From: Candidatus Omnitrophota bacterium | GTDB lineage: Bacteria; Omnitrophota; Omnitrophia; Omnitrophales; Aquincolibacteriaceae | Assembly: GCA_043821445.1 (NCBI GenBank) | Contig: JBDRCT010000031.1 | Location: 35,620-99,619, forward strand | Length of the DNA: 64,000 bases | Direction: 5' to 3' | Shown here: positions 1 to 64,000 of the stretch, piece after piece | How positions within the stretch are numbered: the stretch's first letter is position 1 | Layout of the letters: every line of letters starts with the position of its first letter | Translations under genes and position numbers: made by a program | Notes under the pieces: generated by a model | The model's input: the letters and a program-made list of their open reading frames with translations, nothing else | What the model was told of the DNA's origin: nothing | Database searches by the model: none

Positions 1-176
1 TCAAACAAGAAAAGGAAATACACGCTAAGGTCCAGGATCATGCCAAACATCTAGAAGAAGCCTTTCTTGCCCTGGAGAAAAAGATCAACACGGTTCTCTA
101 AATCCCGCAGCGGTGATCCTCAGAGGAGTATTTAACAGGTAGTAAGACCAGCTTGGAGCCAATTTTTCTCTACAGA

Positions 177-1925
177 ATGGACTCGTTTAAAGTTAAGAAT
201 CATATGAAAAAAACAAAACTCCTGCAGCCGGGAGCGTCTCTCTTTAAAAAAACAGCTTTAGTATTCCTTGGGATACTTTCCCTTTTTGTGCTCCTAGAGG
301 TGGGTTTGCGCCTGGGCGGGTTTATCCTGTCTTCGGTACAGGAGTACGGGAACCTACAATCCATAAAACAAAGAGGCATCTACCGTATTCTCTGTTTAGG
401 GGAGTCTACCACTGAGAGGCAATACCCTCATCTTCTCGAACAAGTCTTAAACCAGCAAAATATCGGGGTGCGGTTCAGCGTCATCGATAAAGGCAGAACC
501 ACTGCGAATACCCTCTATCTATTAAGTCGAGTCGAATCTTATTTAGCCGAGTATCATCCCGATATGGTCGTTGCAATGATGGGGATCAATGATAAGGGTG
601 TCAAATATTATGAAGATATACCCGAGTCTGATACTTGGCTATTTAAACATTGCCGGATCTATCGATTCGGCCGGATCCTGTACATGCATCTTTGGAAGAC
701 GATCCAGAAAAAGGACATTTATGGATTCACCCCAAAAGCTTCGGGCAGGAAAGCCAAGCCAAGAGATGCGGATACTGTTCCTGAAAAATTAAAACCAAGC
801 AGTCCTTTTCTAATCAGCAGCAGGCTTTTTTGGGAAGAGAAATTTCTCCGAGCTGAAAATTCATTCAAAAAAGCTGTGGAAATTAATCCTAAAAATGATG
901 ATGCCTACGTTGAACTGGGACGGGTTTGCCAAGATTATCGCAAAGACCTCCAGGCTGAAAACTTATTCAAGAAAGCCATAGAAATTAATCCTAAAAACGA
1001 TCAAGCCTATGTAGAATTAGGACAGCTTTATCTCGAACAAGTTAAATTTCCCCAAGCCGAAAATTTATTCAAGAAAGCCATGGAAATTAATCCTAAAAAC
1101 GATGATGCCTACGTTGGATTTGGAAGGATTTATAGAAGTCAAGGCGATTATTTGCATGCCGAAGACTTCTTTAACAAAGCTATCGAACTTAATCCTAAAA
1201 ACGATCGTACCTGCGTTGAATTAGGACAACTTTATCTGGAGCGTGGGAAATTTCAACAAGTCGAGGACTTCCTGAAGAAGGCCGTCGAACTTAACCCTGT
1301 CAATTATCGTGCTTTGATTAATTTGGGAAAGATTTATCGGGAACAAGGTAAATTTCCAGAGGCCGAAGACGCCTTCAAGAAATCCATCGAGCTTAATCCC
1401 GTCAACGATTATGCCTATGTTGAATTTGGGGCGCTTTATCGAGAGGAAGGCAAATTTCCCCAGGCCGAAGACCTTTTTAAGAAAACTCTCGAGCTTGATC
1501 CTGAAAACGATCGTGCAGCGGGGGCCCTGTTGTCGATGTACAAAGAAATGGGCAAGCCGGAACTAGCGAAAGAATATGCTAAAAAAGTGAAGGAGTTGAA
1601 ATCAGAGGATTATGCTGCCATGACAGTCAACAACTATCGAAAGCTCAAAGAGATCCTGGACCGCAAAAGGATCCAACTGGTTTGCGCGCAGTATCCTATG
1701 CGTCCTGTGGAGCTGTTAAAGAGAATATTCGAAAATAATAAAGGCATTGTTTTTGTCGATAACGAACGTGTCTTCAAGGAAGCGGTGAAGAAAGGCAGTT
1801 ATAAAGAGTATTTTGGAGATATATTTGCCGGTGACTTTGGCCACTGCACTCAAAAAGGCAACAAACTTTTAGCTCAAAATATCGCGAATGTGATCCTCAA
1901 AGAAGTGTTTAAAAGCGGGAAATAA
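177..1925 (+). CDS. Membrane-anchored TPR-repeat protein with split SGNH/GDSL-hydrolase-like motifs
   Basis: ORF 153..1925; an ATG at 177 or 198 is more plausible than the TTG at 153. N-terminal hydrophobic anchor. About 9 tandem 34-aa TPR-like repeats (FKKAxEINPKNDxAYVELG...) occupy the middle. The flanks carry SGNH-like blocks LGESTT, GINDKG and DFGHCTxxG. Confidence 0.55.
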   Translation: MDSFKVKNHMKKTKLLQPGASLFKKTALVFLGILSLFVLLEVGLRLGGFILSSVQEYGNLQSIKQRGIYRILCLGESTTERQYPHLLEQVLNQQNIGVRFSVIDKGRTTANTLYLLSRVESYLAEYHPDMVVAMMGINDKGVKYYEDIPESDTWLFKHCRIYRFGRILYMHLWKTIQKKDIYGFTPKASGRKAKPRDADTVPEKLKPSSPFLISSRLFWEEKFLRAENSFKKAVEINPKNDDAYVELGRVCQDYRKDLQAENLFKKAIEINPKNDQAYVELGQLYLEQVKFPQAENLFKKAMEINPKNDDAYVGFGRIYRSQGDYLHAEDFFNKAIELNPKNDRTCVELGQLYLERGKFQQVEDFLKKAVELNPVNYRALINLGKIYREQGKFPEAEDAFKKSIELNPVNDYAYVEFGALYREEGKFPQAEDLFKKTLELDPENDRAAGALLSMYKEMGKPELAKEYAKKVKELKSEDYAAMTVNNYRKLKEILDRKRIQLVCAQYPMRPVELLKRIFENNKGIVFVDNERVFKEAVKKGSYKEYFGDIFAGDFGHCTQKGNKLLAQNIANVILKEVFKSGK

Positions 1926-1997
1926 TGGACTTCAACAGGGAACACGTAGGGGGTAAAATCCCGCAGACGAACGCGATTTTTCGATCGCGGTGGAAGT

Positions 1998-2741
1998 TTA
2001 TAAATAAGCAGAAAATAATTTTTCAAAATTTTTCAGTTTTTCGGGCTCGAGAGTCATCTGTGTGAACTGGGCGTAGCAGTCCAAATTTCCGATGGCGTTG
2101 AGGTTTGCATCCGAAAAACCGGCGCTCTGAAGGCGTTTATGAAAGGCACGATTGACGGTGGCCACATCCCGGTAGATCTTGTCCAGTCCTTTGAATTCCC
2201 AATCGATCTCGCCGCCTTTTCTTTTGATAAAAAACTGCGCCAGCGCGTACATGGAAAGCGCTCGATACGTCGTCTCGGCCATGGTGGCGAACGGCAAATG
2301 GATCAGTACCAGCGGACGGAGTTTATTCATGATAGGACATCCGCTTGTGACCATATAAATCCCGAAAAGGGATCGCAAGGCTTCATGAAGCGGGATGTCT
2401 CTTTGGTAATTCCTAGGCTTTGTCCGGATCGTGACGCTGACTTCCTCATAGGAGATATTCATCGAAAATTCCTCTGTGATCTTGATAAGGCTTACAGCGA
2501 CGGGGCAATGGGGATGGTCCCTTGGATCAAGCGGACAATTTTCGCATTGGCAGCAGCCGAGCTTGGTCCATTCCGGATAAACGGCGGGAGGGGGGAGGCA
2601 TAAGGCAAGGGAATCAGGATCAAGTTCGATCAGGAAATTTTTCTTCCGACCCTCCCGTGAAGAGATTTCATATTCTAATCGGATATTCTTTTCCGCCATG
2701 GAAAATACCCCGCATTCTGCAGCAGGCACATCATAACACAT
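1998..2741 (-). CDS. Hypothetical Cys/His-rich protein
   Basis: 247-aa ORF in the gap between convergent neighbours. Overlapping + strand ORFs look like shadows. No recognisable motif. Confidence 0.4.
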   Translation of the reverse strand: MCYDVPAAECGVFSMAEKNIRLEYEISSREGRKKNFLIELDPDSLALCLPPPAVYPEWTKLGCCQCENCPLDPRDHPHCPVAVSLIKITEEFSMNISYEEVSVTIRTKPRNYQRDIPLHEALRSLFGIYMVTSGCPIMNKLRPLVLIHLPFATMAETTYRALSMYALAQFFIKRKGGEIDWEFKGLDKIYRDVATVNRAFHKRLQSAGFSDANLNAIGNLDCYAQFTQMTLEPEKLKNFEKLFSAYL

Positions 2742-3005
2742 TTCCGGATCTTAATGAACAGACGGATCTTGCTCCCAGCGACAAACTCCGAGGAATAGGA
2801 TCTTCGGCGAGGCCCCCAGGGCCTTCCGGCGGCCATTTTTTTACAAAGGATGTTTTGCTTAAGGGATCACTTTTTTTGCGGTATAATCCCCACAGTTTTG
2901 TCTCTTCGGTTTTTTTCTTTTACATGGCAGAACAAAAAACAATAAGGACGGCCATACTCCTTTTTGTTTTTTGTGAAGACGAAAAATCAGCTACAAGGAG
3001 CACGC

Positions 3006-3344
3006 ATGGAGATCATAAACGCCATATCGCTGGGTATCGGATGTGTCGGGGTGGCTGTGATCGTTTGGGGCGCGCTCGTGTCCTTGGTCGAGCTGTGCGG
3101 TTTGGAGTTCAAAAGGTTCTCAGGGACCCTCTCTTTCAAAAAAAGGAACCTCGTGAGGCAACATTTTGGATTTTATCTTCTCATGGGGCTGGAGTATATG
3201 ATCGGTGCCGATATCGTCCGGACCCTGATAAGGCCGACGCTCCAGGAGCTCGCGGTCCTGGGCTCGATGGTGGCCATCCGGACGGTGACGAGTTATTTTC
3301 TGAATAAAGAAATGGGACGGGATCCTGAGGGCGGCTCAAAATAA
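3006..3344 (+). CDS. Small membrane protein (DUF1622-like)
   Basis: ATG at 3006 is preceded by AAGGAG. Two predicted TM helices. MEIINAISLGIG start resembles the DUF1622 family. Confidence 0.45.
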   Translation: MEIINAISLGIGCVGVAVIVWGALVSLVELCGLEFKRFSGTLSFKKRNLVRQHFGFYLLMGLEYMIGADIVRTLIRPTLQELAVLGSMVAIRTVTSYFLNKEMGRDPEGGSK

Positions 3345-3360
3345 TAAGGAAAGGTACAAA

Positions 3361-3573
3361 ATGAAAAAATGGATGATAGCATCGTTGGGTTTCTTATTTG
3401 TGGCGGTTTTTTTGATCCACGGGAAGATTTTTGCGGCGGAGCATATTAACGCAGAAATGACGTCGGTCGAAGAAGCGAAGGTGACCGAAGCAACCTTCGC
3501 AGGCTTGCCCGAGGGCCAGGTCCCGCTGGACGAAGAACTTAAAGACGCAGAAGTGGTCGATGCCGACGCCTAA
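3361..3573 (+). CDS. Small secreted acidic protein
   Basis: N-terminal signal peptide (MKKWMIASLGFLFVAVFLIHG). RBS AAGGAAAGG upstream. Confidence 0.4.
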   Translation: MKKWMIASLGFLFVAVFLIHGKIFAAEHINAEMTSVEEAKVTEATFAGLPEGQVPLDEELKDAEVVDADA

Positions 3574-3843
3574 ACCCGCGACCGGCTTTTCAAATGTCGG
3601 CCGTCAAGATCCAGGCGAGGATCCGTGAAACGTCACCATAAAATAGGGTTCGCCGTGGCGTTGCTGCTGGCCCTGATCGCCATGATAAGTTTGATGCTCT
3701 TGCAGGCCTAGCGTTCAAGGGAATGAACCTAGGGAGTTACAGAAGACTCCCACAGTGCCTACGAGTTTTTGTTGCGTGGGCCAGGAGGTTGCTTGCGTCA
3801 ACAAAGCAGAAAACTTTAACGGAATAAACAGCAGGAGGGAATT

Positions 3844-4473
3844 ATGGAGATGGAGCCAGAGATGAATCCGGAGTTGGAGATGAAGCCGGAGATGGAGCCG
3901 AAAATCTGTCCGAAGTGTTCAGCAAAGAATAACCCTGAGTTCAATGAGTGTTGGAAGTGCCAGCATTCATTTTTGCCATGGAGTGAACGGCTCCGAATTT
4001 GGGCGGAAGGTATTCCGCTCAAACTGATAGCATTTGTACGGCACATGTTGGGTGTGTTGGGGTTCCTATGTTTCGTGGGGCTGTGCTTTTTTTGCTGGGG
4101 CCTGTTTTCCCATGTCATCCTAGGGAAAATGACCACGGGTCAATATGTCCACGAGATCCGTATGGATCTACAACAAAGCGAGCTGGACATCAGGAACAAA
4201 TGGCCGGGACCCATCCTTGAAACCATAGGTCGAATCACGAACATTGGACGCAACGGGACGACCAAGAGATATTTTGGAAACGGACGTTTAAAAAGCGAAA
4301 CACCCTATAAGGATGGAGTCCCGGATGGGAATTTCAGGGCTTATTTCGAGAACGGGCGAGTGAGGGCGGAGGGTTTGTTCAAGAACGGAATGCTCGTGGG
4401 AAAGTTTAAGGAATATTACGAAAACGGATTCTTAAAGCACGAGGGAATAGTCACCGATGCATTCGAGCGGTGA
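3844..4473 (+). CDS. Zinc-ribbon / TM / MORN-variant (YwqK-like) repeat protein
   Basis: N-terminal EMxPE repeats, CxxC...CxxC zinc ribbon, one TM helix. C-terminal repeats of the form YFENGRxxxEGxFKNGxLxGKFKEYYENG. RBS GGAGGGAA precedes the ATG. Confidence 0.6.
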   Translation: MEMEPEMNPELEMKPEMEPKICPKCSAKNNPEFNECWKCQHSFLPWSERLRIWAEGIPLKLIAFVRHMLGVLGFLCFVGLCFFCWGLFSHVILGKMTTGQYVHEIRMDLQQSELDIRNKWPGPILETIGRITNIGRNGTTKRYFGNGRLKSETPYKDGVPDGNFRAYFENGRVRAEGLFKNGMLVGKFKEYYENGFLKHEGIVTDAFER

Positions 4474-4542
4474 GACTCAAGAGAAACCGTGGAGAAGTTA
4501 TGGAAAAAATAATGATCTGATATGCCATGAAGAGGAGGGAGA

Positions 4543-4707
4543 ATGTTCGATCTTAAGCAGCTTGGGGATATGGCGAAAATAGCGGGAGAAGCCAAGAGTA
4601 TGCAGGAAAAGCAGGAAAGAATGTCGAGAGAACAAATGGAAATACTCCACAAAATATCCAACCAGATGGACACGGTCATTTCCCTTCTAAAAGATTGCAA
4701 AAAATAA
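4543..4707 (+). CDS. Small 54-aa protein (weak YbaB-like N-terminus)
   Basis: ATG follows GAGGAGGGAGA. Absent from the ORF table because shorter than 60 aa. Coiled-coil-like, Q/E/K-rich. Confidence 0.3.
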   Translation: MFDLKQLGDMAKIAGEAKSMQEKQERMSREQMEILHKISNQMDTVISLLKDCKK

Positions 4708-4750
4708 GAGGCAAGGCCCCCGTTTTTTTAAAGGACCCTGCCGTTATGGC

Positions 4751-5347
4751 ATGGAATACAGGTTGTCGATGGGGATAAAAACGGTTTTTTCGCTGGGTGT
4801 GTTTTTTCTTCTTCTGGGTGTCACGCCGTTGAGACTTTGCCGGGCCTCTGATTCGTTTACCGTTTCCAGCGTTGTGGACGGTGAAACTCTTAAGCTTTCC
4901 AGCGGCGAGAAGATCCGTTTGATCGGGATCGACGTCCCCGCATCTTCCAGAAACGTCAAACTTCGCGATGATATCAAGAACACGGGACAGAACGCTGCGA
5001 CGCTCATAGCGGCCGGGAAAAATGCGGCAAAGTTTCTCCGCGAATTGATCCAGAATAAAACGGTCGTTCTGGAATATGATATCAAGGAGAAAGAAAGATC
5101 CGGCCGGCGATGGGCGTATGTTTATTTTTATCTGGATCCCAGTCTTAATATGGAAATACCCGAAGCGTGGTATGCGGAGCTTGTCCCGGAAGCCAAGGAA
5201 AGGCAGCTCCGGGTGTTCCTGAATGCCACGCTGGTACGGGAAGGCTATGCTTCCATGAGGACCGTCCCGCCGAACGTGAAATATCAGGAGCTTTTCTCAA
5301 AGTTACAGGAAGAAGCGAAAGCCGAGAAGCGGGGATTATGGGTTTGA
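4751..5347 (+). CDS. Thermonuclease (SNase-like) family secreted nuclease
   Basis: Signal peptide. VVDGETLKL...IRLIGIDVPA matches the staphylococcal-nuclease-fold motif (DGDT...RLxGIDxPE). Confidence 0.7.
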   Translation: MEYRLSMGIKTVFSLGVFFLLLGVTPLRLCRASDSFTVSSVVDGETLKLSSGEKIRLIGIDVPASSRNVKLRDDIKNTGQNAATLIAAGKNAAKFLRELIQNKTVVLEYDIKEKERSGRRWAYVYFYLDPSLNMEIPEAWYAELVPEAKERQLRVFLNATLVREGYASMRTVPPNVKYQELFSKLQEEAKAEKRGLWV

Positions 5348-5413
5348 TAGGGGGTGGAAGATCCCGGTCTTTTGCGGATTTTTTAAAACAAAAAAATCAG
5401 GAGATCCGGCGGA

Positions 5414-6448
5414 GTGAAGATCGAACAGAACAAGTCCCTTAGATCTCTTAACACGTTCGGCATCGATGTGATGGCGAAATATTTCGCGGAGATCCGCTCG
5501 GTCGAAGCATTCAAAGAGCTTCGTAGCGACAGGCGGTTCTCCGGCGAAGAAAAGCTGGTTCTCGGTGGCGGCAGCAATATTCTTTTGACGAAGGATTTCG
5601 ACGGGTGGGTCATCAAAAACGCGATCCCCGGCGGCACGGTCGTAAGCGACACAGGAACGGAGGTAATCCTGAGGGTCGGAGCCGGCGTGGAGTGGAGCGA
5701 TCTGGTATTTGAGTGCATCGAAAAGAATTACGGGGGACTTGAAAATCTTTCTCTCATCCCGGGCCTTGTGGGCGCCGCACCCATTCAGAATATCGGAGCT
5801 TACGGAGCTGAGCTCAAAGACACGTTCCACGAATTGGAAGCGATCGATCTTCGTTTAGGCGTTCCGGTAAAATTCAGCGCCGGAGATTGTGCCTTTGGAT
5901 ACCGGGACAGTGTTTTCAAACATAAATTCCAAGGGCAGTTCCTCATCAGCTCGGTTTCGTTCAGGCTTACGAAGCTTTCTGCGCCTAAAGTTCATTATCG
6001 CTTTCGGACCGAATACGGGGAGGTCCGGAAAACCCTGAGCGAAATGAACGTTCAAGATCTCTCCCTGAAGGCGATGAGTGATGCGATCTGCCGGATACGG
6101 CGCGCCAAACTTCCGGACCCGAAGGAGCTGGGAAATGCCGGGAGTTTTTTCAAGAATCCCGCTGTTTCTCAAGCCCGATTCAAAATGCTCGTTTCCCGGT
6201 ATCCCAAGATGCCGCACTATCCGCAAGAAGACGGGACCGTGAAAGTTCCGGCGGGCTGGCTTGTCGAAGAGTGCGGGTGGAAGGGGAAAAAGGCCGGACG
6301 CGTGGGCTCTCACAAAACTCAAGCGCTCGTGCTTGTGAATTACGGCGGCGCGACCGCTAAGGAGATCCTGGAGTTTTCGGAGGCCATCTTCGGGTCGGTG
6401 AAAAAGAAATTCGGGATCGAGCTCTCCCGTGAAGTGAACGTGGTCTAA
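5414..6448 (+). CDS. murB: UDP-N-acetylenolpyruvoylglucosamine reductase MurB
   Basis: FAD-binding N-terminus (SLRSLNTFGID..., GGGSNILL) and MurB C-terminal domain. GTG start after GGAG. Confidence 0.85.
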   Translation: MKIEQNKSLRSLNTFGIDVMAKYFAEIRSVEAFKELRSDRRFSGEEKLVLGGGSNILLTKDFDGWVIKNAIPGGTVVSDTGTEVILRVGAGVEWSDLVFECIEKNYGGLENLSLIPGLVGAAPIQNIGAYGAELKDTFHELEAIDLRLGVPVKFSAGDCAFGYRDSVFKHKFQGQFLISSVSFRLTKLSAPKVHYRFRTEYGEVRKTLSEMNVQDLSLKAMSDAICRIRRAKLPDPKELGNAGSFFKNPAVSQARFKMLVSRYPKMPHYPQEDGTVKVPAGWLVEECGWKGKKAGRVGSHKTQALVLVNYGGATAKEILEFSEAIFGSVKKKFGIELSREVNVV

Positions 6449-6499
6449 GGGGAGCCCGGGCTTCAACCTGCCCTATAACTCGGAGAGTGGAGGTGAGCG

Positions 6500-6748
6500 G
6501 TGTTTGAGGAAGAAGGGCCGAAGGATTGGGAGGTCCGGGATGAAGAGCCTCCCGAACGGCTTCAAAAGAAATGGGAGCAAGAAGAGGCGAAAGGTCCCCG
6601 GATGACCGTCTGTCCGTCCTGTAAAAAAGAGACGTCTGCGGAGAACCTGACTTGTATTTTCTGCGGCACTGATCTTAATTTTAATGACGAAGGTTGTCCG
6701 ATCCGCTGCTTTTTCACCTGGGTCAAACGTTTATTCAAGAAGGGATGA
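6500..6748 (+). CDS. Small zinc-ribbon protein
   Basis: CPSCKK...CIFCG zinc-ribbon pattern. GTG start. Confidence 0.35.
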   Translation: MFEEEGPKDWEVRDEEPPERLQKKWEQEEAKGPRMTVCPSCKKETSAENLTCIFCGTDLNFNDEGCPIRCFFTWVKRLFKKG

Positions 6749-6834
6749 TATGACGTCCAAACTACCCTTTCGGAAAAGAAATGAAAAGTTTGGGCTGTTA
6801 TGATGCCCCGTTTATTTTTATATGAAGGAGAATC

Positions 6835-7149
6835 ATGAAAAAATGTCCGTTTTGCGCTGAAGAGATCCAGGATGAAGCCATTAAATGCAGGCATTGCGAT
6901 GAATTCCTTGCTGCGCGTCCGGAAGCGCCCAAAACTCCCTGGTACGGCAAAACCGCGGTCTTGATCGTCAGCTTTTTGACCGTGGGACCGTTCGCTTTGC
7001 CGCTCGTGTGGTTCAATCCGACGTATAGCCGCCTCAAAAAGATCATTGTGACCGTGATCGTGCTGACGCTGACCGGCGTTCTTGTTGCGGCGGCCCTCAA
7101 CGCCGTCAAGACGATCTACGGTTATTACAAGCAGGCAGGTGTTTTTTAA
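6835..7149 (+). CDS. Zinc-ribbon membrane protein
   Basis: MKKCPFCAEEI...CRHC zinc ribbon followed by two TM helices. RBS GAAGGAGAA. The same N-terminus is seen at 35238. Confidence 0.55.
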   Translation: MKKCPFCAEEIQDEAIKCRHCDEFLAARPEAPKTPWYGKTAVLIVSFLTVGPFALPLVWFNPTYSRLKKIIVTVIVLTLTGVLVAAALNAVKTIYGYYKQAGVF

Positions 7150-7286
7150 CTTCTTGCAGAGGCAAGGTTTGTGGGACCTATTTTATTGCATATCATGGTT
7201 CGTGTCTGACGAGATTGATGCGGCAGGATTTCCGATTATAATAAGGCGATTTTTCACAATCCCAATCTAAAGAAAGGAAAAAATCC

Positions 7287-7559
7287 ATGCGCAAACTTAT
7301 AATGGCGCTCTTTATTCTTGCCCTTATGCTCGGGGGGCTCTCTGTGACCGCTTATGCCGCGGATTGCGGTAAGGATACTCTGGTCGATCAGGCCGGGGAC
7401 TGGTTCGGGACTCTCGGCAAAAAGGGAATGGAAAAAGATCAGATCTTGGCGAAGCGTAAAGCGGATCGTTTGCTCGTCTGCGCGAAACGGGAGGCCGAAA
7501 AAGCCGCCAAGGAAGTGCAGAAATCCAGCAAAGACATGAAAAAAAGGCTCGGGTTCTAA
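7287..7559 (+). CDS. Small secreted protein
   Basis: Signal peptide ending AYAADCG. RBS AAAGGAAA. Confidence 0.4.
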   Translation: MRKLIMALFILALMLGGLSVTAYAADCGKDTLVDQAGDWFGTLGKKGMEKDQILAKRKADRLLVCAKREAEKAAKEVQKSSKDMKKRLGF

Positions 7560-7719
7560 TACGTAAGCCTTTTTTAGCGTGACATGAGAATGGCCTGATT
7601 CAAAAAATCGGGTCATTTTTTTAAAGTATAGAAATAATCTTTAAGCCATAAAAACAGTGGTATGAGGAAACTTTTCTCTCCGGGGTGCTGTCTAAGGGGT
7701 CGAGGCCTGAGGTGTGAAC

Positions 7720-7805
7720 GATCCTTGTCTTCTGTTTCATTTCTTTGACGGTCGACAAGGATCGCCCCAATTTCATCTTTGATGAAATTGAAAGGAATTG
7801 GGACG
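7720..7805 (+). promoter_or_regulatory. Conserved structured 5' leader motif, copy a (P1 hairpin + GCCCCAATTTCA hairpin + AAAGGxATTGGGAC-ATG)
   Basis: P1 hairpin is GATCCTTGTC-N24-GACAAGGATC. It is followed by GCCCCAATTTCATC-TTTG-GATGAAATTG and AAAGGAATTGGGACG, immediately before the sigma-factor ATG. The same architecture recurs at 10994, 18083 and 55729 with compensatory stem changes. Confidence 0.6.
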
Positions 7806-8369
7806 ATGCAAGAGATTGAGCGGGAACTGATCATCCAAGCGGGGCAAGGAGAAATGAGGGCCTTCCGGGAGATCTATCAAAGGGTCTCCGGATATGTCTA
7901 CACCTTGGCTTATCGCGTCGTGAACACGAAGCATGACGCCGAGGAGGTGACGCAGGACGTGTTCCTCAAGATCCATCGCAGTCTTAGCTCCTTCAAATTT
8001 GAATCGTCCTTCAAGACCTGGCTTTACCGGATCGCGGTGAATACTGCTCTCAATCACGCTAAAAAAAGAAGCCGTGTGACGACACACGAAGTGGAAGAAA
8101 TTTTCGAGGATCCCGCGACCGTGACGCAACCCGATGCCGGGAAGCGTCTGGAAGCCGGAGAAACGGAGCATCGGCTTAAGATCCTTCTCGATCAACTGAA
8201 CCCGGACCAAAGGGCTTGTATCGTTCTCCGGGAGATCGAAGGACTGGATTACCAAGGGATTGCAAGCAGCCTGGGCATCAACATCAACACAGTCCGTTCG
8301 AGGCTCAAAAGAGCCCGTGAGACCTTGATGGCCCTCGGGCAAGAGGAGGTGGCGAGCCATGGAGTGTAA
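7806..8369 (+). CDS. RNA polymerase sigma-70 factor, ECF subfamily
   Basis: Region 2 (DAEEVTQDVFLKIHRSL...WLYRIAVNTALN) and region 4 helix-turn-helix (DYQGIASSLGININTVRSRLKRARE). ATG at 7806 chosen over the upstream in-frame ATG at 7779. Confidence 0.9.
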   Translation: MQEIERELIIQAGQGEMRAFREIYQRVSGYVYTLAYRVVNTKHDAEEVTQDVFLKIHRSLSSFKFESSFKTWLYRIAVNTALNHAKKRSRVTTHEVEEIFEDPATVTQPDAGKRLEAGETEHRLKILLDQLNPDQRACIVLREIEGLDYQGIASSLGININTVRSRLKRARETLMALGQEEVASHGV

Positions 8370-8877
8370 AAAAGTTCAGGAACAGCTCCTGACAGAATAT
8401 GGGGACCAAGAACTAGGTCCGGAAGAAAATGCCGAGGTTGAGCGGCATTTAACCGCGTGCCTGGATTGCCGGGAGTTTTTCGGGGCAGTCCAAAGAAGCG
8501 CCGTGATCCCTTTCAAAGAGGCCGGCGAAATGCAACCGGATAGCGCCCTTTGGCAGAGAATCCAGGAGAAGATCGAGGAGGAACAAGCGCGTTCCCGGAA
8601 TGGATTCTGGAAACTGGCGGACGTCTTAACACCCTTCTTGAGAATGCCGCAACCGATTTTTCGTGCGACATTTGTGACGGCTTTGATCCTGGTGACCGTG
8701 GTGCTCGCGAGATGGCCGGCCAGTTATGCAGATCCTGTCTACGGCTATCTCTCCGAGCAAATGACCTTCATGAGCGGGCTCAAGGCCGGGAATCCGGATT
8801 TCCTGAACGGCGGTTTGAAGGATTACGACGCAGTTTTTGAAGAAATAGACATGTCCCATTCTCCATCAAAAAAATGA
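8359..8877 (+). CDS. Putative zinc-finger (zf-HC2) anti-sigma factor
   Basis: Overlaps the sigma-gene stop. HLTACLDCREF matches the Hx3Cx2C anti-sigma motif. One TM helix. Confidence 0.7.
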   Translation: MECKKVQEQLLTEYGDQELGPEENAEVERHLTACLDCREFFGAVQRSAVIPFKEAGEMQPDSALWQRIQEKIEEEQARSRNGFWKLADVLTPFLRMPQPIFRATFVTALILVTVVLARWPASYADPVYGYLSEQMTFMSGLKAGNPDFLNGGLKDYDAVFEEIDMSHSPSKK

Positions 8878-8996
8878 AAGGTTAATGGGACTAGTCCCGG
8901 CAACCGTTGATAAAAAGAAAATAGAGGCCAGGGCATGTGATGGAACTTTATGTGAACGTGGGTTGTCTTACAAGACAGGAAAGGGAGGGTGTCAAA

Positions 8997-9491
8997 ATGA
9001 AAAACAAACTAGCAAAGATCGTAGCGGTTTTCACGGTGGTGGGGCTGATGTCTGCGGGACCCGTGGCTTATGCTGTGTCCGGGGAGGACGATTCGAAGAG
9101 CCACAAGAGCTCTCATCGGGGGGAAGGCAAAGAGTTCATGAAAGAGCTCAACTTAACCCCGGAACAGAGAGAAAAGTTGCTGGAACAGAGGAATGATCCG
9201 GCCAAACAGGGAAGCTACAAGGCGATACATGAGCAGTTAAAGACAAAAACGCAAGCGCTTTATGCGGCGATTGCCAAGCCGGGCGCGACGCGGGCGGATG
9301 TGAGTGAGCTCATCGATGAGGTGAACGTACTCACAGGGCAGATGTTTTCCCAGAAGATCGATGGCATTTTCGCCATGAAGGAGATCCTTACGCCCGAGCA
9401 GTTCGCGAAGATGCAGGAAAAGCATCAGGTCCGGATGAACAAGGATCATGAAGGTTGGGGGAAAAAGAAACAGGGGTCGGATCAGGGCTAG
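8997..9491 (+). CDS. Periplasmic LTXXQ-motif (Spy/CpxP/ZraP-like) protein, paralog 1
   Basis: Signal peptide. LNLTPEQREKL and ILTPEQFAKMQE LTXXQ motifs. RBS AAGGGAGGG. Confidence 0.7.
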   Translation: MKNKLAKIVAVFTVVGLMSAGPVAYAVSGEDDSKSHKSSHRGEGKEFMKELNLTPEQREKLLEQRNDPAKQGSYKAIHEQLKTKTQALYAAIAKPGATRADVSELIDEVNVLTGQMFSQKIDGIFAMKEILTPEQFAKMQEKHQVRMNKDHEGWGKKKQGSDQG

Positions 9492-9648
9492 GTCGGATTC
9501 CCCGTCTTTTTGACGTCCGGCGTCAGATTTTGCACCAGGCGTCAAAAACATGTTGGATATAATGCTCGCTTTCTATGCGACGCATTTTTTGCTATCATAC
9601 CCGCTTCATAGGGCCATTATCCTCAGGGCAGAGAAGGAGGGTGTTAGA
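9492..9648 (+). promoter_or_regulatory. Repeated intergenic unit (palindromic hairpin + T-runs, TATAAT -10 box, RBS), copy 1
   Basis: TTTTTGACGTCCGGCGTCAGATTTTGCACCAGGCGTCAAAAA inverted repeat, then GGATATAATG and AAGGAGGG. About 85% identical to 10159..10316 and 10878..10990. Confidence 0.5.
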
Positions 9649-10158
9649 ATGAAAGATAAACAAACAGACCTCATAGCAGTTTTGGCGATGGTGGGGGTGA
9701 TGTTGGTGGGGATTGTGGCTTATGCTGTGTCCGGGGGGTACAAGAAAGGCCAAGGGCCCATGGAGGAACTCAACTTGACCCCGGAGCAGAGAGAAAGCAG
9801 AGGGTCTATGGAGGAGCTCAACTTGACCCCGGAGCAGAGAGAAAAGTTGCTGGAGCAGAGGAATGATCCGGTCCAACAGGAAAACCACAAGGCGATGCGC
9901 GAGCAGATGAAAACCAAGATGCAGGCGCTTAATGCGGCGGTCGACAAGCCGGGCACGACGCTAACGGATGTGAGCGGCCTCATCGCTGAGGTGGGCACAC
10001 TCCAGAAGCAGATGTTTTCCAAGAGGATGGAGCGCCTTTTCGCCATGAAGAAGATCCTCACGCCCGAGCAATTCGCGAAGATGCTGGAAATAGAACAGAT
10101 GAACAGGAAATACTACGCAAGTGGGAAAGGAAAGGACCCAGGACCGGGTCAGGACTAG
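9649..10158 (+). CDS. Periplasmic LTXXQ-motif (Spy/CpxP-like) protein, paralog 2
   Basis: Paralog of 8997..9491. Contains an internal 13-aa duplication (MEELNLTPEQRE twice). Confidence 0.7.
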   Translation: MKDKQTDLIAVLAMVGVMLVGIVAYAVSGGYKKGQGPMEELNLTPEQRESRGSMEELNLTPEQREKLLEQRNDPVQQENHKAMREQMKTKMQALNAAVDKPGTTLTDVSGLIAEVGTLQKQMFSKRMERLFAMKKILTPEQFAKMLEIEQMNRKYYASGKGKDPGPGQD

Positions 10159-10316
10159 GTCGGATTTCCCGTCTTTCTGACGCCCGGTGTCAGATTTTGC
10201 GCCGAGCGTCAAAAAAATATTGAATATAATGCCCGCTTTCTATGCGACACATTTTTTGCTACCATATCCGCTTTATAGGGACTTTATCTCCAAGACAGAA
10301 AAGGGAGGGTGTTAAA
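10159..10316 (+). promoter_or_regulatory. Repeated intergenic unit, copy 2
   Basis: Same palindrome (GACGCCCGGTGTCAG...GCGTCAAAAAAA) and TGAATATAATG -10-like box as copy 1. Confidence 0.5.
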
Positions 10317-10877
10317 ATGAAAAACAAACTAGCAAAGATCGTAGCGGTTTTCACGGTGGTGGGGCTGGTGTCTGCGGGGCCTGTGGCTTATGCTGTGTCC
10401 GAGGAGGACAATCTGGAGAGTGGCATGGGCTATAAGCGCCAAGCAGACCAAGGGTCCATGCAAGGGAAGCCTATGCAAGGGGGGCCCATGCAAGGGTTAA
10501 TGGGGCTTGACTTGACCCCGTCGCAGCAAGCAGAGGTTATGGCACTGCAGGATCCAGCCAAACAGAACAAAATCCAGGCGATGGCAGAGCAGGTAAGGAC
10601 AAAGATGCAGATGCTTAATGCGGCGATTGCCGAACCGGGCACGACGCTGACGGATGTGAGCGATCTTATCGAAGAAATAGGCACACTCCAGGCGCAGTCG
10701 CTTTCCCAGAGGATGGAGTACCTTTTCGCCATGAAGAAGATCCTCACGCCCGAGCAGTTCGCGAAGATGCAGGAAATGAAGAAGGAACGGCAGGGACCCG
10801 GAGGTTTTGGGGGACAGAACCCGAGGCCGGATCAGGGAAATTCTGGGGAACAGAACCCGGGGCCGGATCAGTACTAG
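10317..10877 (+). CDS. Periplasmic LTXXQ-motif (Spy/CpxP-like) protein, paralog 3
   Basis: Paralog with a divergent Q/G/P-rich middle. Conserved C-terminal ILTPEQFAKMQE motif. Confidence 0.7.
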   Translation: MKNKLAKIVAVFTVVGLVSAGPVAYAVSEEDNLESGMGYKRQADQGSMQGKPMQGGPMQGLMGLDLTPSQQAEVMALQDPAKQNKIQAMAEQVRTKMQMLNAAIAEPGTTLTDVSDLIEEIGTLQAQSLSQRMEYLFAMKKILTPEQFAKMQEMKKERQGPGGFGGQNPRPDQGNSGEQNPGPDQY

Positions 10878-10990
10878 GTCGGATCTTCCATCTTTTTTAA
10901 CGCCCGGTGACGGACTCGGTGCCGGGCGTCAAAAAAATTCAGATGTAATGCCCGCTTCTCATACAACGCATTTTTTGCTATCATACCCGC
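10878..10990 (+). promoter_or_regulatory. Repeated intergenic unit, copy 3 (not followed by a fourth paralog)
   Basis: Same palindrome and a GATGTAATG box, but followed by the hrcA leader motif instead of another LTXXQ gene. Confidence 0.4.
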
Positions 10991-10993
10991 CCT

Positions 10994-11077
10994 GTCCCAA
11001 CTTTAAATTTCTTTTCATAAAGGATAGTTGGGATTGCCCCAATTTTCACTTCGTAAAAATTGAAAGGTATTGGGACT
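10994..11077 (+). promoter_or_regulatory. Conserved structured 5' leader motif, copy b (upstream of hrcA)
   Basis: P1 hairpin GTCCCAACT-N23-AGTTGGGAT. Then TGCCCCAATTTTCAC...TAAAAATTG hairpin and AAAGGTATTGGGACT immediately before the hrcA ATG. No CIRCE element seen. Confidence 0.6.
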
Positions 11078-11857
11078 ATGGAAACCCTATCCCCAAGACA
11101 GGACGACATCCTCCGGGGTGTCATTGAGACGCATATCGAGACCACTCAGCCGGTGGGTTCCCGTTCGATCGCCGAAAAATATGCTATTTCTTTTTCTCCC
11201 GCGACCATTCGTCATGAGATGGGCGCCTTGGAGGAGATGGGTTATTTGACGCATCCCCATATCTCGTCGGGCCGTTTGCCGACGGATCAGGGTTACCGTT
11301 ATTATCTGGACCATTCTTCATTCGAAGATCATTCCGGCGAGCCCCTGGGCCGTTTGGAGGAAGAGATCGTTCCTTCGGACAGGGAGGACAGGCTCGAGGA
11401 GTTCCTGGACCACGTTTCGCTCCTGCTTTCCTCGCTTTCTCAGGAGATCGGATTGACCCTCATGCCCTTTACGGAAGATCCGGCAGTTGAAAAGCCGGGC
11501 CGCATCAAGCTTTCTTTGCAAGGTTTGTCCTACATGCTCGAAAAACCGGAATTTCAAGATATCCGGAAGATCAGGAATCTGCTGGCCGTTTTTGAGGAAA
11601 AAGTGGCGCTGATGCGATGGGTCCTGACGCACGGGGATCCGCAACATGTATCTGTCTCCGTAGGCCGCGAACATTCGAACGAAGCCTTGGAAGATTGCGC
11701 CATTGTAACGGCCCGCTATACCGCGGGGAAAAACCGCCGGGGGGCCATCGCGATCCTGGGGCCCAAGCGCATGGCGTACCGGCAGATCATTCCTTTGGTC
11801 TCCCGCATGGCTATGACGGTGGGCGATATTCTTGAACACCGGGAGCTTAAGGCGTGA
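11078..11857 (+). CDS. hrcA: Heat-inducible transcription repressor HrcA
   Basis: Winged-helix N-terminus (LSPRQDDILRGVIETHIETTQPVGSRSIAEKY..ATIRHEMGALEEMGYLTHPHISSGRLPTDQGYRYY) and HrcA C-terminal domain. Confidence 0.9.
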   Translation: METLSPRQDDILRGVIETHIETTQPVGSRSIAEKYAISFSPATIRHEMGALEEMGYLTHPHISSGRLPTDQGYRYYLDHSSFEDHSGEPLGRLEEEIVPSDREDRLEEFLDHVSLLLSSLSQEIGLTLMPFTEDPAVEKPGRIKLSLQGLSYMLEKPEFQDIRKIRNLLAVFEEKVALMRWVLTHGDPQHVSVSVGREHSNEALEDCAIVTARYTAGKNRRGAIAILGPKRMAYRQIIPLVSRMAMTVGDILEHRELKA

Positions 11858-12504
11858 TGAGTCATCATTCTAAAAAAAATCATCACGAAAAAGGGGACTA
11901 CGGAGGGCCGAAGTCGGACGCTAAGGCATCCTCGCCGCAAGCCGGTGAAAAAGTGGAAATCCCGGCGCAGGAGTACGAAGATCTTCAAAAAAAGGTCGTG
12001 GAACTCGAAGGACTGCGCGAGAAATTCCTGCGCTCAGCGGCAGATTATGAGAACGCCAAAAAGAGAAATGCGCGGGAGAAGGAAGATTTCATCAAATTCA
12101 GCCAAGAGCGGATCTTGAGGGATCTCCTTCCGGTGCTGGATAATTTTGAGCGTGCGGTGGGTCATGCGAACACGGCCTCCGCGAGCGCCTCCGGTGAAGA
12201 GGCCCTGCAGCAGAATTTGAAGACGCTCGTCTCCGGCGTGGAGAGGGTGCGGAAGCAATTGATCGATATTCTCAAAATGTACGGACTCAAGCGGATCGAG
12301 ACCGCGGACCAGGTGTTCAATCCGCATTTCCACGAAGTCGTCGCGCATGTGCCCGAAGAGGGCAAGGAAGACCAGATCGTGGACGAACTGGAACCCGGCT
12401 TTATGCTGCATGACCGCCTTCTCAGGGCCGCCAAGGTCCGTGTCCGCGTGTCACCCCAACGGGAGACGCCCGTTTCCGAAGAGAAACAGGACGAGATCAC
12501 CTAA
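11854..12504 (+). CDS. grpE: Nucleotide exchange factor GrpE
   Basis: Overlaps the hrcA stop. Coiled-coil N-terminus and GrpE core (ENAKKRNAREKEDFIKFSQERILRDLLPVLDNFERA...GFMLHDRLLRAAKVRV). Confidence 0.9.
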   Translation: MMSHHSKKNHHEKGDYGGPKSDAKASSPQAGEKVEIPAQEYEDLQKKVVELEGLREKFLRSAADYENAKKRNAREKEDFIKFSQERILRDLLPVLDNFERAVGHANTASASASGEEALQQNLKTLVSGVERVRKQLIDILKMYGLKRIETADQVFNPHFHEVVAHVPEEGKEDQIVDELEPGFMLHDRLLRAAKVRVRVSPQRETPVSEEKQDEIT

Positions 12505-12580
12505 AACGCGCACAACGCACAGCGGGCAACGGACAACGAAAAAAAAGAACATTGCGCGTTGAGCGTTGCGCGATTCCGAA
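12505..12580. repeat. Intergenic palindromic element (copy 1 of 2)
   Basis: GCGCACAACGC...AAAAAAGAACATTGCGCGTTGAGCGTTGCGCG. About 75% identical to 14186..14258. Imperfect inverted repeat around an A-run. Confidence 0.45.
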
Positions 12581-12586
12581 GGAATT

Positions 12587-13678
12587 ATGACCAAACGTGA
12601 TTATTATGAAGTGCTGAGTGTGAGCCGGACCGCGGACGCGGAAACCATCAAGAAAAGCTACCGCAAGCTTGCGCTCCGATATCATCCTGACCGCAATCCC
12701 GGGGACAAGGCGTCCGAAGAAAAATTCAAGGAAGCCGCCGAGGCCTATGCCGTCCTAAGCGACCCGGACAAACGGGCCCGTTACGACCAGTTCGGCCACA
12801 GCATGGGAGGCGCCGGATTTTCCGGTTTCGAAGGTTTCCAGGACGCGTTCGGCGGGTTCAGCGATATCTTCGGCGATCTCTTCGAAGATTTCTTCGGCGG
12901 AAGCGGGGGCAGACGGCGCGGCCGCGGGGCCCGGGGTTCGGACCTGGAATATACGGTCGAGCTCGAACTCGCCGAGGTTCTTACCGGTAAGACCTTTGAC
13001 CTGGAGATCCCCCGCAAGGAGACTTGCGGCGACTGCCAGGGAACGGGCGCGGAAAAGGGTTCCAAAAAGAAGACCTGCGCGGATTGTGGGGGCCGCGGAG
13101 AAGTCCGCGTCTCCCAGGGTTTTTTCACGCTTCGCAGGACCTACCCCCGTTGTCATGGTGAGGGGGAATCGATCGAGAAGCCCTGCCCAACTTGTCGCGG
13201 GGAGGGACGCGCACGCAAGACACGGAAATTACAAGTGAAGATCCCGGCCGGTGTCGAACACGGTTCACGGCTTCGCGTGACCGGCGAAGGCGAGGCCGGG
13301 CAGGGCGGCGCTTCGCGCGGGGATCTTTATATCCAGGTGCTTGTGAAGAAAAACAAGACCTTCGAGCGGCAGGACCATGACATCTATTGCGAGGTCTTGA
13401 TCCCTTACACCGTGGCCGTGCTCGGCGGAGAAGTGGAAGTCCCGACGCTTACGGGAAAGACCCGGCTTGAAATCGCGGGCGGTACCCCGGCCGGAAAGGT
13501 CCTTAAGATCAAGGGCGAGGGTGTCCCGGCTTTGGGAGTGGAAGGCCGGCGCGGGGACGAATATGTGAAGGTGGACATCGAGATCCCGGCGAAATTGAGC
13601 AAATCCGAGCGCGAGCTGCTCGAAAAACTAGCGGCCGAACGCAACGAAAAGATCCAGACGAAAAAAAGCTTTTTCTAA
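12587..13678 (+). CDS. dnaJ: Molecular chaperone DnaJ
   Basis: J domain with HPD (DYYEVLSV...[16 protein letters not shown]). G/F-rich linker. Four CxxCxGxG zinc-finger repeats. C-terminal domains. Confidence 0.9.
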
Positions 13679-13747
13679 AATCTTTTTGCGGGGAACGGGT
13701 AACGGGGAACGAGATCGTTTGCCGTTCGGCGTTTCCCATTCATTGAG

Positions 13748-14185
13748 GTGCGTATGGAATATTTTGATTATCGTTACCGGGTGATCTACGCGGACACGGA
13801 CCAGATGGGGATCACGTATTACGCGAACTATCTGAAATGGTTCGAGGCCGCGCGTACCGAATATTTCCGGGCGTTGGGGTTCCCGTACACCGAATGCGAA
13901 AAGAAAGGGATCTATCTTCCGGTCGCGGAAGCCCACGTCAATTATATCGCGCCGTCGACCTACGATGACGACATTACGGTCCGGACAAGCGTGGCGAAGA
14001 TCGGCAGCAGCACCTTGCGTTTTGAGTACCAGGTGATGCATACGAAGACCCGGATCCCGCTCGCGACCGGATATACTTTGCACGTTTTTGTGAATAAGGC
14101 CATGAAACCTTGCCGCGTGCCCGCGGAGATCAAAGAAGTCGTCAAGGAATGCGCGCTTCTCAAGAAGCGCTGCCGGTGTAAATAA
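13748..14185 (+). CDS. Acyl-CoA thioesterase, YbgC/4HBT family
   Basis: YRVIYADTDQMGITYYANYLKWFEAARTEYF hot-dog fold signature. Length 145 aa. Confidence 0.75.
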   Translation: MRMEYFDYRYRVIYADTDQMGITYYANYLKWFEAARTEYFRALGFPYTECEKKGIYLPVAEAHVNYIAPSTYDDDITVRTSVAKIGSSTLRFEYQVMHTKTRIPLATGYTLHVFVNKAMKPCRVPAEIKEVVKECALLKKRCRCK

Positions 14186-14258
14186 AATGCGCACAACGCG
14201 CAACGCTCAGCGGAAAAAAGACATTGTGCTTTGCGCATTGAGCGTTGTGTCCTGGAAT
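14186..14258. repeat. Intergenic palindromic element (copy 2 of 2)
   Basis: AAAATGCGCACAACGCGCAACGCTCAGCGGAAAAAAGACATTGTGCTTTGCGCATTGAGCGTTGTG. Paralog of 12505..12580. Confidence 0.45.
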
Positions 14259-14283
14259 GCTAGAGTAATCACAGGATAGAAGG

Positions 14284-15342
14284 ATGACTATGGAAAAGAA
14301 TATCAGGGTGACGATTCTCGGGGACGGCGGATGGGGAACGGCGCTCGCGCTCGTGAACCTTCGCCGCGGCAACGAGGTGATGATGTGGTCCGCCTTCGCG
14401 GATTACGCCGCAGTGCTCCGGGAAGAGCGCGAGAACGTCAAATTCCTTCCGGGTGTGAAATTACCCAAGGACCTCAGGATCACGTCCAACCTGAAAGAGG
14501 CCGTCGATTTCGGCGACGCGCTCGTGCTGGCCATTCCTTCGCAATATCTCCGCAATATTCTTTTCAAGCTCAAAGAGTTCCCTTATCAAAATAAGATCCT
14601 TGTCAGTACCGCAAAGGGGATCGAAAAGAAGACCTGCCTCCGGCCCTCTGAGATCATTCGTTTTGTGCTGGGCAGGAATCTTCCCGTCGTCGTGCTGTCA
14701 GGTCCTTCGCATGCCGAGGAGGTGGCCCGTGAAATCCCGACCCTGACGGTGGCGGCTTCCGATGACCCCCAACACGCCCAATACGTCCAGGAGCATTTCC
14801 GTGACCCGCAATTCCGGATCTATGTCCAGAAGGACCTCGCGGGCGTCGAATTCGGCGGCGCGCTCAAGAACGTGATCGCGATCGCGGCGGGGGTCTGTGA
14901 CGGCCTGAAGTTCGGGGACAATACCAAATCCGGCCTGATCACGCGGGGGCTTTACGAGATCGTCCGGCTCGGGGTCAAACATGGCGCGAACCCGAACACC
15001 TTCTTCGGGCTCTCCGGGATCGGGGACCTGATCACGACCTGTTTTTCAAAACACGGACGGAACCTTCACGTAGGCCGCGAGCTCGGCAAGGGACGGAAGA
15101 TCAAGGAGATCCTCGGGGAAATGGACATGGTCGCCGAAGGCGTGGATACGGCCTTGAGCGTGCACCAGCTTTGCAAGCGCGAGGACCTCCAGCTGCCGAT
15201 CATGGACGAGGTTTACCAAATGCTCTTTGAGGATAAGGACCCCGGAGAAGTCGTGGCGGCCCTTCTTGCGCGCACGCCGTATGAGGAATGGAAAGCCTTC
15301 GATCTCAGCTCTTTCCGGGAAAAGATCGCCAAAAGGAATTAA
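14284..15342 (+). CDS. gpsA: NAD(P)H-dependent glycerol-3-phosphate dehydrogenase GpsA
   Basis: N-terminal Rossmann motif ILGDGGWGTALA. Conserved GpsA core (GLKFGDNTKSGLITRGLYEI...). Confidence 0.9.
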   Translation: MTMEKNIRVTILGDGGWGTALALVNLRRGNEVMMWSAFADYAAVLREERENVKFLPGVKLPKDLRITSNLKEAVDFGDALVLAIPSQYLRNILFKLKEFPYQNKILVSTAKGIEKKTCLRPSEIIRFVLGRNLPVVVLSGPSHAEEVAREIPTLTVAASDDPQHAQYVQEHFRDPQFRIYVQKDLAGVEFGGALKNVIAIAAGVCDGLKFGDNTKSGLITRGLYEIVRLGVKHGANPNTFFGLSGIGDLITTCFSKHGRNLHVGRELGKGRKIKEILGEMDMVAEGVDTALSVHQLCKREDLQLPIMDEVYQMLFEDKDPGEVVAALLARTPYEEWKAFDLSSFREKIAKRN

Positions 15343-15363
15343 AAAAAGACAGGAAAGCAAAAA

Positions 15364-15405
15364 GGGGACAGGCAGTCAATGAATGCCTGTCCCCTTTTTA
15401 TTTTT
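15364..15405. terminator. Bidirectional rho-independent terminator between gpsA (+) and the FadL-family gene (-)
   Basis: GGGGACAGGCA-gtcaatgaa-TGCCTGTCCCC hairpin followed by TTTTTATTTTT. A- and T-runs on both sides. Confidence 0.7.
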
Positions 15406-15408
15406 GCT

Positions 15409-16830
15409 TTACGCCGCCGGATTCATGCTGATCGAACTCATCGAAGACCCCTCGGCCTCGGTGCCTTTATTCGCGAGCGTTCGCGGAAAAAGATCGTCCC
15501 AATGCATCGTGAGGCTCACCACGAACTCCTGCATATAGGAAGTGTAGGTCCCGTCCATGGAAGAATTGAGGAGCAACGCATTTTCTCCTACGCTGTTGTC
15601 GATGTGCCTCCTGAAATAGAAGGCATTGGAGTAGGCAAGGTCCGCCGTGAGATATTTGCTGATGGCATAGCCCGCGCCGATGCTTAAGGAAAGGTGGTTA
15701 GAATCGGGGACGGCCGGTATGAAACTCTTCTCTGGGACCGGGGTGAAGTAGAAAAAGGAGCCGCACCGGAGCGTCAGTTTCTTCGTGAGTTTATGGGTGA
15801 TGCCCAGTTGGATCCCGTAGCCGTCATGATAGTCTTTGTCGGCCGCGCGGATGGCGTTCAGGACCGCATCGTCGGTCGCATTACCTGAAGGATCGGTGAC
15901 AAAATACTGGCGTTTATAAGTACGCCAATGGGACCAAGTAAAGTCCGCCTCATAATGGGTTTTCTCGGTCGGCTGGTAGGCATAGCCCCAGGTCATGTTC
16001 ATCGGTAAAGAAACCTTGGTGTGGACCCCCGTTTCGAAATTGTGGGGACCCGTCAAGCCAACCGCGGAGAAATCGGAATTTTCGACTTTGGCCAGGCCGC
16101 TGGTTTTCACGACCACGGGGCTCCGGAAATAATAACCCAGCCGGTGTTTTTTGGTCAGTTTGAGCAAAGCGCCCATCTGCCATCCCCATTTGTTTCCGGA
16201 GGTGTTGAGCCGGACCTGTCCGTCCGGGGTATTCAAACCGAATGGAAGTGTGACAAGGTTGTTAGGGTAGCCCTGGATCCCGCCGAAATCGGAAACACGG
16301 TACCACATCGGGCCGCCGCCCACCGAGATCTTGTCGGTGAACTTGTAAGCGACCGTGGGCTTGATCGTGTACATCTTGAGGTAATTGCGCCATCCGGCGT
16401 AATGGACCGACGGATCATTGGAGTTGTATTTATTCATCAGACCGAAAGGAGAGTCCGTGCCGACCCCAAGCGCCAACTTGTCCTGGAACATCTTGCCGGG
16501 GTTGATCGTGATATAAGCGGTCGGGACCGTACTGATCGTCCCGGAACTGCGAAAATCACCCGTGGCGTCATTGTCCTTCCATGTGAACATACTGATAAAA
16601 TTCGCGTCGGTCTGGACCTGGACGCCCGGAAGGTCCACGATGCCGGCCGGGTTGTAAGAGATGGCCGCGGGTTCCTCGGGACTTGCGGTCCCCGCGCCGC
16701 TTAAGGCGATCTGTGCGGCGCTGAAAGAAGCGTTTTCAAAACCTCCTCCGCCGACCGCAAAAGCCAAAGAGGGGGCCAGAAACATAAGGGCGATCACCAT
16801 CCCAAGCAGGAGGATTTTCTTCGTCATCAT
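15409..16830 (-). CDS. FadL/OmpP1/TodX-family outer-membrane hydrophobic-compound transporter
   Basis: Signal peptide. N-terminal hatch motif GGGFENASFSAAQIALSGAGTA...ISYNPAG typical of FadL-family proteins. Beta-strand-rich with alternating aromatic residues. Confidence 0.7.
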   Translation of the reverse strand: MMTKKILLLGMVIALMFLAPSLAFAVGGGGFENASFSAAQIALSGAGTASPEEPAAISYNPAGIVDLPGVQVQTDANFISMFTWKDNDATGDFRSSGTISTVPTAYITINPGKMFQDKLALGVGTDSPFGLMNKYNSNDPSVHYAGWRNYLKMYTIKPTVAYKFTDKISVGGGPMWYRVSDFGGIQGYPNNLVTLPFGLNTPDGQVRLNTSGNKWGWQMGALLKLTKKHRLGYYFRSPVVVKTSGLAKVENSDFSAVGLTGPHNFETGVHTKVSLPMNMTWGYAYQPTEKTHYEADFTWSHWRTYKRQYFVTDPSGNATDDAVLNAIRAADKDYHDGYGIQLGITHKLTKKLTLRCGSFFYFTPVPEKSFIPAVPDSNHLSLSIGAGYAISKYLTADLAYSNAFYFRRHIDNSVGENALLLNSSMDGTYTSYMQEFVVSLTMHWDDLFPRTLANKGTEAEGSSMSSISMNPAA

Positions 16831-17473
16831 GAAGCGGAACTCCTTGTTATAAGGGCACACGGCCCGCGTGTTTTAATGCCGGTCTCTCGTCACGATGTAA
16901 GCCGAGACGTTCCTTTAACTTGTACAGCTTGTATATTATCGAATTCACCGGATATTTTCTTCAACTATATTTAGGCCCTTTTTTCACCCGTTCTTCCCGG
17001 ATAGATCATTAATGCTATCTATTGCTATTTTTAATTTTGTTTTGACTTGTCAATATCAAAATAGGGTGCTACAACTCTATTAGAAAGGGGAGGAAGGGAA
17101 ATGTCGTCCGAAGAATTAGAGTGCCGGTTGGCACAGATCAAGGACAAAAAACTTGCGACGGAGGTTCGTCGCTTCCTCTTGAATTTATTCCTCCTTTTCG
17201 ATGGTAACCCCCCGCCGCATATCCAGGTCTATATCACCGAGATCATGGATATCGTCGAATCCAAAAGGGTCCCTGAGCCGGTCCGGCTCAGACCCTAGGA
17301 CTTGAAATCCCGTACCTCTAGGGAGGCGTTAACAGACAACTGCTCCGAAGGAGGGAAATCCTCAAAAATTTTATAGATATTAAACAGAACGGATAATAGA
17401 ATTCCCTTACCGGCCCTTTCCGCGGGATAGTTTTTGAAAATAATCGGGATGTTCAAATCAGGGAAAGTCCAAC

Positions 17474-17878
17474 ATGTCAGGCCATGAAAAGCGTCTACTG
17501 ATCATAGATGATGAGGACGATATCTGCCAGATCGTCAAAGAGAAATTCGAGAATTTGGGCTACAAAGTCTTGACCGCGAATACCACCCACGAAGGATTCA
17601 AGAAAACCGAACAAGATAAACCCGATTGTGTGATTCTTGATATCCGCATTCCCGGAAGAGAGGGCGGATTGGGCTATCTTCAAAGACTTCGCTCTTACCT
17701 TCACAACGATCCCGAGAAACAGGCCCGTATGCGAGAAACCCCGGTGATCGTACTTACGGGGGCCGGCGTCGTGATGCAACCGCTCTTTGAGCAACAGGGG
17801 ATCAGCGGTTTCATTGAAAAGCCTTTAGATTTCACAAAGCTCCAGGCTCAGATCCAAAATATTGTTTGGAAACATTAG
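17474..17878 (+). CDS. Standalone response-regulator receiver domain protein
   Basis: LLIIDDEDDICQIVKE...DCVILDIRIP...PVIVLTGAG. CheY-like receiver with the phospho-acceptor Asp and no output domain. Paralog at 40757. Confidence 0.8.
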   Translation: MSGHEKRLLIIDDEDDICQIVKEKFENLGYKVLTANTTHEGFKKTEQDKPDCVILDIRIPGREGGLGYLQRLRSYLHNDPEKQARMRETPVIVLTGAGVVMQPLFEQQGISGFIEKPLDFTKLQAQIQNIVWKH

Positions 17879-18082
17879 TCCGCTTTCCCCCCGCCCCATT
17901 TCTCCCAAATTAGAATCATGCAAATTTCGATACCCACTTAGCTCCTATGCTTCGCCGGGTGCGCGTATCCTGGCTGTTGATTCCTATCATTGATAGATAT
18001 TAAACGTTCCTGAGTCGACTCCCGTCAAATTTCTTCCCTCTTTCGATTTTCTTTTCATTCCCTTGGGGTTAGGGTTGTGCCA

Positions 18083-18165
18083 GCCCCAAACTTTTTATTG
18101 TTTTCTAAAAGGGCAGTTTGGGCAGCCCCAATTTCAACAGGGCTGAAATTGAAAGGTATTGGGAC
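18083..18165 (+). promoter_or_regulatory. Conserved structured 5' leader motif, copy c (upstream of an RHH gene and the giant gene)
   Basis: P1 hairpin GCCCCAAACT-N22-AGTTTGGGC. Then AGCCCCAATTTCAAC-agggc-TGAAATTG and AAAGGTATTGGGAC. The RHH ATG lies 35 nt downstream after GGAGGAAG. Confidence 0.6.
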
Positions 18166-18200
18166 AGGGAGAAATAAAAAAAGTTTTGAAGGAGGAAGCC

Positions 18201-18401
18201 ATGCGAAGCGTTCAGGAAGTACCCAAGGCGCCGGCCAAACCCCGGGTCCCGGAGGGCACGTGGATGCAGATCACTTTCACGCTCGATCCCGCGCATTACC
18301 GGAGGCTCTGGCAGCGGGCCGAAGAGGAACACCGGACCCTCCCCGACCTCGTCCGTGAAAGCGTAATCTGTTTTTTGGGAGAAATAAAAATCGTTCCTTG
18401 A
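18201..18401 (+). CDS. Small ribbon-helix-helix-like (CopG/ParD-type) protein
   Basis: 66 aa. ITFTLDPAHYRRLWQRAEEEHRTLPDLVRESV resembles an RHH beta-strand-helix-helix DNA-binding fold. Sits immediately upstream of the giant gene. Confidence 0.45.
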   Translation: MRSVQEVPKAPAKPRVPEGTWMQITFTLDPAHYRRLWQRAEEEHRTLPDLVRESVICFLGEIKIVP

Positions 18402-18438
18402 AAGAAACATCCACGGAACGAAACATAGGAGATCTGTC

Positions 18439-21400
18439 ATGAAGCGTTCATTTTCATTTCCCCTCAGATGGGTTGCGTTTTGCATTGCGATGATCTTTGG
18501 CTGGAATCAGATCGTTTGGGCGGGGGAGATTCTTCCGCGGGATTACATCGTTCCTTCAGAACAGCCTGCCACTACGACGTCTGTTTCTGTCCCAGTCGTG
18601 TCGACAGGAGCGATGCCGGTTCAGATGCTGACGACAACGGATTTTTTAGCGAATAAGCGGGGGCCTTTATCTCCCGCAACTAAAGACACGTCTGAAATCA
18701 TTCCAAAGGCGGTCGCTTCTCCAAATACCGCTCGTTATGAATATGAGCGCTATGATTTTCAAGATACGCTTGATCTTTTGAGGCCTGAATTTGCAAGCGC
18801 TGTGATCGTGAAAGAGATCACGGCTGAGGATTTGAAGAAACTTTCCGAGCTGTCGTTTGAAACCGGCGTGATCGTATTGCATGGCGAAATCGTGCTCTTC
18901 ACCTCAGGGAGTGAAGATGAGATTGGCATGTTGTCCGCCGTTAAGATGCTCGCAGACCAAGCGACTTTTATTTCTCATACGCATCCAAGCATTTATTCTG
19001 CAGGAGGCCCGAGCGGTGGTGATATTAACGAAGCCGTTGCAGCACCGGGCGAGGAGTATGTGATCACGCATACCGGAGTTTATGCGTATAACAATGAAGG
19101 GATTTTGAATAATGGCGATTCCCATGGCTATGACTGGTATCTCGAAAAACTTAAGGAAGCCGTGGGGGCTTCAAAAGCGGAACAAGATCAAATTGAGGCG
19201 AGAAAGGATCTCAATGAATTTGTCACAGCTCAGGATGCGTATAACCGCGCCAAGGAAGATGAACGCGAGACCTTCCGGATGGGCGGCACGCTTTCTTATG
19301 CCTCAGGGCTGAAAACTTCGAACATTACGACTTTGTCCGGGAGCCCTTACCCCTACATAACAACCGGTTCAAGCGCTGGGACTGCACTTTCCTATGCCTC
19401 TTCTACCAGTCAATTTAATTTGAGTTATAACGTACCGGGCGCGAGCGACGTCTCGGGTTTTACAATCTCTTTTGATAATGCAAGCACTCCAACAATGGAG
19501 ACGCAGAACATCAGCATTCTTACCAATCTCGTGTTTGGGCTTAAGGGGCCGGCCACTTCGATCAAACTCGAAATCGTAGATATCAATAATGCAAAAGACA
19601 CATTCACGCTGACCGGCATCTCGAACAAAACAGAACGGTTCTGGCGAGTACCTGTCTCGGCGATCCTCAACACGATCGACAAAACCCGGATCACGCAACT
19701 GAATTTTATCATGACGCAGGCTAACACAACCTCGTCCAGAAGGACCGGCGTAATTTCAATCCGCTCCAAGGGCTTGAAAACGACTGCACCTTCTCAACCG
19801 GCTGTTACCTCAACGGTACCTGCTGCGACGAATCAAACAACCCTTCTGCTGTCGGGAACCAAAGAGGCGAACTCGGCCATTTTCATCAATGGCACACAAG
19901 TAGTAGCTCGTGACACTTCCACGACTTGGACATCTACCGTGAATCTTACAACCGAAGGAAATAATACCTTCAATATAACAGCCAAGAACTCCATCGGACT
20001 GGTAAGCACCGCGAAAACTGTAACAATTCAGCGGGATACGGTTGTCCCGACTGGTTCGATCAATATCAATTCGGGAGCCGCCTACACAGCCTCAGTCGCA
20101 GTGACTTTAGATCTTTCGTCAACTGATTCCGGAAGCGGAATCAGTACGATGAGTTTTTCGATGGATAATGTGACCTGGACCACGCCCGAAACTTATGCGG
20201 ATTCCAAGGCTTTTACGCTTCCAATCGGCGACGGTGATAAAACTGTTTATGTGAAGTACTACGATAAGGCTGGGAACGTCAGCGCCGTTTTTTCAAAGCA
20301 TATTCAATTGAGAGCAACCGGTCCGGTGGTTGTGATTGCGACTGGAACTCCGAGTCTGATCAAGGTAAAGACGCTCACGATCAATTACACGGTGGATGGC
20401 GTTGTGAAAGAAAAGACATTCACGGATCTTGCGGAAGGTGAAAACATGTTAACGATTACGGAACAGGATGAAGCTGGTAATGAAACATCCGTTAACTGGG
20501 CCGTGACTCTAGACACAATTCCCCCTGCGGTGGTGGTGACGAACGCTGTTCCGAGTCTGACGAATCAGGCCGCGCTCGTGGTGGATTACACAGCGGATGG
20601 CGTAGTGAAGCAGAAGACCTTCACACTTGCGGAAGGTGACAATGCAGGACTGACGATCAGGGAAGAAGATGCTGCGGGGAATGTTCGGATGATTACTTTA
20701 TCGAACATCGTGCTGGATACGGTGGCTCCGGTGATCGTGGTGACGAGCGCTGTTCCGAGTCTGACGAATCAGGCCGCGCTCGTGGTGGATTACACGGTGG
20801 ATGGCGTAGTGAAGCAGAAGACCTTCACGCTTGCGGAAGGTGACAATGCCGGCCTGACGATTACAGAAGAAGATACTGCGGGAAATGCTCAAACGATCAC
20901 GTTAGCGAATGTGGTGCTAGATACGGTGGCTCCGGTGATCGTGGTGACGAGCGCTGTTCCGAGCCTGACGAATCAGGCCGCGCTCGTGGTGGATTACACG
21001 GTGGATGGCGTAGTGAAGCAGAAGACCTTCATGCTTGCGGAAGGCGATAACACCGGCCTGACGATCACGGAAGAAGATGCCGCGACAAATTCAAGGACGG
21101 TCACCCTATCCAAGGTAATGCTGGATACAGTCCCCCCCGCGATCATGATCGATCCCGCAACGCCACATCTGATAAGTGTGAATACGTTCACTGTCAGCTA
21201 CACCGTAGATGGTGTGTCAAAACTAAAGACCTTTGCCAGTTTGGTAGAAGGTGAGAATGCGCTCACCGTCACAGAAACCGATCTTGCGGGGAACAGAACG
21301 ACCTTGACCCATAGTGTGACTTATACACCTCTCACGGCCATTGCCTTTCCTGTTCTTGAACTCCGTTCTCCGCAAATCGTTACAACACCCAATTATGAAT

Positions 21401-24400
21401 TAATTTATGCCGTGGACGGAACGGAAAAAAGAGAGACCTACGCTTTACAGGAGGGCGTAAATCTTCTTACGATCGAAGAGTCCAGCGCTGCCGGTAAAGT
21501 AATCGCACATTATCTGGTGGTGCTCAATGTAATTGCCGATCCTGTCTTTCCGGCGAATGAGACCGAACTCATTTTCAACCTGAACGGAACCGACGCCGCG
21601 CTTGTCGATCCAAACTTCGATGCTTCAGGATTGATCCAGGCGGGATGGATCAAATCCAAGGATAGGACTGCTTATCGGCTTTCCGGGGGACTGCTTGCGG
21701 AAGAATTCCGGTCCGATGGTACGCATATTTATTATGATTTCTTAGGACGCATTCATTCAAAAATAGACAAAAACAAAAAGATTACCAGCTATCAGTATAA
21801 GATCAATGCTACAGGCAACTTGTTAAGCGCTCATATTGAAGAAGGAAATAATCGGGTTGATCTGGATAGTAACGGTTTAATCCTCTTCTGGAAAAAAGGG
21901 GACGGAACAGAATTTTTCTTCGATTCCGGTCATTTGACCAAAATCAAAAAGGACGTGGTCGAATACCTCTATCAGCTCCGGCAAGTGGGCAGCGAATGGA
22001 TCTCGGAATCGATCGATCCTCTGCCTTTGGACTCTCCTTATCCTGCGTCGCTTCATTACACATCCGATTCGGTACTTTCCCGAACGGTGATGCCGGACGG
22101 GACCATTTATCAATATGATCTTTCGGGCGCGGTGACGCGCGTGGTGGATCCTGCCGGCAAAGAAACTCTTTATGATCCTGAGAAGGATCTGTTTGGCGCG
22201 TTCCATAGCTTTTCAGTGACCCGTGATGGTATTACAAGAATTTACGGCGAGCAAGGCAAGCTGACTCAATTGAAGGATGCGGACGGGACTGTTTTTACGA
22301 TCGATCAAGATAAGGTCGTAATGATCCAAAAACAGGAGGGCGCCTTATACCGGGACTTGGTTTATGACACGACTGGAACTCTTCAAAATGCCTTGGTGAA
22401 ACTGCCGGACGGAAGAGAACTTCTCATCGTCGGTCAGCAACTCACACAGATCAGGACGGTCGACGGAACGATCCTTGAAATCCAAAATGATAAACCGGCC
22501 AGGTCTTTGACCACAAACGGTCGCGTCTATCAGTACCGTGAGTCGACGGATGCAAACGGCAATCCCATTTTTATCGGTGACTTAACGGAATTTATCAACG
22601 ACAAAGGAAACCACATCTTTGTCGCAAACGGCCGGGTGAGCGGCATGGAAGAAACCCGTGGCAGTGTGTTGATCAAGACAGGATTTGCATACGATAACGC
22701 GGGAAGGATCGTCGAGGCCACGATCGATCAAGACGGTGTCCGGACCGCACGGTTCGTCTATGACTACCAAACTAGCGGAACCATTGTCACGAACAATGTG
22801 GGATCGATTCGTTATTACGACTCGTCCGGGACGCTCATGAAACTGATCACGCTCCGTGGGGAGGAGTACACGTTCAGCCAGATCACAGATCCAAGCGGAG
22901 CCGCCGGGTTCCTTCAAACCTTGATAAAAGTAGTCAACCAACTCGAAGGGACGATCGATTATGAGAACGGAAAACCGGTCCGGATCGTACGGCCGGACTC
23001 GATTGAAATGAAGGATATCGTTCTGAATCCCGACGATTCGCTTCTCAGCGCCGTTTTAATCTATCCCAGCGGGGCGGAAGGTCTTATCGAAGCGGGTGAA
23101 TTGAAACAGATCATCGAAACGGACGGCACGAAGAAAGAATATACGGCCGGTCTTCTTCGGAAGATCACTCGCCCCACTTTTGAAGCAACGAACTTCAGTT
23201 ATGCTTTTGATGTTTCGGGCAATCTCACTTCCGTCATCGTTCAGGACGGTTTAGGCTCCAGGACTTATACGACAGCAGGGATTCTGAGTTCTGCGGTCAA
23301 TCCGAGCGACGATATTTTTACCTATGATGCTTTGGGAAATTTGATCAAGGTCAAAACGAGCGCCAATGAAGAATTCAATTATTCAGGCCAGAATTTATCT
23401 TCCATCAAGTTTTCCACGGGGGAAATGCTGACCGGCATTGTTTTGAATGCGAACGGCAACCTTTCGGGAGGCACGTACGATCCCAAAGACGGTTCAATCT
23501 GGACGATCGCGGGCGGCGCGATAAGTCAGATCCGGGACGCAAGCGGGAATAATCTTTATTATTCAGGAGGGCGTGTCACTCAGATTGTTAAAATGAATGG
23601 CGACCGGATTACCTACAATACCTCCGGCCAGATCACTCAGATCACCTGGGCGGACGGTTCCTGCGCCCGTCAAATTACCACCAATTCTCAGGATGCATTG
23701 GTCAACGCGATCATTTATTCGCCCTCATTTGATAGCGCGGTGTTAAGCACTACGCTTTCCGGGATCGGGTCCATGGAAAGACCGCTGGTGAACGGAGTCC
23801 TTCAAACCCCCGGGTCGCAGGTCAGGACCGCGGGTAAGTTTTTTGACTTCAACGGGCTCTACTGGCGTGAAGTTAATTCGACCGCGTTACACGGAACGAC
23901 TCAGAATTACATCCGGGTCAAAATGACGGGTTCGAATTTCACGGTGAGTTTCTACGCCACGAATTACACGAACTCTCTTTTTAGTCAGCAAACCTATCAG
24001 TCCGCGGCAGGGTCTCCGTATGTCTACATCCCGCTTCCCGATCTTTCCGTAAAATATCTTTACGCGATCGAGATTTCCCCCAAAGGGAATGCCACGGTAG
24101 ATATCACGGACACTCCACTCGTTTTTTCGAGCGGGGACTATCAGCCCGTTGCATGGGTGAATACGGCCACCGCCTTTATAAATCAAAAAATAGTGCCGGG
24201 TTTTCCGGAAAGGATCACTGCGGCATTGTCCCAGAAAACGGCCTTGGAAAGCGCCTCTCAAGATTTTTCCGCTGCCGAAACCTTTAGTACGGTCAAAGTC
24301 AGCGATAGCCAATTCCAAATAGAAAGTCTCAAGAACGCGGTACTGCAAGCGCGACTGTCGCCGGATGCTGTTATCTCGGCCACTTATAACAGAGACACGA

Positions 24401-27400
24401 ACCTTCTTTTTACGGCCCACAGTGATCCTGCTTTTGATCCTGCGGCGGACGCAAACGGAGAATGGAAAAACTCGGTGTCCGGCTGGGAAGAGGATGGATT
24501 TGATTTTGCACCCGTCGTCACCGCGCCTTCCGGGGATGTGCCGCTTAAGATCGAATATGCCTCGAATGGCGGAAGCCAGACGGTGTCTTTTCAAAACGCA
24601 TCTCGGGCCATCTATCAAAACGATCGCATCGAGACCCTTATTACCCCGGAAGGGAAGACGGTTCATTACTCCTATGCCGCTGGGTCCAGTGATGTCGACC
24701 GGGTGATCTTCGACCCCGATCAAATCGACCCAGAAACGACCGAAGTGAAATACGAGTATGGAAAAATACGAGAGATTAGAAAAGCAGGGGCACTTGTCTA
24801 TCTTTACTCCTATGAATTTGACGATTTAGGGGACGAGATCACCGTGATCGAAGATACTGTAGAAAATCAGATCCGCCGGTTTTTGAAAGGAAAACTTATC
24901 TCGATAAGCAATTTAAATAGCGGCTTTAAGACGGTTTATGATTACGACGGCTCAGGCCGGATCGCGAAAGCAGTCACCTCCCGTTCGGGCCGCATCTTCG
25001 GCGCATTCGCTTATGCTTACTCCGGCGACGATACCCTGATCACCGAGGAAGCGACGGGTATTTCAAGGCGTTACGGCGCGGACGGGTTCCTGAAAGAATT
25101 GATCACGGCCAAAGATGAATTTTATAAATATTCCGTTCTTTCGGACGGACAAGCCGAGGACCTTCTGCTTCAGGAGCTCGTGAAGATCGTTACTTCCCGC
25201 GGCACGATCGAGTACAGCAGAGAAAAACCTGTTGAGATCACCGCCGCGGACGGTACCGTGATCAAAAACCTCATCGTCGAATCTTTCGTGGATGAAAATC
25301 ACATGACCCGCATGGTGATCCAACGAGCCGAAGTGCATTTGCCCGCTCCGGACGGAAGGATCGCCTTGATCGAAAAAGGGAAGGTGTTTTATATAAGCTC
25401 TCCGGGCGGAGAGATCCAGGAATTTGAGAATGGATTTTTGGAAAGACTGGTTAATGCCCAGGGTGAGATCACGGACCTCATTTACACGCGGAACGCCTCC
25501 GGGGAGATCGAATCGATCGGTGTAGAGGACAAGAACGGACTGAGGATTTATGACAGGAATGGACAATTGATTCGCGCGGTTCTGCCGGATACCACGCAGA
25601 TCGATTATGACGCGAGCGGCCAGTTGCTCCGGCTCCAGACTCCGGGCGGAGAAATATGGGGATATTCAGCGGGCAGTCTAAGTTCGATGACCTTGGCGGG
25701 GGGTGGCGGAAAAATCGAGCAGATTGTCTTAGATGCGTCAGGAAACGTGCAGTCCTGTGTTTACACTAAAGACGGCATCGTCACCACCATTCAAAACGGC
25801 GCCGTTGCCAGCAAAAAAACGTTGGATGGCACTCTTTTCATCTATGGCTCTTCCGGGAAAGTAGTTGAGATCCTGAAACCGGCGGGCGCGGGTTATGACC
25901 GGCTGATCTATGATGCGAACGGAGTCTTGACTTCCGTTGAACGCGCGGACGGTTCCCGTGCGCGTCAGATCACGGCCGATGCACAGGACACCTTGATCAA
26001 CGCGATCATTTACTCGCCCTTATTTGACGGTGCCGTGTTAAACGCAACGCTTCCCGGAATCGGGTCCAAGGAAAGACCTCTGGTGAACGGGGTCCTTCAA
26101 ACTCCCGGGTCGCAGGTCGGGACCGCCAACGAATTTTTTGACTTCAACGGGCTTTACTGGCGCAGTGTTAATTCAACCTCGTTGCACGGCGCGAATCAAA
26201 ATTATCTCCGGATCAAGATGATGGGTTCGAATTTTACGGTGAGTTTCTACTCCACCAATTACACGAACTCCCTCTTCAGTCAGCAAACTTATCAGTTTGT
26301 GGTCGAATCTCCGTATGTCTACATCCCGCTTTCCGATCTTTCCGTAAAATATCTTTATGCGATCGAGATTTCCCCCAAAGGGAATGTCGCGATGGATATC
26401 ACGGATACTCCGCTTGTTTTTTCGAGTGGGGATATGCCCGCTATGGATTGGACGGGGATCGCGAGCGGTTTTACGGATCAAAAAGACAGACCCGCAGTGC
26501 CGTCGATCATTAACGAGACTCTTTTTAAAAAAGCAGCTTTTGAGACCCAGGCCGCGGATCAATTCTTACTTCGGTCGCCGGACCAGCTTGATGAAGGCCA
26601 AGCTCAGACGTTCTACGATTCTGCTCTCGGCATCGTGAAGGGCGCGTTGCTTGAACCCGAAACGATCATTGCGGCGGCTTACCGGGCCTCTGACAGCACA
26701 CTCTTGATGGCTGCCCGTGCCAATAACACCGTGGCGCACTACGTCAACGGGCAGATCGACTATGTCACGGATCTGGACGGGAATTTGCTTATCGACCACG
26801 AGTATGACGCCGCTGGGGACCTGGTCGCGGTTCATCTCATGGATGCGAAGAAAAAATTAGAGGAGCAGATCATCGCTGCTCAGACGGAGGTCTCACGTCA
26901 GGAAACTGAGGCGCTGATGGCGCTTGCCGTTGAGCGCGGGCACGCGATCGAGGCGATCCAAAACAAATTGAATGAGGGCCTGGCTGCGATCAATGCCGAG
27001 CGGGAAAGGATCCGGCAGCTCAGTTCTCAGCGGGTCTGCCGCACAGTCCTGTTCTTTAAATCTTGCGAGAACGTTCAAGTCGATGTGAGCGCACCCCTTT
27101 CGGAACTCGATCAGATGGAGAAGGACCTTCGCGAAGAAACGGCCGTGGCGCTTGCCGGACTTGATGCCGTTGTGGCCCAGAAGAAAACAGAGATAGAAAC
27201 GGATGCCAAGGCGGCGTTTGTCGAATTAGAGAAGCAGCAGCTCACCACCTACCGCGAGATCCTGAAACAGGAATTAAGACCCGTTCTTTTCCATCACTAC
27301 CGGAAGATTCTCGGAAGAGATCCGTCCGAAGGCGAGATCGATACGTGGCTTAAGCGCGAGATCGGAGACGACCATGTGAGCCTCCTCTCATTTAAAGAGG

Positions 27401-30400
27401 CGGTCTCAGCCCGCGGGCTGAATTTTGCGGGGGCTTGGGTGGATCTTGACCAGTTGAAAGTCTTGTCAGGCTTGTCTCAAACCGGTGTTTTAGCCTCTCT
27501 CAAGGATGTCGGTTTTGTGATGGTGACGGACGTGAGCGGCGGGAATGTGACTTTTGTCCAACGGAGTCTCGGCAACCGGACCCAGGAACTGAAGATCGAG
27601 CTCGTGCCGTGGCTCGATGCGAACGGGGTGCCGATCCTGGATACCGGAGGGAATATCATTTGCGTCGAAAAATATGTCTTCGTTTCCAAGAATGACGGCT
27701 TCGGCGGCGAAGAAGTGACGGTGAGCGAGGACGAGTTCTTAAGCCGTTGGCTTAAAGAGAACAGCCTTAAGGGAGCGGTGTTCACCGATCAGCCGCTTGG
27801 GACGGGTTCCGTTCTTATGACGGACGAGGAGGCAAAGGCCATCTCCGGATTATCTTCCTGGGATATCCTTGTGGAATATTTCAAATCGGCGTTCGGGATC
27901 GATCCGGAGCGGGCCAACGTTCCGAAACTTATCAGAGAATTGAGCAGTAGTGAAGAATACAGTGTTCGTTTGGCGCAAGTGAACGCGATCAAAGCAGCGG
28001 TCCGGGATTTTCTGGACTTGTATCTCGCGTCGGACGAAGCGGGACGTTCCGCCAAGATCCAGTCTTTGGGCCTGGTCCCGGAAGAGGTCATTTCTATTAC
28101 ATCCCCGGAAATAGAAACGATCCTGGCCTGGCTCGATTCCCGCGACCTCCACTTCGGTCATTCCGCCTTTTTTGCGATCCAGCATTTGATCGAAGAAAAC
28201 AATGTTCAGGCGTCGCTTTTTGATATCGCCCGCGAAGCAATTCTAATCGATATCATGACGGGCGTGATCCATCCGCTCACGACCGGGGACCTGGAACTTT
28301 CCCTTTTTGCTCTCAACCGGGTTGCCAAAAACCGCGGCGTGCTCTTGACTCCCGCCAAAGTCACTTTCGAGGAACTCAAGCGCGAAGTCGTTCAAGGCAA
28401 GGGCGTTCTGGTTCATATGAACGGCAACCATTACGTCGTGGTGACCCAAATAGCACTCGCGGCCCGGACGGACGAAAATGGCGACCCTGTGCTGGATGAG
28501 CAAGGCGCTCCTGTCATGATCGAGGTCGTGACCTATATCGAAAAGAATGTGGGGCCGTCGGGCGAGGCGCAAACGCTCGCGCGGTCAGAATTTGAAAAGA
28601 TATGGATGGTGACCGCGGAGGGCGAGGGGATCGTGCTGACGCCGGCGGAAGTTTCGAACAACGCCACAATCATGACGGACCGGGAGACCCAGCAGATCAC
28701 GGGCGCGTTCTTCGGTTTTATCTTCGGGATCCTGAAGAAGATCTTTGATACCGTGATCCAGGTGGTGAAAGCTGTTTTTGAGGCTGTAAAGACGGTTTTG
28801 CGTTATGTCGTCGATCTTGTGGTCGATGTGGTCCGGGCTCTCACGGATTTCGTGTTGGAGCTCGGTAAAAGTCTCGTCTCGCTCGGGCAGTTCTTCTTTG
28901 AGGCCGTTCGTTTTGTCGGGGCCATTTTGAGCGGAGATCTGAACGGAGGGTTCCAGTCGCTCCAGCGGGCGCTCGGTCATTTCGGGAATTTCCTGTTCTT
29001 CGCCGCGGCGGTGGGTGGGTTCCTTGTGCCGGGGCTGGCCCCGCTTCAAGTGATCGGCTTCCAGGTCTTGAGCGTTGCCCTGAGCAAAGGGACCGGCGTC
29101 GTTCTGGATAAGATCGGGATCAAAAGCCCGGTAATCAAAAACCTGATCGGTAGTTTTATTACGGGCGGGGTCTTTGGCTTTGCCGGCGGTCAGATCGGAT
29201 CGGGGACCACGTTTTTAAACTCCGCATTGGCCAATCTTGCCATGTCGGGCGTCAATGAGCTTGCCCTGCATATCGGCCTTTCTCCTCCGATCGCGGCGAA
29301 CCTGGGTATTCTTGCGAGTATTATCACCGGCTCCGTGGAAGGCGGCGCAAGCCTCCCGGAAGCTTTCAAGACCGTCGCCCCGGACCTGATAAAAGAACTG
29401 ACCCTTTCCGGTGTATGGGCCCTCGGAACCTCCCTTGGCATCGACCCTCGTCTGACCTCGCTCATATCCCTGCCACTTGGAGCCGGTATCGGCGTTGGTT
29501 TTGACAGTTTACTTCACGCAAGCACGATCAATTTCGCCAGTCTTACGGCCGCTATCAAAAACGGTCTCGCCGCCGGTGCAAAATCGATCGGTTTCGATTT
29601 CGGGGGCGCGACAAGTCATCCGATTTTCGGTTCGCTTCTGAGTGGAAATATTTTAAGTTCTATCGGAAGCGCCATGGGGGACGGCAGCCTCTTCAGCGGC
29701 ATTCTGGATATTCTCAAAACGGCGGTCCTTATCCCGTTCAACGCCGCGAATGACATGGTCCAAATGACGCTTCAGGGGGTACGCAATTTTGATTCCTTGA
29801 TCCAGGAAAAAGGTCTTGCCGGAGCGCTGGAATCCCTGCTTACGTCCATATTCAGCCGCCAGACAATAGAAAAATTGTTAGGTTCCGGAGGCATTGGAGG
29901 ATTCGTCGGTTCTGTGGCAAAGATCCCCGCCACGCTCAACGGCCAAAGCGTTCTGGAACAGAAGTTCGACGGCACGACCTCTCTTTTTTATGACCTTGCG
30001 GGCAATTTTATCGGCAAAAAAGAGAATGGCGTCACGCAACTCGGCGCCTTTGGCTTCGATGTTGCCGGCAAATGGGCCCTTCTGGCCGGCCAGGTATTCG
30101 CGCCGCTTGCCGGTGGCTTGGCCTTTGCCGGAGAAGTGGCGGATGGTCAGCTCCGTAATGGAAAGGTCTATGATCCGAATGGCATTTTAGTCGGTACCCT
30201 GGATCCGGAAAAGGATGGCGAATTCATAGAAATCGACGGTCGCGATCCTCAAAATCCGGATTCCAATTCTTCCGGCAAATTCTGGTCCGGTATTTTTAAT
30301 CTTGCCACATTGGGACTGCAGTTCTTCTTCCAGGATGGAGTTTTGCGGAAGATCGAGTCCTCGGTTTCCAGCAACGCCGATGTGTCCAATTTGTTTAAAA

Positions 30401-31368
30401 GTAAATTTCTTTTTGGCAACGGGTTTAATAGCACAATGGTTCCCGAAGGAACACTAGATACGTTAATTCCGGCCTATAGCAACAACCTATTATTAGATGG
30501 TGTGATCAATTTAATGCAAACGTTAATGGTTTCCTTATACGAAACAACAGAGCTATTCGGAAATATGGGAGAGTGGGCGAGCGACTTCATCTACAGAATG
30601 GACGACAAGGATTTCTTTCAAAGCCTGCTTTCGGGGACCTTTACCGGAGTTCTCCCTGCTCTTTTTATGAACTGGCTCTTTCCCAATAATTTGGTCACGG
30701 AGGTTAGAAATAAACTCTTGGCCCTTGAAGATAGTCAGGGTTGTCTCGAAAAGGGGATCGCGTTCGCTCATTCAGGGTTTTTTGCCCCTCTTCTTGGCGT
30801 TTTAAGTGACACGCGTCCAGATGGCTCAAAATTTGATGTTCAGACTCTCATCAACTATGAAGGTCCTTATGTGGATTACAACGCATACATTGACAATCCT
30901 TATTTGAAACGTATTATCAACGTTTGGGGAACAGCTCCAACAATTTTCCCACCCCTAACAGGGCAGTGGACAGGGAATTACGTCATAGATCCTCGTTCGG
31001 GTGATTTGGTTCGAGAATTGGATCCAACGAAAAAGGATGTGCAGATCAGTGATTTTGGTCCACCGTTTATTGCTCCTGCGAATTTCACGGGGCTGGCGGA
31101 TATTGAGAATATCAATATCGAGATCATTGGAGCCCGGCACAATGACTTTGCGTATGATCCAATCGCTTGGAATATGGATCGCTATCTCCCTGAAGAACGT
31201 GCGAGAAAGATCAATCTCCTGACGAATCAATTTATGCGACAATTATATGGCGCCGTGGCACAAGATCAAGCCGAACCGGGTAAGTTGCTCTTATTCTTGC
31301 GAAACCATCCAAATGCCGAGCAAGACACCGTGACTGGGATTTGGCAAATTGATTTTGGCATAGCATGA
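18439..31368 (+). CDS. Giant secreted YD/RHS-repeat-like polymorphic-toxin-type protein (4309 aa)
   Basis: Uninterrupted 12.9 kb ORF. RBS GGAGA. Signal peptide. Ig-like repeat region (aa ~450-1000). Dozens of YDxxG(R/N)L YD-like repeats. Coiled coil. DUF4214-like YRKILGRDPSEGEIDTWL. C39-like GNHYVVV segment. A ~480-aa Gly-rich hydrophobic region. The last ~100 aa are homologous to the orphan cassette at 32396..32716. Stop overlaps the next gene's ATG (ATGA). Confidence 0.9.
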   Translation: MKRSFSFPLRWVAFCIAMIFGWNQIVWAGEILPRDYIVPSEQPATTTSVSVPVVSTGAMPVQMLTTTDFLANKRGPLSPATKDTSEIIPKAVASPNTARYEYERYDFQDTLDLLRPEFASAVIVKEITAEDLKKLSELSFETGVIVLHGEIVLFTSGSEDEIGMLSAVKMLADQATFISHTHPSIYSAGGPSGGDINEAVAAPGEEYVITHTGVYAYNNEGILNNGDSHGYDWYLEKLKEAVGASKAEQDQIEARKDLNEFVTAQDAYNRAKEDERETFRMGGTLSYASGLKTSNITTLSGSPYPYITTGSSAGTALSYASSTSQFNLSYNVPGASDVSGFTISFDNASTPTMETQNISILTNLVFGLKGPATSIKLEIVDINNAKDTFTLTGISNKTERFWRVPVSAILNTIDKTRITQLNFIMTQANTTSSRRTGVISIRSKGLKTTAPSQPAVTSTVPAATNQTTLLLSGTKEANSAIFINGTQVVARDTSTTWTSTVNLTTEGNNTFNITAKNSIGLVSTAKTVTIQRDTVVPTGSININSGAAYTASVAVTLDLSSTDSGSGISTMSFSMDNVTWTTPETYADSKAFTLPIGDGDKTVYVKYYDKAGNVSAVFSKHIQLRATGPVVVIATGTPSLIKVKTLTINYTVDGVVKEKTFTDLAEGENMLTITEQDEAGNETSVNWAVTLDTIPPAVVVTNAVPSLTNQAALVVDYTADGVVKQKTFTLAEGDNAGLTIREEDAAGNVRMITLSNIVLDTVAPVIVVTSAVPSLTNQAALVVDYTVDGVVKQKTFTLAEGDNAGLTITEEDTAGNAQTITLANVVLDTVAPVIVVTSAVPSLTNQAALVVDYTVDGVVKQKTFMLAEGDNTGLTITEEDAATNSRTVTLSKVMLDTVPPAIMIDPATPHLISVNTFTVSYTVDGVSKLKTFASLVEGENALTVTETDLAGNRTTLTHSVTYTPLTAIAFPVLELRSPQIVTTPNYELIYAVDGTEKRETYALQEGVNLLTIEESSAAGKVIAHYLVVLNVIADPVFPANETELIFNLNGTDAALVDPNFDASGLIQAGWIKSKDRTAYRLSGGLLAEEFRSDGTHIYYDFLGRIHSKIDKNKKITSYQYKINATGNLLSAHIEEGNNRVDLDSNGLILFWKKGDGTEFFFDSGHLTKIKKDVVEYLYQLRQVGSEWISESIDPLPLDSPYPASLHYTSDSVLSRTVMPDGTIYQYDLSGAVTRVVDPAGKETLYDPEKDLFGAFHSFSVTRDGITRIYGEQGKLTQLKDADGTVFTIDQDKVVMIQKQEGALYRDLVYDTTGTLQNALVKLPDGRELLIVGQQLTQIRTVDGTILEIQNDKPARSLTTNGRVYQYRESTDANGNPIFIGDLTEFINDKGNHIFVANGRVSGMEETRGSVLIKTGFAYDNAGRIVEATIDQDGVRTARFVYDYQTSGTIVTNNVGSIRYYDSSGTLMKLITLRGEEYTFSQITDPSGAAGFLQTLIKVVNQLEGTIDYENGKPVRIVRPDSIEMKDIVLNPDDSLLSAVLIYPSGAEGLIEAGELKQIIETDGTKKEYTAGLLRKITRPTFEATNFSYAFDVSGNLTSVIVQDGLGSRTYTTAGILSSAVNPSDDIFTYDALGNLIKVKTSANEEFNYSGQNLSSIKFSTGEMLTGIVLNANGNLSGGTYDPKDGSIWTIAGGAISQIRDASGNNLYYSGGRVTQIVKMNGDRITYNTSGQITQITWADGSCARQITTNSQDALVNAIIYSPSFDSAVLSTTLSGIGSMERPLVNGVLQTPGSQVRTAGKFFDFNGLYWREVNSTALHGTTQNYIRVKMTGSNFTVSFYATNYTNSLFSQQTYQSAAGSPYVYIPLPDLSVKYLYAIEISPKGNATVDITDTPLVFSSGDYQPVAWVNTATAFINQKIVPGFPERITAALSQKTALESASQDFSAAETFSTVKVSDSQFQIESLKNAVLQARLSPDAVISATYNRDTNLLFTAHSDPAFDPAADANGEWKNSVSGWEEDGFDFAPVVTAPSGDVPLKIEYASNGGSQTVSFQNASRAIYQNDRIETLITPEGKTVHYSYAAGSSDVDRVIFDPDQIDPETTEVKYEYGKIREIRKAGALVYLYSYEFDDLGDEITVIEDTVENQIRRFLKGKLISISNLNSGFKTVYDYDGSGRIAKAVTSRSGRIFGAFAYAYSGDDTLITEEATGISRRYGADGFLKELITAKDEFYKYSVLSDGQAEDLLLQELVKIVTSRGTIEYSREKPVEITAADGTVIKNLIVESFVDENHMTRMVIQRAEVHLPAPDGRIALIEKGKVFYISSPGGEIQEFENGFLERLVNAQGEITDLIYTRNASGEIESIGVEDKNGLRIYDRNGQLIRAVLPDTTQIDYDASGQLLRLQTPGGEIWGYSAGSLSSMTLAGGGGKIEQIVLDASGNVQSCVYTKDGIVTTIQNGAVASKKTLDGTLFIYGSSGKVVEILKPAGAGYDRLIYDANGVLTSVERADGSRARQITADAQDTLINAIIYSPLFDGAVLNATLPGIGSKERPLVNGVLQTPGSQVGTANEFFDFNGLYWRSVNSTSLHGANQNYLRIKMMGSNFTVSFYSTNYTNSLFSQQTYQFVVESPYVYIPLSDLSVKYLYAIEISPKGNVAMDITDTPLVFSSGDMPAMDWTGIASGFTDQKDRPAVPSIINETLFKKAAFETQAADQFLLRSPDQLDEGQAQTFYDSALGIVKGALLEPETIIAAAYRASDSTLLMAARANNTVAHYVNGQIDYVTDLDGNLLIDHEYDAAGDLVAVHLMDAKKKLEEQIIAAQTEVSRQETEALMALAVERGHAIEAIQNKLNEGLAAINAERERIRQLSSQRVCRTVLFFKSCENVQVDVSAPLSELDQMEKDLREETAVALAGLDAVVAQKKTEIETDAKAAFVELEKQQLTTYREILKQELRPVLFHHYRKILGRDPSEGEIDTWLKREIGDDHVSLLSFKEAVSARGLNFAGAWVDLDQLKVLSGLSQTGVLASLKDVGFVMVTDVSGGNVTFVQRSLGNRTQELKIELVPWLDANGVPILDTGGNIICVEKYVFVSKNDGFGGEEVTVSEDEFLSRWLKENSLKGAVFTDQPLGTGSVLMTDEEAKAISGLSSWDILVEYFKSAFGIDPERANVPKLIRELSSSEEYSVRLAQVNAIKAAVRDFLDLYLASDEAGRSAKIQSLGLVPEEVISITSPEIETILAWLDSRDLHFGHSAFFAIQHLIEENNVQASLFDIAREAILIDIMTGVIHPLTTGDLELSLFALNRVAKNRGVLLTPAKVTFEELKREVVQGKGVLVHMNGNHYVVVTQIALAARTDENGDPVLDEQGAPVMIEVVTYIEKNVGPSGEAQTLARSEFEKIWMVTAEGEGIVLTPAEVSNNATIMTDRETQQITGAFFGFIFGILKKIFDTVIQVVKAVFEAVKTVLRYVVDLVVDVVRALTDFVLELGKSLVSLGQFFFEAVRFVGAILSGDLNGGFQSLQRALGHFGNFLFFAAAVGGFLVPGLAPLQVIGFQVLSVALSKGTGVVLDKIGIKSPVIKNLIGSFITGGVFGFAGGQIGSGTTFLNSALANLAMSGVNELALHIGLSPPIAANLGILASIITGSVEGGASLPEAFKTVAPDLIKELTLSGVWALGTSLGIDPRLTSLISLPLGAGIGVGFDSLLHASTINFASLTAAIKNGLAAGAKSIGFDFGGATSHPIFGSLLSGNILSSIGSAMGDGSLFSGILDILKTAVLIPFNAANDMVQMTLQGVRNFDSLIQEKGLAGALESLLTSIFSRQTIEKLLGSGGIGGFVGSVAKIPATLNGQSVLEQKFDGTTSLFYDLAGNFIGKKENGVTQLGAFGFDVAGKWALLAGQVFAPLAGGLAFAGEVADGQLRNGKVYDPNGILVGTLDPEKDGEFIEIDGRDPQNPDSNSSGKFWSGIFNLATLGLQFFFQDGVLRKIESSVSSNADVSNLFKSKFLFGNGFNSTMVPEGTLDTLIPAYSNNLLLDGVINLMQTLMVSLYETTELFGNMGEWASDFIYRMDDKDFFQSLLSGTFTGVLPALFMNWLFPNNLVTEVRNKLLALEDSQGCLEKGIAFAHSGFFAPLLGVLSDTRPDGSKFDVQTLINYEGPYVDYNAYIDNPYLKRIINVWGTAPTIFPPLTGQWTGNYVIDPRSGDLVRELDPTKKDVQISDFGPPFIAPANFTGLADIENINIEIIGARHNDFAYDPIAWNMDRYLPEERARKINLLTNQFMRQLYGAVAQDQAEPGKLLLFLRNHPNAEQDTVTGIWQIDFGIA
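20519..21150 (+). repeat. Tandem 210-nt (70-aa) near-identical coding repeats within the giant gene
   Basis: Three almost identical copies (VAPVIVVTSAVPSLTNQAALVVDYTVDGVVKQKTFTLAEGDNAGLTITEED...) plus more divergent flanking copies from ~20320 to ~21540. Confidence 0.85.
23641..24140 (+). repeat. Internal ~500-nt segmental duplication in the giant gene (copy 1)
   Basis: ITWADGSCARQITTNSQDALVNAIIYSP...SVKYLYAIEISPKGN...PLVFSSGD is repeated at 25936..26435 (about 80% nt identity). Confidence 0.85.
25936..26435 (+). repeat. Internal ~500-nt segmental duplication in the giant gene (copy 2)
   Basis: VERADGSRARQITADAQDTLINAIIYSP...SVKYLYAIEISPKGN...PLVFSSGD. Confidence 0.85.
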
Positions 31369-31874
31369 AAAAAACATTTATTGTTTCCATGATTTTAATA
31401 GTCTTGGGGCTTACTGTCGCAATGCTATTTTTTCAAAAAGAAAATTCAGGATCGAGCGTTCAACCCATAGGTGAAAAAGGGATTTCTGTAGGAAGTCGAA
31501 GCGGAGCGTTTATTTCTATGGACGCAAAGCAAAAACCGCATCCTGAAACTCTAAAAGAGGTAGAGGACTATAAACGTGATATTAAAGCAATTGATGATGC
31601 GTGGGCCAATATTAGGACTGGGAGTTCTTACTTTAAGAATGGTGACTATGCAAAGGCCGCAGAAGCATATGAAAAGGCTTATGTAATCGGCGGTGGGATA
31701 AAGCATGTGAGTGGTTTTGATTTAGCTGACGTATATGAAAAGCTTGGTCGTTATGATGATGCCGTAACAGTTTTGGACAATATGATTAAAAATCGAGAAA
31801 CGAATGAGTATGGTATTCAGAAAGCCAGCGAAATTCGCACCTGCCTCCTTGCCGCTAAAGCCAAACAGCAATAG
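31365..31874 (+). CDS. Candidate immunity protein (TM + TPR-like, 169 aa) coupled to the giant gene
   Basis: ATG overlaps the giant-gene stop (gcATGAaa). N-terminal TM helix. TPR-like YFKNGDYAKAAEAYEKAY. Conserved tail FDLADVYEKLGRYDDA..NEYGIQKA..IR. Paralog at 32716. Confidence 0.6.
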   Translation: MKKTFIVSMILIVLGLTVAMLFFQKENSGSSVQPIGEKGISVGSRSGAFISMDAKQKPHPETLKEVEDYKRDIKAIDDAWANIRTGSSYFKNGDYAKAAEAYEKAYVIGGGIKHVSGFDLADVYEKLGRYDDAVTVLDNMIKNRETNEYGIQKASEIRTCLLAAKAKQQ

Positions 31875-31925
31875 ACTTAAAGTTTAGAACTTTTCTTCCA
31901 GAAATTTCCTCTACGGAAACCGGAC

Positions 31926-31988
31926 ATCCGGTTCCGGGAATCGCTCAAGGAAACCGCGGTTGAGGCGGGCATCACGATCCCATGGTAA
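31926..31988 (+). pseudogene. Displaced 3'-end fragment of the 36238..37164 gene family
   Basis: CCGGTTCCGGGAATCGCTCAAGGAAACCGCGGTTGAGGCGGGCATCACGATCCCATGGTAA is near-identical to 37105..37164 (...RFRESLKETAVEAGLTIPW*). No upstream gene body. Confidence 0.7.
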
Positions 31989-32236
31989 TCCCTATGAATC
32001 CATTATGGCTGGCTGGCATAGCGGTCTTGGTTTTGAATCTTCCCTTCGGATTTTGGCGCGTCCACGTCCGGAAATTTTCACCCTCCTGGTTCCTGGCGGT
32101 CCATCTTCCCGTCCCGTTCGTGATCGCGATCCGCTTCCTCATGCGGCTTGGCTTTCATCCCGTCACGTATCCGGTCCTTGTGGGCGCGTTTTTTACGGGG
32201 CAATTCCTTGGCGGTAAGATCGCAAAATCGAAGTAG
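31982..32236 (+). CDS. Small hydrophobic membrane protein (84 aa)
   Basis: Two to three predicted TM helices. Lies between the two displaced gene-end fragments. ATG at 31982 or 31994. Confidence 0.4.
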   Translation: MVIPMNPLWLAGIAVLVLNLPFGFWRVHVRKFSPSWFLAVHLPVPFVIAIRFLMRLGFHPVTYPVLVGAFFTGQFLGGKIAKSK

Positions 32237-32238
32237 GG

Positions 32239-32390
32239 ATCCCGCAGTTATGTCTGTCCCCCCAAAAGGGACTGCCACAGGTTCTTGTCGGTGCCGGTGG
32301 GGACGAGCGTCGGACCTTGGAGGAACAGGATCTCCTGGCTTCCCGGCGGCGTGGCCGCGGTGCACCGAATGACGGGAACGCTTACGGAGA
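32239..32390 (-). pseudogene. Displaced 3'-end fragment of the 37188..38420 (-) gene family
   Basis: About 85% nt identity to 37188..37335. Encodes the conserved C-terminal tail ...SVPVIRC(T/I)A(A/S)TPPGSQEILFLQGP(T/M)LVP(T/A)GTD(K/Q)N(L/M)WQS(L/P)LGGQT. Homology ends abruptly at ~32390. Confidence 0.7.
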
Positions 32391-32719
32391 ATGGAGATTT
32401 TGGTCCGCCGACCTGGACTTTTGATGATGCTAACTTTACAGGCCCAGCAGGAATTGAAAATATTAATATCGAGATCATTGGGGCCAGACATAATGATTTT
32501 TCCTATGATCCTGCCGCTTGGAATTCGAATCCCTATGAACCGGAAGCAGAAGCGCAGGAAATTAATCGGAAAACGAATTTATTTATGAGAGATTTATACA
32601 AATTTGCTCTTCAGGATCAAACCAATGCGGGTGTTTTATCGAATTTTCCGAGAACCGAATCTGTCGTGAGTTATAACTCATCTAGAAATATTTGGGTCGT
32701 AGATTTTGGTGATGTATGA
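32285..32719 (+). CDS. Orphan toxin C-terminal-domain cassette (homolog of the giant protein C-terminus)
   Basis: From ~32396 (DFGPPTWTFDDANFTGPAGIENINIEIIGARHNDFSYDPAAWN...) it is about 50% identical to giant aa ~4195-4309. The upstream part of the ORF (32285..32395) is antisense to the displaced fragment, so an independent start is doubtful. Stop overlaps the next ATG (ATGA). Confidence 0.55.
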   Translation: MSVPVGTSVGPWRNRISWLPGGVAAVHRMTGTLTENGDFGPPTWTFDDANFTGPAGIENINIEIIGARHNDFSYDPAAWNSNPYEPEAEAQEINRKTNLFMRDLYKFALQDQTNAGVLSNFPRTESVVSYNSSRNIWVVDFGDV

Positions 32720-33225
32720 AAAATAGAACGCTTTTCATTCTGGGCTTTATTTTTACTATTCTGATGCTCGTTATTTTCTTATTTCGGCAAACGAATACAT
32801 TCCAATCTAAGCTTGAAATCTGGCCGATGGGAGACGGTAAGGGGATTTTCGTTGGAGAAAGTAAATCCCGATATATGGAACGTAATTCCCAAGGCCAATC
32901 TGAAGAGATAAGGAAAAGAATAGAGCAACATGAGGTTGATGTCGGTGCCATTGAGGAAGCACATCGATACAGGATGCAGGCCTATGGTTTTATTAAAAAT
33001 GGCCAGTTGAAGGAGGCTGCCGTAGCGTTTGAGAAAGCATATGCGGCAAAAAGGCATGCTGTCACAGTTTTTGATTTAGCTGACGTATATGAAAAGCTCG
33101 GTCGTTATGATGACGCTATCACTATTTTAGATAATATGGTTCTAAGTAAAGAAACCAATGAATACGGGATCCAAAAAGCCGTTGAAATTCGTGCCCGTCT
33201 CCTAGCTGCCAAAGCCAAACCGTAA
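32716..33225 (+). CDS. Candidate immunity protein paralog (169 aa) of 31365..31874
   Basis: Same length, N-terminal TM helix and conserved tail (VFDLADVYEKLGRYDDAITILDNMV..ETNEYGIQKAVEIRARLLAAKAK). ATGA coupling to the orphan toxin domain. Confidence 0.6.
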   Translation: MKNRTLFILGFIFTILMLVIFLFRQTNTFQSKLEIWPMGDGKGIFVGESKSRYMERNSQGQSEEIRKRIEQHEVDVGAIEEAHRYRMQAYGFIKNGQLKEAAVAFEKAYAAKRHAVTVFDLADVYEKLGRYDDAITILDNMVLSKETNEYGIQKAVEIRARLLAAKAKP

Positions 33226-33432
33226 AAAAACGGCATCGTTCTATTTTGATCCAATCAGAGGGACAAATTTTGAAAGCATATTGAAAAAAAGGGGTCACAC
33301 CTGGGGCGGAGGCGTTACTGTGGGTGTCAGGCAGGCTTATATTTCCCGGCTAGAGTCAGGAGAGGTCAAGCCAACGCAGGAGCAGATAGAGGTTATTCAG
33401 ACGTTTCTTGATTAGCAACGGAGTGCCAGACG

Positions 33433-33543
33433 ATGAGATATAAAAAATTATCCGATCTGCAACGGGACATTGAAACGTTTGACGGAAAATGGGAGCTGTC
33501 GCCTTGCGTGGTATACTTACCTCAGAAAAAAGATCAGCAATGA
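33433..33543 (+). pseudogene. Truncated 5' fragment of a 36238-family paralog
   Basis: 33356..33505 is about 85% identical to 36160..36310. MRYKKLSDLQRDIETFDGKWELSP matches MRCRKLADLQKDIETFDGKWELSP, then diverges and stops after 36 codons. Confidence 0.65.
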
Positions 33544-33550
33544 GGTGCTT

Positions 33551-34096
33551 ATGACAGCCGTTAACATAGAAAAAGAGATCGAGAAGCATTTTTTCCCGGA
33601 CCCGATTCCTTCCTATGGCCCCCCTAAATTCATTATTTTTACGGGATGTGTCGGATCGGGAAAAACGACCGAGCGGCGGAAGCATTTCTCCCAAAGCTAT
33701 GTCACGGTCGATGCCGGCGAGATCTTCTGCTCGCTGACGAAAGGCGGTCACGGCGCTTTCGGCAAAGACTATTTTTATGAAATGAACACCATCGGCTTCA
33801 GGGTCCTGGAGCGCGCCGTCACGGAAAAACGGAATATTGTCATGGAGATCGTAGGCGCGGAGCCTGAGATACTGAAGGGCTTCGACGACATTATTTCGAG
33901 CTTCGGATATAAAGTTGATTTTCAGGCTGTGAATTGTGAACCCGCAGAAGCGTATGAACGCCACGTGAATGCCGGCATCAATGATCCCTCGTATATTTCC
34001 GCCCATCATACCGAACCTTATCATCAGAAATGGGTTGCTGACCTGTGGGATAAAATGACAGGTCAAAAAGAAGATGATGCGCGGCAAAACAACTGA
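33551..34096 (+). CDS. P-loop NTPase, zeta-toxin/AAA_33-like kinase
   Basis: Walker A motif FTGCVGSGKTT and Walker B-like NIVMEIVGAE. Size and layout fit small zeta-toxin-type kinases. ATG at 33551 (MTAVNIEKE). Confidence 0.5.
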   Translation: MTAVNIEKEIEKHFFPDPIPSYGPPKFIIFTGCVGSGKTTERRKHFSQSYVTVDAGEIFCSLTKGGHGAFGKDYFYEMNTIGFRVLERAVTEKRNIVMEIVGAEPEILKGFDDIISSFGYKVDFQAVNCEPAEAYERHVNAGINDPSYISAHHTEPYHQKWVADLWDKMTGQKEDDARQNN

Positions 34097-34232
34097 GCTA
34101 ATGTCGCTATTCATCTGAAAAATGACATGAGAGGGCAGTTAAGCAGATCCTAAGCAACCTCCCCCAATTTCCCTAAGCCAAACACCCCACTAAGGTGTAT
34201 ACAGATCACAAAGTTGGTGCAAGGCATCTCCC

Positions 34233-34802
34233 GTGCAAGCTATAATCGCCATCATGAGAAGGTTTTTCCTTGCTCTTGCGATATTCTTTTTATTTCCTAC
34301 CCTCGTGTTTTCTGCTGATCCTATCAGTACGTCTCATGTCTATTTCTCTCCGAAGGGTGGCTGCACCAAAGCCATGACGGATGCCATAGGACAAGCCAAG
34401 CAACCGGTCTTGGTTCAGGCATACTCTTTTACTTCATACCCCATAGCTCAGGCTCTCATTGAGGCCGGGAAGAGAGGCGTTAAGGTCGAAGCCATTGTTG
34501 ATGGGAAACAGATCCATGAGAAGAAAACAAAGTGAGGGTTGGTGGCCAAGGGGGGAGTGATCACTTATCTGGACCATGCTCATTCGACCGCCCATAACAA
34601 GGTGATGATGATTGATGGCAAGACCATTATGACTGGCTCTTTCAACTTTACAAATGCTGCTCAAGAACGTAATGCGGAGGATGTGTTGATTTTGGATGCT
34701 CCGGCTTTGGCGACTGAATATACGAAAAACTGGAAAATACATCAAAAGCGCTCAGAACTTTATAAGATTGAGAACAGGCGGAGTTGTGGGGATGAGCATT
34801 AA
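34233..34802 (+). pseudogene. Phospholipase D-family (Nuc-like) nuclease interrupted by an in-frame TGA
   Basis: Signal peptide. Nuc-like N-terminus (VLVQAYSFTSYPIAQALIEAGKRGVKV). In-frame TGA at 34533..34535. Same frame continues with the HKD motif HNKVMMIDGKTIMTGSFNFTNAAQERN. Confidence 0.6.
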
Positions 34803-35214
34803 AGCGGGGGCTTTCATTGGCGGCTTGACCGGGGTCGTCATGATTTCGGCGGTAACATTTAGTCCTATGGGACATGGAGAGGAACCTGTCAGGGAATATT
34901 ATGCAAATGGAAAGCTAAAATCAGAACAGTCCTTCAAAGATGGAAAGCTTGAGGGAATCTTTAAGGTATATTACGACAACGGACAATTAAGAAAAGTGGG
35001 ATCTTACAAGAACGGGAAGCGAAATGGGCCGTTTAAGACGTATTATGAAAACGGGCAAGTAGTTTTAGATGAATTTTACATGAATGGAAAACAAGAGAGG
35101 TCGTTTAAGACATATTATAAAAATGGGCAATTAAGGAGCTATTCGCTCTACAAGGATGGAAAACGAGTGGGAGCGGTTAAGGAGTATGACAAAGACGGAA
35201 AGTTAAGGCCGTGA
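34792..35214 (+). CDS. TM-anchored MORN-variant (YwqK-like) repeat protein
   Basis: MSIKAGAFIGGLTGVVMISAV TM helix. Six repeats of YYxNGxLxxxxSYKxGKxxG type. Confidence 0.6.
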   Translation: MSIKAGAFIGGLTGVVMISAVTFSPMGHGEEPVREYYANGKLKSEQSFKDGKLEGIFKVYYDNGQLRKVGSYKNGKRNGPFKTYYENGQVVLDEFYMNGKQERSFKTYYKNGQLRSYSLYKDGKRVGAVKEYDKDGKLRP

Positions 35215-35237
35215 GAACGTAGGAGGGGGTTGTGGGG

Positions 35238-36125
35238 ATGAAAAAATGTCCTTTTTGTGGGGAGGAAGTAAAAGAGGAGCCTCCGGTTTGTCGCCTCTGT
35301 CACTTTGATTTAAAGACGGGCAAGATCGTGAATTTTATAGACCCCATAGTAAAGAGCGCACCTTTTCCCAAGCCAGTTAAAAAAAGAAAAAGAAAAAGAA
35401 AAGATGTTAGGGTGGGCATTAAGATAGGATTTGGTATATTTGTATTGCTTCCATTGGGATTATTATCTTCGTGGTTTTTGTTTACCTTCCAGTCAGCTCC
35501 TCAAGAGTTGAATTCGCAATATCAAATATTTCTCGTTGCCGCTTCGAAGGTCATTAGCCTATTGACCGGCCTAGTGCCCTTTTGGATTGCTAAAAACAAA
35601 GGGCGTACGAGACTCGCAAAATCCTCATTCTGGATTTGTGTGGCCTTAGCACTTACGGGTGGAGCTGTTTTTGCTTGGCCCGGAGCTGCTATTTTGACCG
35701 TGATTGCACTGGCTGCTAAAAAACCCAAAAAAACCAAGGGCCGGTTGCTGGGAAAGACGATGGCGAGAGAGGCATTGATTTTTTTGGGGGTAATGTTTGT
35801 TATCTTTATCTATATGTTTGTCATTGAAGAGTTTGTTTTAAACGGTATGGATACAAAGATTCTGAGGATCGAAAACGAGTATTCTTTGAGGCATTTTTAT
35901 TCCTATGAAACTTCAAAATATATTATTAGTCCACGTGATATAGACACTGATTTAAATGGAACCCCAGGTGCCAAACCTCCTGATTTTGTCAATGAACTGC
36001 AGTTTCTTTTGTCTTCGCGACGCTTTTTAGAAGACGATGTCGGAAAGTTATTGTTTTTTTCCTATCTACTTTATCTTTTAGTCCGCGTTGTCATCCGGGC
36101 AATTAAAAAATCGAGGACAAAATGA
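35238..36125 (+). CDS. Zinc-ribbon multi-pass membrane protein
   Basis: MKKCPFCGEE...CRLCHFDL ribbon. KKRKRKRK stretch. About 5 TM helices. Confidence 0.55.
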   Translation: MKKCPFCGEEVKEEPPVCRLCHFDLKTGKIVNFIDPIVKSAPFPKPVKKRKRKRKDVRVGIKIGFGIFVLLPLGLLSSWFLFTFQSAPQELNSQYQIFLVAASKVISLLTGLVPFWIAKNKGRTRLAKSSFWICVALALTGGAVFAWPGAAILTVIALAAKKPKKTKGRLLGKTMAREALIFLGVMFVIFIYMFVIEEFVLNGMDTKILRIENEYSLRHFYSYETSKYIISPRDIDTDLNGTPGAKPPDFVNELQFLLSSRRFLEDDVGKLLFFSYLLYLLVRVVIRAIKKSRTK

Positions 36126-36237
36126 CCGGATCCCTAGCCTCTTACTTTGCTTGTCTTGGGCTGGGAGAGATTAAGCCCACGCAGGAGCAGATTGAGGTTA
36201 TTCAGACGTTTCTTGACTAGCGACGGAGTGCCAGACC

Positions 36238-37164
36238 ATGAGATGCCGAAAACTAGCTGATCTCCAGAAGGACATAGAAACATTCGACGGTAAGTGGGAG
36301 CTGTCGCCCACGCATGAGCTTACGTATAAGGAGCGCGGTGGGGACAAAGAAGCGACGATTAAAGGACTGCTTGTAGCGGTGGAGCCGGATGCGCTGGTGA
36401 TCTCGGTCACGATGAAAGAAGACGAGAAGCGTACCGTGACCGGGCTCGTGAAGCTGTCGGGCAAATGGGAGCTTGACGAAAAGAACCGCATTACCTTCTC
36501 TGTGAAGCGCGGCCTCGACCGCTACGGCAAGCTTACGTTTCAGGGCTCCTGGGAGATCAATGATAATTTTCAGGTGACCTATTCTTTTTCCACACAACAA
36601 GTTCTCGAGGGTTCGGGGAAGAAACGCCGGCGTGTAACACGCACGACGCAGAAACTTATTTTCGAAGGCCGTTGGGATTTTTCAGAGAAAAATTGCCTAA
36701 CCTATCTGATCGGAGTGGACTCCGGATCTTCGTTTCGGTTCCGGGGAACATTTGAGACGCACAGCATTCTCGCGAAGAAAGGGGAGATCCGCTACCAGGT
36801 TGGCGTGGAGTATAAAACTTCCCGGGGTGCGAAAAAATGGTTGACGCAGACGATCACTCTTTTCGGGAAGTGGAAACTTTCGGACGACCTCGCGCTTTCT
36901 TTCGAGCTCGAACGCGCAGACGGCCGCAGGTCCGAGATTCGCGTTGGTGCCGACCTTTCCTTGAAAAAACTCCAAGGGCCGGGGCTCCGGCGTCTGCTAT
37001 CCGACGAGGTTTCAGTGGATCTTAAAAACCGTGAAGGCGATCCTCTCGGCATCGAACTCGTTCTCACCAAGGACCTCTTCGACGGCAATGCCCAAACTTT
37101 TGTCCGGTTCCGGGAATCGCTCAAGGAAACCGCGGTCGAGGCCGGCCTAACGATCCCGTGGTAG
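36238..37164 (+). CDS. Beta-repeat protein (five GKWEL-type ~55-aa repeats), function unknown
   Basis: Internal repeats GKWELSPTHELTY / GKWELDEKNRITF / GSWEINDNFQVTY / GRWDFSEKNCLTY / GKWKLSDDLALSF. No signal peptide. 5' and 3' fragments of paralogs occur at 33433 and 31926. Confidence 0.6.
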   Translation: MRCRKLADLQKDIETFDGKWELSPTHELTYKERGGDKEATIKGLLVAVEPDALVISVTMKEDEKRTVTGLVKLSGKWELDEKNRITFSVKRGLDRYGKLTFQGSWEINDNFQVTYSFSTQQVLEGSGKKRRRVTRTTQKLIFEGRWDFSEKNCLTYLIGVDSGSSFRFRGTFETHSILAKKGEIRYQVGVEYKTSRGAKKWLTQTITLFGKWKLSDDLALSFELERADGRRSEIRVGADLSLKKLQGPGLRRLLSDEVSVDLKNREGDPLGIELVLTKDLFDGNAQTFVRFRESLKETAVEAGLTIPW

Positions 37165-37187
37165 TATTAAAAAAGGGAATCTTGCCG

Positions 37188-38420
37188 TTATGTCTGTCCC
37201 CCCAAAGGGGACTGCCACATGTTTTGGTCGGTGCCGGCGGGGACGAGCATCGGGCCTTGCAGGAACAGGATCTCCTGGCTCCCCGGCGGCGGCGTGGCCG
37301 AGATGCACCGGATGACGGGAACGCTCACGGGGGCGCTTGAATTGCCGGCCAAGTCTTCCGCAAGGACGGTAAAATGATTATCCCCTCTGACGAGGCCTAC
37401 CAGAACCGACCAGGTCACGGAACTATCGTTTGTGACAAGCGGCGTGTACGAGAGGCCGCCATCGGAGGAGATCCAGATGCTTGCTCCGGGAGCCTTGCTT
37501 CCGCTTAAGGTGACGGTACGAGTGGTCACGGTCGCGAGCGGTGGTGTCACCAGGGGGGCGGTCATCATATAAGTGATCGGGGGAATGGTCACCACGGCGC
37601 TTGGATGGCCGGCCCTGTCCTGAGCGAGAATCGTGAAATGATTGGTACCGCTGACCAGTTTCACCGGAGCGGACCACGTCGTGGCGGTAGTTTTTGGCAC
37701 AAGCTGTGTGTAGAACCGGCCCCCGTTGGATGAGATCCGGATGCTTTCTTCGGCCGCTTTCGTTCCGTTTAACACGATCCATGGATGGTTCGACACGGTC
37801 CCGGGCGGCGTCACCGTGGGAGCGGGCACCGTATAACTGTAGGTAATGGTCGGGACGATCACTTCGGCGCTTGGATTTAAAGTCTCATCTGCCGCGACGA
37901 TCCTGAAATCATTGGTTCCGTCAACAAGGTCCACCGAAGCGGACCAGGGGGTCTCTGTGCTCTCCGCCACAAACAGCGTGTACGACCTGCCGCCGTTTGA
38001 GGAGATCCAGAGGCTCTGCCCCGGGGCCTTGGTCCCGCCGAGTGTGAGCGTGCTCATGCTGACGGTCCCGGGCGGCGGCGCGACATCAGGGGGAGGCACG
38101 AACTCCGGTGTTTCGGGAGCCTTCAGGGTTTGCGTTTCTGCACCGGCTGAAGGAGCGGAGAGCGCGCCGGTGGCCAAAAAGTCAAGGATCGCGGGAGGGA
38201 TCCGTATCGCGGGAGGTACAGGGGCCGTTTCCGCTACGGAGTTTTTTTGCGCCAGGGTGTCCGTCTGAGGCTGGTCCCATCCGGCCTGGATGCCGGTCTC
38301 AGGCTGCGTCGTCACCGCGAAGCCCGGCAGAACGGCCTGTGAGAGAACAAAAGAGAGGGCGGCGGTCAGTAGGAGGCTCTTCTTTGCGACGAGTACTTTC
38401 TTAAACCGGTCATGGATCAA
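37188..38420 (-). CDS. Secreted protein with three Ig-like ~90-aa repeats
   Basis: Signal peptide. Three tandem repeats (PGTVS..L.GTKA.G.S..ISSNGGR.YT..V......WSA.V.LV.GTN.F.I.A.D..) resemble the giant-protein N-terminal Ig-like domains. Its C-terminal tail is duplicated at 32239..32390. Confidence 0.65.
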   Translation of the reverse strand: MIHDRFKKVLVAKKSLLLTAALSFVLSQAVLPGFAVTTQPETGIQAGWDQPQTDTLAQKNSVAETAPVPPAIRIPPAILDFLATGALSAPSAGAETQTLKAPETPEFVPPPDVAPPPGTVSMSTLTLGGTKAPGQSLWISSNGGRSYTLFVAESTETPWSASVDLVDGTNDFRIVAADETLNPSAEVIVPTITYSYTVPAPTVTPPGTVSNHPWIVLNGTKAAEESIRISSNGGRFYTQLVPKTTATTWSAPVKLVSGTNHFTILAQDRAGHPSAVVTIPPITYMMTAPLVTPPLATVTTRTVTLSGSKAPGASIWISSDGGLSYTPLVTNDSSVTWSVLVGLVRGDNHFTVLAEDLAGNSSAPVSVPVIRCISATPPPGSQEILFLQGPMLVPAGTDQNMWQSPLGGQT

Positions 38421-38764
38421 GGCGGTCTGCGCTCCTCTTTTTATTCCCGATTTTCAGTACCGTTCTCCATTTATTTTAAAGGTTAACGGTACCCTACTGC
38501 AAACCCTAAAAATCAATTGGAATGCAGCATGATGGATTCTTTTATGACGCGAAAAAGCTAACATCAGAAACGTCTTTTTGCAATAGCTCCTGGAATAAAA
38601 AGACAGATGACTTCACCCGTCTTTGCCCGTTCCCAAGGTACCCCCGTTATCTTTCCATTGACGAAGTTCCTCAGATAGAGCAATATATAGCAAAAGGTGC
38701 GCCTTGGAAGTGCCGATGGTGATATCAACACGACAAAAAGCATATGGGAAAAACAGGGGGAACC

Positions 38765-39349
38765 ATGAAGCAGAATACAAGAACAAGGATGCTTGTTGGG
38801 GGTGTCATAGCGGCGATCATCATCTTGGTAGTGTCTCTTCTTCCGCGTCAGGCCGACCAAATCGTGGTAAAGACGAACTATTTTAGCAACGGACAATTGG
38901 AGTTTGAATGTCCTTACAAGAATGGACAGCGCGACGGCCTGTGTAGGACTTATTATCCGAGCGGACAAGCGAGACTCGTAGAGTATTTTCAGGATGGACT
39001 ATTCAACGGCTCGCGCAAAACTTATTTTCCGGATGGGAAATTGGAGACGGAAACAATTTATCAAAACGGGAGGATCGACGAGAGATGGCTTAAGGAATAC
39101 TACGCCAGTGGACAATTGAAAACACAAGTGATCCACCAGCAGGGGAGGAGGCTCGCGGAGAGGATCATTCAAGAGTATTATGAAAGCGGGCAATTGAAAT
39201 CAGAGACCGCCTCCGACGGTGCGTCCGGGATAATAACCATTAAGGAATATTATGAGGACGGAAAGTTGAAGGCCCAGCGGATCCTCAAGGATGGCAAGCC
39301 TGAAGGAATATCTAGCGAGTATGACGAGGCCGGGAACTTGAAGCCGTAG
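38765..39349 (+). CDS. TM-anchored MORN-variant (YwqK-like) repeat protein
   Basis: TM helix, then seven repeats YF.NGQLE/YYPSGQARL/YFPDGKLE/YYASGQLK/YYESGQLK/YYEDGKLK. Confidence 0.6.
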   Translation: MKQNTRTRMLVGGVIAAIIILVVSLLPRQADQIVVKTNYFSNGQLEFECPYKNGQRDGLCRTYYPSGQARLVEYFQDGLFNGSRKTYFPDGKLETETIYQNGRIDERWLKEYYASGQLKTQVIHQQGRRLAERIIQEYYESGQLKSETASDGASGIITIKEYYEDGKLKAQRILKDGKPEGISSEYDEAGNLKP

Positions 39350-39391
39350 AGCGTTTTCCGTGTTCAAATAGATAAAAATGGAGTAACACCC

Positions 39392-39431
39392 AAGGCCATC
39401 GGGGAATAACCCCGATGGCCTTCGTATTTTT
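39392..39431 (+). terminator. Rho-independent terminator
   Basis: AAGGCCATCGGGG-aataa-CCCCGATGGCCTT followed by CGTATTTTT. Confidence 0.7.
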
Positions 39432-39497
39432 AGAACGGCACCCGGTCCCTTTCTGCGCAGGGGCCCGCCTGAAATTCGTCTCATCCCGCCCTCCTAG

Positions 39498-39986
39498 ATG
39501 GCCGATAACCATGCCGTTCCAGGTTTGGGGGCAAAAGGTTTTCCGACACGGCAAAGGAGATCTCACGGAGTGAAGGGTCCATGGAACGGTTTTTCACAGA
39601 TTTGGCTGCCGGTGCTTTTGTGGATGCTCTTCATTTACATCCTTTCCTCGGTCTCCGGAAAAGACATTCCCGATTTTCCGGTGCCGTATTTCCACAAGAT
39701 GGTCCATTTCTTCGAATACTCGATCTTGGGAGGGCTTTGGATCAGAGCGTTCTTACTTCGCCGGCCCGGCGCGCCGTGTCTCAAATTCTCGATCCTCGCC
39801 TGGACCCTGACAACGATCTTCGCTTTTTCGGACGAATGGCATCAGACTTTCGTTCCCGGGAGATCGGGCAAACTCGAAGACGTTTTTTTTGACATGATCT
39901 GGGCGGTCTTGGGGATCCTGCTCTATCTTCACGGGCAACACAAACCCGGGCAGAAACACTCACCCAAAAAGGATGCCCTTGCCTGA
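39498..39986 (+). CDS. VanZ-like family membrane protein
   Basis: Four TM helices. FSDEWHQTFVPGRSGKLEDVFFDMIWAVLG matches the VanZ-like DExHQxFxPGR motif. The true start may be downstream of 39498. Confidence 0.65.
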   Translation: MADNHAVPGLGAKGFPTRQRRSHGVKGPWNGFSQIWLPVLLWMLFIYILSSVSGKDIPDFPVPYFHKMVHFFEYSILGGLWIRAFLLRRPGAPCLKFSILAWTLTTIFAFSDEWHQTFVPGRSGKLEDVFFDMIWAVLGILLYLHGQHKPGQKHSPKKDALA

Positions 39987-40112
39987 TCCTCGCGCGGCCT
40001 GCGTTTACTGATAGCTTTTTTGATTTTTAGACGTAAAATATCTCCTGTGATAAGGCATCCATGGGTAGGATACCTGTGGTGATGTTGAGAGGAGAGAAAG
40101 GAGGTTCCAGGA

Positions 40113-40631
40113 ATGGACATCAAAGTTCGAATTTTTATGGGCGGGTTGATCGGAGGGGTTATCCTTTCGGCAGTCCTATTGAATCCTGTGGGGTACGGGA
40201 AGTACCCTGTTTGGACGCCCGTTGAGGAACCCGTCAAGACATCCGTTAAGCGGTATTATAAAAGCGGAAAATTATTTTCAGAGAAGTTTTACGGGAAAAC
40301 CGCATCAGAGTGGACGGTCAAGGAGTATTACGAAGACGGGCCGTTGCGTTCAGAGATCTCTTATAAGGATGGAAATCGGGAAGGGATTGCTAAGGAATAT
40401 TACAAAAACGGGCAATTGCGCTCAGAAATATCCTATAAGGATGGAAAGCGGGAGGGGCCTTCCAAGACGTACTACGAAAACGGAAAATTGAAAGGCGAAA
40501 TGGCTTATAAGAACGGAAGGCTCGAGGGACTGTTGCGGTATGACCAGAACGGGCCGTCAGAAAGAGAAATAGGAAGAGAAATAGCAAAAGAAATGGCAAA
40601 AGAAATGGATCCGGAGAGTGGAAAGTCATAG
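40113..40631 (+). CDS. TM-anchored MORN-variant (YwqK-like) repeat protein
   Basis: TM helix, then YYKSGKLFSE/YYEDGPLRSEISYKDGNREG/YYKNGQLRSEISYKDGKREG/YYENGKLKGEMAYKNGRLEG repeats. Tail carries a short EIAKEMAKEM repeat. Confidence 0.6.
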   Translation: MDIKVRIFMGGLIGGVILSAVLLNPVGYGKYPVWTPVEEPVKTSVKRYYKSGKLFSEKFYGKTASEWTVKEYYEDGPLRSEISYKDGNREGIAKEYYKNGQLRSEISYKDGKREGPSKTYYENGKLKGEMAYKNGRLEGLLRYDQNGPSEREIGREIAKEMAKEMDPESGKS

Positions 40632-40756
40632 CAAGGCATCTTTCTGGAATTATTTTGATATTCAATGGAGTTCGTCGTAGAATTCCTCAGGCCTATTCAG
40701 TTTGTGAGTGTTCTGGGCGGTAACAGGGACGTACGAACCCTTAGAGCGAGGCTGAA

Positions 40757-41161
40757 ATGTCAGAAAATAAGAAATGTATCCTGGTCATCGATGACGAAGA
40801 TGATGTTTGCCAGATCATCAAAGAGAAGCTCGAGCCTTTGGGCTATACGATCCTGACAGCTCCCGGTGGGGAGGAGGGTTTCCGGAAAACCGTGGAAGAA
40901 AAGCCCGATTGCGTGCTTCTGGATATTCTCATCCCGAGGGGTGAGGACGGGCTGACTTATCTCCGCACTCTCCGCTTTTATCGCCACCCGGATCTTGAAA
41001 AACAGGAACAGATCAGGAAAACTCCTGTGATCGTGATCACCGGCGCGGGGCTGAAGATGCGGCCTCTCTTCGAGTTTGAGGGGATCAGTGGTTTCATTGA
41101 GAAGCCTTTCGATCTGGCCAATCTCCGCGGCAAGATCGAGCACGTCCTTCGAACGCGTTAG
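40757..41161 (+). CDS. Standalone response-regulator receiver domain protein (paralog of 17474..17878)
   Basis: ILVIDDEDDVCQIIKE...DCVLLDILIP...PVIVITGAGL. About 60% identical to the 17474 protein. Confidence 0.8.
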   Translation: MSENKKCILVIDDEDDVCQIIKEKLEPLGYTILTAPGGEEGFRKTVEEKPDCVLLDILIPRGEDGLTYLRTLRFYRHPDLEKQEQIRKTPVIVITGAGLKMRPLFEFEGISGFIEKPFDLANLRGKIEHVLRTR

Positions 41162-41493
41162 TCCGCGTCACTTTCCCGGGAACTTCCGCGGTTTCTCCCG
41201 TGACTCGCACGCCCTCTTTTTTCCCTCATGACCCGCGTTCCTGAGGCCCTTTTTCCCGTCTGTTCTGGCCCACGCCGGAGACTTTTTCCCAAGGAAGGGT
41301 AAAGCGAAAAGAAAGATTTTTGATTGCATGGAAATGTATTACAATTTCAGAGAAGCTCATTCAATGCCTTGTCTTTCGAGCTCCTTTGAGTACGAAGGAT
41401 GGGTGTGTTCAAGGAAAGGGTTGAATGGGGAAAGAGTGTCCGGTCCGTTGACGCCCGGCATTGTGGGGTCCGATATTTGAGGTGCTATTCGAG

Positions 41494-42942
41494 ATGAAGA
41501 TCTGCCTGATCAATCCACCCTTTACAGACCGGTTTTGCCGCGGTGCCCGTTGGCAAGCTTCCAGCAAAGGCACGGCCCTGTGGATGCCGATCTGGCTGAT
41601 CTATGCGACCGGGGTGCTCGACAAAGCCGGGCACCAGACGCGTCTGATCGACAGCCCGGCCAAGAAGCAATCCCGTGAGGAGCTTTTGGACGAGGTGAAG
41701 GGATTTGCCCCACAAATGATCGTCATTTATACGGCGACGGGGAGCATTGTGAACGATCTGGAAATAACGGATCTCCTGAAGCGGGCGTGTCCGGAAGCGA
41801 TCACCGTGGTCACAGGGCCGCATGTTTCCGTTTTGCCCGAGGACTCCCTGCGCCGTTCGCCGGGAACTGATTACGTGATCTGCCGCGAGTTCGACTCTGT
41901 GTTGCGTGATATGGCGGCCGTGATGGACCGGGGGGGCGATCCTTCATCCCTTGCGGGTCTCGCGTATCTTCGCGACGGGAAATTTACGGCTAACGAACCA
42001 CCGCCTCCGATTGAGAATCTCGACGAGCTGCCCTTCTCCATCCAGGTCATCGAAAAACATCTGAATATTCATCATTATCACATGGATTATTTGCTTTACC
42101 CGTGGGTTCAGACCTATTTCGGACGGGGCTGCTACGCGCAATGTGTTTTCTGCCTGTGGCCGCAAACCCTGATGGGCCGGAAGTACCGCAAGCGCAGTCT
42201 CGACAGCATTTTTGCCGAATTGGACTATATCCGCGACCGGGCGCCTTACGTCAAAGAACTGATGATCGATGATGACACTTTCACCTTCGACCTGGGGCGT
42301 GTCCGGGAATTCTGCGAGCGGAAGATCGCGGGGGGGTATAAGATCAACTGGTGCGCCAATGTCCGGCCCAATATCACCGACATCGAGCTTCTCCGGCTCA
42401 TGAAAAAAGCGGGTTGCCGCGCGATGGTGGCCGGGTACGAATCCGGGAGTCCGGAGATCCTGAAACGGATAAAAAAAGGCATCACCCTGAGGCAAATGGA
42501 GGCTTTTGCCGGGGCCGCCCGCAAGGCCGGCATTCAGGTGCACGGCGATTTCATTATCGGCCTTCCGGGTGAAACTCCCGGGACCATCGAAGAGACTTTC
42601 AGGACGGCGCTCCACCTTAAGCCGGCGACGATGCAGGTTTCGATCGCCCTGCCGCTTCCCGGTACGGAGTTTTATGACTGGCTCAAGGAGAATAAATTTC
42701 TGAAGACCGAGGATTTCTCGCAATTCCTGACCCCGGAGGGGGCCCAGAATGTGATGATGGATTATCCGGGTCTTTCGGGCGAAGACATGAAAAAAGCCAT
42801 GCATCGCATTGTCGTCCGTTATTATTTGCGGCCGGGTTACCTGGCCGGCGCTCTTTGGAGGATCGTGAAAGATCCCCGCGAGGCCGTGAAGTTCTGGCAT
42901 GCGGGGTGCAAGTTTTTTAAATATGCCATGTTTGGAACCTGA
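41494..42942 (+). CDS. B12-binding domain radical SAM protein (class B), paralog 1
   Basis: N-terminal cobalamin-binding-like domain (KICLINPPF...). Radical SAM motif GRGCYAQCVFC (Cx3Cx2C). TIM-barrel core. Confidence 0.8.
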   Translation: MKICLINPPFTDRFCRGARWQASSKGTALWMPIWLIYATGVLDKAGHQTRLIDSPAKKQSREELLDEVKGFAPQMIVIYTATGSIVNDLEITDLLKRACPEAITVVTGPHVSVLPEDSLRRSPGTDYVICREFDSVLRDMAAVMDRGGDPSSLAGLAYLRDGKFTANEPPPPIENLDELPFSIQVIEKHLNIHHYHMDYLLYPWVQTYFGRGCYAQCVFCLWPQTLMGRKYRKRSLDSIFAELDYIRDRAPYVKELMIDDDTFTFDLGRVREFCERKIAGGYKINWCANVRPNITDIELLRLMKKAGCRAMVAGYESGSPEILKRIKKGITLRQMEAFAGAARKAGIQVHGDFIIGLPGETPGTIEETFRTALHLKPATMQVSIALPLPGTEFYDWLKENKFLKTEDFSQFLTPEGAQNVMMDYPGLSGEDMKKAMHRIVVRYYLRPGYLAGALWRIVKDPREAVKFWHAGCKFFKYAMFGT

Positions 42943-44371
42943 GGAACCCATTTTGGATTTACTTCTGATCAATCCCTACTCCTCGAACCCTCATCCGATG
43001 ATCCCGCTCGGTCTGGCGTCCCTGGCCGCTGTGGCCTTGGAGGCAGGTTATTCTGTCAAGGTCGTGGACGCCTGGGCTGAGGGTTTGCGGGATCCCGATC
43101 AACTGGCGAAAAGACTGCGTGCGTTGCCGGTGCCCCGAGTGACGGGGATCAGCGTGCTCACGACCAACCTGCGCAGTGCCAAGGAAACCGCAGTTGCTTC
43201 GCGAACGATCTTTCCCGGGACTCTGCTTGTAATCGGGGGGCCCCACGTGTCGGCGTTGCCCGATGAAGTTTTAAAAGAATTTCCCGCTGCTGATCTGGGG
43301 GTCTATGGCGAAGGGGAAATGACGCTCAAGGAGATCCTCGCGGCCTTTACGCCGGAGGGCAAGCCGCCCCGGGATCTGCCCGGCACCCTGTGGCGGAACG
43401 CAGATCAAACGACCGTTAAGGCCGGACCGCGGCCGACGATCAAGGATCTGGACAGCCTGCCACGGCCTGCCCGGCATCTTTTTACTCTGGACAAATATCA
43501 TCCGCATTCCCCCTACGGCAGAAGATGGCGTTATGTCAATGAGATCACATCGCGTGGTTGTCCCTTTCATTGCGCTTATTGTTCCAAAAGCGTCTTCGGG
43601 GATTCTTACCGGGCGTTCTCCCCGGAACGTGTTGTGGACGATCTCCGGGAACTGGTGGCCCGTTACCACGTGCGGGAGATCCATTTTTATGATGACGATC
43701 TGACCCTAAATCGTAAACGGGCGGTGGAGATCATGGAACGCCTGATCGCGGCGGACCTGGACCTGATCTGGTCCTGCACGACCCGGTGTGATCTCGTGGA
43801 CACCGAACTTCTGGGTCTGATGAAAAAAGCCGGATGCTGGATGATCAGTTATGGCATTGAATCGGGGAATGAAGCTCTGAGGCAGACCGTGCAGAAGGAA
43901 GTCACCCGGGAGCAGATCGAAACCGCGGTCCGGGACACCAAACGGGCCGGGATCAGAGTCACCGGTTATTTCATGATAGGGCTGCCGGGCGAAACAGAAG
44001 AGACCGTAAAAGAAACCATGGGTTTTGCCGACCGGTTGAAGTTACACTACGTCAATTGGGCGGTGATGACCGTGTATCCGGGGAGTCCTTTCTATTTCGA
44101 TATTAAAAATGGAAAATACAAGGATTGCAAATTAACGAAGCAGGGCAGTGAAAAAGGGTCTCTCTTCCAGGACTCATTCGAGACCGGCGTGGAAGGTTGT
44201 TTGACCCGCGATCGCATGGAAACATTGGTTCGCCTGGCCACGCGCCGTTTCTACTTGCGGCCTGACAGCCTGTTGCGGACCCTGACCGATATCAGGTCCT
44301 TCGGTCAGCTGCGGCGTACCTTGCAGACGGGATGGAACATGTATCATTGGTTGAGAAAAGCATCGGCATGA
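42923..44371 (+). CDS. B12-binding domain radical SAM protein, paralog 2
   Basis: LLLINPYSS B12-like domain. SRGCPFHCAYCS motif. Overlaps the upstream gene by 20 nt. Confidence 0.8.
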   Translation: MPCLEPEEPILDLLLINPYSSNPHPMIPLGLASLAAVALEAGYSVKVVDAWAEGLRDPDQLAKRLRALPVPRVTGISVLTTNLRSAKETAVASRTIFPGTLLVIGGPHVSALPDEVLKEFPAADLGVYGEGEMTLKEILAAFTPEGKPPRDLPGTLWRNADQTTVKAGPRPTIKDLDSLPRPARHLFTLDKYHPHSPYGRRWRYVNEITSRGCPFHCAYCSKSVFGDSYRAFSPERVVDDLRELVARYHVREIHFYDDDLTLNRKRAVEIMERLIAADLDLIWSCTTRCDLVDTELLGLMKKAGCWMISYGIESGNEALRQTVQKEVTREQIETAVRDTKRAGIRVTGYFMIGLPGETEETVKETMGFADRLKLHYVNWAVMTVYPGSPFYFDIKNGKYKDCKLTKQGSEKGSLFQDSFETGVEGCLTRDRMETLVRLATRRFYLRPDSLLRTLTDIRSFGQLRRTLQTGWNMYHWLRKASA

Positions 44372-45843
44372 AAGTCCTGCTGGCTTGCCCCAACGATAGT
44401 GAGCTCGCGGCTTCTTTTAGCAAAAAAGGCGGGGTGTCGATCCCTCTGGGGCTTGCGTATCTCGGCGCGTATGTTCAGGATATTCCCGGAATTGAGTTAG
44501 CGGGATTGGATAACAATGCCCTGAAATTAGAGCCGGAAAAATATCGCGAGATCATTGCCCGTGAAGCTCCCGACATTGTTGCGATCAGCGTGATGACCGC
44601 AACGGTATTTACCACATGGGAAATGGCGAGGGTGGTCAAGGATATTAATCCTCGCGCGATCATTGTGGTCGGAGGCGGCCACTGTTCGGCATTGCCCGAG
44701 AGCACGTTCGAGGAACCTGCCATCGACTATGGGGTGGTGGGGGAAGGGGAAGAGGCCTTCCGCGAACTGCTTATGGCACTCCTGGAAAAACGGGATCCGT
44801 CCCGTATCCCTAATCTTATTTACCGACACGACGGAAAGGTCCACGTCAATCCCAGGCGTTCCCCCATCCGGGACATCGACAAGATCCCTTTTCCCAAACG
44901 CGATCTTTTCGACAATTCTAAATACAATATGAATGTCAACCGGCGCGCTACCTCCGGGAAAAACACCACCCTTCTTACCAGCCGTGGGTGTCCCTACGGA
45001 TGCATTTTTTGCTCTAAATCGATCTACGGGCACCATTTTAATCAGAGATCCCCGAAGAACGTGATCGAGGAAATAAAGGCTCTTGAAAACGAGGGTTATA
45101 GCGAGATCCTGATCGTGGATGATACGTTCACCGTCCATAAAAAATGGGTGTTGGAATTCTGCGGTCTCTTTAGCGAACTCCAACTCAAAATGCGGTGGAA
45201 TTGTCACGCACGCGTGAATACCCTCGACGAGGAAACGGTCTCGGCGATGAAGCGGGCGCATTGCACGGGGATGGCGTTCGGGATAGAGTCCGGGAATCCG
45301 GAGATGCTGAAAAAAATAGACAAGCGCATCACCCTGGACCAGGCCCGCGAGGCGGTCCGCCTGTGCAGAAAATACGGGATCAGCACGCTCTGCAGTTACA
45401 TCTTCGGCCATCCGGGGGACACGCGTCAAACGATGAACGATACGCTCCGCGTGGCTCTGGAGTTGGACTCGGACTATGCGAATTTCTGCGTTCTGGTGCC
45501 GATGCCGGGGTCCAAGATCTTTGATGATTTGATGAAAAAAGAAAACGTCGAAAAAAGATGGGACCGCTATCTGGCACATTCCAAATCCCCGATGGCCAAC
45601 AGTCTTTGCGAGATCTCTCAATCGGAACTTCAGACGATACAGAAAAGCGCTTTTCGGCGATTTTATTTTCGGCCCAAATATATCTGGCGGAAACTACTTG
45701 CCATTAAAAATCCTGCAGCGCTATGGAACTTGATCAAAGGCGCCTATATCGTGTTACTCTTTCAGATTCAGGCAGTGTCACGGAAAAATCGTGGCGAAAC
45801 AGGTAGCCGTGATGCGGGTAAAAGTGATCATGGGGCAGAATAA
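44368..45843 (+). CDS. B12-binding domain radical SAM protein, paralog 3
   Basis: ATGA overlap with the upstream gene. SRGCPYGCIFCS motif. Confidence 0.8.
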   Translation: MKVLLACPNDSELAASFSKKGGVSIPLGLAYLGAYVQDIPGIELAGLDNNALKLEPEKYREIIAREAPDIVAISVMTATVFTTWEMARVVKDINPRAIIVVGGGHCSALPESTFEEPAIDYGVVGEGEEAFRELLMALLEKRDPSRIPNLIYRHDGKVHVNPRRSPIRDIDKIPFPKRDLFDNSKYNMNVNRRATSGKNTTLLTSRGCPYGCIFCSKSIYGHHFNQRSPKNVIEEIKALENEGYSEILIVDDTFTVHKKWVLEFCGLFSELQLKMRWNCHARVNTLDEETVSAMKRAHCTGMAFGIESGNPEMLKKIDKRITLDQAREAVRLCRKYGISTLCSYIFGHPGDTRQTMNDTLRVALELDSDYANFCVLVPMPGSKIFDDLMKKENVEKRWDRYLAHSKSPMANSLCEISQSELQTIQKSAFRRFYFRPKYIWRKLLAIKNPAALWNLIKGAYIVLLFQIQAVSRKNRGETGSRDAGKSDHGAE

Positions 45844-45869
45844 AGTGAGCGAGGAGATCGACTGCGGGT

Positions 45870-46823
45870 ATGAATGAGCCATCCGTCAATGTCATTATCC
45901 CGGTCCTGAACGGAGAGCGCACGCTTGCGCAATGCCTGGAGGCTATCGTCCGTCAAACTTATGGCGGCAAGATCATCCCGGTGGTCATTAACGACGGTTC
46001 CACCGACCGCACCTCCGAAATTGCGCGATCGTTCAAAAATGTCCAACTCGTTGAACAGGAAAATAAAGGACGGGCCGTGGCACGTAACGCCGGCATTGCC
46101 GCCTCCGGTGCAGAAATCCTGGCCTTTACCGACGGCGACTGTATTCCCACTGAGACCTGGCTGGCGGTGCTTGTGGAACAGCTTACAAAGCAAGGCAAAA
46201 AACGCGGCCTTGTGGGGGGATCGGTTGCGATCCCCTCAAAAACCAATATTTGGCAGCGGCTTGACCATCAGGCCTGGGCGCATTCTATCGGGCCGGAAGC
46301 TCCCGCCGGTCCCACGATCTTCGGTTCCACCGCCAATATGGCCCTCTTCAGGACGGTATTCAACGCGGTGGGAGGTTTTGATCCCCGTCTGCGGGGGAGC
46401 GAGGATTCCGATTTGGCATTCCGGATACACCGCGCTGGATACGAAAATTTCTTTGAACCCAAGGCGGTCGTGATGCATGATCATCCGCGTACCACGATGG
46501 GCGCTTTTCTCCGCCAGCGCTTCAATTACGGAAAGTGGACCATACAAACGGTGCTCAAGCACAAGCCCTTGCCGCCTTATTCCTGGATGTTCCCGAACAG
46601 TCGGATCCTGTTGGCTTTGCTCTGGCCGTGTTATGCCTTTTTGGCGACCGTCTTTACCGTGCTGCGCAATCTTCCTCGCGATCCCTCTGTCCTTTGGCTG
46701 AGTCCCCTGCACTTGTTGGGGCGCATTTGGGAATATCTCGGCACCGTGGCAGGTTGCGGGGATTATCAGCGGATCTTCGGCAAGGACGCCGGGTCACGCA
46801 CGCAAGGAGATCCCCGATGCTGA
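45870..46823 (+). CDS. Glycosyltransferase family 2
   Basis: VNVIIPVLNGERTLAQCLEAI...VVINDGSTDRT GT-A N-terminus. DGD/DxD-like motifs. Confidence 0.8.
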   Translation: MNEPSVNVIIPVLNGERTLAQCLEAIVRQTYGGKIIPVVINDGSTDRTSEIARSFKNVQLVEQENKGRAVARNAGIAASGAEILAFTDGDCIPTETWLAVLVEQLTKQGKKRGLVGGSVAIPSKTNIWQRLDHQAWAHSIGPEAPAGPTIFGSTANMALFRTVFNAVGGFDPRLRGSEDSDLAFRIHRAGYENFFEPKAVVMHDHPRTTMGAFLRQRFNYGKWTIQTVLKHKPLPPYSWMFPNSRILLALLWPCYAFLATVFTVLRNLPRDPSVLWLSPLHLLGRIWEYLGTVAGCGDYQRIFGKDAGSRTQGDPRC

Positions 46824-47878
46824 CCGATATCCTCCAATGGAAGCTGACTTCGCGGGCATGCCGTCTGCCCCTCTATATGATCGTTTTTGTGACCTACCGG
46901 TGCAACTCCCGGTGCCGGACTTGTTTTTATCACGAGCAGATCGAAAGTCCGCAGTCCGCGGACTTGCCGCTCGATTTTTATGCCGAGGTGGCGCGTTCGC
47001 TGCCTCGCTTACTTTGGCTGCATCTCTCGGGCGGTGAACCTTTTTTACGCAAAGACCTGCCGGAGCTTGTGGCGGAGTTCTACCGGCATTCCGGCGTTCG
47101 CAAGATCGGCATTCCCACGAACGGTCTCGCGGGGGAGAACCTTTTGGAGAGCGCCCGCCGGATCCTCGCTCTTTGTCCGGAGGCACAGCTCAATATTGTT
47201 TTGTCCCTGGATGGATTGGAGAAAACACACGATTTTCTGCGGGGCGTTCCCGGCAATTATCAAAAGACGATGCTCGCGCTCGAAGGGCTCAAAGAGATCC
47301 GCTCGAAACATCCCCGGTTGGCTTTGAACGTGTGCACCGTTCTCAATAATTACAATGCGGGGGAGATCCCGGAATTGTTACGGCACGTGCAGGAACTGGG
47401 CGTTGACTTTCACGATGTGGGACTCTTGAGAGGAGATTTCCCTGATAAGAGCCTGGAACTTCCGCCGGCCGACGAAGTGGAGAAGATCCTGGACCTGGTG
47501 GATTACTATGCCGAACGTTATTACGCGGCCGGCCGCCATTATCCGGGGGTGTCTGCCCGTCTTGCCGCCCGGGCGCACCGGCACCTCAATCGTTCTTTTC
47601 TCGAGTTTTTACGCACCGGTACGGTGGCCCGGCCTTGTCAGATCGGGGACGGATTCGCCGTGATAGAGCCCAACGGCGATGTGCGCTTGTGTGAGATGAC
47701 GCCCGTGATCGGGAACCTTCTTAAATGGCACGGTGATCTTGCCGCTTTCTGGAATAGCACCGCCGTACGCAAAGCCAGGCGAACGGGGCTCTGTTCCGCC
47801 GGCGCCTGTACGCACAGCAATTTTCAGACACGGAATTTTCTTTTGAATCCCGGCCAGTGGTGGAGGGCCTTCTCCTGA
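46817..47878 (+). CDS. Radical SAM protein with C-terminal SPASM-like Cys cluster
   Basis: ATG at 46817 overlaps the GT2 stop. YRCNSRCRTC (Cx3Cx2C). C-terminal CQIGDG...CEMTPV...CSAGACTHSN cysteine cluster. Confidence 0.7.
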   Translation: MLTDILQWKLTSRACRLPLYMIVFVTYRCNSRCRTCFYHEQIESPQSADLPLDFYAEVARSLPRLLWLHLSGGEPFLRKDLPELVAEFYRHSGVRKIGIPTNGLAGENLLESARRILALCPEAQLNIVLSLDGLEKTHDFLRGVPGNYQKTMLALEGLKEIRSKHPRLALNVCTVLNNYNAGEIPELLRHVQELGVDFHDVGLLRGDFPDKSLELPPADEVEKILDLVDYYAERYYAAGRHYPGVSARLAARAHRHLNRSFLEFLRTGTVARPCQIGDGFAVIEPNGDVRLCEMTPVIGNLLKWHGDLAAFWNSTAVRKARRTGLCSAGACTHSNFQTRNFLLNPGQWWRAFS

Positions 47879-49278
47879 AGATCCTTTTTCTGAACCCGCC
47901 CTTTGGCTCGCGCCGTCCGGAAGGCCTTGATGCGCCGATGGGCATCATGTATCTGGGCGCCGTGCTGAAGCAAGCGGGGCACTCGTGTTCCCTGGTGGAC
48001 CATGTGTGGGAAAAACAAGATGATTGGCGCAAATGGGATCTTGCGCTTTCCAAAAAACCCGATGCGGTGCTCGTCAACACGCAGATCCGGTTCAGTAACG
48101 AGACCCATGCGGCGATGCGGAGACTCCGGTCCCAATATCCTTCGCTCCCGGCGATCGCGTTCGGTCCCCAGGCCTCGACGGAGCCTTCCCGGTTATTACT
48201 GGAAACGGGATTTGACGCTTGCGTGATCGGCGAACCCGAAGAAGTGATCCCTGACGTGTTCCATGACATGGCAAGGCGAAAGACGATCTTGGCCCGGCCG
48301 GGTATCGCCACCGTGGAAAACCCGAATTCCGGACCGGCGTCCCGGATGGACGTCGAAAAACTTCCATGGCCCGATTGGGACTTGGTGGAATACGGGCGGT
48401 ATATCCACTCCACCCACAGCGCCGTTTTTATGGCTTCGAGGGGATTGAACTATGAGGATAAGTTCAATCAGCCGCCGCTTATCTATGCGAAAAAACCCAC
48501 TCGGCGTCTCAGTATCGAACGCGTCATGTGCGAACTTACGCAGTTACGCGAACGTTTTCCTGGCAACTACATGCTTCTTTTTCACGATGAGATCTTCACG
48601 GAAGACCGAGATTGGGTGATCAAACTATGCGCCGCATTGAGGAAATCCCAATGGAAAGCGCCTTATTGGTGCTTCACTCGTCCCGATCTTATCGACACAG
48701 AACTTTGCCGCACCCTGCGCCGGAGCGGGTTCGTGGGCCTCAGCATGGGGATGGAAAGCGCCTCGGACCGGATCCTGGGGATCTTGGGGAAAGAGTTGAC
48801 CGTTTCCCAAATTGAAAAAGGATTCCGTTCGGCACAAAAAGCGGGGCTTCTTACGACAGGCTCGGTCATGATCGGCACCGCCAGTGATGAACTGGGACAA
48901 CCCGATGAAGACCGGCGCGAGCTCGAGTCGACTGTCCATATGGTAGGCCGCCTGCATCCGGATGTTCTTACCGTGACGCTCACCACTCCGCTGCCGGGAA
49001 CGCCTCTGTATGAGTCTTTGAAAGAGAGGGTTCTGGCAAAGTCACCGGAGGAATTTAACTATTATCATGTTTGGCCCGGAAAATATCCGTTACGCCTTGA
49101 AACTCTTACCGCCGGGGACCTTGCAAAAGCCGCGGCGCATATCAGGGCCGTATGGAAACGCAAACTTTGGAAAACGGCATTAAGAATATTGGTCCTTGCT
49201 TTTAGTAATGGAGCGTTCCGTAATACCTTGTTCAACCAGATCGCAAAGGTCGTGAAGCGCAAAGTCCTTCCTGCGTGA
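47857..49278 (+). CDS. B12-binding-domain radical-SAM-like protein lacking the CxxxCxxC motif (probable pseudoenzyme)
   Basis: Clear homology to the three upstream paralogs (LFLNPPFGSRR..., downstream core). The position of GRGCxxxCxFC reads ASRGLNYEDKFN, so all three Cys are replaced. Confidence 0.65.
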   Translation: MVEGLLLKILFLNPPFGSRRPEGLDAPMGIMYLGAVLKQAGHSCSLVDHVWEKQDDWRKWDLALSKKPDAVLVNTQIRFSNETHAAMRRLRSQYPSLPAIAFGPQASTEPSRLLLETGFDACVIGEPEEVIPDVFHDMARRKTILARPGIATVENPNSGPASRMDVEKLPWPDWDLVEYGRYIHSTHSAVFMASRGLNYEDKFNQPPLIYAKKPTRRLSIERVMCELTQLRERFPGNYMLLFHDEIFTEDRDWVIKLCAALRKSQWKAPYWCFTRPDLIDTELCRTLRRSGFVGLSMGMESASDRILGILGKELTVSQIEKGFRSAQKAGLLTTGSVMIGTASDELGQPDEDRRELESTVHMVGRLHPDVLTVTLTTPLPGTPLYESLKERVLAKSPEEFNYYHVWPGKYPLRLETLTAGDLAKAAAHIRAVWKRKLWKTALRILVLAFSNGAFRNTLFNQIAKVVKRKVLPA

Positions 49279-49294
49279 TCGCCGGAGAAATCAC

Positions 49295-50305
49295 TTGATG
49301 GATATATCGGTTTGCATTGTGACCTATAACGCCGCAGAACATATCGGTGCCTGCCTAAGGTCGATCCTGAATCTCGTGCCCCATGGCGGCAGAACGGAGG
49401 TCCTGGTGGTCGATGGATGCTCCACGGATGATACCCTCAAAATAGTCCGCGGTTTTGCCGGCCGTGTCCGTCTCGTCGAAAATCCGAAGAGGACGATTGC
49501 CTCGAACCGGAATGTGGCCCTTCGCGAGGCCCTCTATCCCTACATCGCCTTCACGGATTCAGACTGCATCGTGCCGCCGAACTGGCTTGGGATGCTTGCG
49601 GCATCCTTCGAGGAGATCCAAAAAAACGATACCCGTTTAGCCGGCGTGGGCGGCGGAAACATAGCTCCTTCCGGGGAAAGCCCGTTTCAGACCGCGCTCG
49701 GCATCGCGCTTGATTCATTGCTCGGCAGTCTCGGTTCCGTGCAGGGAAGGATCTTCGTGGAACAGCGCCGGGTGGCAAGTATCGCGTGCCTCAATGCCCT
49801 CTATGCGCGCGCCGCCCTGGAATCAGCCGGGGGATTCGATGAACTCTTGGGAAATATGTGCGAGGATGCGGACATGAACTATCGCCTGAACAAAAAAGGA
49901 TACGGATTGTATTTTGTTCCCGGGGTTCTCGTGGAGCACGGTGCGAGGCGGTCGTTTGGGTCCTGGTGCATGAATATGTATCATTACGGGATCGGCCGGG
50001 CCAGGATCATGCGTAAGCACCGGACCCTCTTTTCTCCGGCGTACGTGATCGCTTTTCTTTTTCTTCCCGGATTATTCGTCGCAAGCCTGTTGGGCATCTT
50101 GTGGCCGCAGGCTTTTCTCGTGTGGCTCTACATTCCATTTGTGATGCTTTCCGGTTTTTTTCTAGCGATGCATAAACACCCTGCTTCAGGCTTGCGTGTA
50201 GGCCCTATTTTGATCGGGACGCATCTTTTTTATGCCGCGGGCCTTTGGCACGGATTTTTCGCGGGTTATCCCGGGAATTCCGGAACCGGTCAAGTGAGGT
50301 CCTAG
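49295..50305 (+). CDS. Glycosyltransferase family 2 with C-terminal TM segments
   Basis: ISVCIVTYNAAEHIGACLRSI...VVDGCSTDDT GT-A N-terminus. Two C-terminal TM helices. Confidence 0.8.
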   Translation: MMDISVCIVTYNAAEHIGACLRSILNLVPHGGRTEVLVVDGCSTDDTLKIVRGFAGRVRLVENPKRTIASNRNVALREALYPYIAFTDSDCIVPPNWLGMLAASFEEIQKNDTRLAGVGGGNIAPSGESPFQTALGIALDSLLGSLGSVQGRIFVEQRRVASIACLNALYARAALESAGGFDELLGNMCEDADMNYRLNKKGYGLYFVPGVLVEHGARRSFGSWCMNMYHYGIGRARIMRKHRTLFSPAYVIAFLFLPGLFVASLLGILWPQAFLVWLYIPFVMLSGFFLAMHKHPASGLRVGPILIGTHLFYAAGLWHGFFAGYPGNSGTGQVRS

Positions 50306-50466
50306 CACCGCATAGTATTTTAAATGAGGGGTATGCGGTACAGCGCTTGATTTTCATTAATAAAAAATGATCAGAAATCAGTGCAGTCCAAGTCACCATT
50401 CATGAAAAGAAATAAAGACTTGGGCAGTACTTTTAACCCTTAAAATGAAATGGAGAAAAGTACTCG

Positions 50467-50877
50467 ATGTTCCTTAAAGAGCATATCCTTACGGGAGCTG
50501 TTGCGGCGGGGGTGGTGGGCTGGTACGTATCCCCCCAGGCGGGTATTTCGGTGCTGGCCGGAAGCGTGCTGATTGATGTGGACCATTACTTATGGTATAC
50601 CGTAAAATTCAAAGATAACTCGCTCGGACGGGCCACGCATTTTTTTGAAGCCAAAGAGGCGGATCACTATTATTGTCTTTGTGTTTTGCATACGGTCGAG
50701 GTGATCGCGGTCTATATCGCCGGGGTCTTATTCATGCATGGCGCGATCTTTTGGATTTCGGCCGGCTGTCTCATGCATATGGCGCTTGACGTGGCCCAGG
50801 GCATTCTGGACGGGGGGCTCTTTCGCAGAAAGTGGAGTCTGATCCACGCGATCTTCTTTCGCGCCAGGGGCGGGTGA
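50467..50877 (+). CDS. Hypothetical membrane protein
   Basis: Three to four hydrophobic helices. No recognisable motif. Confidence 0.45.
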   Translation: MFLKEHILTGAVAAGVVGWYVSPQAGISVLAGSVLIDVDHYLWYTVKFKDNSLGRATHFFEAKEADHYYCLCVLHTVEVIAVYIAGVLFMHGAIFWISAGCLMHMALDVAQGILDGGLFRRKWSLIHAIFFRARGG

Positions 50878-50919
50878 TTTTTTTTCATAACGTAAAAAAT
50901 GATAAGAAAGGATCAGGCG

Positions 50920-51642
50920 ATGAGCGGCACAAACAGTTCGCGTTCGCTGGTGCTTATCCCGGCCTATAATGAGGCTTTGCGAATAAGCGGGCTTATTGAA
51001 AGTATCAGGCGTGTCGTACCTGAAATGTCCATTCTTGTGGTGAATGACGGTTCAAAGGATGATACTCTAAACATTTCCCGCCTATCCGGCGCTACCGTCG
51101 TCACTCACCCTTTTAACATGGGATACGGCGTTGCGATCCAAACCGGTTACAAGTACGCTCTTGCCCAGAACTATGATTATCTTGTCCAGCTTGACGCCGA
51201 CGGCCAGCACGATCCGTCCTGCATTTCGGCGCTTTTGGCTCCGGTGATCGCGGGAACGGCCGATTTCGCTATCGGCTCGCGTTTTCTCGGGAACAGCTAC
51301 CGCCCGCCGCTTGCGCGCAGGGTGGGCATGGCGCTCTTCCGCGGGATCGTATTTCTGGTCACGGGCAAGTTCATTACAGATACGACCTCAGGATTTCAAG
51401 CGTTCAACCGTGAGGTCATACGTTTTTTTTCTACGGATATCTTTCCCGTCGACTATCCGGACGCCGATATGCTGATCACGCTCCATCGCGCGGGCTTTCG
51501 CATGATCGAGATCCCGGTCCGGATGATCGAAAACCGCGACGGAAAATCCATGCACGGCGGATGGAAGCCGGTCTACTACATGTTCAAGATGCTGTTGTCC
51601 ATTGGCGTGACGCTCATGAGGGCCAAGGGAAAAAATAAATGA
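50920..51642 (+). CDS. Polyprenol-phosphate glycosyltransferase (GT2, DPM/GtrB/ArnC-like)
   Basis: LVLIPAYNEALRI...VVNDGSKDDT...VQLDADGQHDP. Typical of polyisoprenyl-phosphate hexose transferases. Confidence 0.8.
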   Translation: MSGTNSSRSLVLIPAYNEALRISGLIESIRRVVPEMSILVVNDGSKDDTLNISRLSGATVVTHPFNMGYGVAIQTGYKYALAQNYDYLVQLDADGQHDPSCISALLAPVIAGTADFAIGSRFLGNSYRPPLARRVGMALFRGIVFLVTGKFITDTTSGFQAFNREVIRFFSTDIFPVDYPDADMLITLHRAGFRMIEIPVRMIENRDGKSMHGGWKPVYYMFKMLLSIGVTLMRAKGKNK

Positions 51643-51771
51643 GATGCCCTGCGATCGTGCGGCGGTATCAACCTAGCACCGCCTCAAGATTGAATTTATG
51701 GGTTGGCGGTACAGCACTGTTAATCCATAAAATCCAAATTGAAAACAGTGCTAGGGAAAAACGGGGGAACC

Positions 51772-52137
51772 ATGCTTGAAAGCCAAAAAATATTTGCTTT
51801 ATTGACTTGCTGTTTTGTTTTTGTGTATACCCTCAATCTGGTGAGAAGGCGAAAACTCCGCGAAGAATACTCCGTCCTCTGGCTGGGGACCAGCCTGCTG
51901 ATGTTCATCCTCGTGATACGCTACGAATGGCTCGTGGCCCTCACCGGCCTGATCGGAGCCGGCCTGCCGACGACCACTTTGTTTATTGGCGCGATCATCT
52001 TTCTCATGCTGATAGCGGTTCAGCTTTCGATCAAGATATCGAATCTGACAGACCAGGTAAAAAATCTTGCCCAGGAAAATGCCTTGCTCCGGAACGAGGT
52101 GATCCCATGTCCGCGAGGACCGGACGCAAAGGGATAG
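51772..52137 (+). CDS. DUF2304-like small membrane protein (partner of the GtrB-type GT2)
   Basis: Two to three TM helices plus a C-terminal coiled coil. Conserved synteny with DPM-like GT2 genes. Confidence 0.55.
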   Translation: MLESQKIFALLTCCFVFVYTLNLVRRRKLREEYSVLWLGTSLLMFILVIRYEWLVALTGLIGAGLPTTTLFIGAIIFLMLIAVQLSIKISNLTDQVKNLAQENALLRNEVIPCPRGPDAKG

Positions 52138-52226
52138 GACATAAGCCGATCGGCGGGCAGGCGTGCGGGACTCTCCAATGAGGCGGGACTTCGGGCAGTC
52201 ACTTGCCGGGATCTGGGACGATCGCT

Positions 52227-53585
52227 TTAGGATCGCCGCCAACTTATATGATCGTGTTTTACCATTGTGTTATCCAGAAGATGTGTGTCGGCATCTTCCT
52301 GCGAGATAAGACCTTTCTGAACACCTTCCCTTAGGGCGTCGTTACGCAAGAGCATTCCCTGAGCCCGATTCATCGCCATGACATTGTAGATCTGAATAGT
52401 TTGGTTATCCCGTATCAGATTACGGATCGGAATCGTGACCGGCATCGTTTCAAAGATCGCCACACGTCCGGGGCTGTCCTTTCTTTTGAGCAGGACCTGC
52501 GAGATGACCGCCTGAAGCGTCATGGCCAGCTGGACCCTCATTTGAGACTGTTGGTTGGGAGGGAAGACGTCGATCAAGCGTTCGATGGCTTGGACGGCAT
52601 CGTTAGTGTGAAGTGTTGCAAAGACCAGGTGGCCTGTTTCGGCTGCGGTCAAAGCCATCGAGATGCTTTCCAGGTCACGGATCTCTTCAACGACGAGCAC
52701 GTTCGGGTCTTCCCGGAGTGCCACACGAAGAGCGCTTGCAAAAGAGATCGCATCGTCTCCGATCTCGCGTTGGCTGATCACGCAGCATTTATTCTTGTGG
52801 ACATATTCGATAGGGTCGGACAGCGTGATGATGTGGGCATTCCTGTGATTGTTCATATGGTGCACCAAGGCCGCCAGGGTCGTGGTCTTGCCGCAGCCCG
52901 TGGCGCCGGTAAGCAGCACGAGCCCATTAGGCAAAGCGACCAGCTTTTCCATTAAGGGAGGAAGCCCGAGTTGCTCCATGGTGGGTGGGACAATGGGGTT
53001 GGCGCGAAAAACACCGCTCAGATGGTTCCGTTGATAGAAAAAATTAATACGGAACCGGTGGGTGAAATTCGGAAGTGTTACGGAACAATCCACTTGGCGG
53101 TTTTCAAGAAGATACTCTTTTTGATCCCTGCTGAGGAATATCTGGATGCAGGAATCCATAAAATCGTCCGTGACGGGTTTTACCTGCATGAAAGGAGACA
53201 GAATGCCGTCGATTCTGAAGATCGGATGGCTTCCCACCTGAAAATGGATATCCGAGGCGTTGCGACTCAGGCCGCTTTTCAAAACGCTCAGGACATCGTC
53301 CGGTGTTTTTGGAACGTTACCGGCCTTCTTGGAAGATTCTTCCTCGGGCTCGTTCTTTGGGTCCCCTTGAATATAGACGATATCGTCAACCATGAAAATC
53401 CCCCCCTTGGATTTTGAAAGTTCACGCTTGTAAGAAAAAGTATCTGTATAAAAGTATATCTGGAGGAAGGTTTGTTGGGAAGCATTTAAATGGGGATTTG
53501 TGTTGCGAAAGACCGGGTCTTTCGATATTTTAAAGGCCCTAAGCAAATCCGTCGCATACGCCTTTAACGGGAGATCCTGAGACAA
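52227..53585 (-). CDS. PilT/PilU-family type IV pilus retraction ATPase (with N-terminal extension)
   Basis: Walker A GLVLLTGATGCGKTTT. Asp box and His box (LVVEEIRD, TLHTNDAV). Alternative start at the Met corresponding to nt 53393 would give ~388 aa. Confidence 0.8.
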   Translation of the reverse strand: MSQDLPLKAYATDLLRAFKISKDPVFRNTNPHLNASQQTFLQIYFYTDTFSYKRELSKSKGGIFMVDDIVYIQGDPKNEPEEESSKKAGNVPKTPDDVLSVLKSGLSRNASDIHFQVGSHPIFRIDGILSPFMQVKPVTDDFMDSCIQIFLSRDQKEYLLENRQVDCSVTLPNFTHRFRINFFYQRNHLSGVFRANPIVPPTMEQLGLPPLMEKLVALPNGLVLLTGATGCGKTTTLAALVHHMNNHRNAHIITLSDPIEYVHKNKCCVISQREIGDDAISFASALRVALREDPNVLVVEEIRDLESISMALTAAETGHLVFATLHTNDAVQAIERLIDVFPPNQQSQMRVQLAMTLQAVISQVLLKRKDSPGRVAIFETMPVTIPIRNLIRDNQTIQIYNVMAMNRAQGMLLRNDALREGVQKGLISQEDADTHLLDNTMVKHDHISWRRS

Positions 53586-53595
53586 GGAGGTTGCC

Positions 53596-54279
53596 GTGAG
53601 TTCCTACGAATATACGATGGGGAAAACGTTGGATCTAAAAGCCGAGCAGGAGAGGACGCTTGCGACGCCCAAGCTTCCGGCGAATGGGATATTGAGGCTC
53701 ATGTTCTGGCAATTTAATGTGCTCTACGGGAAGCCTCGGTCGCTGCCGAAGGTCATGGTTCTCGAGATCCTTGCGCGCTACCCTTACTGGGCGTGGGAGA
53801 ACGGCGCCTACCATTTTTTGTCGAAACTTTACAGCGGTACCAAAAAAGTCCCCGTTGAAAAGGTCGAGGTGGCCCTGCGCCATATCCAAATGGGGCGCGA
53901 ATCACAGGATAACGAACAGTGGCACATGTTCCTTTGGGCGGACCTTTGCCACCAGAAGGGGATCAAACTCGGCTGGCTCCGTCATTTTGTGATCCCCAAG
54001 TCCATGACGCTTGTTTATTTCTTCATGACGCGCATCATGTATTGGCTCAAGCCTGTTTGGTCATTCGCCATGAACGCCGCCTTTGAGTCCCACGCCGAAC
54101 ACGAATACATGCTCTATGCCAAAGAACACCCCGAGTTTGAGGATATGCCTGTGGATTCTGTGTGGTTTCAGCATTACCCCAAGCAGAAGTCCTTGGCGGA
54201 TCTCATCCGTCGCGTGGGCCTGGATGAGCGGGATCACATGAATCACTCCCTGGAAGAGATTGAAAAGCTGACAAAGTAA
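53596..54279 (+). CDS. Hypothetical protein
   Basis: 227-aa ORF, helical and Trp/His-rich. No motif recognised. Confidence 0.4.
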   Translation: MSSYEYTMGKTLDLKAEQERTLATPKLPANGILRLMFWQFNVLYGKPRSLPKVMVLEILARYPYWAWENGAYHFLSKLYSGTKKVPVEKVEVALRHIQMGRESQDNEQWHMFLWADLCHQKGIKLGWLRHFVIPKSMTLVYFFMTRIMYWLKPVWSFAMNAAFESHAEHEYMLYAKEHPEFEDMPVDSVWFQHYPKQKSLADLIRRVGLDERDHMNHSLEEIEKLTK

Positions 54280-54289
54280 TTTCGAGGGA

Positions 54290-55447
54290 TTAAGAAGAAG
54301 TTTGTTGGTAAAGGGAAAGGGCGGGAGCGGGAAGCTTGAGATCGGGGAAGCGCCTTGCAATGCTTTCGTGGAACAGATAATCCAGGTGATCATTGCTTTC
54401 GGGGGCATCTCCCATTACCTCACGCCAGACGGTCCTGTTCTCCATACAGAAATAAACGAAGACATCCTCCCAGCGCCTCCGGATCTCGCTATAAATATGC
54501 CGGTAGAGCCCGACACGTTCCGGCCGGAAATAGCGCATCTTTCCGTCCAGGCCCTTGACGAATTCCGCCGTCGTGATCTTTGTTCTTGGAAAGCGTTCCT
54601 CGATGACCTTTTTAAGTGAGGCCGGATAGCGCAAGCTGCCAAGGCTGATCCACATCACTTCTTTTTCTGGGATGGCTGAGGTCAGTTTTTCGAGAAGTTC
54701 CGCGTACCGTTCCTTCCATCCCGGCAGCATGAGCAGGGGATCGAAATGAAAGCCCAGGCGGTAACCTTTTTTGAGGGCCTTGCGGGCCGCTTTCAAACGC
54801 ACCTCCAAAGACACGGTTTTGTGCTCCTCCGTCCGGATGAAGGGGTCAGGATTCAGCGACCAGGAGACGAGGACGTTTTTTTTTGGAATATCCGGCAAAT
54901 GATCGACCTGAGCGGTCTTGGTCTTGATCTCCAGGATCATTTTCGTACCGAGGACGTGACGGATCAAGCCCTCATTCAGGCGGATCAGCCGGTCCAGCGC
55001 GAGGCTGTCCGTCAGTTCTCCCGTGCCCATCCGGAAAAGGCGCCGTGGCTGGCTTGCGATCAGGGCGTCAATCTCGCGGGGAATATTCCCGGTATTGACA
55101 TAGACCGTGATCAGCGGGACATTCAAATAATTCTGCAGGATGCAATAAGTGCAGTCGAGAGGGCAGTGGGTTTGCGCGTTGAGGATCCGGTAGCCGCAAC
55201 AAAGGTAATCCGTCCCCGTGGCGGGGCAAGGTTTGAGGAAGGGCCCCTTGAAGTTCGTGAGCCAAAGTTTTTTCTTGCCGGCGGTAAGCGGTGTTTTTTC
55301 AATCGTTCTGAGAAAGGCGTTCTTGTCCGAGACGGTCGTGACCGGGATGCCGCCGAGGGTCCGAAGGATGTGCCCGGCAAGAGGCGAGCGAGCGACATTT
55401 TTATCCAGATAGATATGATCGATCCCGGGAATGGGTTTTGAGTTCAT
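54290..55447 (-). CDS. Spore-photoproduct-lyase-family radical SAM DNA repair protein
   Basis: CPLDCTYC (Cx3Cx2C) radical SAM motif. Overall length and layout fit SPL (SplB-like) family proteins. Confidence 0.7.
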   Translation of the reverse strand: MNSKPIPGIDHIYLDKNVARSPLAGHILRTLGGIPVTTVSDKNAFLRTIEKTPLTAGKKKLWLTNFKGPFLKPCPATGTDYLCCGYRILNAQTHCPLDCTYCILQNYLNVPLITVYVNTGNIPREIDALIASQPRRLFRMGTGELTDSLALDRLIRLNEGLIRHVLGTKMILEIKTKTAQVDHLPDIPKKNVLVSWSLNPDPFIRTEEHKTVSLEVRLKAARKALKKGYRLGFHFDPLLMLPGWKERYAELLEKLTSAIPEKEVMWISLGSLRYPASLKKVIEERFPRTKITTAEFVKGLDGKMRYFRPERVGLYRHIYSEIRRRWEDVFVYFCMENRTVWREVMGDAPESNDHLDYLFHESIARRFPDLKLPAPALSLYQQTSS

Positions 55448-55728
55448 GGCGCATTCTACCCCGCATTTCTCATTCCGATAAAGAGAAATGCGCGCGAAGC
55501 GATGGAGTGCAAATCAGTTTTATCATTTGCGCTCCGGGGGTTGTCTTTTGAGGGCTGCAGGAGGCAGTGCCTCAAAACTTTGTCCGTAATCTGTTTCGGC
55601 AAAGCGGTTTTCTCATGGATCATGATAAATCCATGAGAAAGCCGGGCTAGCGGTATTTCGCCCCTTGCCCTCTATTTTTTAAAGGGTTGACATACTGATC
55701 TTGTTCGAAATCAATGGTGATCAGTATA

Positions 55729-55813
55729 GTCCCAACCACCTTTGAGTTTTTACAAGGTTGGGACAAGGGCGGCCCCAATTTCAACGAGTTGAAATTGATA
55801 GGTATTGGGACCG
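55729..55813 (+). promoter_or_regulatory. Conserved structured 5' leader motif, copy d
   Basis: P1 hairpin GTCCCAACC-N18-GGTTGGGAC. Then GGCCCCAATTTCAAC-GA-GTTGAAATTG (perfect 10-bp stem) and ATAGGTATTGGGACC. Followed by a 23-codon uORF (55821..55892) and then the rlmH ORF. Confidence 0.6.
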
Positions 55814-55906
55814 AACGCGATGAGAAGAAAAATTATTGAAGAAACGGCTAAAAAGTTGATACTAGCACTGCGTTACCATTCATTTAAATGAGGAGCGTCC
55901 CATTTT

Positions 55907-56410
55907 ATGTATATCCGATTTTCTTTAGCCTGGCTCAAGCCCCTGCCTCGCCGGCAGGCAGGCGCGCAGGCTCCGGGCAGAGCTTTCAAATCTTCCGCGG
56001 CCTTTTCTTTGGTCCGTGAATATATGGAAAGGATCGGGCATTTTCTGCCCTGCGAGGCCGGTGCTTATTCTTCTCCGCCAAAGGACGGATCCGCCCAACG
56101 TTTTATGGCGGACAAGACAAGGCCCTGCATTTGGGTGTGCGAGAGGGCCAAGAAGAGCAAGGCGGCCTCTTCCGAGGATCTTGCGAGAGAACTCCAAAAA
56201 TGCATGAACTCCGGCGTCCAGGTCCTTGAGATCATGATCGGGGGTCCGGACGGATTCACGGGCGAAGCCCTGGATAAGATGAGACCTTCTTTCCGCTGGA
56301 GTTTTGGTCCCATGACCTTGCCTCACGAGCTCGCCGCGGTAGTTGCTACGGAGCAGATCTACCGGGCGCTTACCATCCTCCATCACCAGCCCTATCACTC
56401 CGGGCATTAA
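55907..56410 (+). CDS. rlmH: 23S rRNA (pseudouridine1915-N3)-methyltransferase RlmH (SPOUT)
   Basis: C-terminal half MIGGPDGFTGEAL...SFGPMTLPHELAAVVATEQIYRALTILHHQPYH matches the RlmH signature (...LTLPHxLxRVxLAEQLYRA..I..NHPYH). The N-terminus is atypical and the start is uncertain. Confidence 0.6.
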   Translation: MYIRFSLAWLKPLPRRQAGAQAPGRAFKSSAAFSLVREYMERIGHFLPCEAGAYSSPPKDGSAQRFMADKTRPCIWVCERAKKSKAASSEDLARELQKCMNSGVQVLEIMIGGPDGFTGEALDKMRPSFRWSFGPMTLPHELAAVVATEQIYRALTILHHQPYHSGH

Positions 56411-56539
56411 CAAGAGATATCGCCTCATTTTTTCTTTGCTGGTCTAAGTCTCTCCCTGGATTTTCTCCGTTCCCTGGTCCCCATGAAAAAATCTCAAAAG
56501 AACATCCGCAGTGGCTATAAGAAAATAATATTTTTTTCA

Positions 56540-56790
56540 TAAAAAATAATAAATATAAAAAATTTAAGTTCATTTAGATATCATGTGGATTTAATTGATC
56601 AATTTATATCAAAATTAGTTATTTTAGAATTTTATTGTTATAAAAAATATATAATAAACTATATTATGATATAAATGATAGTTTTTGCTAGTCGTTATTT
56701 TTTGCAAAGCTATTGAAATACATTAATTAAGGTGTTACCAACTTGAATAGATATAAAGGCAAATAGCTATATCAGGAGCATAAAACATTG
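56540..56790. other. AT-rich (~25% GC) intergenic island upstream of the second giant gene
   Basis: Run of A/T-rich sequence (ttaattgatcaatttatatcaaaattagttattttagaattttattgttataaaaaatatataataaactatattatgatataaatga...) in a ~50% GC context. Confidence 0.7.
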
Positions 56791-56988
56791 TGAAAGGGTG
56801 GCACGTATGAGGAAAGTGACGGCGAACGAGATATTGAATCAACGAACTTATGGCCCTGAAATCTTGTATATACCAGTGACGTCATTTTATACGGAGATCG
56901 CTCGCGAAGTGGCTTTTGCCAGTTGGAGCCAAAACAATGATTCGATCTATTTCCACCGGCAATTATTCCCAAAAGGAGGAAACAAAAT

Positions 56989-59900
56989 ATGAAGACCTTT
57001 GCGACGCGGAAATTCATCTGTGTTTTCACAGCGGTCAGTTTGGCCTTCTTACAGGTCGTTCCCGTGAGTTTTGCGAGACCGGCCGTTCTTGTCGATGAGA
57101 CTGGCAATTTTGTTCCCGAGCAACCTGTGGACCAGGCATCTGAAGCCACGCCGGATCAAATCCCATCGGATCCCCTAAGTGAATTTCTATCCGGAGACAA
57201 TCCGCTCTCCGAGTCGACCGATGAGTCGGCGTTAGCTGCTGAACAAGCTGCCGCGGATCAAGCTGCCGCGGACCAAGCTGCCGCGGATCAAGCTGCTGCG
57301 GACCAAGCTGCTGCGGACCAAGCCGCCGCGGACCAAGCTGCCGCAGATCAGGCTGCCGCGGACCAAGCTGCTGCGGACCAAGCTGCTGCGGACCAAGCCG
57401 TCGCGGACCAAGCTGCTGCTGAGCAAGCCGCCGCGGAAGAAGCCGCAAGGATTACGGCAGCACAGGAAGCGGCTCGTATTGTTGCGGAGGCGGAGGCTGC
57501 CCGGATCGCAACGCAACAGGCGGCGGAAGAGGCTGCCCGGATCGCAGCGCAACAGGCGGCGGAAGAAGCTGCAAGATTAGCCGCGGTAGAAGCCGCAAGG
57601 ATTGCCGCAGCTGAGGAGGCTGAAAGATTGGCTGCTGAAGCGGAAGCTGCCCGGCTTGCCTCGCTTGTTCCTTCGAATGAGGATCTCGATATTTATTCCA
57701 CAATTCCTTGGCAAAATCTTACTTCGGAGCAACAGCAGCATTTTATCGATTTGTACGCCAACGGTAATAACGTAAACACTATTCCGACGAATTTTGATAG
57801 CAGCAGCTCTTTTGCGTATGCCCTTGGCCTGGGGAATCAGGCAGGGACGGTGGTAGGTGCTAATAATCAAACCTACGTTAATGACGGTTCCGGATGGATG
57901 ACGGCGGAAGAGGCTGCCCGGATCGCCGCGCAGCAGGCAGCGGAAGAGGCTGCCCGGATCGCAGCGCAACAGGCGGCGGAAGAGGCTGCGAGGTTAGCCG
58001 CATTGCCGCCAGCTTCCGTAGTTGTTAAAAGCGCCGTGACACCGGATATTAATGATGCGTCCAAAGGAACGGTCGTGATTACCAATGCTGATGGGACGAC
58101 GACTGAGATTACAGTTGCGGTGTTACCGGATGGAAGGATTTTCGGGACCGACGGGCAGGAAGTGAGCGGGCTTAATGACGCAACGGCACAGGCGATTCGT
58201 AACGCCATTGCCACGGGAGCTCAGGATGCGGCAAGATTGGCCGCGCAACAGGCCGCCCAAGAGGCTGCCCGGATGGAGGAGATCCTCACATCTGCCGGAA
58301 GCCTGTCGTATGGGTCTTTGTCTGAAAGTGAACGGAATGCGCTGACCGCTTATCTGACGGCGCATCCCTTCGCGCTGCTGGATCAGAATGTTTCGGCTTT
58401 TGCCCCGGGCTCAGTATTTGCTTGGGCGCTGGGAAGCGGTACGAATACAGACGTGAACGATGCAGCCCGTTCTTTGGGGTTTGTCCGCTATGACCCAGCG
58501 ACGGGAACGTTCGTAAAAATTTCGGAAGCAAGTCAAGGAGCCGCGCCAACCGTGACCGTTCAAGGGACTGTAAGGCCGGATATTAATGATGCATCAACAG
58601 CGGCTATCACGATCACGAACGCTGACGGGACTACGTCGCAAATGACTGTGTCGGTCCTTCCGGACGGCAAGGTCTTTGGAACGGACGGACACGAAGTCAC
58701 GGGACTTTCGGAAGCCACCCTGCAGGCCATCCGGGATGCGATTGCTGTGGCCAAGGCAACTCCGCCGGCTACGCCGCCCGCAACACCATTGGTTCCGACA
58801 CCAACTCTAACGACACTTTATGCCACCACTTCCTGGCAAGACCTTACGCCTCAACAGCAACAGGATTTTATTAATTTATACGGCAACGGCAATCATGCCG
58901 ATACGATTCCCTCCACGTTTGGTAGCGGCAGCGCTTATGCCTATGCCTTAGGATTAGGCAGTATTTTGGGCACTCGGGTCGGGCTTGATTCCAGGATTTA
59001 TACCAACGATGGAACCACTTGGAGGTTACAAACTGCGGGGGTAGGGGCAACCTTCAGGGGAAGCACAGATTTCAATCTGACCACAGGTGCACAGGATGTG
59101 CTTAATTCTTTGAGCAACGGTGGCAGCAGTGTTCCCATCCAGCTCTGGGCAGCACCCAATTATACAGCGCACTATCCGACAGATACCTTCGACTCCAGTA
59201 ACATCAATAGTTTGCTTGATTTGGTTCAATCAACGCCGTTCCAGACATTCTTGGGCCAAATGAACCAGGAAGGCGGACAAACTGTGGTGCTTACGGCGAA
59301 TACATTTTCAAACTGGAATTTTCTTGGCGGTGCAGGAACTTTTGACGCGCAGGCGGAACACGACGAGATGGCGGCGTTGGCGCGCTATTTGACCGAAACG
59401 TACCCTAATACTGTGTTCGTGATCCAGAACTGGGAAGGGGATAATGACATACAACGCACAGGCTTTGGCCTTTCCGAAGGTTCTCCGTTTGTCGGGAACG
59501 GCCTTTTTGTTCCCACCGACGAGCAATTGCAGAGTTATCAAGATTATCTTGCTGCCAGGATCAGCGGGATCAACGATGGCCGTGGAAATCTGAGAAATGT
59601 TCTGTCCGCGGCCACGATCAGCTCCACGTACGGGGTTCCCGATGCCAACGACCCCAATAGCACAGGACAGAATTGTGTGGCAGCGGCGATCAGAAATTTA
59701 ATAGCCCAAGGCACGGTGCCGGACATTGTGGGCTATTCCGCATATTATACGGTCAATGATCCCGTTGCGGCTGGGAGGCAGGCTTGGGATCCGAATGTGC
59801 CCCTTGATTTAAATACTCGCATCAGCAATGACTTAAGGAATCTGTGCGCTTTTTTAGGTATCACCCCTCAGCAGTTAATGATTTCCGAATTTGGTTTTTC

Positions 59901-62900
59901 AAACAATGCGCCTGATGCATTCGCGAACACCCAGGAAGCCATTGATGCGTTTACGCAATTGGGTGTGTTTAATCTGCAGGCGTGGTCGCTTACTGACGAC
60001 GGGACCGGAGACGGCCTCTATGTTTTACAAAGAAATCCCGATGGCACCATTACCCATAGTCCGATGGGGCAGGCCATATTTGACCATAATACGCTGGTAG
60101 TTCTTCCGGACGGCAGGATCTTGGGGCCGAATGGACAGGAAGTCACCGGGCTTGACGATGCTACGGAACAGGCTATTCAGGCCGCGATTGCTGCAGCGCA
60201 AGCGGCAGCAGAGGCAGCGAGGATTGCCGCGTCTCCGTCCGTGGTTGTCGAGGGGGCTGTTACTCCCGATATTAATGACGCATCGAAAGCGACCGTTACG
60301 ATCACGAATGCTGACGGAACAACATCACAAATGACGGTATCCGTTCTTCCGGACGGCAGGATCTTCGGGACCGACGGGCACGAAGTGTCGGGACTTTCCG
60401 ATACCGCGATGCAGGCCATTCGGGACGCGATCACCAAGGCCAAGGAGGGTCAGCTTCCCGGGGATACATCGGCTTCATTGCCGCCTGCTCCTACCGCTCA
60501 AACTCTCTCCGGGCAAACTTCCACTGCCACGACACCCGCACCGCAAAATCACACGATCAATAATTGGATCGAGCCTCTGAATTATTCCGTGATTTTTAAT
60601 GCGGACGGCAGTGTTTCCGTGATCCTTGACGGCAAAGAGATCGCGAAAGGGAGAACTATCGCAGATCTTCAGGCGGCCGCCAATACCTATCCAGCGATTT
60701 ATGCGACGCCCGGAAGGCTCGTGATCAATGATGTCATGCGTAACTTCACAGACTTTTTCAGTACTACGGCTACGGGGGCGGTAACAACGAACAATCGGCC
60801 TACGGTCGCCGCTGATTCCGCAAGAGAAGTGTGGAGGGATGAATATGGTACTTCCGTTGCATGGTTCAGCGAGGTCGGGGGGCGGGTTTTCCTCTTGCCT
60901 GACGGCCGGCTTATTTTTGAAAAAGCGGATGGATCATACTCCGTCCTGACCGTGGGGACTACTGCGGGCACCGTCAGCCAGACCACTTACAATACTGTTA
61001 GGGCCCAACTGTCCAATACGACGAGCGCCGGGTCCGTAACGATCAGCCTCAGCCCCGCCGGCCATAATCTTGCGGGTGAGATCGGAACAAGTACGTCGAC
61101 CAAGCCCTATAATGGTGGAACAGCGGGGAAATGGATGTCTTGGGACCTTTGGAGTGAGGAAACATGGGACCTTTTAAGCCCTTACAATCTGACCACCATG
61201 AGGAATGCCGACGGATCAAGTACGGCTTATACCTTTACGGTGACCATGAAAGACGGTACGCAGGTCGTAAGGACTTTTTTGAGCCTTGCGGAAATGACGA
61301 ATTTCCTGTATTCCTCCCGTGCAACAATGGATGCCTGGGAAGCCCTTTCGAACCAGGAAAAGGCATTGTGGTTTGCCATCATTGACGCAAAGGACAGAAG
61401 TCCGCAACTGCGTAATGTACTTCTTCCCGGTTTACCGACCGCCACGACCAATTCCGAGATGGTTTATAAGGATCCCGAGACCGGCCAGGTCACCACCTGG
61501 GGCTACAACACGGCCTATTGGTCGACGCCGGAACAGGTCCAAATGCTTCAGGTCTTATTTCCCAATTCTAAGCTCTATGAAGTTCTGCGTTACTTTCCAT
61601 GCGCGACCATGGTCTATGACCCAACTGACAACCGCCGTGAATTTGAACTGATCCTTGCGGACGGCACGCATGTCAATGTCGGGATGTTGTTGCGCTCCAT
61701 GCACTGGAACGAACAGACCCAGACCTATGATATTTGGTCGCTTGATGAAGCCACTGCCAGGCATTTGCAGTCGACGGCGGATTTCAACGTCAGAATCCTC
61801 AATGTGATCACGCCGCCCCCTCCGCCGCCGGCACCTGCCCGAAATTTTAATGTGAAGACCATTTTGGATCCGGTCACTAGGACTGAGATATCCTTCTCGC
61901 TAGCCGATCGGGCGGGATCAAAAACAGCGGGAGTTGCAACGCTCCGGGTGAACGGTCAAGAGCGTCAGGGTTTCTTGATGTATGAGAACCGGACAATTAC
62001 GTGGTATTCACCAACGGATATGGACACCACATGGACCGTCCAGCTCGAGGATACACAGAAGGGCACCTATTATCTCCAGTCCTTCACGATCGAGTCGAAG
62101 TCCGGCACGAAAGAAGTCTATCATTTCGATATGAACGGCAGGGTCATCATGATGTATTCGGTGACGGCTCCCGATGCGATGGGCAAGGTCAGCTATAAAA
62201 CGACCTATTATGACCAGGACTGGTCGAAAGAAGTGCTTCCTCCCGCGCCCGGCGATTCCATGATCTATCCTGCTACGCTCAAGTACTACAATACCAGTGG
62301 CCAGTTGTACAAGGATATCGGCCTGGACAAGGACGGGAAGATCGTCGCTATGACCGTATATGGGAAATATGGGAGCACAACGATCGCGGCGATCGCGGTA
62401 GTGACTCCGGTCAAGGTTGTGGTCGAGAACGCTGTTACTCAAAAAGCTTTCGCAGAGAATTACTACGACGCTCAAGGTAAGTATTTAAAGACCGTGTATT
62501 TGCCGCAGGATCCGGCGCCTTCTACTCCCGGAACCACGACGCTAACAACATCAGCTCCGATCAGCGGATTTCCGATGCAGGTCCCGGCCGTGTGGCATTA
62601 TGACGGGACGACTGTGGTCGATGCCGCTATGGGGAAGTCCGTGTTTGTTTCGATCACGGATTACGGGAGACTCACGCTTCGCTGGGACGGTCAGGAATAC
62701 ACGGCGAACTCCTTTGACTATGTCTGGAAAGGAGTCACATTCGAGTCTGAGGACGGGACGGTCATTGGGGCACAATTCAATCTAGACTCGAAGGGTTATC
62801 TTTATTTGTCCAATTTTTACCTTCTTCCGACTGCCGGGGGGAGTTCGAGGAACTATAGTTTTAACGCGCAGGGAAAGATCATCGGGATGAGCTTTCAGAT

Positions 62901-64000
62901 CTATAACCTTGAAAGTCACGTCGGAAGGAACATGACCATTGCTTTTGATGCGCAGGGGAATGTGATGGGAGGTGTAGGCCTGCCGGGAATCCCGGGTCAG
63001 CAAGGATATTCCTCGATCGCGGGCATTTCGATCGTTTCCTCCGATGTCGTCCTTCTAACCTTAAAAGATGGAAGCCAGTATCAGGTGACACTTGATATCA
63101 GCGGGCAGGTGGTCATGACACAAGTCAAGGCTCCGACAGCGCCCGCGGCTATAACGCCGACTCAAACCACAACGATTCCGGCACCGGCTCCAACACCAAC
63201 ACCAACACCAACACCAACACCAACACCAACACCAACACCAACGCCAACACCAACGCCGATTTCGACAGGGCCTCAAGAACCCGTGGTAAAACACTATCAA
63301 GCTACTCTCATTGTCGATCCCAAAACGCGCCAGGAGCTTTATTTCTCTGTCACCGATAGCGGAGACGTGACCCTAAGGTGGAACGGCCAGGAATACAGTG
63401 CCAGCTCCTTTGACTATAAGTGGAAAGCTGTGACATTTATGACGGCGGAAGGCACTATCTTGAGTGTCCAGCTCAATCTTGATACGAAGGGACTGCTTTT
63501 TCTCTCGAACTTTAATGTGAAACCAGCTTTTGGCGGGGATTCCTATGTCTTTGATATGCAGGGTCGCGTTCTCAGCAAGACCTCAGTGATCATTAGTGCA
63601 TCGGGAGTCCAGACAACGCAGACAACTTATTATGATGCGCAAGGGAATGTTACGCCAACACTAACGCAAACACCGGTCACGACATCTGTGTCCACTCCAG
63701 TCACAACTTCTGTGACAACTCCTGAACCAGCACCCGTGTTATCCCGGATACCAGCACCAGCGCCGGTTGAAAGCGCAACACCCGTCGAAAGTCCAAAACC
63801 AACGGCGGGAGTCGGCGTCATTGTGAGCCAGCTTGAAGACACGGAACCTATACCGTATCCCGTAGTTCCTGAAAATTTTGCGACAGCCGGGTCCTCTGAT
63901 GTCGCGGCGGATGAGACTGTTGTCATCCCGGTTCCCGGGAACATGCCCCCGATAGTGGCTGATACACCTATTCTTGTCAAATCTCCGGTCCTAGCTCCTG
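56989..64000 (+). CDS. Second giant secreted repeat protein (partial, >2337 aa, runs off window end)
   Basis: RBS AAGGAGGA. Signal peptide. (AADQ)n and Ala-rich coiled coil. Four copies of a ~60-aa module (VTPDINDAS..ITNADGTT..VLPDGRIFGTDG.EV.GL). GH-clan-A-like segment (VIQNWEGDND...MISEFGF). Duplicated ~75-aa beta modules. (TP)n linker. No stop before nt 64000. Confidence 0.85.
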   Translation, partial: MKTFATRKFICVFTAVSLAFLQVVPVSFARPAVLVDETGNFVPEQPVDQASEATPDQIPSDPLSEFLSGDNPLSESTDESALAAEQAAADQAAADQAAADQAAADQAAADQAAADQAAADQAAADQAAADQAAADQAVADQAAAEQAAAEEAARITAAQEAARIVAEAEAARIATQQAAEEAARIAAQQAAEEAARLAAVEAARIAAAEEAERLAAEAEAARLASLVPSNEDLDIYSTIPWQNLTSEQQQHFIDLYANGNNVNTIPTNFDSSSSFAYALGLGNQAGTVVGANNQTYVNDGSGWMTAEEAARIAAQQAAEEAARIAAQQAAEEAARLAALPPASVVVKSAVTPDINDASKGTVVITNADGTTTEITVAVLPDGRIFGTDGQEVSGLNDATAQAIRNAIATGAQDAARLAAQQAAQEAARMEEILTSAGSLSYGSLSESERNALTAYLTAHPFALLDQNVSAFAPGSVFAWALGSGTNTDVNDAARSLGFVRYDPATGTFVKISEASQGAAPTVTVQGTVRPDINDASTAAITITNADGTTSQMTVSVLPDGKVFGTDGHEVTGLSEATLQAIRDAIAVAKATPPATPPATPLVPTPTLTTLYATTSWQDLTPQQQQDFINLYGNGNHADTIPSTFGSGSAYAYALGLGSILGTRVGLDSRIYTNDGTTWRLQTAGVGATFRGSTDFNLTTGAQDVLNSLSNGGSSVPIQLWAAPNYTAHYPTDTFDSSNINSLLDLVQSTPFQTFLGQMNQEGGQTVVLTANTFSNWNFLGGAGTFDAQAEHDEMAALARYLTETYPNTVFVIQNWEGDNDIQRTGFGLSEGSPFVGNGLFVPTDEQLQSYQDYLAARISGINDGRGNLRNVLSAATISSTYGVPDANDPNSTGQNCVAAAIRNLIAQGTVPDIVGYSAYYTVNDPVAAGRQAWDPNVPLDLNTRISNDLRNLCAFLGITPQQLMISEFGFSNNAPDAFANTQEAIDAFTQLGVFNLQAWSLTDDGTGDGLYVLQRNPDGTITHSPMGQAIFDHNTLVVLPDGRILGPNGQEVTGLDDATEQAIQAAIAAAQAAAEAARIAASPSVVVEGAVTPDINDASKATVTITNADGTTSQMTVSVLPDGRIFGTDGHEVSGLSDTAMQAIRDAITKAKEGQLPGDTSASLPPAPTAQTLSGQTSTATTPAPQNHTINNWIEPLNYSVIFNADGSVSVILDGKEIAKGRTIADLQAAANTYPAIYATPGRLVINDVMRNFTDFFSTTATGAVTTNNRPTVAADSAREVWRDEYGTSVAWFSEVGGRVFLLPDGRLIFEKADGSYSVLTVGTTAGTVSQTTYNTVRAQLSNTTSAGSVTISLSPAGHNLAGEIGTSTSTKPYNGGTAGKWMSWDLWSEETWDLLSPYNLTTMRNADGSSTAYTFTVTMKDGTQVVRTFLSLAEMTNFLYSSRATMDAWEALSNQEKALWFAIIDAKDRSPQLRNVLLPGLPTATTNSEMVYKDPETGQVTTWGYNTAYWSTPEQVQMLQVLFPNSKLYEVLRYFPCATMVYDPTDNRREFELILADGTHVNVGMLLRSMHWNEQTQTYDIWSLDEATARHLQSTADFNVRILNVITPPPPPPAPARNFNVKTILDPVTRTEISFSLADRAGSKTAGVATLRVNGQERQGFLMYENRTITWYSPTDMDTTWTVQLEDTQKGTYYLQSFTIESKSGTKEVYHFDMNGRVIMMYSVTAPDAMGKVSYKTTYYDQDWSKEVLPPAPGDSMIYPATLKYYNTSGQLYKDIGLDKDGKIVAMTVYGKYGSTTIAAIAVVTPVKVVVENAVTQKAFAENYYDAQGKYLKTVYLPQDPAPSTPGTTTLTTSAPISGFPMQVPAVWHYDGTTVVDAAMGKSVFVSITDYGRLTLRWDGQEYTANSFDYVWKGVTFESEDGTVIGAQFNLDSKGYLYLSNFYLLPTAGGSSRNYSFNAQGKIIGMSFQIYNLESHVGRNMTIAFDAQGNVMGGVGLPGIPGQQGYSSIAGISIVSSDVVLLTLKDGSQYQVTLDISGQVVMTQVKAPTAPAAITPTQTTTIPAPAPTPTPTPTPTPTPTPTPTPTPTPISTGPQEPVVKHYQATLIVDPKTRQELYFSVTDSGDVTLRWNGQEYSASSFDYKWKAVTFMTAEGTILSVQLNLDTKGLLFLSNFNVKPAFGGDSYVFDMQGRVLSKTSVIISASGVQTTQTTYYDAQGNVTPTLTQTPVTTSVSTPVTTSVTTPEPAPVLSRIPAPAPVESATPVESPKPTAGVGVIVSQLEDTEPIPYPVVPENFATAGSSDVAADETVVIPVPGNMPPIVADTPILVKSPVLAP
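57235..57435 (+). repeat. Tandem 15-nt repeat (GCTGCCGCGGACCAA)n encoding (AADQA)n
   Basis: About 13 near-perfect 15-nt units inside the second giant gene. Confidence 0.9.
63190..63256 (+). repeat. Hexanucleotide microsatellite (ACACCA)n encoding a (TP)n linker
   Basis: About 11 units (ccaacaccaacaccaacacca...) inside the second giant gene. Confidence 0.9.

Follow-up and report, generated by a model that had tools for sequence, protein, structure and literature searches.

A gene at positions 34254 to 34802 of the window (the whole 64,000-nucleotide stretch of Candidatus Omnitrophota DNA analysed here) is, as judged from its sequence, a pseudogene of the Nuc-like phospholipase D (PLD) nuclease family and not a functional member of it. 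A single in-frame TGA interrupts this otherwise 182-codon, Nuc-like, single-HKD gene, which runs from ATG 34254 to TAA 34802, and the gene is very probably a genuine nonsense pseudogene that derives from a secreted endonuclease (periplasmic or extracellular). The pseudogene is unremarkable, and its family is already known. The gene is laid out as follows.

34254..34532, + strand: N-terminal 93 codons of the nuclease pseudogene, which cover the first half of the PLD fold behind a predicted Sec signal peptide
34254-34313, + strand: predicted Sec signal peptide MRRFFLALAIFFLFPTLVFS, judged by eye from the sequence
34533..34535, + strand: premature in-frame TGA, where the aligned homologue column is aliphatic
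34536..34802, + strand: C-terminal segment, probably untranslated, 88 codons plus TAA
34593-34646, + strand: HxK(x)4D(x)6GSxN motif (H114-N-K116-VMMI-D121-GKTIMT-G128-S129-F-N131), 3′ of the TGA

One frame spans 34233-34802, reading VLVQAYSFTSYPIAQALIEAGKRGVKV, then ...IHEKKTK, the TGA at 34533-34535, GLVAKGGVITYLD..., HNKVMMIDGKTIMTGSFNFT and finally TAA at 34800-34802. The likely start of the gene is ATG 34254 (MRRFF..., MRRFFLALAIFFLFPTLVFSADP...) and not GTG 34233, since homologues begin with M-R/K-R/K. When the stop was masked, the product matched both Pfam PLDc_2 (PF13091; E=2.3e-24, 86.2 bits versus a cut-off of 27, residues 42-159) and the solved Nuc endonuclease 1byr (E=1.5e-21, residues 28-166); both matches run across the stop, and both are far beyond chance. 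The catalytic-motif residues downstream of the TGA are all kept (H114, K116, D121, G128, S129 and N131, plus E142), and the 88 codons that follow the TGA contain no second stop or frameshift in the nuclease frame. A first-pass annotation of this DNA had described a signal peptide part and an HKD part lying in one frame with one TGA between them, a reading with which the sequence of 34233-34802 agrees; its assignment of the gene to the Nuc-like PLD nucleases, with a signal peptide and a C-terminal HKD motif, is borne out by the PLDc_2 and 1byr matches and by the homologue alignment. What sets the window gene apart from its family is the frame itself: where members have an uninterrupted frame for one polypeptide of ~150-185 aa, codon 94 here is TGA.

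A search of the protein collection returned 338 relatives at E<=1e-10, the best 120 of which are listed. Among these 120, 108 are 160-200 aa in length and four (104-131 aa) lack the N-terminus, while the listed full-length homologues are ~170-185 aa and are unbroken at the interrupted column when aligned. The closest of the listed relatives share 66-78% identity with the window gene. The first-pass annotation had proposed a comparison with orthologs, and at the interrupted column the 120 homologues (of 338) carry Ala (53), Leu (49), Ile (17) or Val (1), with Cys, Trp or Gly in 0 and none interrupted there. An alignment of 35 homologues has Leu or Ile in the same column, and the DNA of seven close relatives has CTG, CTT or TTG at the TGA position, with TGA in 0/7. 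The N-terminal segment is collinear with intact homologues, at 77-94% identity across 66 mature-region columns. The in-frame stop sits inside this homology to intact, full-length relatives, and a nonsense pseudogene, the option that had been listed first in the earlier annotation, is the best fit to that arrangement. In a scan of GTDB species representatives, relatives of the nuclease were found spread over many phyla.

Of the solved structures, the best match is Nuc from the Salmonella plasmid pKM101 (1byr/1bys), which resembles the window nuclease in its size (~155-180 aa), single HKD motif and N-terminal signal peptide. The equivalents of Nuc H94, K96, S109, N111 and E122 (numbering from the 1byr alignment), to which Stuckey and Dixon (1999) reportedly assign catalytic roles, are kept in the window copy. 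Unlike Nuc, however, the window copy is broken by TGA before the HKD motif and has Q where Nuc has E117 and D where Nuc has N123, and, whereas Nuc resides on a conjugative plasmid, the window copy is chromosomal, lying in the part of an Omnitrophota MAG that is occupied by RHS cassettes. NucT of Helicobacter pylori (6ehi; NCBIfam PRK13912 models) likewise has just one PLD domain and is a secreted nuclease, although the match is weak (6ehi, E=1.2e-7). The NCBIfam NucT, DrmC and ClsB models all scored below cut-off on the nuclease; with 52.9 bits for NucT model NF010490, far under the equivalog cut-off of 211, a NucT orthologue is ruled out. Zucchini/mitoPLD (4ggj and 4gel, E about 1e-9) belong to the same single-HKD nuclease fold class, but they are eukaryotic, membrane-anchored enzymes of the piRNA pathway and only distant relatives. 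PLDc_2 proteins P0001-P0025, from Omnitrophota, Planctomycetota, Verrucomicrobiota and Desulfobacterota MAGs, have the same architecture of signal peptide plus HKD motif at 66-78% full-length identity. They differ from the window gene in being unbroken at the TGA column, and none has the window residue at E137, N143 or H166. P0001 also has in common with the window nuclease a downstream MORN gene.

Upstream and downstream of the TGA, the gene has drifted from its family to different extents. At columns that are >=90% conserved in the 120 homologues, the window deviates at 0/31 upstream and at 5/33 downstream of the TGA, the five being I112T, E137Q, N143D, L144V and H166R (columns 96-100% conserved). 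The E137, N143 and H166 columns are 100% invariant, with Q137, D143 and R166 occurring in 0/120 homologues. In a 36-sequence alignment, there were 1/38 deviations upstream versus 9/44 downstream (Fisher p=0.017), and mean identity to the clade was 0.835 for the N half, within the range of the homologues, and 0.713 for the C half, lower than for any other clade member. In a codon alignment of seven genes, the C half of the window gene shows 9 amino-acid changes that no other sequence has, versus 0-3 such changes in each of six close homologues; singletons at codon positions 1+2 numbered 11 versus 1-3 in the six homologues, and third-position singletons 2 versus 0-4. C-half dN was 0.12-0.155 for pairs involving the window and 0.04-0.10 among the homologues, with dS saturated. 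Statistically, the asymmetry in constraint between the two halves is borderline (p=0.017 to 0.056).

The normal stop of the gene has also been lost. After ...YKI, the window has GAG, whereas the nuclease of locus L002, which is paired with a MORN gene as in the window (MORN gene at L002 1449-1910), ends with TAG after ...YRI. The spacer to the MORN gene is 16 nt shorter in the window than in L002, and the frame continues for 10 further codons, reaching into the MORN start. This 10-residue C-terminal extension serves as supporting evidence of decay and no more: P0002 also has a C-terminal extension, though one unrelated to the window's by DNA alignment, and the window differs from the syntenic L002 by TAG to GAG. 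Between the window and L002, its closest relative, the MORN proteins are 50% identical versus 76% for the nucleases. The MORN_2 protein may be a fast-evolving partner of the nuclease, perhaps an immunity or binding protein.

The pseudogene and its MORN gene lie among the following features.

18439-31368: RHS-repeat protein, 4309 aa
31365-31874: TPR gene
32285-32719: orphan copy of the RHS C-terminus
32716-33225: second TPR gene
33470-34096: zeta-toxin-like P-loop kinase
34792..35214, + strand: intact MORN_2-repeat gene (Pfam MORN_2 E=8.8e-24), with a start that overlaps the pseudogene's extended 3′ end
35232-36125: membrane protein

The toxin-like cassettes that had been noted beside the nuclease are indeed present, in the form of the RHS protein, the TPR genes and the zeta-toxin-like kinase. 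From 18439 to 33225, an RHS gene plus TPR gene and an orphan RHS C-terminus plus TPR gene make up a classic polymorphic toxin layout with an orphan toxin/immunity cassette. The region is rich in direct repeats and gene remnants, and a scan for promoters and terminators around the nuclease gene found nothing above shuffle expectation. Within the RHS/TPR block, 31070-31247 resembles 32421-32598 (70%), and 31706-31871 resembles 33060-33225 (78%). The zeta-like kinase, nuclease pseudogene, MORN gene and membrane protein together occupy a 2.8-kb block flanked by another pair of direct repeats, 33336-33503 and 36141-36308 (168 nt, 80%). Within each 168-nt repeat, an XRE-HTH-like ORF is left as a 3′ remnant (...KPTQEQIEVIQTFLD) and a 308-aa gene is represented by its 5′ end (MRxxKLxDLQxDIETFDGKWELSP), which suggests that the 2.8-kb block was inserted or duplicated by recombination. 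Further out, 31927-31987 is repeated at 37103-37163 (92%) and 32236-32387 at 37176-37330 (about 90%). Since these repeats are second copies of the 3′ ends of two convergent genes, 36238-37164 and 37188-38420, a cassette region of ~5 kb is flanked by near-identical remnants.

Two other features of the window were observed away from this region. A second giant ORF on the + strand, from about 56990 to 64000, is at least 2353 codons in length and runs past the window end; its start resembles a signal peptide, and its sequence includes long Ala-rich repeats ((AADQ)n, AEEAARIAAQQ). Three tandem ORFs on the + strand, encoding 184-211 aa (8937-9491, 9550-10158 and 10242-10877), have a shared ending, ...CTAGGTCGGA, and are probably tandem paralogues.

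Relatives of the nuclease adjoin a phage-type integrase (L087), an rve transposase (L003), AbiE genes and HEPN_AbiU2. On an Omnitrophota MAG contig (L003/L004 1-1903), a 5′-truncated nuclease of 104 aa, P0106, lies ~290 nt 3′ of the rve-family transposase gene and is another decayed copy of the family. Because relatives adjoin integrases, a transposase and Abi genes, and because one copy is 5′-truncated, the family is by these signs accessory, mobile and often gained and lost. A different kind of rearrangement occurs on a related metagenome contig (L094 1483-2184), where the N half of a P0005-like nuclease is fused in frame, after ...KTKLG, to the C-terminus of an unrelated membrane protein. 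At the junction lies an 8-nt microhomology, AAGCTTGG, that is repeated 153 nt downstream, and the fusion may reflect a deletion, an assembly chimera or coincidence.

A sequence of events can be proposed for the window gene. A Leu codon would have become TGA, a step requiring one T-to-G change if the ancestral codon was, as supposed, TTA. Against such a one-step origin, TTA occurs in 0 of the sampled homologues, and CTG, CTT or TTG would need two or three changes. Translation would now end after residue 93, before the HKD motif. In the Nuc structure of Stuckey and Dixon (1999), the active site is reportedly built from the HKD halves of two monomers. No active nuclease would be expected from the window gene, since its 93-residue precursor lacks the HKD motif and the Nuc active site needs the HKD halves. 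The untranslated 3′ half would then, presumably in this order, have drifted after the stop arose, gaining replacements at invariant columns and losing the normal stop. Because the downstream half shows an excess of such replacements together with the lost stop, the inactivation was probably not very recent, and the first-pass description of a "recent" nonsense pseudogene is doubtful on the same evidence. As an accessory and horizontally mobile gene in a rearranged RHS toxin/immunity region, the nuclease would have been lost through ordinary gene decay.

Two further observations count against the pseudogene. The first is that the upstream half is unrelaxed, unlike what would be expected for simple decay of the whole gene; the second is that all downstream catalytic residues are kept, with no further stop or frameshift. 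The lack of relaxed constraint upstream may be due to chance, to mosaic ancestry or to residual constraint on a translated fragment, chance being among these because the tests of asymmetry are borderline.

The alternative that survives best, although it is unlikely, is a sequencing or assembly error, in which case 34533-34535 would be a sense codon in the cells, the gene there would be intact, and one or more consensus bases would be wrong. The TGA does rest on one consensus sequence from a single assembly, and neither the metagenome nor the genome collections yielded a copy from the same species: an exact 30-mer with the codon at the TGA left free had 0 matches among metagenome contigs, the best match in a protein-guided scan of metagenome contigs for the same species was 74% identical, and the best among GTDB species representatives was a 5′-truncated copy at 79% identity. 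An error would also agree with the catalytic motif and reading frame being intact downstream of the TGA. Substitution errors are rare in consensus assemblies. Per-base accuracy in the window looks high, since the two giant ORFs (4326 codons and at least 2353 codons) run without a break and the long ORFs that form an operon-like series at 41-50 kb are intact. Moreover, an error would leave unexplained both the lost terminal stop and the confinement of invariant-column replacements to the downstream half.

The protein records of the same MAG were also considered. MFH1800117, MFH1800120 and MFH1800124 are neighbouring proteins, and the three accession numbers between the latter two correspond to the three intact genes that lie between, with no slot for the nuclease. 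Five candidate fragment proteins of the nuclease locus had no exact match in the protein collection, and the annotators appear to have called no protein at this locus. Real inactivation is favoured over a consensus error because of the downstream replacements, the lost stop, the unbroken giant ORFs and the missing protein record, and we infer that the stop is present in cells and not just in the assembly.

A very unlikely alternative is that the truncated product (93 residues, ~73 after cleavage of the signal peptide) is retained as still useful or still constrained and only the C half is decaying, or that the halves were brought together by recombination and have different histories. The gap in mean identity between the N half and the C half would be in keeping with either version. 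So would the nearest relatives, which differ by half (P0002 and P0004 are closest in the N half, P0001 in the C half), and the L094 copy, which leaves the nuclease frame within a codon of the TGA site. The statistics behind the asymmetry are borderline, however, pairs of homologues likewise show mosaic identity, so that it is not specific to the window, and L094 may be an assembly chimera at its microhomology. Sliding-window identity showed a mosaic profile without a clean break and no sharp recombination breakpoint at the TGA, and the window holds no nuclease paralogue that could have served as a converter of the N half. We know of no activity for half a PLD fold without the HKD motif.

Finally, it is extremely unlikely that the UGA undergoes programmed recoding, being read as selenocysteine, by near-cognate readthrough or under an alternative code to yield the full-length nuclease, perhaps at a low, safe level. 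The frame that stays open for 88 codons past the stop with its catalytic residues kept, and an upstream half as conserved as in functional homologues, would be in keeping with recoding. Nevertheless, TGA is the commonest terminator among the long ORFs of the window, ending 32/72 ORFs of >=150 codons, including the 4326-codon RHS ORF and several with ATGA overlaps. This matches the first-pass view that TGA is a genuine stop elsewhere and an alternative code unlikely, and codes 4 (Trp) and 25 (Gly) are rejected on this count and on a homologue column that is never W or G. Selenocysteine and readthrough had also been considered unlikely, and a search for a SECIS-like hairpin had been proposed. 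None was found downstream: the 68 nt from the UGA have an MFE of -14.5 kcal/mol versus -19.9 +/- 2.8 for shuffles (z=+1.9), and 198/200 shuffles fold at least as well. Rfam gave no match to the UGA region with the threshold relaxed to E<=10, no Rfam family attains its gathering score in the whole window, and no tRNA gene occurs within the 64 kb. Selenocysteine is rejected on the lack of a SECIS hairpin 3′ of the UGA, of an Rfam match and of a window tRNA, and on a homologue column without Cys. The sense codons found at this position in all seven close-relative genes also count against recoding, and E137Q, N143D and H166R, at columns invariant in 120/120 homologues, argue against selection on the downstream protein. 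Recoding through selenocysteine or codes 4 and 25 is therefore rejected, because TGA is a normal stop here, the column is aliphatic, and neither a fold nor an Rfam match was found.

The chance that the allele is still alive, either through traces of a potentially self-harmful secreted nuclease made by low-level UGA readthrough or through an N-terminal fragment with a function of its own, is slim indeed. Were it alive, the L094 breakpoint would be a hint that mid-gene breaks recur at one site in the nuclease family. Were the stop read through, the gene would provide a small example of how expression of a hazardous secreted nuclease can be controlled, though nothing here points that way. With the nonsense pseudogene as the preferred reading, the locus should be annotated as a Nuc-like PLD nuclease pseudogene, and neither as two small genes nor as a recoding event. 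It would represent one more case of accessory-gene decay in the variable, recombination-scarred region 3′ of an Omnitrophota RHS toxin gene.

Follow-up and report, generated by a model that had tools for sequence, protein, structure and literature searches.

The run of ten genes between positions 41494 and 52137 of the window, a 64-kb stretch (64,000 nucleotides) from an Omnitrophota MAG, raises the question of whether its radical SAM and glycosyltransferase genes belong to one pathway, and what that pathway might make. An earlier sequence-only reading had proposed C-methylated or otherwise radical-modified surface glycans or lipids. Annotation of the window sequence with Pfam and NCBIfam confirmed that all ten genes are present, lie on the + strand and are densely packed, with junctions from g1 to g10 of -44, -40, +26, -7, -22, +16, +161, +21 and +96 nt. 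Our preferred interpretation, to which we give somewhat better than even chances, is that they constitute one operon that builds a lipid-linked sugar or short glycan for the cell envelope and tailors it by radical chemistry.

Judged by synteny, this arrangement is not a product of chance, because the same gene order is shared by six loci in three phyla (Omnitrophota, Thermodesulfobacteriota and Desulfuromonadaceae). The cluster was found again in just 6 of 185,579 species genomes. The Omnitrophota loci had identical flanking genes. Across the close loci, g1, g6, g7, g9 and g10 formed a fixed core, while a middle cassette varied. A distant locus in Margulisiibacteriota (L006) carried several B12-binding radical SAM genes, a g7-like GT2 and a GT2 with a DUF2304 protein. 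This search of related genomes, which the sequence-only reading had called for, places the GT2s in the same unit as the radical SAM genes and not in a separate operon. No enzyme of the cluster attained the curated NCBIfam cut-off of any characterised family, BchE- and HpnP-like families included, so the sugar identity, the acceptor and the reaction types are all inferred.

The first gene, g1 (41494..42942, + strand), encodes an HpnJ-like B12-binding radical SAM protein (PF02310 plus PF04055; motif CYAQCVFCLWPQT), whose Cx3Cx2C motif reads CYAQCVFC. Over its full length it aligned to the HpnJ model TIGR03471, scoring 425.5 bits where the cut-off is 577.6, and it has the signature CxxxCxxCLWPQT in common with HpnJ. 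These sequence comparisons indicate that g1 is within the HpnJ-like radiation. We rejected its identification as HpnJ itself on account of the score (a true HpnJ reaches 708 bits), an identity of only 38% to that protein, and a position outside the HpnJ clade in a neighbour-joining tree without support values. The g1 relatives outside that clade were embedded in glycan clusters of both bacteria and archaea. Among 83 neighbouring proteins, 20 were GT2 and 12 were GT1/GT4 glycosyltransferases, and flippases, UDP-GlcNAc 2-epimerases and GT-C proteins also occurred in these neighbourhoods. The relatives were often translationally coupled to a g7-like GT2, itself preceded by a g9-like GT2. The g7-like gene was immediately 5' of the g1-like gene in L014, L016, L018, L024 and L003, and the g9-like, g7-like and g1-like genes followed one another directly in L016, L018, L024 and Methanogenium (L003). 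In L015 the three were in the same order, with the g7-like GT2 upstream of the g1-like gene and other genes interspersed.

The next two genes, g2 (42899..44371, + strand; motif CPFHCAYC) and g3 (44332..45843, + strand; motif CPYGCIFC), encode further class-B (B12-binding) radical SAM proteins with PF02310 and PF04055. The cysteine motifs of g1 to g3 were exactly as first reported, and each protein scored 59-80 bits on PF02310 and 77-96 bits on PF04055. The top NCBIfam families were HpnJ and BchE for both g2 (193 and 185 bits, far under the cut-off) and g3 (193 and 191 bits, under the cut-off). Orthologues of g2 were 70-81% identical in L007, L008, L009 and L012 and 40% in L006, and those of g3 were 66-82% identical. 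The three genes had been described as tandem paralogs. They do stand side by side, but recent tandem duplication was rejected. Their mutual identity is 29-31% and each has its own orthologue elsewhere, 65-96% identical; the three are therefore ancient paralogues from old, distinct lineages. The PDB neighbours of g3 were AprD4, TsrM, QCMT and TokK, and AprD4 was the nearest solved relative of g1, g2, g3 and g6 alike. AprD4, a diol dehydratase, binds no cobalamin, so the B12-domain matches do not prove cobalamin binding.

The variable cassette in the window comprises g4 and g5. The GT2 g4 (45870..46823, + strand; PF00535, 92.7 bits) has one C-terminal transmembrane helix, with a hydropathy peak at residues 246-264. 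It was found in L007, L008 and L012 and not in L009/L001 or L011/L002, where a different radical SAM gene and a class-I methyltransferase gene occupy its position. The radical SAM protein g5 (46817..47878, + strand; PF04055, 48 bits) probably starts at the ATG at 46817. Its description as SPASM-like holds for the C-terminal cysteine cluster, but SPASM is an overstatement. The PF13186 match was borderline (21.1-21.6 bits against a cut-off of 21.5), and the orthologues conserve CNSRCRTC and four C-terminal cysteines, not seven, so the domain is better called twitch-like than a full SPASM. The best solved relative of g5 was the cytosylglucuronate decarboxylase BlsE (E 3.7e-8), followed by MoaA.

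The fourth B12-domain paralog, g6 (47857..49278, + strand), was a homologue of a different kind. It scored 34.7 bits on the B12-binding domain and 29.0 bits on Radical_SAM, the latter slightly under the cut-off of 29.5. All 17 members of its narrow family have SRGLNxxDxFNQPPLI where outgroups have RGCPxxCxxC. All three CxxxCxxC cysteines are thus gone, while the rest of the protein is strongly conserved. In an exhaustive HMMER search this loss was confined to g6's own 50% cluster. The next match beyond it (34% identity) retained the motif, as did 147 of the 149 top representatives, the remaining two being fragments. The AF2 model of g6 (pLDDT 88.5) has a disordered loop at the former cysteine positions (204-213), and its Foldseek matches were AprD4 (TM 0.73), TsrM and QCMT. 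Homology and, according to the model, the B12-radical SAM fold are therefore retained, but g6 is excluded as a radical SAM enzyme: its sequence lacks the cysteine ligands of the iron-sulfur cluster, which makes SAM cleavage impossible. TsrM, its second-best structural match, is a member of the cobalamin-dependent radical SAM family that works without radical chemistry. It offers a precedent for the fold without SAM cleavage and a possible analogue for g6. However, TsrM still binds [4Fe-4S] through its cysteine motif, whereas the g6 family lacks all three cysteines.

Of the remaining four genes, three (g7, g8 and g10) encode proteins with predicted membrane-spanning segments, as does g4. The core GT2 g7 (49295..50305, + strand; PF00535 at 92.7 bits, PF13632, PF13506) has two to three C-terminal transmembrane helices, with peaks at residues 251-292, in line with the membrane-anchored GT2 first described. 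Each of the six close loci carried an orthologue, and so did L006. In the window g7 does not adjoin g1, contrary to the distant loci. The small helical membrane protein g8 (50467..50877, + strand) represents an orphan family with no Pfam match at E<0.01. The family comprised just 18 recovered relatives, all at 60% identity or more, and those with a named source were from Omnitrophota. Invariant or near-invariant residues (DxDH, CxC..H..E, H, D) and a sub-threshold match to YdjM (PF04307, 15.4 bits, E 0.013) make a YdjM-like metal-dependent hydrolase possible; the AF2 model, with a pLDDT of 59.9, was unreliable. The GT2 g9 (50899..51642, + strand; PF00535, 81 bits) is of the GacI/PpgS/AglJ type and adjoins a DUF2304 gene. 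It matched PpgS best (105 bits), then AglJ (74) and dolichyl-phosphate hexose transferase (64.5), all under the cut-off, and is predicted to be a polyprenyl-phosphate sugar synthase. The DUF2304 protein g10 (51739..52137, + strand; PF10066, 89.5 bits against a cut-off of 25.5) has three transmembrane segments, may start at the ATG at 51769, and by analogy is a putative GacJ/Rv3632-type activator of g9. The pairing of a GtrB/DPM-like GT2 with DUF2304 noted earlier thus corresponds to the GacI/GacJ and PpgS/Rv3632 pairs.

Upstream of the cluster, the receiver-domain gene reported earlier was real. This gene, g0 (40757..41161, + strand; PF00072, 63 bits), encodes a stand-alone response-regulator receiver domain and ends 332 nt before g1. 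Two related Omnitrophota loci have an orthologue directly before the cluster (L008, 88% identity; L009, 75%), and the L011 and L012 versions have none. A regulatory role for g0 is possible. The g0-g1 spacer is 88% identical to that of L008, and the alignment revealed a nearly invariant run of about 65 nt (approximately 41303..41370, + strand), a candidate promoter or leader of the operon. No Rfam family was found in this block, and a sigma-70 scan did not flag it. In L009/L001 the spacer is only about 72-93 nt.

From these features we infer the following pathway at every step. Activated by g10, g9 would load polyprenyl monophosphate at the cytoplasmic face with a hexose or HexNAc taken from a nucleotide sugar. 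The membrane-anchored g7 would extend it with one or more sugars, as AglG follows AglJ on dolichyl phosphate, and the cassette GT2 g4 would also add sugar(s) in the strain of the window. The radical enzymes would next remodel the carrier-bound sugar(s): g1, as a sister of HpnJ, by a radical rearrangement of the HpnJ type, for example ring contraction; g2 and g3 by additional class-B reactions, for which C-methylation is the commonest precedent; and g5 by oxidising or decarboxylating through twitch-type radical chemistry, like BlsE and BtrN with their sugar substrates. In view of the family-wide loss of the cysteine triad, the strong conservation elsewhere and the confident fold, g6 may assist its active paralogues as a partner or scaffold without radical chemistry of its own, possibly binding cobalamin, or may be a polar methyltransferase. 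Perhaps g8 is a membrane hydrolase acting on a carrier-bound intermediate. A flippase and the final transferase would be encoded outside the cluster. No flippase, GT-C transferase, oligosaccharyltransferase, nucleotide-sugar gene or deacetylase was found in the 64-kb window or in the close loci examined, apart from a weak PMT_2 match (17 bits) adjoining the L002 cluster. The swappable cassette (g4 plus g5, or another radical SAM enzyme plus a class-I methyltransferase, with or without an extra B12-radical SAM gene) would give strain-specific versions of the product. By annotation, the radical enzyme set of the operon is unusually large, and one member is without the family-defining metal cluster.

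A glycan substrate is suggested by the g9/g10 architecture, the glycan clusters around g1 relatives, the g9/g7/g1 couplings and the L006 locus. Radical tailoring of sugars is suggested by the link of HpnJ to a cyclitol and by the sugar-modifying enzymes AprD4 and BlsE as nearest solved relatives. The general proposal of a radical-modified glycoconjugate fits this evidence. The specific one of C-methylation was an assumption and gained no support: g1 lies beside HpnJ, a proposed ring-contracting enzyme that is not a methylase, and AprD4 is the nearest solved relative.

The radical enzymes might instead act on the hydrocarbon portion of a membrane lipid by methylation, cyclisation or cross-linking, as HpnP/HpnR, GrsA/B, Hgm/Gmm, Tes/Mss and the ladderane enzyme do. 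The GT2s would then add just a sugar head group, and the product would therefore be a modified glycolipid and not a tailored glycan. Reviews give class-B radical SAM enzymes a prominent place in lipid modification, g1 to g3 reach 105-139 bits on a ladderane-lipid B12-radical SAM model, and g5 reaches 46 bits on Tes and 30 bits on GDGT-MAS, but these scores are far under the cut-offs and are equalled or surpassed by unrelated families. The GT-A domain and C-terminal helices of g7 resemble a lipid glycosyltransferase (with weak GT21, HpnI, HpnB and CruG matches), yet the neighbourhoods of g1 relatives contain mostly glycosyltransferases, flippases and nucleotide-sugar enzymes, and the invariant GacI/GacJ-type pair indicates a polyprenyl-phosphate sugar. 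Methyltransferases with CMAS-type matches in related loci match a generic class-I methyltransferase better, and neither the cluster nor the related loci contain genes of lipid synthesis (shc, hpnH, isoprenoid or fatty-acid genes). We consider this explanation unlikely.

It appears distinctly improbable that the cluster makes a tailored RiPP or a glycosylated secondary metabolite resembling aminoglycosides, nucleosides or phosphonates. Here the B12-radical SAM proteins would be C-methyltransferases, g5 a radical SAM/SPASM maturase, and the GT2/DUF2304 pair would serve self-resistance or an unrelated envelope role. The closest solved relatives do come from antibiotic pathways (AprD4, BlsE, TokK, TsrM, CysS), SPASM/twitch enzymes are typical peptide maturases, and g2, g3 and the extra B12-radical SAM protein of L001 score 145-178 bits on P-methyltransferase and ApyD RiPP models. 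However, the cluster has no PEP mutase, NRPS/PKS, aminotransferase, cyclitol synthase or transporter, and no conserved precursor-peptide ORF; its sole sizeable spacer, between g0 and g1, is reduced to about 72-93 nt in L009/L001. Moreover, four of the ten proteins have predicted membrane segments, g9 is paired with the membrane protein g10, and across phyla g9/g10 co-vary with the radical SAM genes. That two or more unrelated operons merely lie next to each other is scarcely credible. The 161-nt g7-g8 and 96-nt g9-g10 gaps, the many genomes with solitary GT2/DUF2304 pairs, and the position of g9/g10 on the opposite side of the cluster in L011 and L012 would fit it. Yet the g7-g8 gap is only 0-8 nt in L007 and L009, and g9/g10 stay with g1, g6 and g7 through the rearrangement in every close locus that extends far enough, and again in L006. 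In unrelated metagenomic contigs, too, g9-like genes stand beside g7-like and g1-like ones. Synteny thus largely refutes this view.

The lipid-linked glycan that we favor has parallels in several known systems. In the HpnI/HpnK/HpnJ branch (bacteriohopanetetrol cyclitol ether), a GT2 places a hexosamine on a membrane lipid, and HpnJ, a B12-domain radical SAM protein, is genetically required to convert the lipid-bound glucosamine into a five-membered cyclitol. That lipid is a hopanoid, whereas polyprenyl phosphate is predicted here. The surroundings of the cluster lack shc, hpnH, hpnG and hpnK, the HpnI score of g7 is only 21 bits, and the cluster has three further B12-radical SAM-type genes and another radical SAM gene. 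The architecture of g9/g10 is that of GacI/GacJ of Streptococcus and PpgS/Rv3632 of Mycobacterium, characterised polyprenyl-phosphate HexNAc synthases in which a GT2 adjoins a small three-TM DUF2304 protein that binds and strongly stimulates it, although g9, with 105 bits, falls short of the PpgS equivalog cut-off of 370 bits. Those systems have no radical SAM enzymes, and their GT-C (GacL or Rv3630 type) and flippase (GacK type) are absent from the window. Since their polyprenyl-phosphate sugar is a donor for a periplasmic GT-C and not a scaffold for cytoplasmic chemistry, our AglJ/AglG-style reading is a choice between precedents. In the archaeal pathway, a DPM1-like GT2 (AglJ) primes polyprenyl monophosphate, GT2s (AglG) lengthen the glycan on that carrier, and a methyltransferase modifies it. 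The likeness lies in the 74 bits of g9 on AglJ, the weak matches of g4 and g7 to AglG, and the g1-like genes in archaeal glycan clusters, but the scores are sub-cut-off, the cluster lacks an oligosaccharyltransferase and a flippase, and its host is bacterial. To our knowledge, the Agl pathways described so far include no radical SAM tailoring. Radical chemistry on sugar rings is known from the antibiotic enzymes AprD4, GenK/GenD1, BtrN, BlsE and OxsB (deoxygenation, C-methylation, oxidation, decarboxylation and ring contraction). Among solved structures, AprD4 is nearest to g1, g2, g3 and g6, and BlsE to g5, although sequence similarity is low (36-101 bits). Their substrates are soluble and belong to actinomycete secondary metabolism; the present cluster, in contrast, is membrane-centred, with a polyprenyl-phosphate GT2.

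Gene calls, Cys motifs and Pfam and NCBIfam assignments confirmed the ten-gene co-directional cluster proposed in the sequence-only reading. The genes (g1 to g10) spanned positions 41494-52137 of the plus strand, and the consecutive junctions from g1 to g10 measured -44, -40, +26, -7, -22, +16, +161, +21 and +96 nt. The first three genes, g1 (41494-42942), g2 (42899-44371) and g3 (44332-45843), carried the motifs CYAQCVFC, CPFHCAYC and CPYGCIFC, respectively. Each showed the class-B architecture of B12-binding radical SAM proteins (B12-rSAMs), in which a B12-binding domain (PF02310, 59-80 bits, cut-off 32.1) is followed by a Radical_SAM domain (PF04055, 77-96 bits, cut-off 29.5) with the CxxxCxxC motif for the [4Fe-4S] cluster. 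The B12-domain match alone is no proof of cobalamin binding, because the closest relative with a solved structure, AprD4, binds no cobalamin despite its Rossmann-like domain.

The GT2 glycosyltransferases g4 (45870-46823) and g7 (49295-50305) had one and two to three C-terminal transmembrane helices, respectively. The g5 gene (46817-47878) encoded a further radical SAM protein (motif CNSRCRTC) with a borderline SPASM match (PF13186, 21.6 bits against a cut-off of 21.5). Its four conserved C-terminal Cys residues would fit one auxiliary cluster of the twitch-like type, seven being expected for SPASM and fewer for twitch. Its nearest solved relative was the sugar decarboxylase BlsE, followed by MoaA. 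The small helical membrane protein g8 (50467-50877) belonged to no family, and a homologue search returned only close Omnitrophota-type relatives. In these, D37, D39-H40, D66, C70, C72, H75, E78, H104 and D108 were invariant or nearly so. Together with its only Pfam match, a sub-threshold one to YdjM, these residues suggest a putative membrane metal-dependent hydrolase. The AlphaFold2 model of g8 (pLDDT 59.9) was too poor for use.

The receiver-domain gene expected upstream of the cluster was present (40757-41161), 332 nt before g1. The spacer between them was 88% identical to that of one related locus (L008), and an inner block of about 65 nt (approximately 41303-41370) was nearly invariant. 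This block carried TTGATTGC...TACAAT-like elements and had no Rfam match; it may be a promoter or leader. An Rfam scan of the whole window found neither a cobalamin riboswitch nor any other family, and there were no tRNAs in the window. Promoter and terminator scans were uninformative, since the counts did not exceed the shuffled expectation. Downstream, region 52227-55447 began with a convergent PilT/T2SSE-type ATPase gene on the minus strand, and also held an alternative-oxidase-like di-iron protein gene (plus) and a spore-photoproduct-lyase-like (SPL-like) radical SAM gene (minus). The PilT-like and SPL-like genes held the same downstream position in three related loci (L007-L009). We found no evidence that these neighbours belong to the pathway of the cluster.

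The synteny search suggested in the sequence-only reading showed that the cluster recurs. At the protein level, g6 (47857-49278, plus strand) was 100% identical to an NCBI protein of a Candidatus Omnitrophota MAG, and g1 was 89% identical to a protein of another such MAG. Scanning 185,579 species, one genome each, with a g6-family profile recovered six true loci, four in Omnitrophota and one each in Thermodesulfobacteriota and Desulfuromonadaceae. They shared the gene plan g1, g2, g3, optionally a further B12-rSAM, a variable cassette, then g6 to g10 in order. The further B12-rSAM was carried by L008, L009 and L012 and was missing from this window. The cassette consisted of g4 and g5 in this window, L008 and L012, of a distinct 333-residue radical SAM protein and a class-I methyltransferase in L009/L001 and L011/L002, and of both forms together in L007. 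The Omnitrophota loci also had conserved flanks, with VanZ, MORN and receiver genes upstream and PilT-like and SPL-like genes downstream, indicating that the locus keeps one chromosomal site while its interior varies. Such exchange of cassettes is reminiscent of the way surface glycans differ between strains. The proteins g1, g2 and g3 were only 29-31% identical to one another, while each was 65-96% identical to its own orthologues, which marks them as old, functionally distinct lineages; a recent tandem duplication was ruled out by the low identity of the paralogues.

Locus L012, from a Desulfuromonadaceae MAG (JAQTQX010000001.1, 1105-12425), held the same cluster in a different phylum. Identity to the genes of this window was 85% for g1 and only about 60% for g6 and g7, a pattern that points to horizontal transfer, mosaic evolution or, perhaps, mis-binning. 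This locus also had a class-I methyltransferase gene between g1 and g2 and a DUF218 gene after g7. At 5156-6732 of L010, neighbouring ORFs encoded a B12-binding domain alone (238 aa) and the C-terminal part of a radical SAM domain alone (264 aa); they are probably the remains of one disrupted B12-rSAM gene and lie a few kb downstream of the cluster in that genome.

Elsewhere in the window, genes for four small paralogous proteins built from variant MORN_2 repeats lay on the plus strand (3844-4473, 34696-35214, 38744-39349 and 40113-40631). Two of them were directly upstream of the cluster, and MORN-like genes also flanked the cluster in L008 and L009. A giant single ORF of 4309 aa occupied 18439-31368 (plus); giant ORFs are reported for Omnitrophota, and this one is of that kind. 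A 5121-aa gene lay upstream of the cluster in L001. A second very long plus-strand ORF (about 56941-64000, at least 2353 aa) ran off the window end and contained tandem repeats of 15 nt and 36 nt at 57244-57989; the short minus-strand ORFs across it are its shadows. On the plus strand at 7779-10877, genes for an ECF sigma factor and a zf-HC2 anti-sigma factor preceded three tandem genes for LTXXQ/Metal_resist (Spy/CpxP-like) periplasmic proteins, which were followed by hrcA-grpE-dnaJ (11060-13678).

The g1 protein aligned end to end with the HpnJ model TIGR03471 and shared the extended motif CxxxCxxCLWPQT with HpnJ, which was absent from g2, g3 and g6. Its score was 425.5 bits, against a curated equivalog cut-off of 577.6; g2 and g3 scored 193 bits and g6 scored 70. 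A true HpnJ (P0159) reached 708 bits and was 38% identical to g1. No hopanoid genes (shc, hpnH, hpnI or hpnK) were found in the window or the six syntenic loci, and g7 and g4 scored only 21 and 30 bits with the HpnI model. When metagenomes were scanned with a g1-family profile and the best 80 loci were kept, the majority were HpnJ proper, scoring about 520 bits with the HpnJ model and about 325 with the g1 profile, and none of these had g7-like or g9-like neighbours. The minority were non-HpnJ relatives of g1. In a neighbor-joining tree (no support values), HpnJ formed one clade, and g1 and the other non-HpnJ proteins spread over several neighbouring clades. Score, phylogeny and gene context thus ruled out a true hopanoid pathway.

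The 83 proteins neighbouring 14 non-HpnJ loci included 20 GT2 and 12 GT1/GT4 glycosyltransferases, five radical SAM proteins, five class-I methyltransferases, three UDP-GlcNAc 2-epimerases, and two each of Wzx-type flippases, nucleotidyltransferases and PMT_2 GT-C proteins. The order g9-like GT2, g7-like GT2, g1-like gene occurred in several loci. The last two genes overlapped by 4 nt in L014, L016, L018, L024 and the Methanogenium locus L003, and L015 kept the order with other genes interposed. A distant Margulisiibacteriota locus combined five B12-rSAMs with methyltransferases, a g7-like GT2 and a GT2/DUF2304 pair. Judged by these contexts, g1 and its group serve glycan assembly and not the synthesis of hopanoids, and g1 is functionally linked with g7 and g9. 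A separate arrangement was seen at 6985-13812 of L021, where the gene for a protein at the base of the HpnJ clade (510 bits with the HpnJ model) had a g7-like GT2 before it; g3-like and g2-like B12-rSAMs and a methyltransferase came after it. Clusters of several B12-rSAMs around HpnJ-type genes thus exist in other lineages as well.

The g6 protein had been read as a fourth B12-domain paralogue. The homology held up, with marginal matches to PF02310 (34.7 bits, cut-off 32.1) and PF04055 (29.0 bits, below its cut-off of 29.5), but the CxxxCxxC motif was lost in all 17 aligned family members. In g6 and its 16 aligned relatives, L, D or N-type residues occupied all three Cys positions, and SRGLNxxDxFNQPPLI replaced the outgroup RGCPxxCxxC. 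When 1.84 billion representatives were searched exhaustively with HMMER, the family proved to be essentially a single 50% cluster. The closest relative beyond it was 34% identical and kept the Cys motif, as did 147 of the 149 best representatives; the other two were fragments. Judged from its sequence, g6 is homologous to radical SAM enzymes but cannot work as one.

Columns of the family alignment were nevertheless 69% identical on average, with invariant positions in the Rossmann domain (GP, GE(P)E) and the barrel (HDE.F, G.ES). The AlphaFold model was confident (pLDDT 88.5, pTM 0.87) and matched AprD4 (TM 0.73), TsrM, QCMT, OxsB, CysS and TokK in Foldseek; its sole internal segment predicted to be disordered was the former Cys loop (residues 204-213). 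The lost motif, taken with the conservation, the confident fold and the invariant positions, makes a non-radical role likelier than decay. The protein might handle cobalamin, transfer methyl groups by polar chemistry, or serve as a scaffold or partner.

The last two genes, g9 (50899-51642; PF00535, 81 bits) and g10 (51739-52137; PF10066, 89.5 bits, cut-off 25.5), lay 96 nt apart. The GT2 g9 had PpgS, AglJ and a dolichyl-phosphate hexose transferase as top matches, and g10 was a DUF2304 protein. GacI/GacJ and PpgS/Rv3632 likewise pair a GT2 with an adjoining DUF2304 membrane protein. In these systems, GlcNAc- or GalNAc-phosphoryl-polyprenol is the product of the GT2, which is bound and strongly stimulated by its small membrane partner (bioRxiv 10.1101/180810). 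The g9 protein differs from PpgS itself, scoring only 105 bits on NF058614 (equivalog cut-off 370). A Pfam scan of the window ORFs detected no partner GT-C transferase or flippase, and none was found in the closest loci. Beside the Thermodesulfobacteriota cluster (L002/L011), a 541-aa protein (L002, 6784-8409, minus) with a weak PMT_2 (GT-C) match of 17 bits is a possible polyprenyl-phosphate-sugar-dependent transferase.

The best-supported model, which we hold with moderate confidence, is a carrier-lipid pathway in which one or more sugars are radically remodelled. In this model, g9 and g10 would prime polyprenyl phosphate, and g7, aided in this strain by g4, would lengthen the sugar. Remodelling would fall to g1-g3 and g5 with g6 as a non-radical partner, and export and final transfer would be encoded outside the cluster. 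Modification of a core lipid instead of a glycan is conceivable but unlikely, and only generic similarities speak for it. A secondary metabolite or RiPP is a very doubtful product, as the cluster has no precursor or scaffold genes. No conserved short ORF lay beside the maturases, the ORFs in the spacer before g1 were unconserved, and that spacer measured only about 72-93 nt in L009/L001. With neither a precursor nor a PEP mutase, a RiPP or phosphonate cluster was rejected. Chance adjacency of unrelated operons is contradicted by the synteny and seems extremely improbable.

A more specific proposal, which we regard as speculative and rather unlikely, is that g1-like enzymes of bacterial and archaeal glycan clusters turn hexoses on the carrier into sugars that are carbocyclic (cyclitol-type) or have a skeleton rearranged in some other way. 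Envelope glycans with carbasugars would then be common and have escaped notice so far, and g6 would here be an obligate cobalamin-handling or substrate-presenting partner of its active paralogues. As such a partner, g6 would represent a novel type of pseudo-radical-SAM protein. On the carrier-lipid model, the operon would join a well-understood GacI/GacJ-type step on a lipid carrier to five radical-SAM-type proteins. It also draws attention to a sister group of HpnJ, large and so far uncharacterised, in glycan clusters of bacteria and archaea. The operon offers a compact, testable system for the actual function of HpnJ-type enzymes, the way several B12-dependent enzymes work together on a substrate in the membrane, and the use of a B12-rSAM fold that has lost its iron-sulfur cluster. 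The cluster may also account for part of the surface chemistry of Omnitrophota, an as yet uncultured phylum whose host-associated way of life is unusual.

No description of this cluster emerged from literature searches on Omnitrophota or on B12-rSAMs linked with undecaprenyl phosphate or glycan clusters. The superfamily of every component is already known, as is the general logic of combining glycosyltransferases with tailoring enzymes. Sugars are known to be tailored by radical SAM enzymes in antibiotic biosynthesis, in a single hopanoid head group and in a single archaeal one (calditol); we know of no such tailoring of ordinary envelope glycans. As far as we searched, three features are new: the pairing of a GacI/GacJ-type module with at least four B12-rSAM-type genes plus a further radical SAM gene, the position of g1 within a broad HpnJ-like, non-HpnJ set in bacterial and archaeal glycan clusters, and a conserved B12-rSAM family without the cluster, that of g6. 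The separate steps of the carrier-lipid model have precedents. AglJ/AglG provide one for glycan growth on a polyprenyl monophosphate, and ArnC/ArnD, where a sugar is modified while on undecaprenyl phosphate, provide one for carrier-bound modification. HpnI/HpnK/HpnJ offer a parallel for radical rearrangement of a lipid-bound sugar, although the HpnJ ring contraction of lipid-bound glucosamine has itself been deduced from genetics only. For radical sugar chemistry in general, the precedents are AprD4, BlsE, GenK and BtrN.

Follow-up and report, generated by a model that had tools for sequence, protein, structure and literature searches.

A conserved radical SAM-fold protein lacking the cysteine ligands of the [4Fe-4S] cluster in a glycosyltransferase-containing operon of Candidatus Omnitrophota

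A [4Fe-4S] cluster is the defining feature of radical SAM enzymes. AprD4 (PDB 6FD2), which acts as a 1,2-diol dehydratase in the apramycin pathway, combines an N-terminal Rossmann-like domain with a partial TIM barrel, keeps a cluster motif (CPYPCRFYC) and works by radical chemistry. Cobalamin is not a ligand of its Rossmann-like domain (PMC12931638), and its barrel, according to the title of PDB entry 6fd2, binds an aminoglycoside pseudodisaccharide. The tryptophan C2-methyltransferase TsrM (PDB 6WTE/6WTF) is the known case of a radical SAM fold that does not use radical chemistry; it transfers a methyl group from SAM by an SN2 reaction (PMC9204698, PMC12931638). It retains a [4Fe-4S] cluster, ligated by three Cys and a Glu, and binds cobalamin with a polar Arg under the corrin. 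The motifs of such cobalamin sites (GxSxL-type, GG and GE) and their roles have been defined (PMC9204698). In the hopanoid pathway, a table of PMC12324291 lists the GT2 glycosyltransferase HpnI as adding GlcNAc and HpnJ as producing the cyclitol ether of BHT from a glucosamine-bearing hopanoid. Our literature searches on radical SAM pseudoenzymes, on Cys-less class B proteins and on DUF2304 together with radical SAM proteins returned nothing relevant, and no published description of the family reported below was found.

The window analyzed here, a stretch of 64,000 nucleotides from a Candidatus Omnitrophota bacterium, contains an operon with several B12-radical SAM genes and GT2 glycosyltransferase genes (Table 1). 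One of its ORFs encodes a radical SAM homolog, hereafter the Cys-less protein, whose NCBI version (P0001, from a Ca. Omnitrophota MAG) is 100% identical and has 472 aa, being read from the next GTG. The gene starts at GTG 47857 or 47860; the NTGA overlap start of its orthologs reads CTGA here (47875). Members of the family are currently annotated as "radical SAM protein", "BchE" or "YgiQ".

Table 1. Positions of the genes of the operon and of the domains of the Cys-less protein in the window.
Feature	Position	Strand	Remarks
HpnJ-like B12-radical SAM gene	41461..42942	+	TIGR03471 425.4 bits, cut-off 577.6
Intact B12-radical SAM gene	42899-44371	+	
Intact B12-radical SAM gene	44332-45843	+	
GT2 glycosyltransferase "GT2a", 317 aa	45870..46823	+	Variable upstream module with the 353-aa radical SAM gene
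Intact radical SAM protein, 353 aa from ATG 46817	46817..47878	+	Weak SPASM match; CNSRCRTC motif
Cys-less radical SAM homolog, 473 aa	47857..49278	+	GTG start
N-terminal Rossmann ("B12-binding"-like) domain, residues 8-141	47878..48279	+	
Partial TIM-barrel (radical SAM) core, residues 188-382	48418..49002	+	
Former cluster-binding loop, residues 193-217	48433..48507	+	ASRG-L197-NYE-D201-KF-N204-QPPLIYAKKPTRR
GT2 glycosyltransferase "GT2b", 336 aa	49295..50305	+	MftF/EpsD-like; hydrophobic C-terminal segments
Membrane protein, 136 aa	50467-50877	+	Without family match
PpgS/DPM-like polyprenyl-phosphate GT2	50899-51642	+	
DUF2304	51739-52137	+	

When the Cys-less protein was aligned (MAFFT) with the products of the three upstream B12-radical SAM genes, its segment SRGLNYEDKFN fell opposite GRGCYAQCVFC, SRGCPFHCAYC and SRGCPYGCIFC. 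The CX3CX2C signature of radical SAM proteins is missing, with L197 (TTG, nt 48445-48447), D201 (GAT, nt 48457-48459) and N204 (AAT, nt 48466-48468) in place of the first, second and third Cys ligands. The match to the Pfam Radical_SAM profile (PF04055; 29.0 bits, just under the 29.5 cut-off) begins at profile position 22, past the Cys motif, while the B12-binding profile is matched above its threshold (34.7 bits, cut-off 32.1). The three Cys are absent in 25 of 25 aligned family members, and in seven orthologous genes from independent assemblies the same replacements recur (L or Y, D, and N or Y). The loss of all three Cys, first noted in the preliminary description, is thus borne out by the four-gene alignment, the codons and the whole aligned family. 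The reading frame is unbroken across the motif site and homologous to its relatives on either side, so that a frameshift cannot explain the missing Cys; the continuous frame and the identical replacements in independent assemblies likewise rule out a sequencing error. Ligands located elsewhere in the protein were also ruled out, because no Cys is invariant across the 25 members: C44, C122, C258 and C272 reach a conservation of only about 90%, and for each of them at least one member has another residue. The sequences indicate that the protein cannot ligate a canonical radical SAM [4Fe-4S] cluster, in agreement with the preliminary description. Since absence of the cluster means no reductive cleavage of SAM and hence no radical chemistry, we infer that the protein cannot perform radical SAM chemistry.

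About 35 orthologs with the same Cys loss (50-100% identity) were found in Omnitrophota, Thermodesulfobacteriota and Desulfuromonadaceae. A scan of GTDB genomes recovered the family in only 6 species genomes, plus one unrelated weak match. CX3CX2C is present in 128 of the 129 nearest relatives outside the family. The 25 Cys-less proteins are monophyletic, and their sister, P0041, has an intact motif (SRGCSYNCLFCQP); a single event in the common ancestor of this small clade therefore removed all three cluster ligands. By sequence, the clade is closest to an uncharacterized intact B12-radical SAM family (P0041, P0042 and P0046; motif SRGCxYxCxFCQP), for which over 2000 relatives (E<1e-30) are found in Omnitrophota, CPR bacteria, Bathyarchaeia and other groups. 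This family shares with the Cys-less one the "QP" that follows the motif and N- and C-terminal features but, unlike it, keeps CX3CX2C, GxS, GGPH and GEGE. The P0041 gene directly follows a homologous class I methyltransferase gene and lies near an HpnJ-like gene. These comparisons modify the earlier view of the Cys-less protein as a paralog of the three upstream genes. It does align with their products over its full length (22-27% identity), but the relationship is not close: in a search with the family HMM they scored 124-135 bits, against 246-375 bits for the intact P0041 and P0042, which are not linked to this operon. A recent tandem duplication of the upstream genes was ruled out on the same grounds, as the intact B12-radical SAM genes of the operon scored 53-142 bits overall. 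The Cys-less gene encodes a cluster-free descendant of a cobalamin-type radical SAM enzyme of class B architecture.

The dN/dS ratio of the Cys-less gene was 0.18 against ortholog L005 (dS 0.46) and 0.105 against L006, comparable to the values of neighboring genes (0.06-0.19). Together with the approximately 35 orthologs and a former Cys loop that is invariant at 44% of its positions versus 21% protein-wide, these ratios show that the clade is maintained under purifying selection, and they agree with the earlier suggestion that an intact ORF reflects selection and not decay; the earlier proposal to look for the Cys-less form in related genomes has likewise been answered by its conservation there. 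For a pseudogene in decay, or an artefact of assembly or sequencing, only the missing Cys and the sub-threshold Pfam Radical_SAM score could be cited. The full-length ORF, the confident fold prediction, the identical replacements in independent assemblies from three lineages and the dN/dS values of 0.10-0.18 leave this reading with a negligible probability, and we consider it refuted. Having lost residues essential to ancestral catalysis while being retained under purifying selection, the protein shows two of the marks of a pseudoenzyme, a label that is plausible but unproven.

In its AF2 model (pLDDT 89.9, pTM 0.89) the Cys-less protein retains the complete B12-type radical SAM fold, including a partial TIM-barrel core. 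Foldseek against the PDB placed AprD4 first (TM 0.73-0.76, E 8e-25), followed by TsrM, MgmA and OxsB, with CysS and TokK also retrieved; MiaB, BioB and HydE were grouped with the model as well. AprD4 was also the top match in a sequence profile search (E 4.6e-24). The two-domain layout of AprD4 is shared over the full length. Unlike AprD4, the Cys-less protein has no Cys opposite CPYPCRFYC, and it scored only 83.7 bits against the AprD4 model NF033070 (cut-off 500), so that it is not a member of that family. With TsrM the class B fold is shared at 16% identity (Foldseek E 5e-21). Here the difference is twofold: the Cys-less family has neither the cluster ligands of TsrM nor unmodified cobalamin motifs.

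In the Rossmann domain, L72-x-N74-x-Q76-x-R78 stands where G-x-S-x-L is expected and the GG motif has become F102-G103, whereas the GE motif is kept as G125-E126. Measured against class B cobalamin motifs, the fold and GE are retained and two of the three motifs (GxS and GG) are remodelled. With at most one exception, every family member carries LxN and FG, whereas 107-118 of the 129 intact relatives keep the G. These data bear on the cobalamin carrier proposed in the preliminary description, considered here as a carrier or chaperone from which the class B enzymes of the operon, three to four in number, would receive cobalamin or have it re-methylated. The B12-binding score and the GE motif are in line with this role. 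Moreover, the motifs are not absolute requirements, as CysS uses GGPQ, and OxsB GN, to bind cobalamin. In a two-step sequence alignment R78 takes the lower-axial position of TokK W76, and TsrM has a lower-axial Arg; the invariant R78 lies in the same beta3-alpha3 loop as the latter and may be the equivalent of TsrM Arg69, which we retain as a lead only. However, the small residues that make room for the DMB tail and hydrogen-bond it have given way to bulky ones throughout the family (G72 replaced by L, S74 by N and G102 by F; roles as in PMC9204698), and the nearest relative with a solved structure, AprD4, binds no cobalamin (PMC12931638). With only the N-terminal domain as query, a sequence search of the PDB found no cobalamin-binding structure, returning chance-level IMPDH matches (E > 0.1) that are uninformative on cobalamin. 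We thus regard a carrier function as very unlikely.

Conservation is unevenly distributed along the protein. The invariant fraction reaches 0.57 in the Rossmann beta1 loop, 0.44 in the former cluster loop (11 of 25 positions) and 0.55, 0.53, 0.50 and 0.60 in strands beta2, beta4, beta5 and beta6, and falls to 0.07-0.14 in peripheral helices and 0.02 at the C-terminus. The barrel motifs F242-H-D244-E245 (at the GGE position), TR275xD, G298-x-E300-S301 (ribose motif), G340...E351 and P378-x-P380-G381 are kept. On sequence grounds alone, the SAM-motif equivalents H243-D244-E245, E300-S301, G340...E351 and P378-x-P380-G381 are invariant, and E300 and K/R312 align with OxsB E436 and K448, both SAM contacts. 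R78, D201, H243, E245 and E249 are new invariant polar residues of the old active-site cleft. Conservation thus centres on that cleft. As a pointer to function the pattern is only suggestive, because in any TIM-barrel protein the strands and the loops of the active site vary least. Cleft conservation and the new polar residues would suit a pseudoenzyme that binds a ligand, in keeping with the non-catalytic role suggested in the preliminary description, and just as well an enzyme with a new chemistry.

The genomic context is constant on one side of the gene. A membrane GT2 of about 330 aa (GT2b) lies directly downstream in 12 of 12 loci, while the gene directly upstream is not constant: in the window it is the 353-aa radical SAM gene, whose stop reaches into the start region of the Cys-less gene, and in other loci it is a class I SAM methyltransferase gene. 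Wherever the contig spans the cluster, the HpnJ-like gene, the most conserved of the operon, and a PpgS-like GT2 gene are present, with DUF2304 detected in most loci; the number and identity of further intact B12-radical SAM genes differ. These observations show that the Cys-less gene is a constant member of an operon that has spread horizontally. The product of the operon is probably a glycolipid, or a glycan of the cell surface, with extensive tailoring. Like the hopanoid pathway, this operon pairs an HpnJ-like B12-radical SAM protein with GT2 glycosyltransferases. The Cys-less protein itself is not HpnJ (TIGR03471 70.4 bits, cut-off 577.6). An assignment of the operon as a hopanoid side-chain cluster was not adopted, the HpnJ and HpnI scores being under their cut-offs (21 bits, a weak match, for GT2b against HpnI); no matches to HpnK, HpnH or squalene-hopene cyclase were found among the window ORFs scanned.

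The same context could point to a non-catalytic protein whose role is structural or regulatory. It would form a heterodimer with an active radical SAM enzyme (the translationally coupled 353-aa protein, the HpnJ-like protein or another B12-radical SAM protein of the operon) and, within this complex, stabilize that enzyme or bring it substrate. The NTGA start/stop overlap with the upstream gene in most loci, the several intact homologs that the operon always offers for pairing and the HpnJ-like gene of every sufficiently long locus are consistent with such a partnership. We nevertheless judge it improbable, for the coupled upstream gene varies between loci (radical SAM or class I methyltransferase), the HpnJ-like gene of locus L003 lies on the opposite strand downstream of GT2b, and the parts expected to form a dimer interface, the peripheral helices and the C-terminus, are poorly conserved in comparison with the cleft.

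The reading that we tentatively prefer, at a probability of roughly 0.4, is that the old active-site cleft has been repurposed as a ligand pocket and that the Cys-less protein serves the neighboring GT2 as an accessory subunit or as one that presents its substrate. The ligand might be a sugar-bearing intermediate of the pathway, probably linked to a lipid or polyprenyl, or an adenosyl ligand. This proposal is based on the cleft being the most conserved part of the protein, with the Glu of the ribose motif and the barrel motifs kept and the cluster loop and two cobalamin motifs rebuilt. AprD4 and HpnJ were counted as sugar-binding precedents for such a pocket. The link between the Cys-less protein and the GT2 is one of adjacency and nothing else. 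Two points were counted against the pocket: D201, H243, E245, E249 and R78 resemble a catalytic constellation equally well, and the kept E300 and K/R312 would be unnecessary for pure sugar binding.

Most of those residues are central to a different, unlikely though serious explanation, that of a neo-functionalized enzyme whose barrel was converted to polar chemistry without an Fe-S cluster. It might transfer methyl groups directly from SAM, by SN2, in the retained adenosine/ribose pocket, or carry out acid-base chemistry on a sugar (dehydration, epimerization or deacetylation) with D201/H243/D244/E245/E249 and possibly a mononuclear metal. D201, N204, H243, E245 and E249 are clade-specific and invariant at the former cluster and GGE sites, the former cluster loop is strongly constrained, the OxsB SAM-contact equivalents are kept, as are GxIxGxxE and the beta6 motifs, and TsrM demonstrates that a radical SAM fold can support SN2 methyl transfer (PMC9204698, PMC12931638). 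On the other hand, canonical radical SAM enzymes need coordination to the unique iron for SAM binding, AF2 confidence is low in part of the rebuilt loop (residues 206-211), and many loci already carry a dedicated class I methyltransferase gene adjoining the Cys-less gene. To our knowledge, a cluster-free catalytic radical SAM fold has no precedent, and our literature searches for one found none. In its most specific form, a cluster-free and probably cobalamin-free enzyme acting by polar chemistry on a (lipid-linked) sugar before the adjacent GT2 can act, this explanation is doubtful.

A pathway prediction that counts a Cys-less protein among the radical enzymes is wrong. The family is the mark of a rare operon, rich in B12-radical SAM proteins and glycosyltransferases, that lineages of Omnitrophota and Desulfobacterota share by horizontal spread. 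If polar chemistry is indeed performed, the Cys-less protein would be the first radical-SAM-fold enzyme to work without any iron-sulfur cluster. With no cluster and a remodelled cobalamin site, and with the fold and a constrained cleft kept, this clade offers a natural experiment on what a cofactor-free scaffold can become.

The Cys-less ORF was confirmed as an open frame whose product is 100% identical to the NCBI protein P0001, annotated as "radical SAM protein" (Candidatus Omnitrophota MAG, 210-kb contig). A Pfam B12-binding domain was detected (34.7 bits), together with a Radical_SAM match of 29.0 bits, slightly below the 29.5 cut-off, which opens at profile position 22, past the cysteine motif. 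When aligned over its full length with the three upstream B12-radical SAM proteins (22–27% identity), the protein reads SRGLNYEDKFN where these read GRGCYAQCVFC, SRGCPFHCAYC and SRGCPYGCIFC. The preliminary description, which had claimed the loss of all three CxxxCxxC cysteines, was exactly right: the former cysteine positions are encoded by TTG, GAT and AAT, and the reading frame continues unbroken across the site, with no frameshift. The protein is certainly unable to bind the canonical [4Fe-4S] cluster and to start radical chemistry. Orthologs usually start at an ATG, GTG or TTG overlapping the stop of the upstream neighbour (NTGA); the window codon at this position is CTG, so the start has probably moved to an upstream GTG, with a gain of about 6 residues.

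A search of 5.8 billion proteins returned about 35 orthologs (50–100% identity), beyond which scores fall sharply from 504 to 91 bits; some stem from unbinned metagenomes, the others from MAGs of Omnitrophota, Thermodesulfobacteriota and Desulfuromonadaceae. The family is rare, as a pattern scan of 185,579 GTDB species, one genome each, was positive in six. The three motif cysteines are missing from all 25 aligned orthologs, which rejects a sequence error, and no invariant cysteine was found over the whole protein in this alignment. The consensus at the site is SRG-[LYMF]-[NDE]-x-x-D-x-F-[NS]-Q-P-P-L-I-[YH]-A-x-x-P, with D201 and F203 invariant. Nei-Gojobori dN/dS was 0.18 against the ortholog of locus L005 (dS 0.46, unsaturated) and 0.105 against that of L006, with 0.06–0.19 for flanking genes. 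The shared loss and these ratios exclude decay, in line with the preliminary description, and a selected function linked to the operon is well supported.

When 1.84 billion cluster representatives were searched exhaustively by HMM, the whole family collapsed to one representative (863 bits); the next match, P0041, scored 375 bits, and a continuum began at 246 bits. P0041, P0042 and others have an intact CX3CX2C within SRGCxYxCxFCQP, ending in the "QP" that the Cys-less family shares, and CX3CX2C is present in 128 of the 129 nearest single-domain relatives. The lone exception, P0172 (TRGYPFSCTFCN), has only its first motif cysteine replaced, by Tyr; this independent relative, which comes from the representative library and not from the window, may have lost part of the cluster site in a second event within the same broad family. 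In a neighbour-joining tree, the 25 Cys-less proteins form one long-stemmed clade with P0041 as sister, which indicates a single event of cysteine loss. Intact B12-radical SAM genes of the operon itself reach only 53–142 bits on the family HMM, and an origin by recent duplication of these neighbours was therefore rejected. The P0041 gene lies near an HpnJ-like gene and directly 3' of a class I methyltransferase gene (4-nt overlap), whose homolog (E 3e-38) stands before the Cys-less gene at several loci. Thus, a comparable operon position was held by an intact protein.

Gene order was compared between the window and eleven further loci. A GT2b of about 330 aa lies directly 3' of the Cys-less gene in 12 of 12. 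All loci with a contig that covers the cluster contain an HpnJ-like gene and a PpgS-like GT2, and DUF2304 was detected in most. The module directly upstream alternates between GT2a with the 353-aa radical SAM gene, as in the window, and a 330–350-aa radical SAM gene with a class I methyltransferase (compared in L003, L004, L005 and L006); L005 holds both radical SAM genes plus the class I SAM methyltransferase. A role as structural partner of an active radical SAM enzyme fits less well because this coupled gene varies, and is unlikely; the adjacent GT2 is the most consistent partner. Presence of the operon in distant phyla implies its horizontal transfer. The HpnJ-like gene is the best conserved operon gene tested (dN/dS 0.06–0.08; full-length copies from different phyla are 66–95% identical), its product scoring 425 bits, below the 577.6 HpnJ equivalog cut-off.

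Features of the window, with the domains of the Cys-less protein (operon genes numbered in order)
Feature	Position	Strand	Remarks
Giant ORF	18439-31368	+	4309 aa; RHS repeats, Big_13 Ig-like domain
Repeat protein	37188-38420	-	410 aa; three copies of ~90-aa repeat (...GTKAPGxSxWISSNGG...FTVLAED...)
Small repeat protein	38744-39349	+	YYxxGxLxxE repeats; MORN/YwqK-like by eye
Small repeat protein	40113-40631	+	YYxxGxLxxE repeats; MORN/YwqK-like by eye
Operon	40757 to 52137		receiver-domain gene to DUF2304
1 HpnJ-like B12-radical SAM	41461-42942	+	aligned
2 B12-radical SAM	42899-44371		aligned
3 B12-radical SAM	44332-45843		aligned
Alternating module	45870-47878		L006: 8192-10004
4 GT2a	45870-46823	+	
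5 Radical SAM			353 aa; weak SPASM match
6 Cys-less gene	47857-49278	+	473 aa
Probable GTG start	47857 or 47860	+	
CTGA	47875-47878	+	
7 GT2b	49295-50305	+	336 aa; MftF/EpsD-like
8 Membrane protein			136 aa
9 PpgS/DPM-like GT2			
10 DUF2304			
PilT/T2SSE-type ATPase	52227-53585	-	~100-residue N-terminal extension
AOX (alternative oxidase)	53596-54279	+	227 aa; Pfam 28.4 bits, above 22.7 cut-off
Radical SAM, spore-photoproduct-lyase family	54290-55447	-	TIGR04070 103 bits, far below 400 cut-off
Five-stranded Rossmann domain	residues 8-141		AlphaFold2
Six-stranded partial barrel	residues 188-382		AlphaFold2

The three repeat-protein genes lie shortly 5' of the operon. The ATPase gene directly after it is kept in the Omnitrophota loci L005–L008, an AOX-family gene occupies the equivalent position in L006, and the spore-photoproduct-lyase (SPL) family gene, probably encoding a divergent SPL-like enzyme, is kept beside the operon in L005 and L006. 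An AOX gene beside an operon rich in oxygen-sensitive radical SAM enzymes was unexpected. Very long proteins, such as the giant ORF product, are a reported Omnitrophota trait.

The AlphaFold2 model of the Cys-less protein, computed with the family alignment, was confident (pLDDT 89.9, pTM 0.89), with pLDDT below 50 only at residues 1-3 and 206-211, the latter being the rebuilt loop. A linker separates the two domains and a helical C-terminus follows the barrel. Its top Foldseek PDB match was AprD4 (E 8e-25, TM 0.73–0.76), followed by TsrM, MgmA/QCMT, OxsB, CysS and TokK; AprD4 was also first in a profile search of PDB sequences (E 4.6e-24). In class B structures, the GG and GE motifs give space to cobalamin and position it, and the "downstream motif" G-x-S-x-L contributes a Ser that forms a hydrogen bond with the DMB tail (PMC9204698). 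The Cys-less clade reads L72-x-N74-x-Q76-x-R78 (R78 invariant), F102-G103 and G125-E126, so two of the three motifs have lost their small residues. CysS (GGPQ) and OxsB (GN) both bind cobalamin with these residues at the GG position, where the clade has F102-G103; AprD4 and ArsL bind none despite their Rossmann-like domains (PMC12931638). Cobalamin binding by the family is doubtful, and the earlier suggestion of a cobalamin carrier, disfavoured by these motif changes, appears very improbable.

Compared with the 129 intact relatives, the clade retains about 39 superfamily-conserved positions (among others R195-G196, F242, D244, R275, G298-E300-S301, G340, E351 and P378-P380-G381), while about 14 have switched to another conserved residue, including the cluster cysteines (C201D, C204N, C197 mostly L), Rossmann-domain positions (G72L, G102F, H105Q, G127P) and, among others, G211A, D245E and C292F. 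Among residues related to SAM, E300 matches the ribose-motif Glu436 of OxsB in the alignment and K/R312 its Lys448, a SAM contact. The retained SAM-contact residues, together with acid, base and Arg residues that are newly invariant, are consistent with a neo-enzyme whose radical SAM fold, free of the cluster, would support SAM-dependent polar chemistry or acid-base chemistry, a tentative reading that ranks above both the structural partner and the cobalamin carrier. Invariant positions within the family cluster on the cleft: their fraction is 0.21 over the whole protein, 0.57 in the Rossmann beta1 loop, 0.44 in the former cluster loop and 0.55, 0.53, 0.50 and 0.60 in barrel strands beta2, beta4, beta5 and beta6, vs 0.07–0.14 in peripheral helices and 0.02 at the C-terminus. 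With the old active-site cleft as the most constrained part and the GT2 as the most consistent partner, the favoured reading (probability about 0.4) is that the protein would be a cofactor-free ligand-binding accessory subunit, holding a sugar-bearing intermediate for the adjacent GT2.

In full-text literature searches, neither a Cys-less class-B-type family nor this operon was found to be described, and two recent reviews of B12-radical SAM enzymes (one being PMC9204698) treat the cluster as universal. If it is true that the Cys-less protein is catalytic, the finding would be of high interest.

Follow-up and report, generated by a model that had tools for sequence, protein, structure and literature searches.

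The question raised by this locus is what a very long exported protein, in which a segment reminiscent of glycoside hydrolases (GH) is set among repeats, might do for the bacterium that encodes it. The window, that is, the whole stretch of 64,000 nucleotides analyzed here, ends inside an ORF on the forward strand (56989-64000; all features of this ORF described below are on the same strand) that comprises 2337 codons without a stop and runs past the window end, as claimed in the earlier note, which described a partial ORF of more than 2337 amino acids. The strong ribosome-binding site proposed there is readable in the sequence as AAGGAGG (56973..56979), 9 nt 5' of the ATG at 56989, and so is the signal peptide: the N-terminus of the protein, MKTFATRKFICVFTAVSLAFLQVVPVSFA|RP, shows the basic n-region, the hydrophobic core and the VSFA|RP junction of a Sec-type signal peptide (aa 1-29; 56989..57075). 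This is the only membrane- or signal-like hydrophobic stretch in the 2337 aa; apart from it, the Kyte-Doolittle value exceeds 1.6 only at aa 1798, in a stretch that is weak and beta-like. Thus, only the signal peptide is clearly hydrophobic, and the visible part of the protein lacks transmembrane helices. Comparison of the protein with itself reveals the overall layout, namely, the signal peptide, an array of AADQA units, a region of Ala-rich, putatively helical spacers interspersed with two small modules (hereafter W and PDG), a single barrel domain, a unique region, and three beta-rich modules. A low-complexity tail rich in Thr, Pro and Val (63766..64000) follows, and the ORF continues beyond it. 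The characterization of this protein as a giant repeat protein with a GH-like segment is therefore a real observation, with the module counts and sizes corrected as detailed below.

The (AADQA)n array (aa ~86-150; 57244..57437) consists of a 15-nt unit in 12.9 copies detected by TRF, in agreement with the 13 tandem units counted originally. It is followed by an Ala-rich spacer, AEEAARIAAQQA, with a 12-aa period (aa 150-222; 57436..57654; TRF and self-comparison), further copies of which are found at 57904-58008, 58180-58278 and 60160-60231 (aa 306-340, 398-430 and 1058-1081, respectively); TRF resolves both 36-nt (12-aa) units of this type and 24-nt Ala-rich units. Judging from its composition, the spacer is likely to be helical. 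The coiled coils suggested in the earlier note would call for heptads, with which a period of 12 residues is not compatible, and the EEAAR-type pattern appears to resemble a rigid single-helix spacer. The (TP)11 linker noticed previously is present as well, in the form of a (PT)11 stretch encoded by 10.8 copies of CCAACA (63190..63254; TRF).

The three full copies of the PDG module (alignment A4), at aa 338-410, 516-588 and 1079-1151 (58000..58218, 58534-58752 and 60223-60441), are 63-78% identical to one another, and a half copy lies at aa 1035-1062 (60091-60174), so that the count of four copies of ~60 aa given in the earlier note has to be revised to three and a half. Relatives of this module are found in the proteins P0004 and P0011. 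Searches with the module yielded only CFSR/Rib matches, all below the threshold, and its profile run against the PDB produced only non-significant matches, including an 'adhesion exoprotein' at E ~1. The W module (alignment A3) occurs at aa 226-305 (57664..57903) and again, with 57% identity, at aa 601-680 (58789-59028), and a possible diverged copy is located at 58282-58533; this duplication is absent from the earlier description of the protein. The W module has relatives in P0004, P0007, P0009, P0011, P0014 and P0035, in one of which (P0009) it is combined with an F5/8 type C domain; in the comparison of its profile with the PDB, a hairpin matched the fibritin foldon and a tail fibre non-significantly, with E-values of 0.2-1.2. 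Nucleotide identity amounts to 63-78% among the copies of the protein modules and reaches 90% among the Ala-rich spacer units; given this divergence, none of the repeats looks like an assembly duplication.

The central element of the protein is the segment that had been likened to clan GH-A glycoside hydrolases (aa ~680-1030; 59026..60078), a predicted (beta/alpha)8 barrel of a family that is unannotated in Pfam and NCBIfam. Neither the whole protein nor the barrel segment alone has a significant match in Pfam, NCBIfam or the PDB sequences, and among the GH families in Pfam and NCBIfam, the protein matches none even at E<=10. Nor was a Pfam domain detected over the barrel region in ten relatives of the barrel, and nothing relevant to the NWEGD motif was found in the literature. 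When aa 600-1799 were searched exhaustively with HMMER against 1.84 billion cluster representatives, 46 proteins were retrieved, about 30 of which match aa ~680-1040 and are mostly 300-620 aa long, with 27-33% identity to the query. The phmmer E-values against these ~30 cluster representatives range from 7e-14 to 1e-3, and the match spans the entire domain of ~330 aa. Using alignment A1, we defined the corresponding family, denoted 'NWEGD' after its motif. A profile search yielded 73 members, for all of which the precomputed Pfam annotation is empty; where a source name is given, it is 'hypothetical protein', with the exception of one 'IPT/TIG domain-containing protein'. The named members come from Acidobacteriota/Blastocatellia and Polyangiaceae MAGs.

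In the structural model, the domain adopts the (beta/alpha)8 TIM-barrel fold of clan GH-A, and its best structural matches are GH-A proteins, every one, although the identity to the solved members is only 5-15%. The assignment of the barrel as GH-A-like is supported, but without one preferred GH family. Both motifs pointed out in the earlier note can be read in the protein, NWEGD at aa 814-818 and ISEFG at aa 965-969, and their proposed correspondence to the acid/base and nucleophile positions of clan GH-A is supported by the predicted location of these sites at beta4 and beta7, by the invariance of the Glu residues and by the barrel fold. The putative acid/base, E816 (codon 59434..59436), is positioned two residues past the predicted strand beta4 (model residues 139-144, E147; strands placed by DSSP of the model) and is invariant in all 107 relatives, whereas the putative nucleophile, E967 (codon 59887..59889), is inside the predicted beta7 (model residues 294-299, E298) and is invariant in the 101 relatives that are aligned at this position. 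These and the following residue counts refer to 107 distinct members placed on the A1 profile, including the 73 proteins from the profile search and 11 viral ones. The GEFG motif of the family aligns to the GEFG nucleophile motif of GH5. Because of this alignment, and because all the top structures are GH-A, we rejected both a GH13-like reading, with carboxylates on beta4, beta5 and beta7, and a GH18/GH85-like reading, with D/N-x-E on beta4. In the usual GH-A motif, the acid/base Glu is immediately preceded by Asn, and Asn at the -2 position is unusual. The N814-W815-E816 motif of the protein carries Asn at -2 and thus differs from the N-E motif, which has Asn at -1; in the relatives, the -2 position is occupied by Asn in 86, Gln in 12 and Asp in 6 of the 107.

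Altogether, three Glu residues are 100% invariant in the family, one each on beta4, beta5 (within E-x-N) and beta7. The protein analyzed here retains the first and the last of these, along with D818, D912, W815 and W999, but lacks the second, with T876 (codon ACG, 59614..59616) in the place of the Glu that is found in 107 of the 107 relatives, and S878 where the relatives mostly have a conserved Asn. Given that ACG is at least two substitutions away from any Glu codon, T876 is not a simple error. In view of these two replacements on beta5, the barrel may be inactive or altered in specificity; that is, judging from the sequence, it may either still act as a retaining glycosidase, with a changed specificity, or have become a derivative that only binds. 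A catalytically dead, lectin-like GH-A derivative, which would make the entire protein an adhesin or fibre that grips a glycan without cutting it, is a possible, if rather unlikely, explanation. Apart from the beta5 replacements, it would fit with the fact that this is the most divergent member of the family (22-28% identity in alignment A1) and with the embedding of the barrel among spacers and adhesin-like repeats, nearly all relatives being proteins of 300-640 aa. It is less readily reconciled with the retention of the beta4 and beta7 Glu and the other four conserved residues, and the beta5 Glu may affect specificity only.

The family is not confined to cellular genomes. Eleven viral contigs in IMG/VR encode members of ~350 aa that consist of the barrel alone and match the family HMM with E-values between 1e-58 and 1e-103. 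All 11 carry (N/Q)WEGDW, 10 of the 11 have D..S[YFWL][ST].Y, and 7 of the 11 have the strict GE[FYW]G. In five of the six contigs examined, the phage member is located beside genes for tail, baseplate or virion-structural proteins. In L086, it is sandwiched between tailspike-like and tail-fibre-like genes, on one side, and three baseplate genes, on the other side; in L091, L094 and L095, the upstream gene matches a 'tail terminator' PHROG, and in the latter two, virion-structural PHROGs are found alongside, too; in L092, a virion-structural gene lies ~2 kb downstream. In the sixth contig, L087, the one neighbor that was tested had no match. Such recurrent placement in the tail module is what would be expected of a virion-associated enzyme acting on host surface glycans. 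The neighborhoods of four stand-alone bacterial members showed no common theme, no carbohydrate-related pattern and no clue to a substrate.

Downstream of the barrel, the protein contains a conserved middle domain (aa ~1180-1610; 60526..61818) that is common to five large proteins, P0001-P0005, with which it is colinear at 25-33% identity (domain E-values 1e-20 to 1e-49). A LysM domain forms the C-terminus of two of these proteins, P0001 and P0004, and P0003 (MCL5775107.1) comes from a Patescibacteria MAG. P0004, whose gene follows pseudopilin genes, has in addition an N-terminal membrane anchor as well as PDG and W modules. The AF2 model of the middle domain, built from 6 sequences, is poor and unreliable (pTM 0.31); no meaningful fold match was obtained with Foldseek on this model or by profile comparison with the PDB. 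A word-indexed protein search with the middle-domain alignment returned zero matches although P0001-P0005 are part of the collection searched; this zero is therefore a false negative that carries little weight, and little weight is likewise given to the zero matches obtained in a word-indexed search with aa 600-1160.

The C-terminal part of the visible protein consists of three beta-rich modules. B1 (aa ~1605-1840; 61801..62508) includes a unit of ~110 aa with three YD-like hairpins (aa 1721-1839), which is present as a tandem module of ~110 aa in P0006, P0008, P0013, P0021 and P0032. B2 (aa ~1842-2040; 62512..63108; delineated by self-comparison) has no sequence match in the PDB, and B3 (aa ~2090-2260; 63256..63768) is 44-55% identical to B2 (compared over aa 1842-1992 and 2074-2221), with a third, diverged copy at aa ~1610-1742. 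Thus, the C-terminal duplication reported earlier is borne out, but the duplicated units are ~150-190 aa long rather than ~75 aa, and there are three copies rather than two. Membership of these modules in the RHS/YD class finds no support in profile searches: there is no Pfam or NCBIfam match to these repeats at any threshold in the protein, and with a home-made profile, the matches to the true RHS protein that the window encodes were no more than marginal.

The DnaJ protein encoded in the window is 81-92% identical to those of four Candidatus Omnitrophota MAGs, and the presence of genes for MurB, GpsA and a FadL-type outer-membrane protein implies that the cell is a diderm. The window also encodes a 4309-aa RHS/Big_13 protein with a signal-peptide-like N-terminus of its own, which shows no similarity to the protein analyzed here, as well as five B12-radical-SAM proteins, three GT2 proteins, an SPL-like radical-SAM protein and a T2SSE-family ATPase (52227-53585, reverse strand). 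Genes for GspD, GspF or pilins were not found among the window ORFs scanned with Pfam, and neither tRNAs nor Rfam elements were detected in the window. Another conceivable explanation is a self-directed enzyme that, in the manner of PslG or BcsZ, would trim or release the exopolysaccharide or capsule of the cell itself and would be functionally tied to the upstream cluster of GT and radical-SAM genes. This explanation appears improbable: four unrelated genes on both strands separate the ORF from the cluster, the ORF differs in codon usage and is absent from the syntenic relatives, PslG is only one among many equally good GH-A matches of the barrel, and the location of family members in phage tail modules speaks for foreign surfaces.

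The origin of the gene can be traced to some extent. Directly upstream of it lies the RlmH gene, and in the two closest contigs that are syntenic around RlmH (74-77% RlmH identity), tblastn detected no relative of the protein; ordinary-sized genes follow RlmH there. A pattern scan for relatives of the C-terminal half found none in 185,579 species genomes or in metagenome contigs. In tetranucleotide composition, the ORF correlates with the remainder of the window at 0.66-0.69, compared to 0.75-0.92 for other segments; its RSCU correlation is 0.58, whereas 14 ordinary genes give 0.73-0.88 and the first giant gene reaches 0.89. The GC content is within the range of the window. Given the atypical codon usage, and given that the closest syntenic contigs have no counterpart after RlmH, the gene was probably acquired horizontally, and recently. 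The same observations, together with the occurrence of relatives of the modules in a Patescibacteria MAG and in phages, could be taken to indicate that the ORF, or the point where it joins the rest of the window, arose through faulty assembly or binning, in which DNA of another organism, for example a phage or a cell of the Patescibacteria type, was fused to a contig of Omnitrophota. We regard this as highly improbable. Horizontal acquisition accounts for the same data; the GC content is unremarkable; the W, PDG and Ala-rich modules are present on both sides of the barrel and are 57-78%, not 100%, identical; and P0004, from an independent assembly, unites the PDG, W and middle domains in one protein. 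With the same diverged modules flanking the barrel and with three module types combined in P0004, the ORF itself is coherent.

Taking all these observations together, we consider it moderately probable that the protein is a Sec-exported, fibre-like mosaic that presents a GH-A-type barrel, capable of binding or cleaving glycans, toward foreign cell surfaces. Under this scenario, the signal peptide would be cleaved after Sec export, and the protein would then be carried beyond the periplasm, where the single (beta/alpha)8 barrel would be held out by the W and PDG modules together with the long spacers, some Ala-rich and helical, others of Pro and Thr. The barrel would be followed by the middle domain and the three beta-rich modules with their YD-like hairpins. 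E816, after beta4, would act as the acid/base and E967, on beta7, as the nucleophile; given that this clan GH-A pair is kept, the barrel would most likely bind and, by retaining double displacement, cleave a beta-linked glycan on another cell or in a matrix, with the other modules providing reach and attachment. The orientation toward foreign surfaces agrees with what has been published on large proteins of Omnitrophota and with the occurrence of the family in phage tail modules.

A more encompassing reading, which we put forward only tentatively, joins these threads. The barrel would represent an undescribed clan GH-A family, with N-W-E on beta4, E-x-N on beta5 and G-E-F-G on beta7, that is employed in phage tails or baseplates and occurs as a stand-alone protein in soil bacteria. 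The Omnitrophota gene would have been acquired horizontally within a shuffled kit of W modules, PDG modules and middle domains that is shared with the Patescibacteria-type LysM proteins, a common and mobile toolkit for attachment and for attack on surface glycans used by ultra-small episymbiotic or predatory bacteria and phages; the loss of the beta5 Glu would then have turned the barrel into a glycan-holding domain.

A protein of this type is fairly ordinary and expected for the phylum Omnitrophota, and the gain at the level of the organism is small, given that large exported Omnitrophota proteins with carbohydrate-active domains have already been reported. What is new here is the unannotated GH-A-like family with its three-Glu signature, its association with phage tails, and the module mosaic shared with the Patescibacteria-type LysM proteins. 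If the family is active, it would constitute a new glycoside hydrolase family without a Pfam model or a solved structure, common to phage tail modules, Acidobacteriota, Polyangia and the Omnitrophota mosaic protein, and its substrate would reveal a surface glycan recognized by phages and, possibly, by an ultra-small bacterium. The modules in common with the LysM proteins hint at an exchange of attachment-protein parts among unrelated ultra-small bacteria.

Several known systems invite comparison. Compared to the GH-A retaining hydrolases, such as GH1, GH5, GH10, GH39/PslG, GH53 and GH164, the barrel has N-W-E instead of N-E, is highly divergent in sequence, without a Pfam or NCBIfam match, and is part of a protein of more than 2337 aa; its family, furthermore, has the additional invariant Glu on beta5 that is missing in this particular member. 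Giant secreted proteins that contain glycosidase domains have been described before in Omnitrophota (bioRxiv 10.1101/2023.11.21.568195; 10.64898/2026.06.07.730766). The giant classes described in this phylum, the Archaeovorin and Dockerin types, reach lengths of at least 30,000 aa and have many transmembrane regions, a divergent SecA DEAD-helicase domain and a T2SS-like/pilus locus nearby (West-Roberts et al. 2023, bioRxiv 10.1101/2023.11.21.568195), and an 'SP-only' topology class is present in the Omnitrophota catalogue of long proteins (bioRxiv 10.64898/2026.06.07.730766). The protein analyzed here resembles these giants in that it belongs to the same phylum, is very long, exported and mostly unannotated, and has a glycosidase-like domain recognizable only via structure prediction. 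A single gene for a T2SS/pilus-family ATPase is located nearby. The protein differs from the giants in that transmembrane helices, a SecA-like DEAD domain and a dockerin/CBM35 ladder are all missing from the visible 2337 aa, and its full length may be far below that of the 30,000-aa class. With the large LysM-terminated proteins (P0001, P0003 and P0004), it has in common the colinear middle domain of ~430 aa and, in the case of P0004, also the PDG and W modules, but neither the GH-A-like domain nor the B modules of the C-terminal part are present in these proteins.

The likeness to RHS/YD proteins consists in the YD-like hairpins YYDAQGK, FDMNGRV and YVFDMQGRV and in the fact that one relative of the aa 1721-1839 unit, P0021, scores above the Pfam cut-off for RHS_repeat; the protein itself differs in having, in its visible part, neither an RHS_repeat/YD match nor a long, uninterrupted, shell-forming YD array. 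The classic depolymerases of phage tails are mostly beta-helix lyases or hydrolases rather than TIM barrels. Single-domain members of the barrel family are encoded among tailspike, tail-fibre, baseplate and virion-structural genes (IMG/VR), and the modular logic of a fibre combined with an enzyme is the same; the protein described here differs from these phage components in being a cellular protein with a signal peptide.

The first giant ORF of the window (18439-31368, + strand) encodes a 4309-aa protein with RHS_repeat (E = 9.5e-22) and Big_13 domains and an N-terminus resembling a signal peptide, MKRSFSFPLRWVAFCIAMIFGWNQIVWA. When this protein was compared with the large secreted mosaic protein encoded at 56989-64000, no similarity between the two was detectable. 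The giant gene occupies the stretch downstream of a FadL-like gene; in L003, the closest DnaJ-syntenic MAG contig, the ORFs in the corresponding stretch 3' of the FadL-like gene are all ordinary-sized. Directly 3' of the first giant gene lie two small TPR proteins (31365-31874 and 32716-33225), and three small paralogous proteins with MORN_2 repeats are encoded on the + strand (34696-35214, 38744-39349, and 40113-40631; E ~1e-21 to 1e-23).

Another TPR gene, with a GDSL-like N-terminus (153-1925, + strand), is low in GC (0.42), and no other gene in the window deviates as strongly in synonymous codon usage (RSCU r 0.24); because of this compositional deviation, it is probably another foreign gene. 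The region 41461-52137 is a dense gene cluster, with five B12-binding radical-SAM proteins, one SPASM-type radical-SAM protein, three GT2 glycosyltransferases, and one DUF2304 protein; the cluster has the look of a locus for modifying glycans or lipids. The gene at 53596-54279 (+ strand) encodes a 227-aa putative di-iron protein of the alternative oxidase (AOX) family, which matches the Pfam profile above the cut-off (28.4 vs 22.7 bits); a match to this family was not expected in an Omnitrophota genome.

The word-indexed protein search, with a prefilter of 8000 candidates, returned zero matches even for queries with known relatives in the searched collection. The prefilter is apparently overloaded by queries of low complexity that are rich in Ala/Thr/Pro and, therefore, the lack of word-index matches for such queries is no ground for considering a protein an orphan.

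The closest relative of the mosaic protein in architecture is P0004, a 2137-aa protein encoded on the L081 contig (ena:ERZ27247977:k141_2163030), where its gene is preceded by N_methyl/PilX_N pseudopilin genes. P0004 combines an N-terminal membrane anchor with two PDG modules, one W module and the middle domain, and has LysM at its C-terminus. In the mosaic protein itself, the W modules (57664-57903 and 58789-59028) each end in a hairpin, DG.TY.N..G.W, which the T4 fibritin foldon and a protein of phage tail fibres matched faintly and without significance in profile searches (E = 0.2-1.2), a lead that might point to fibre trimerisation.
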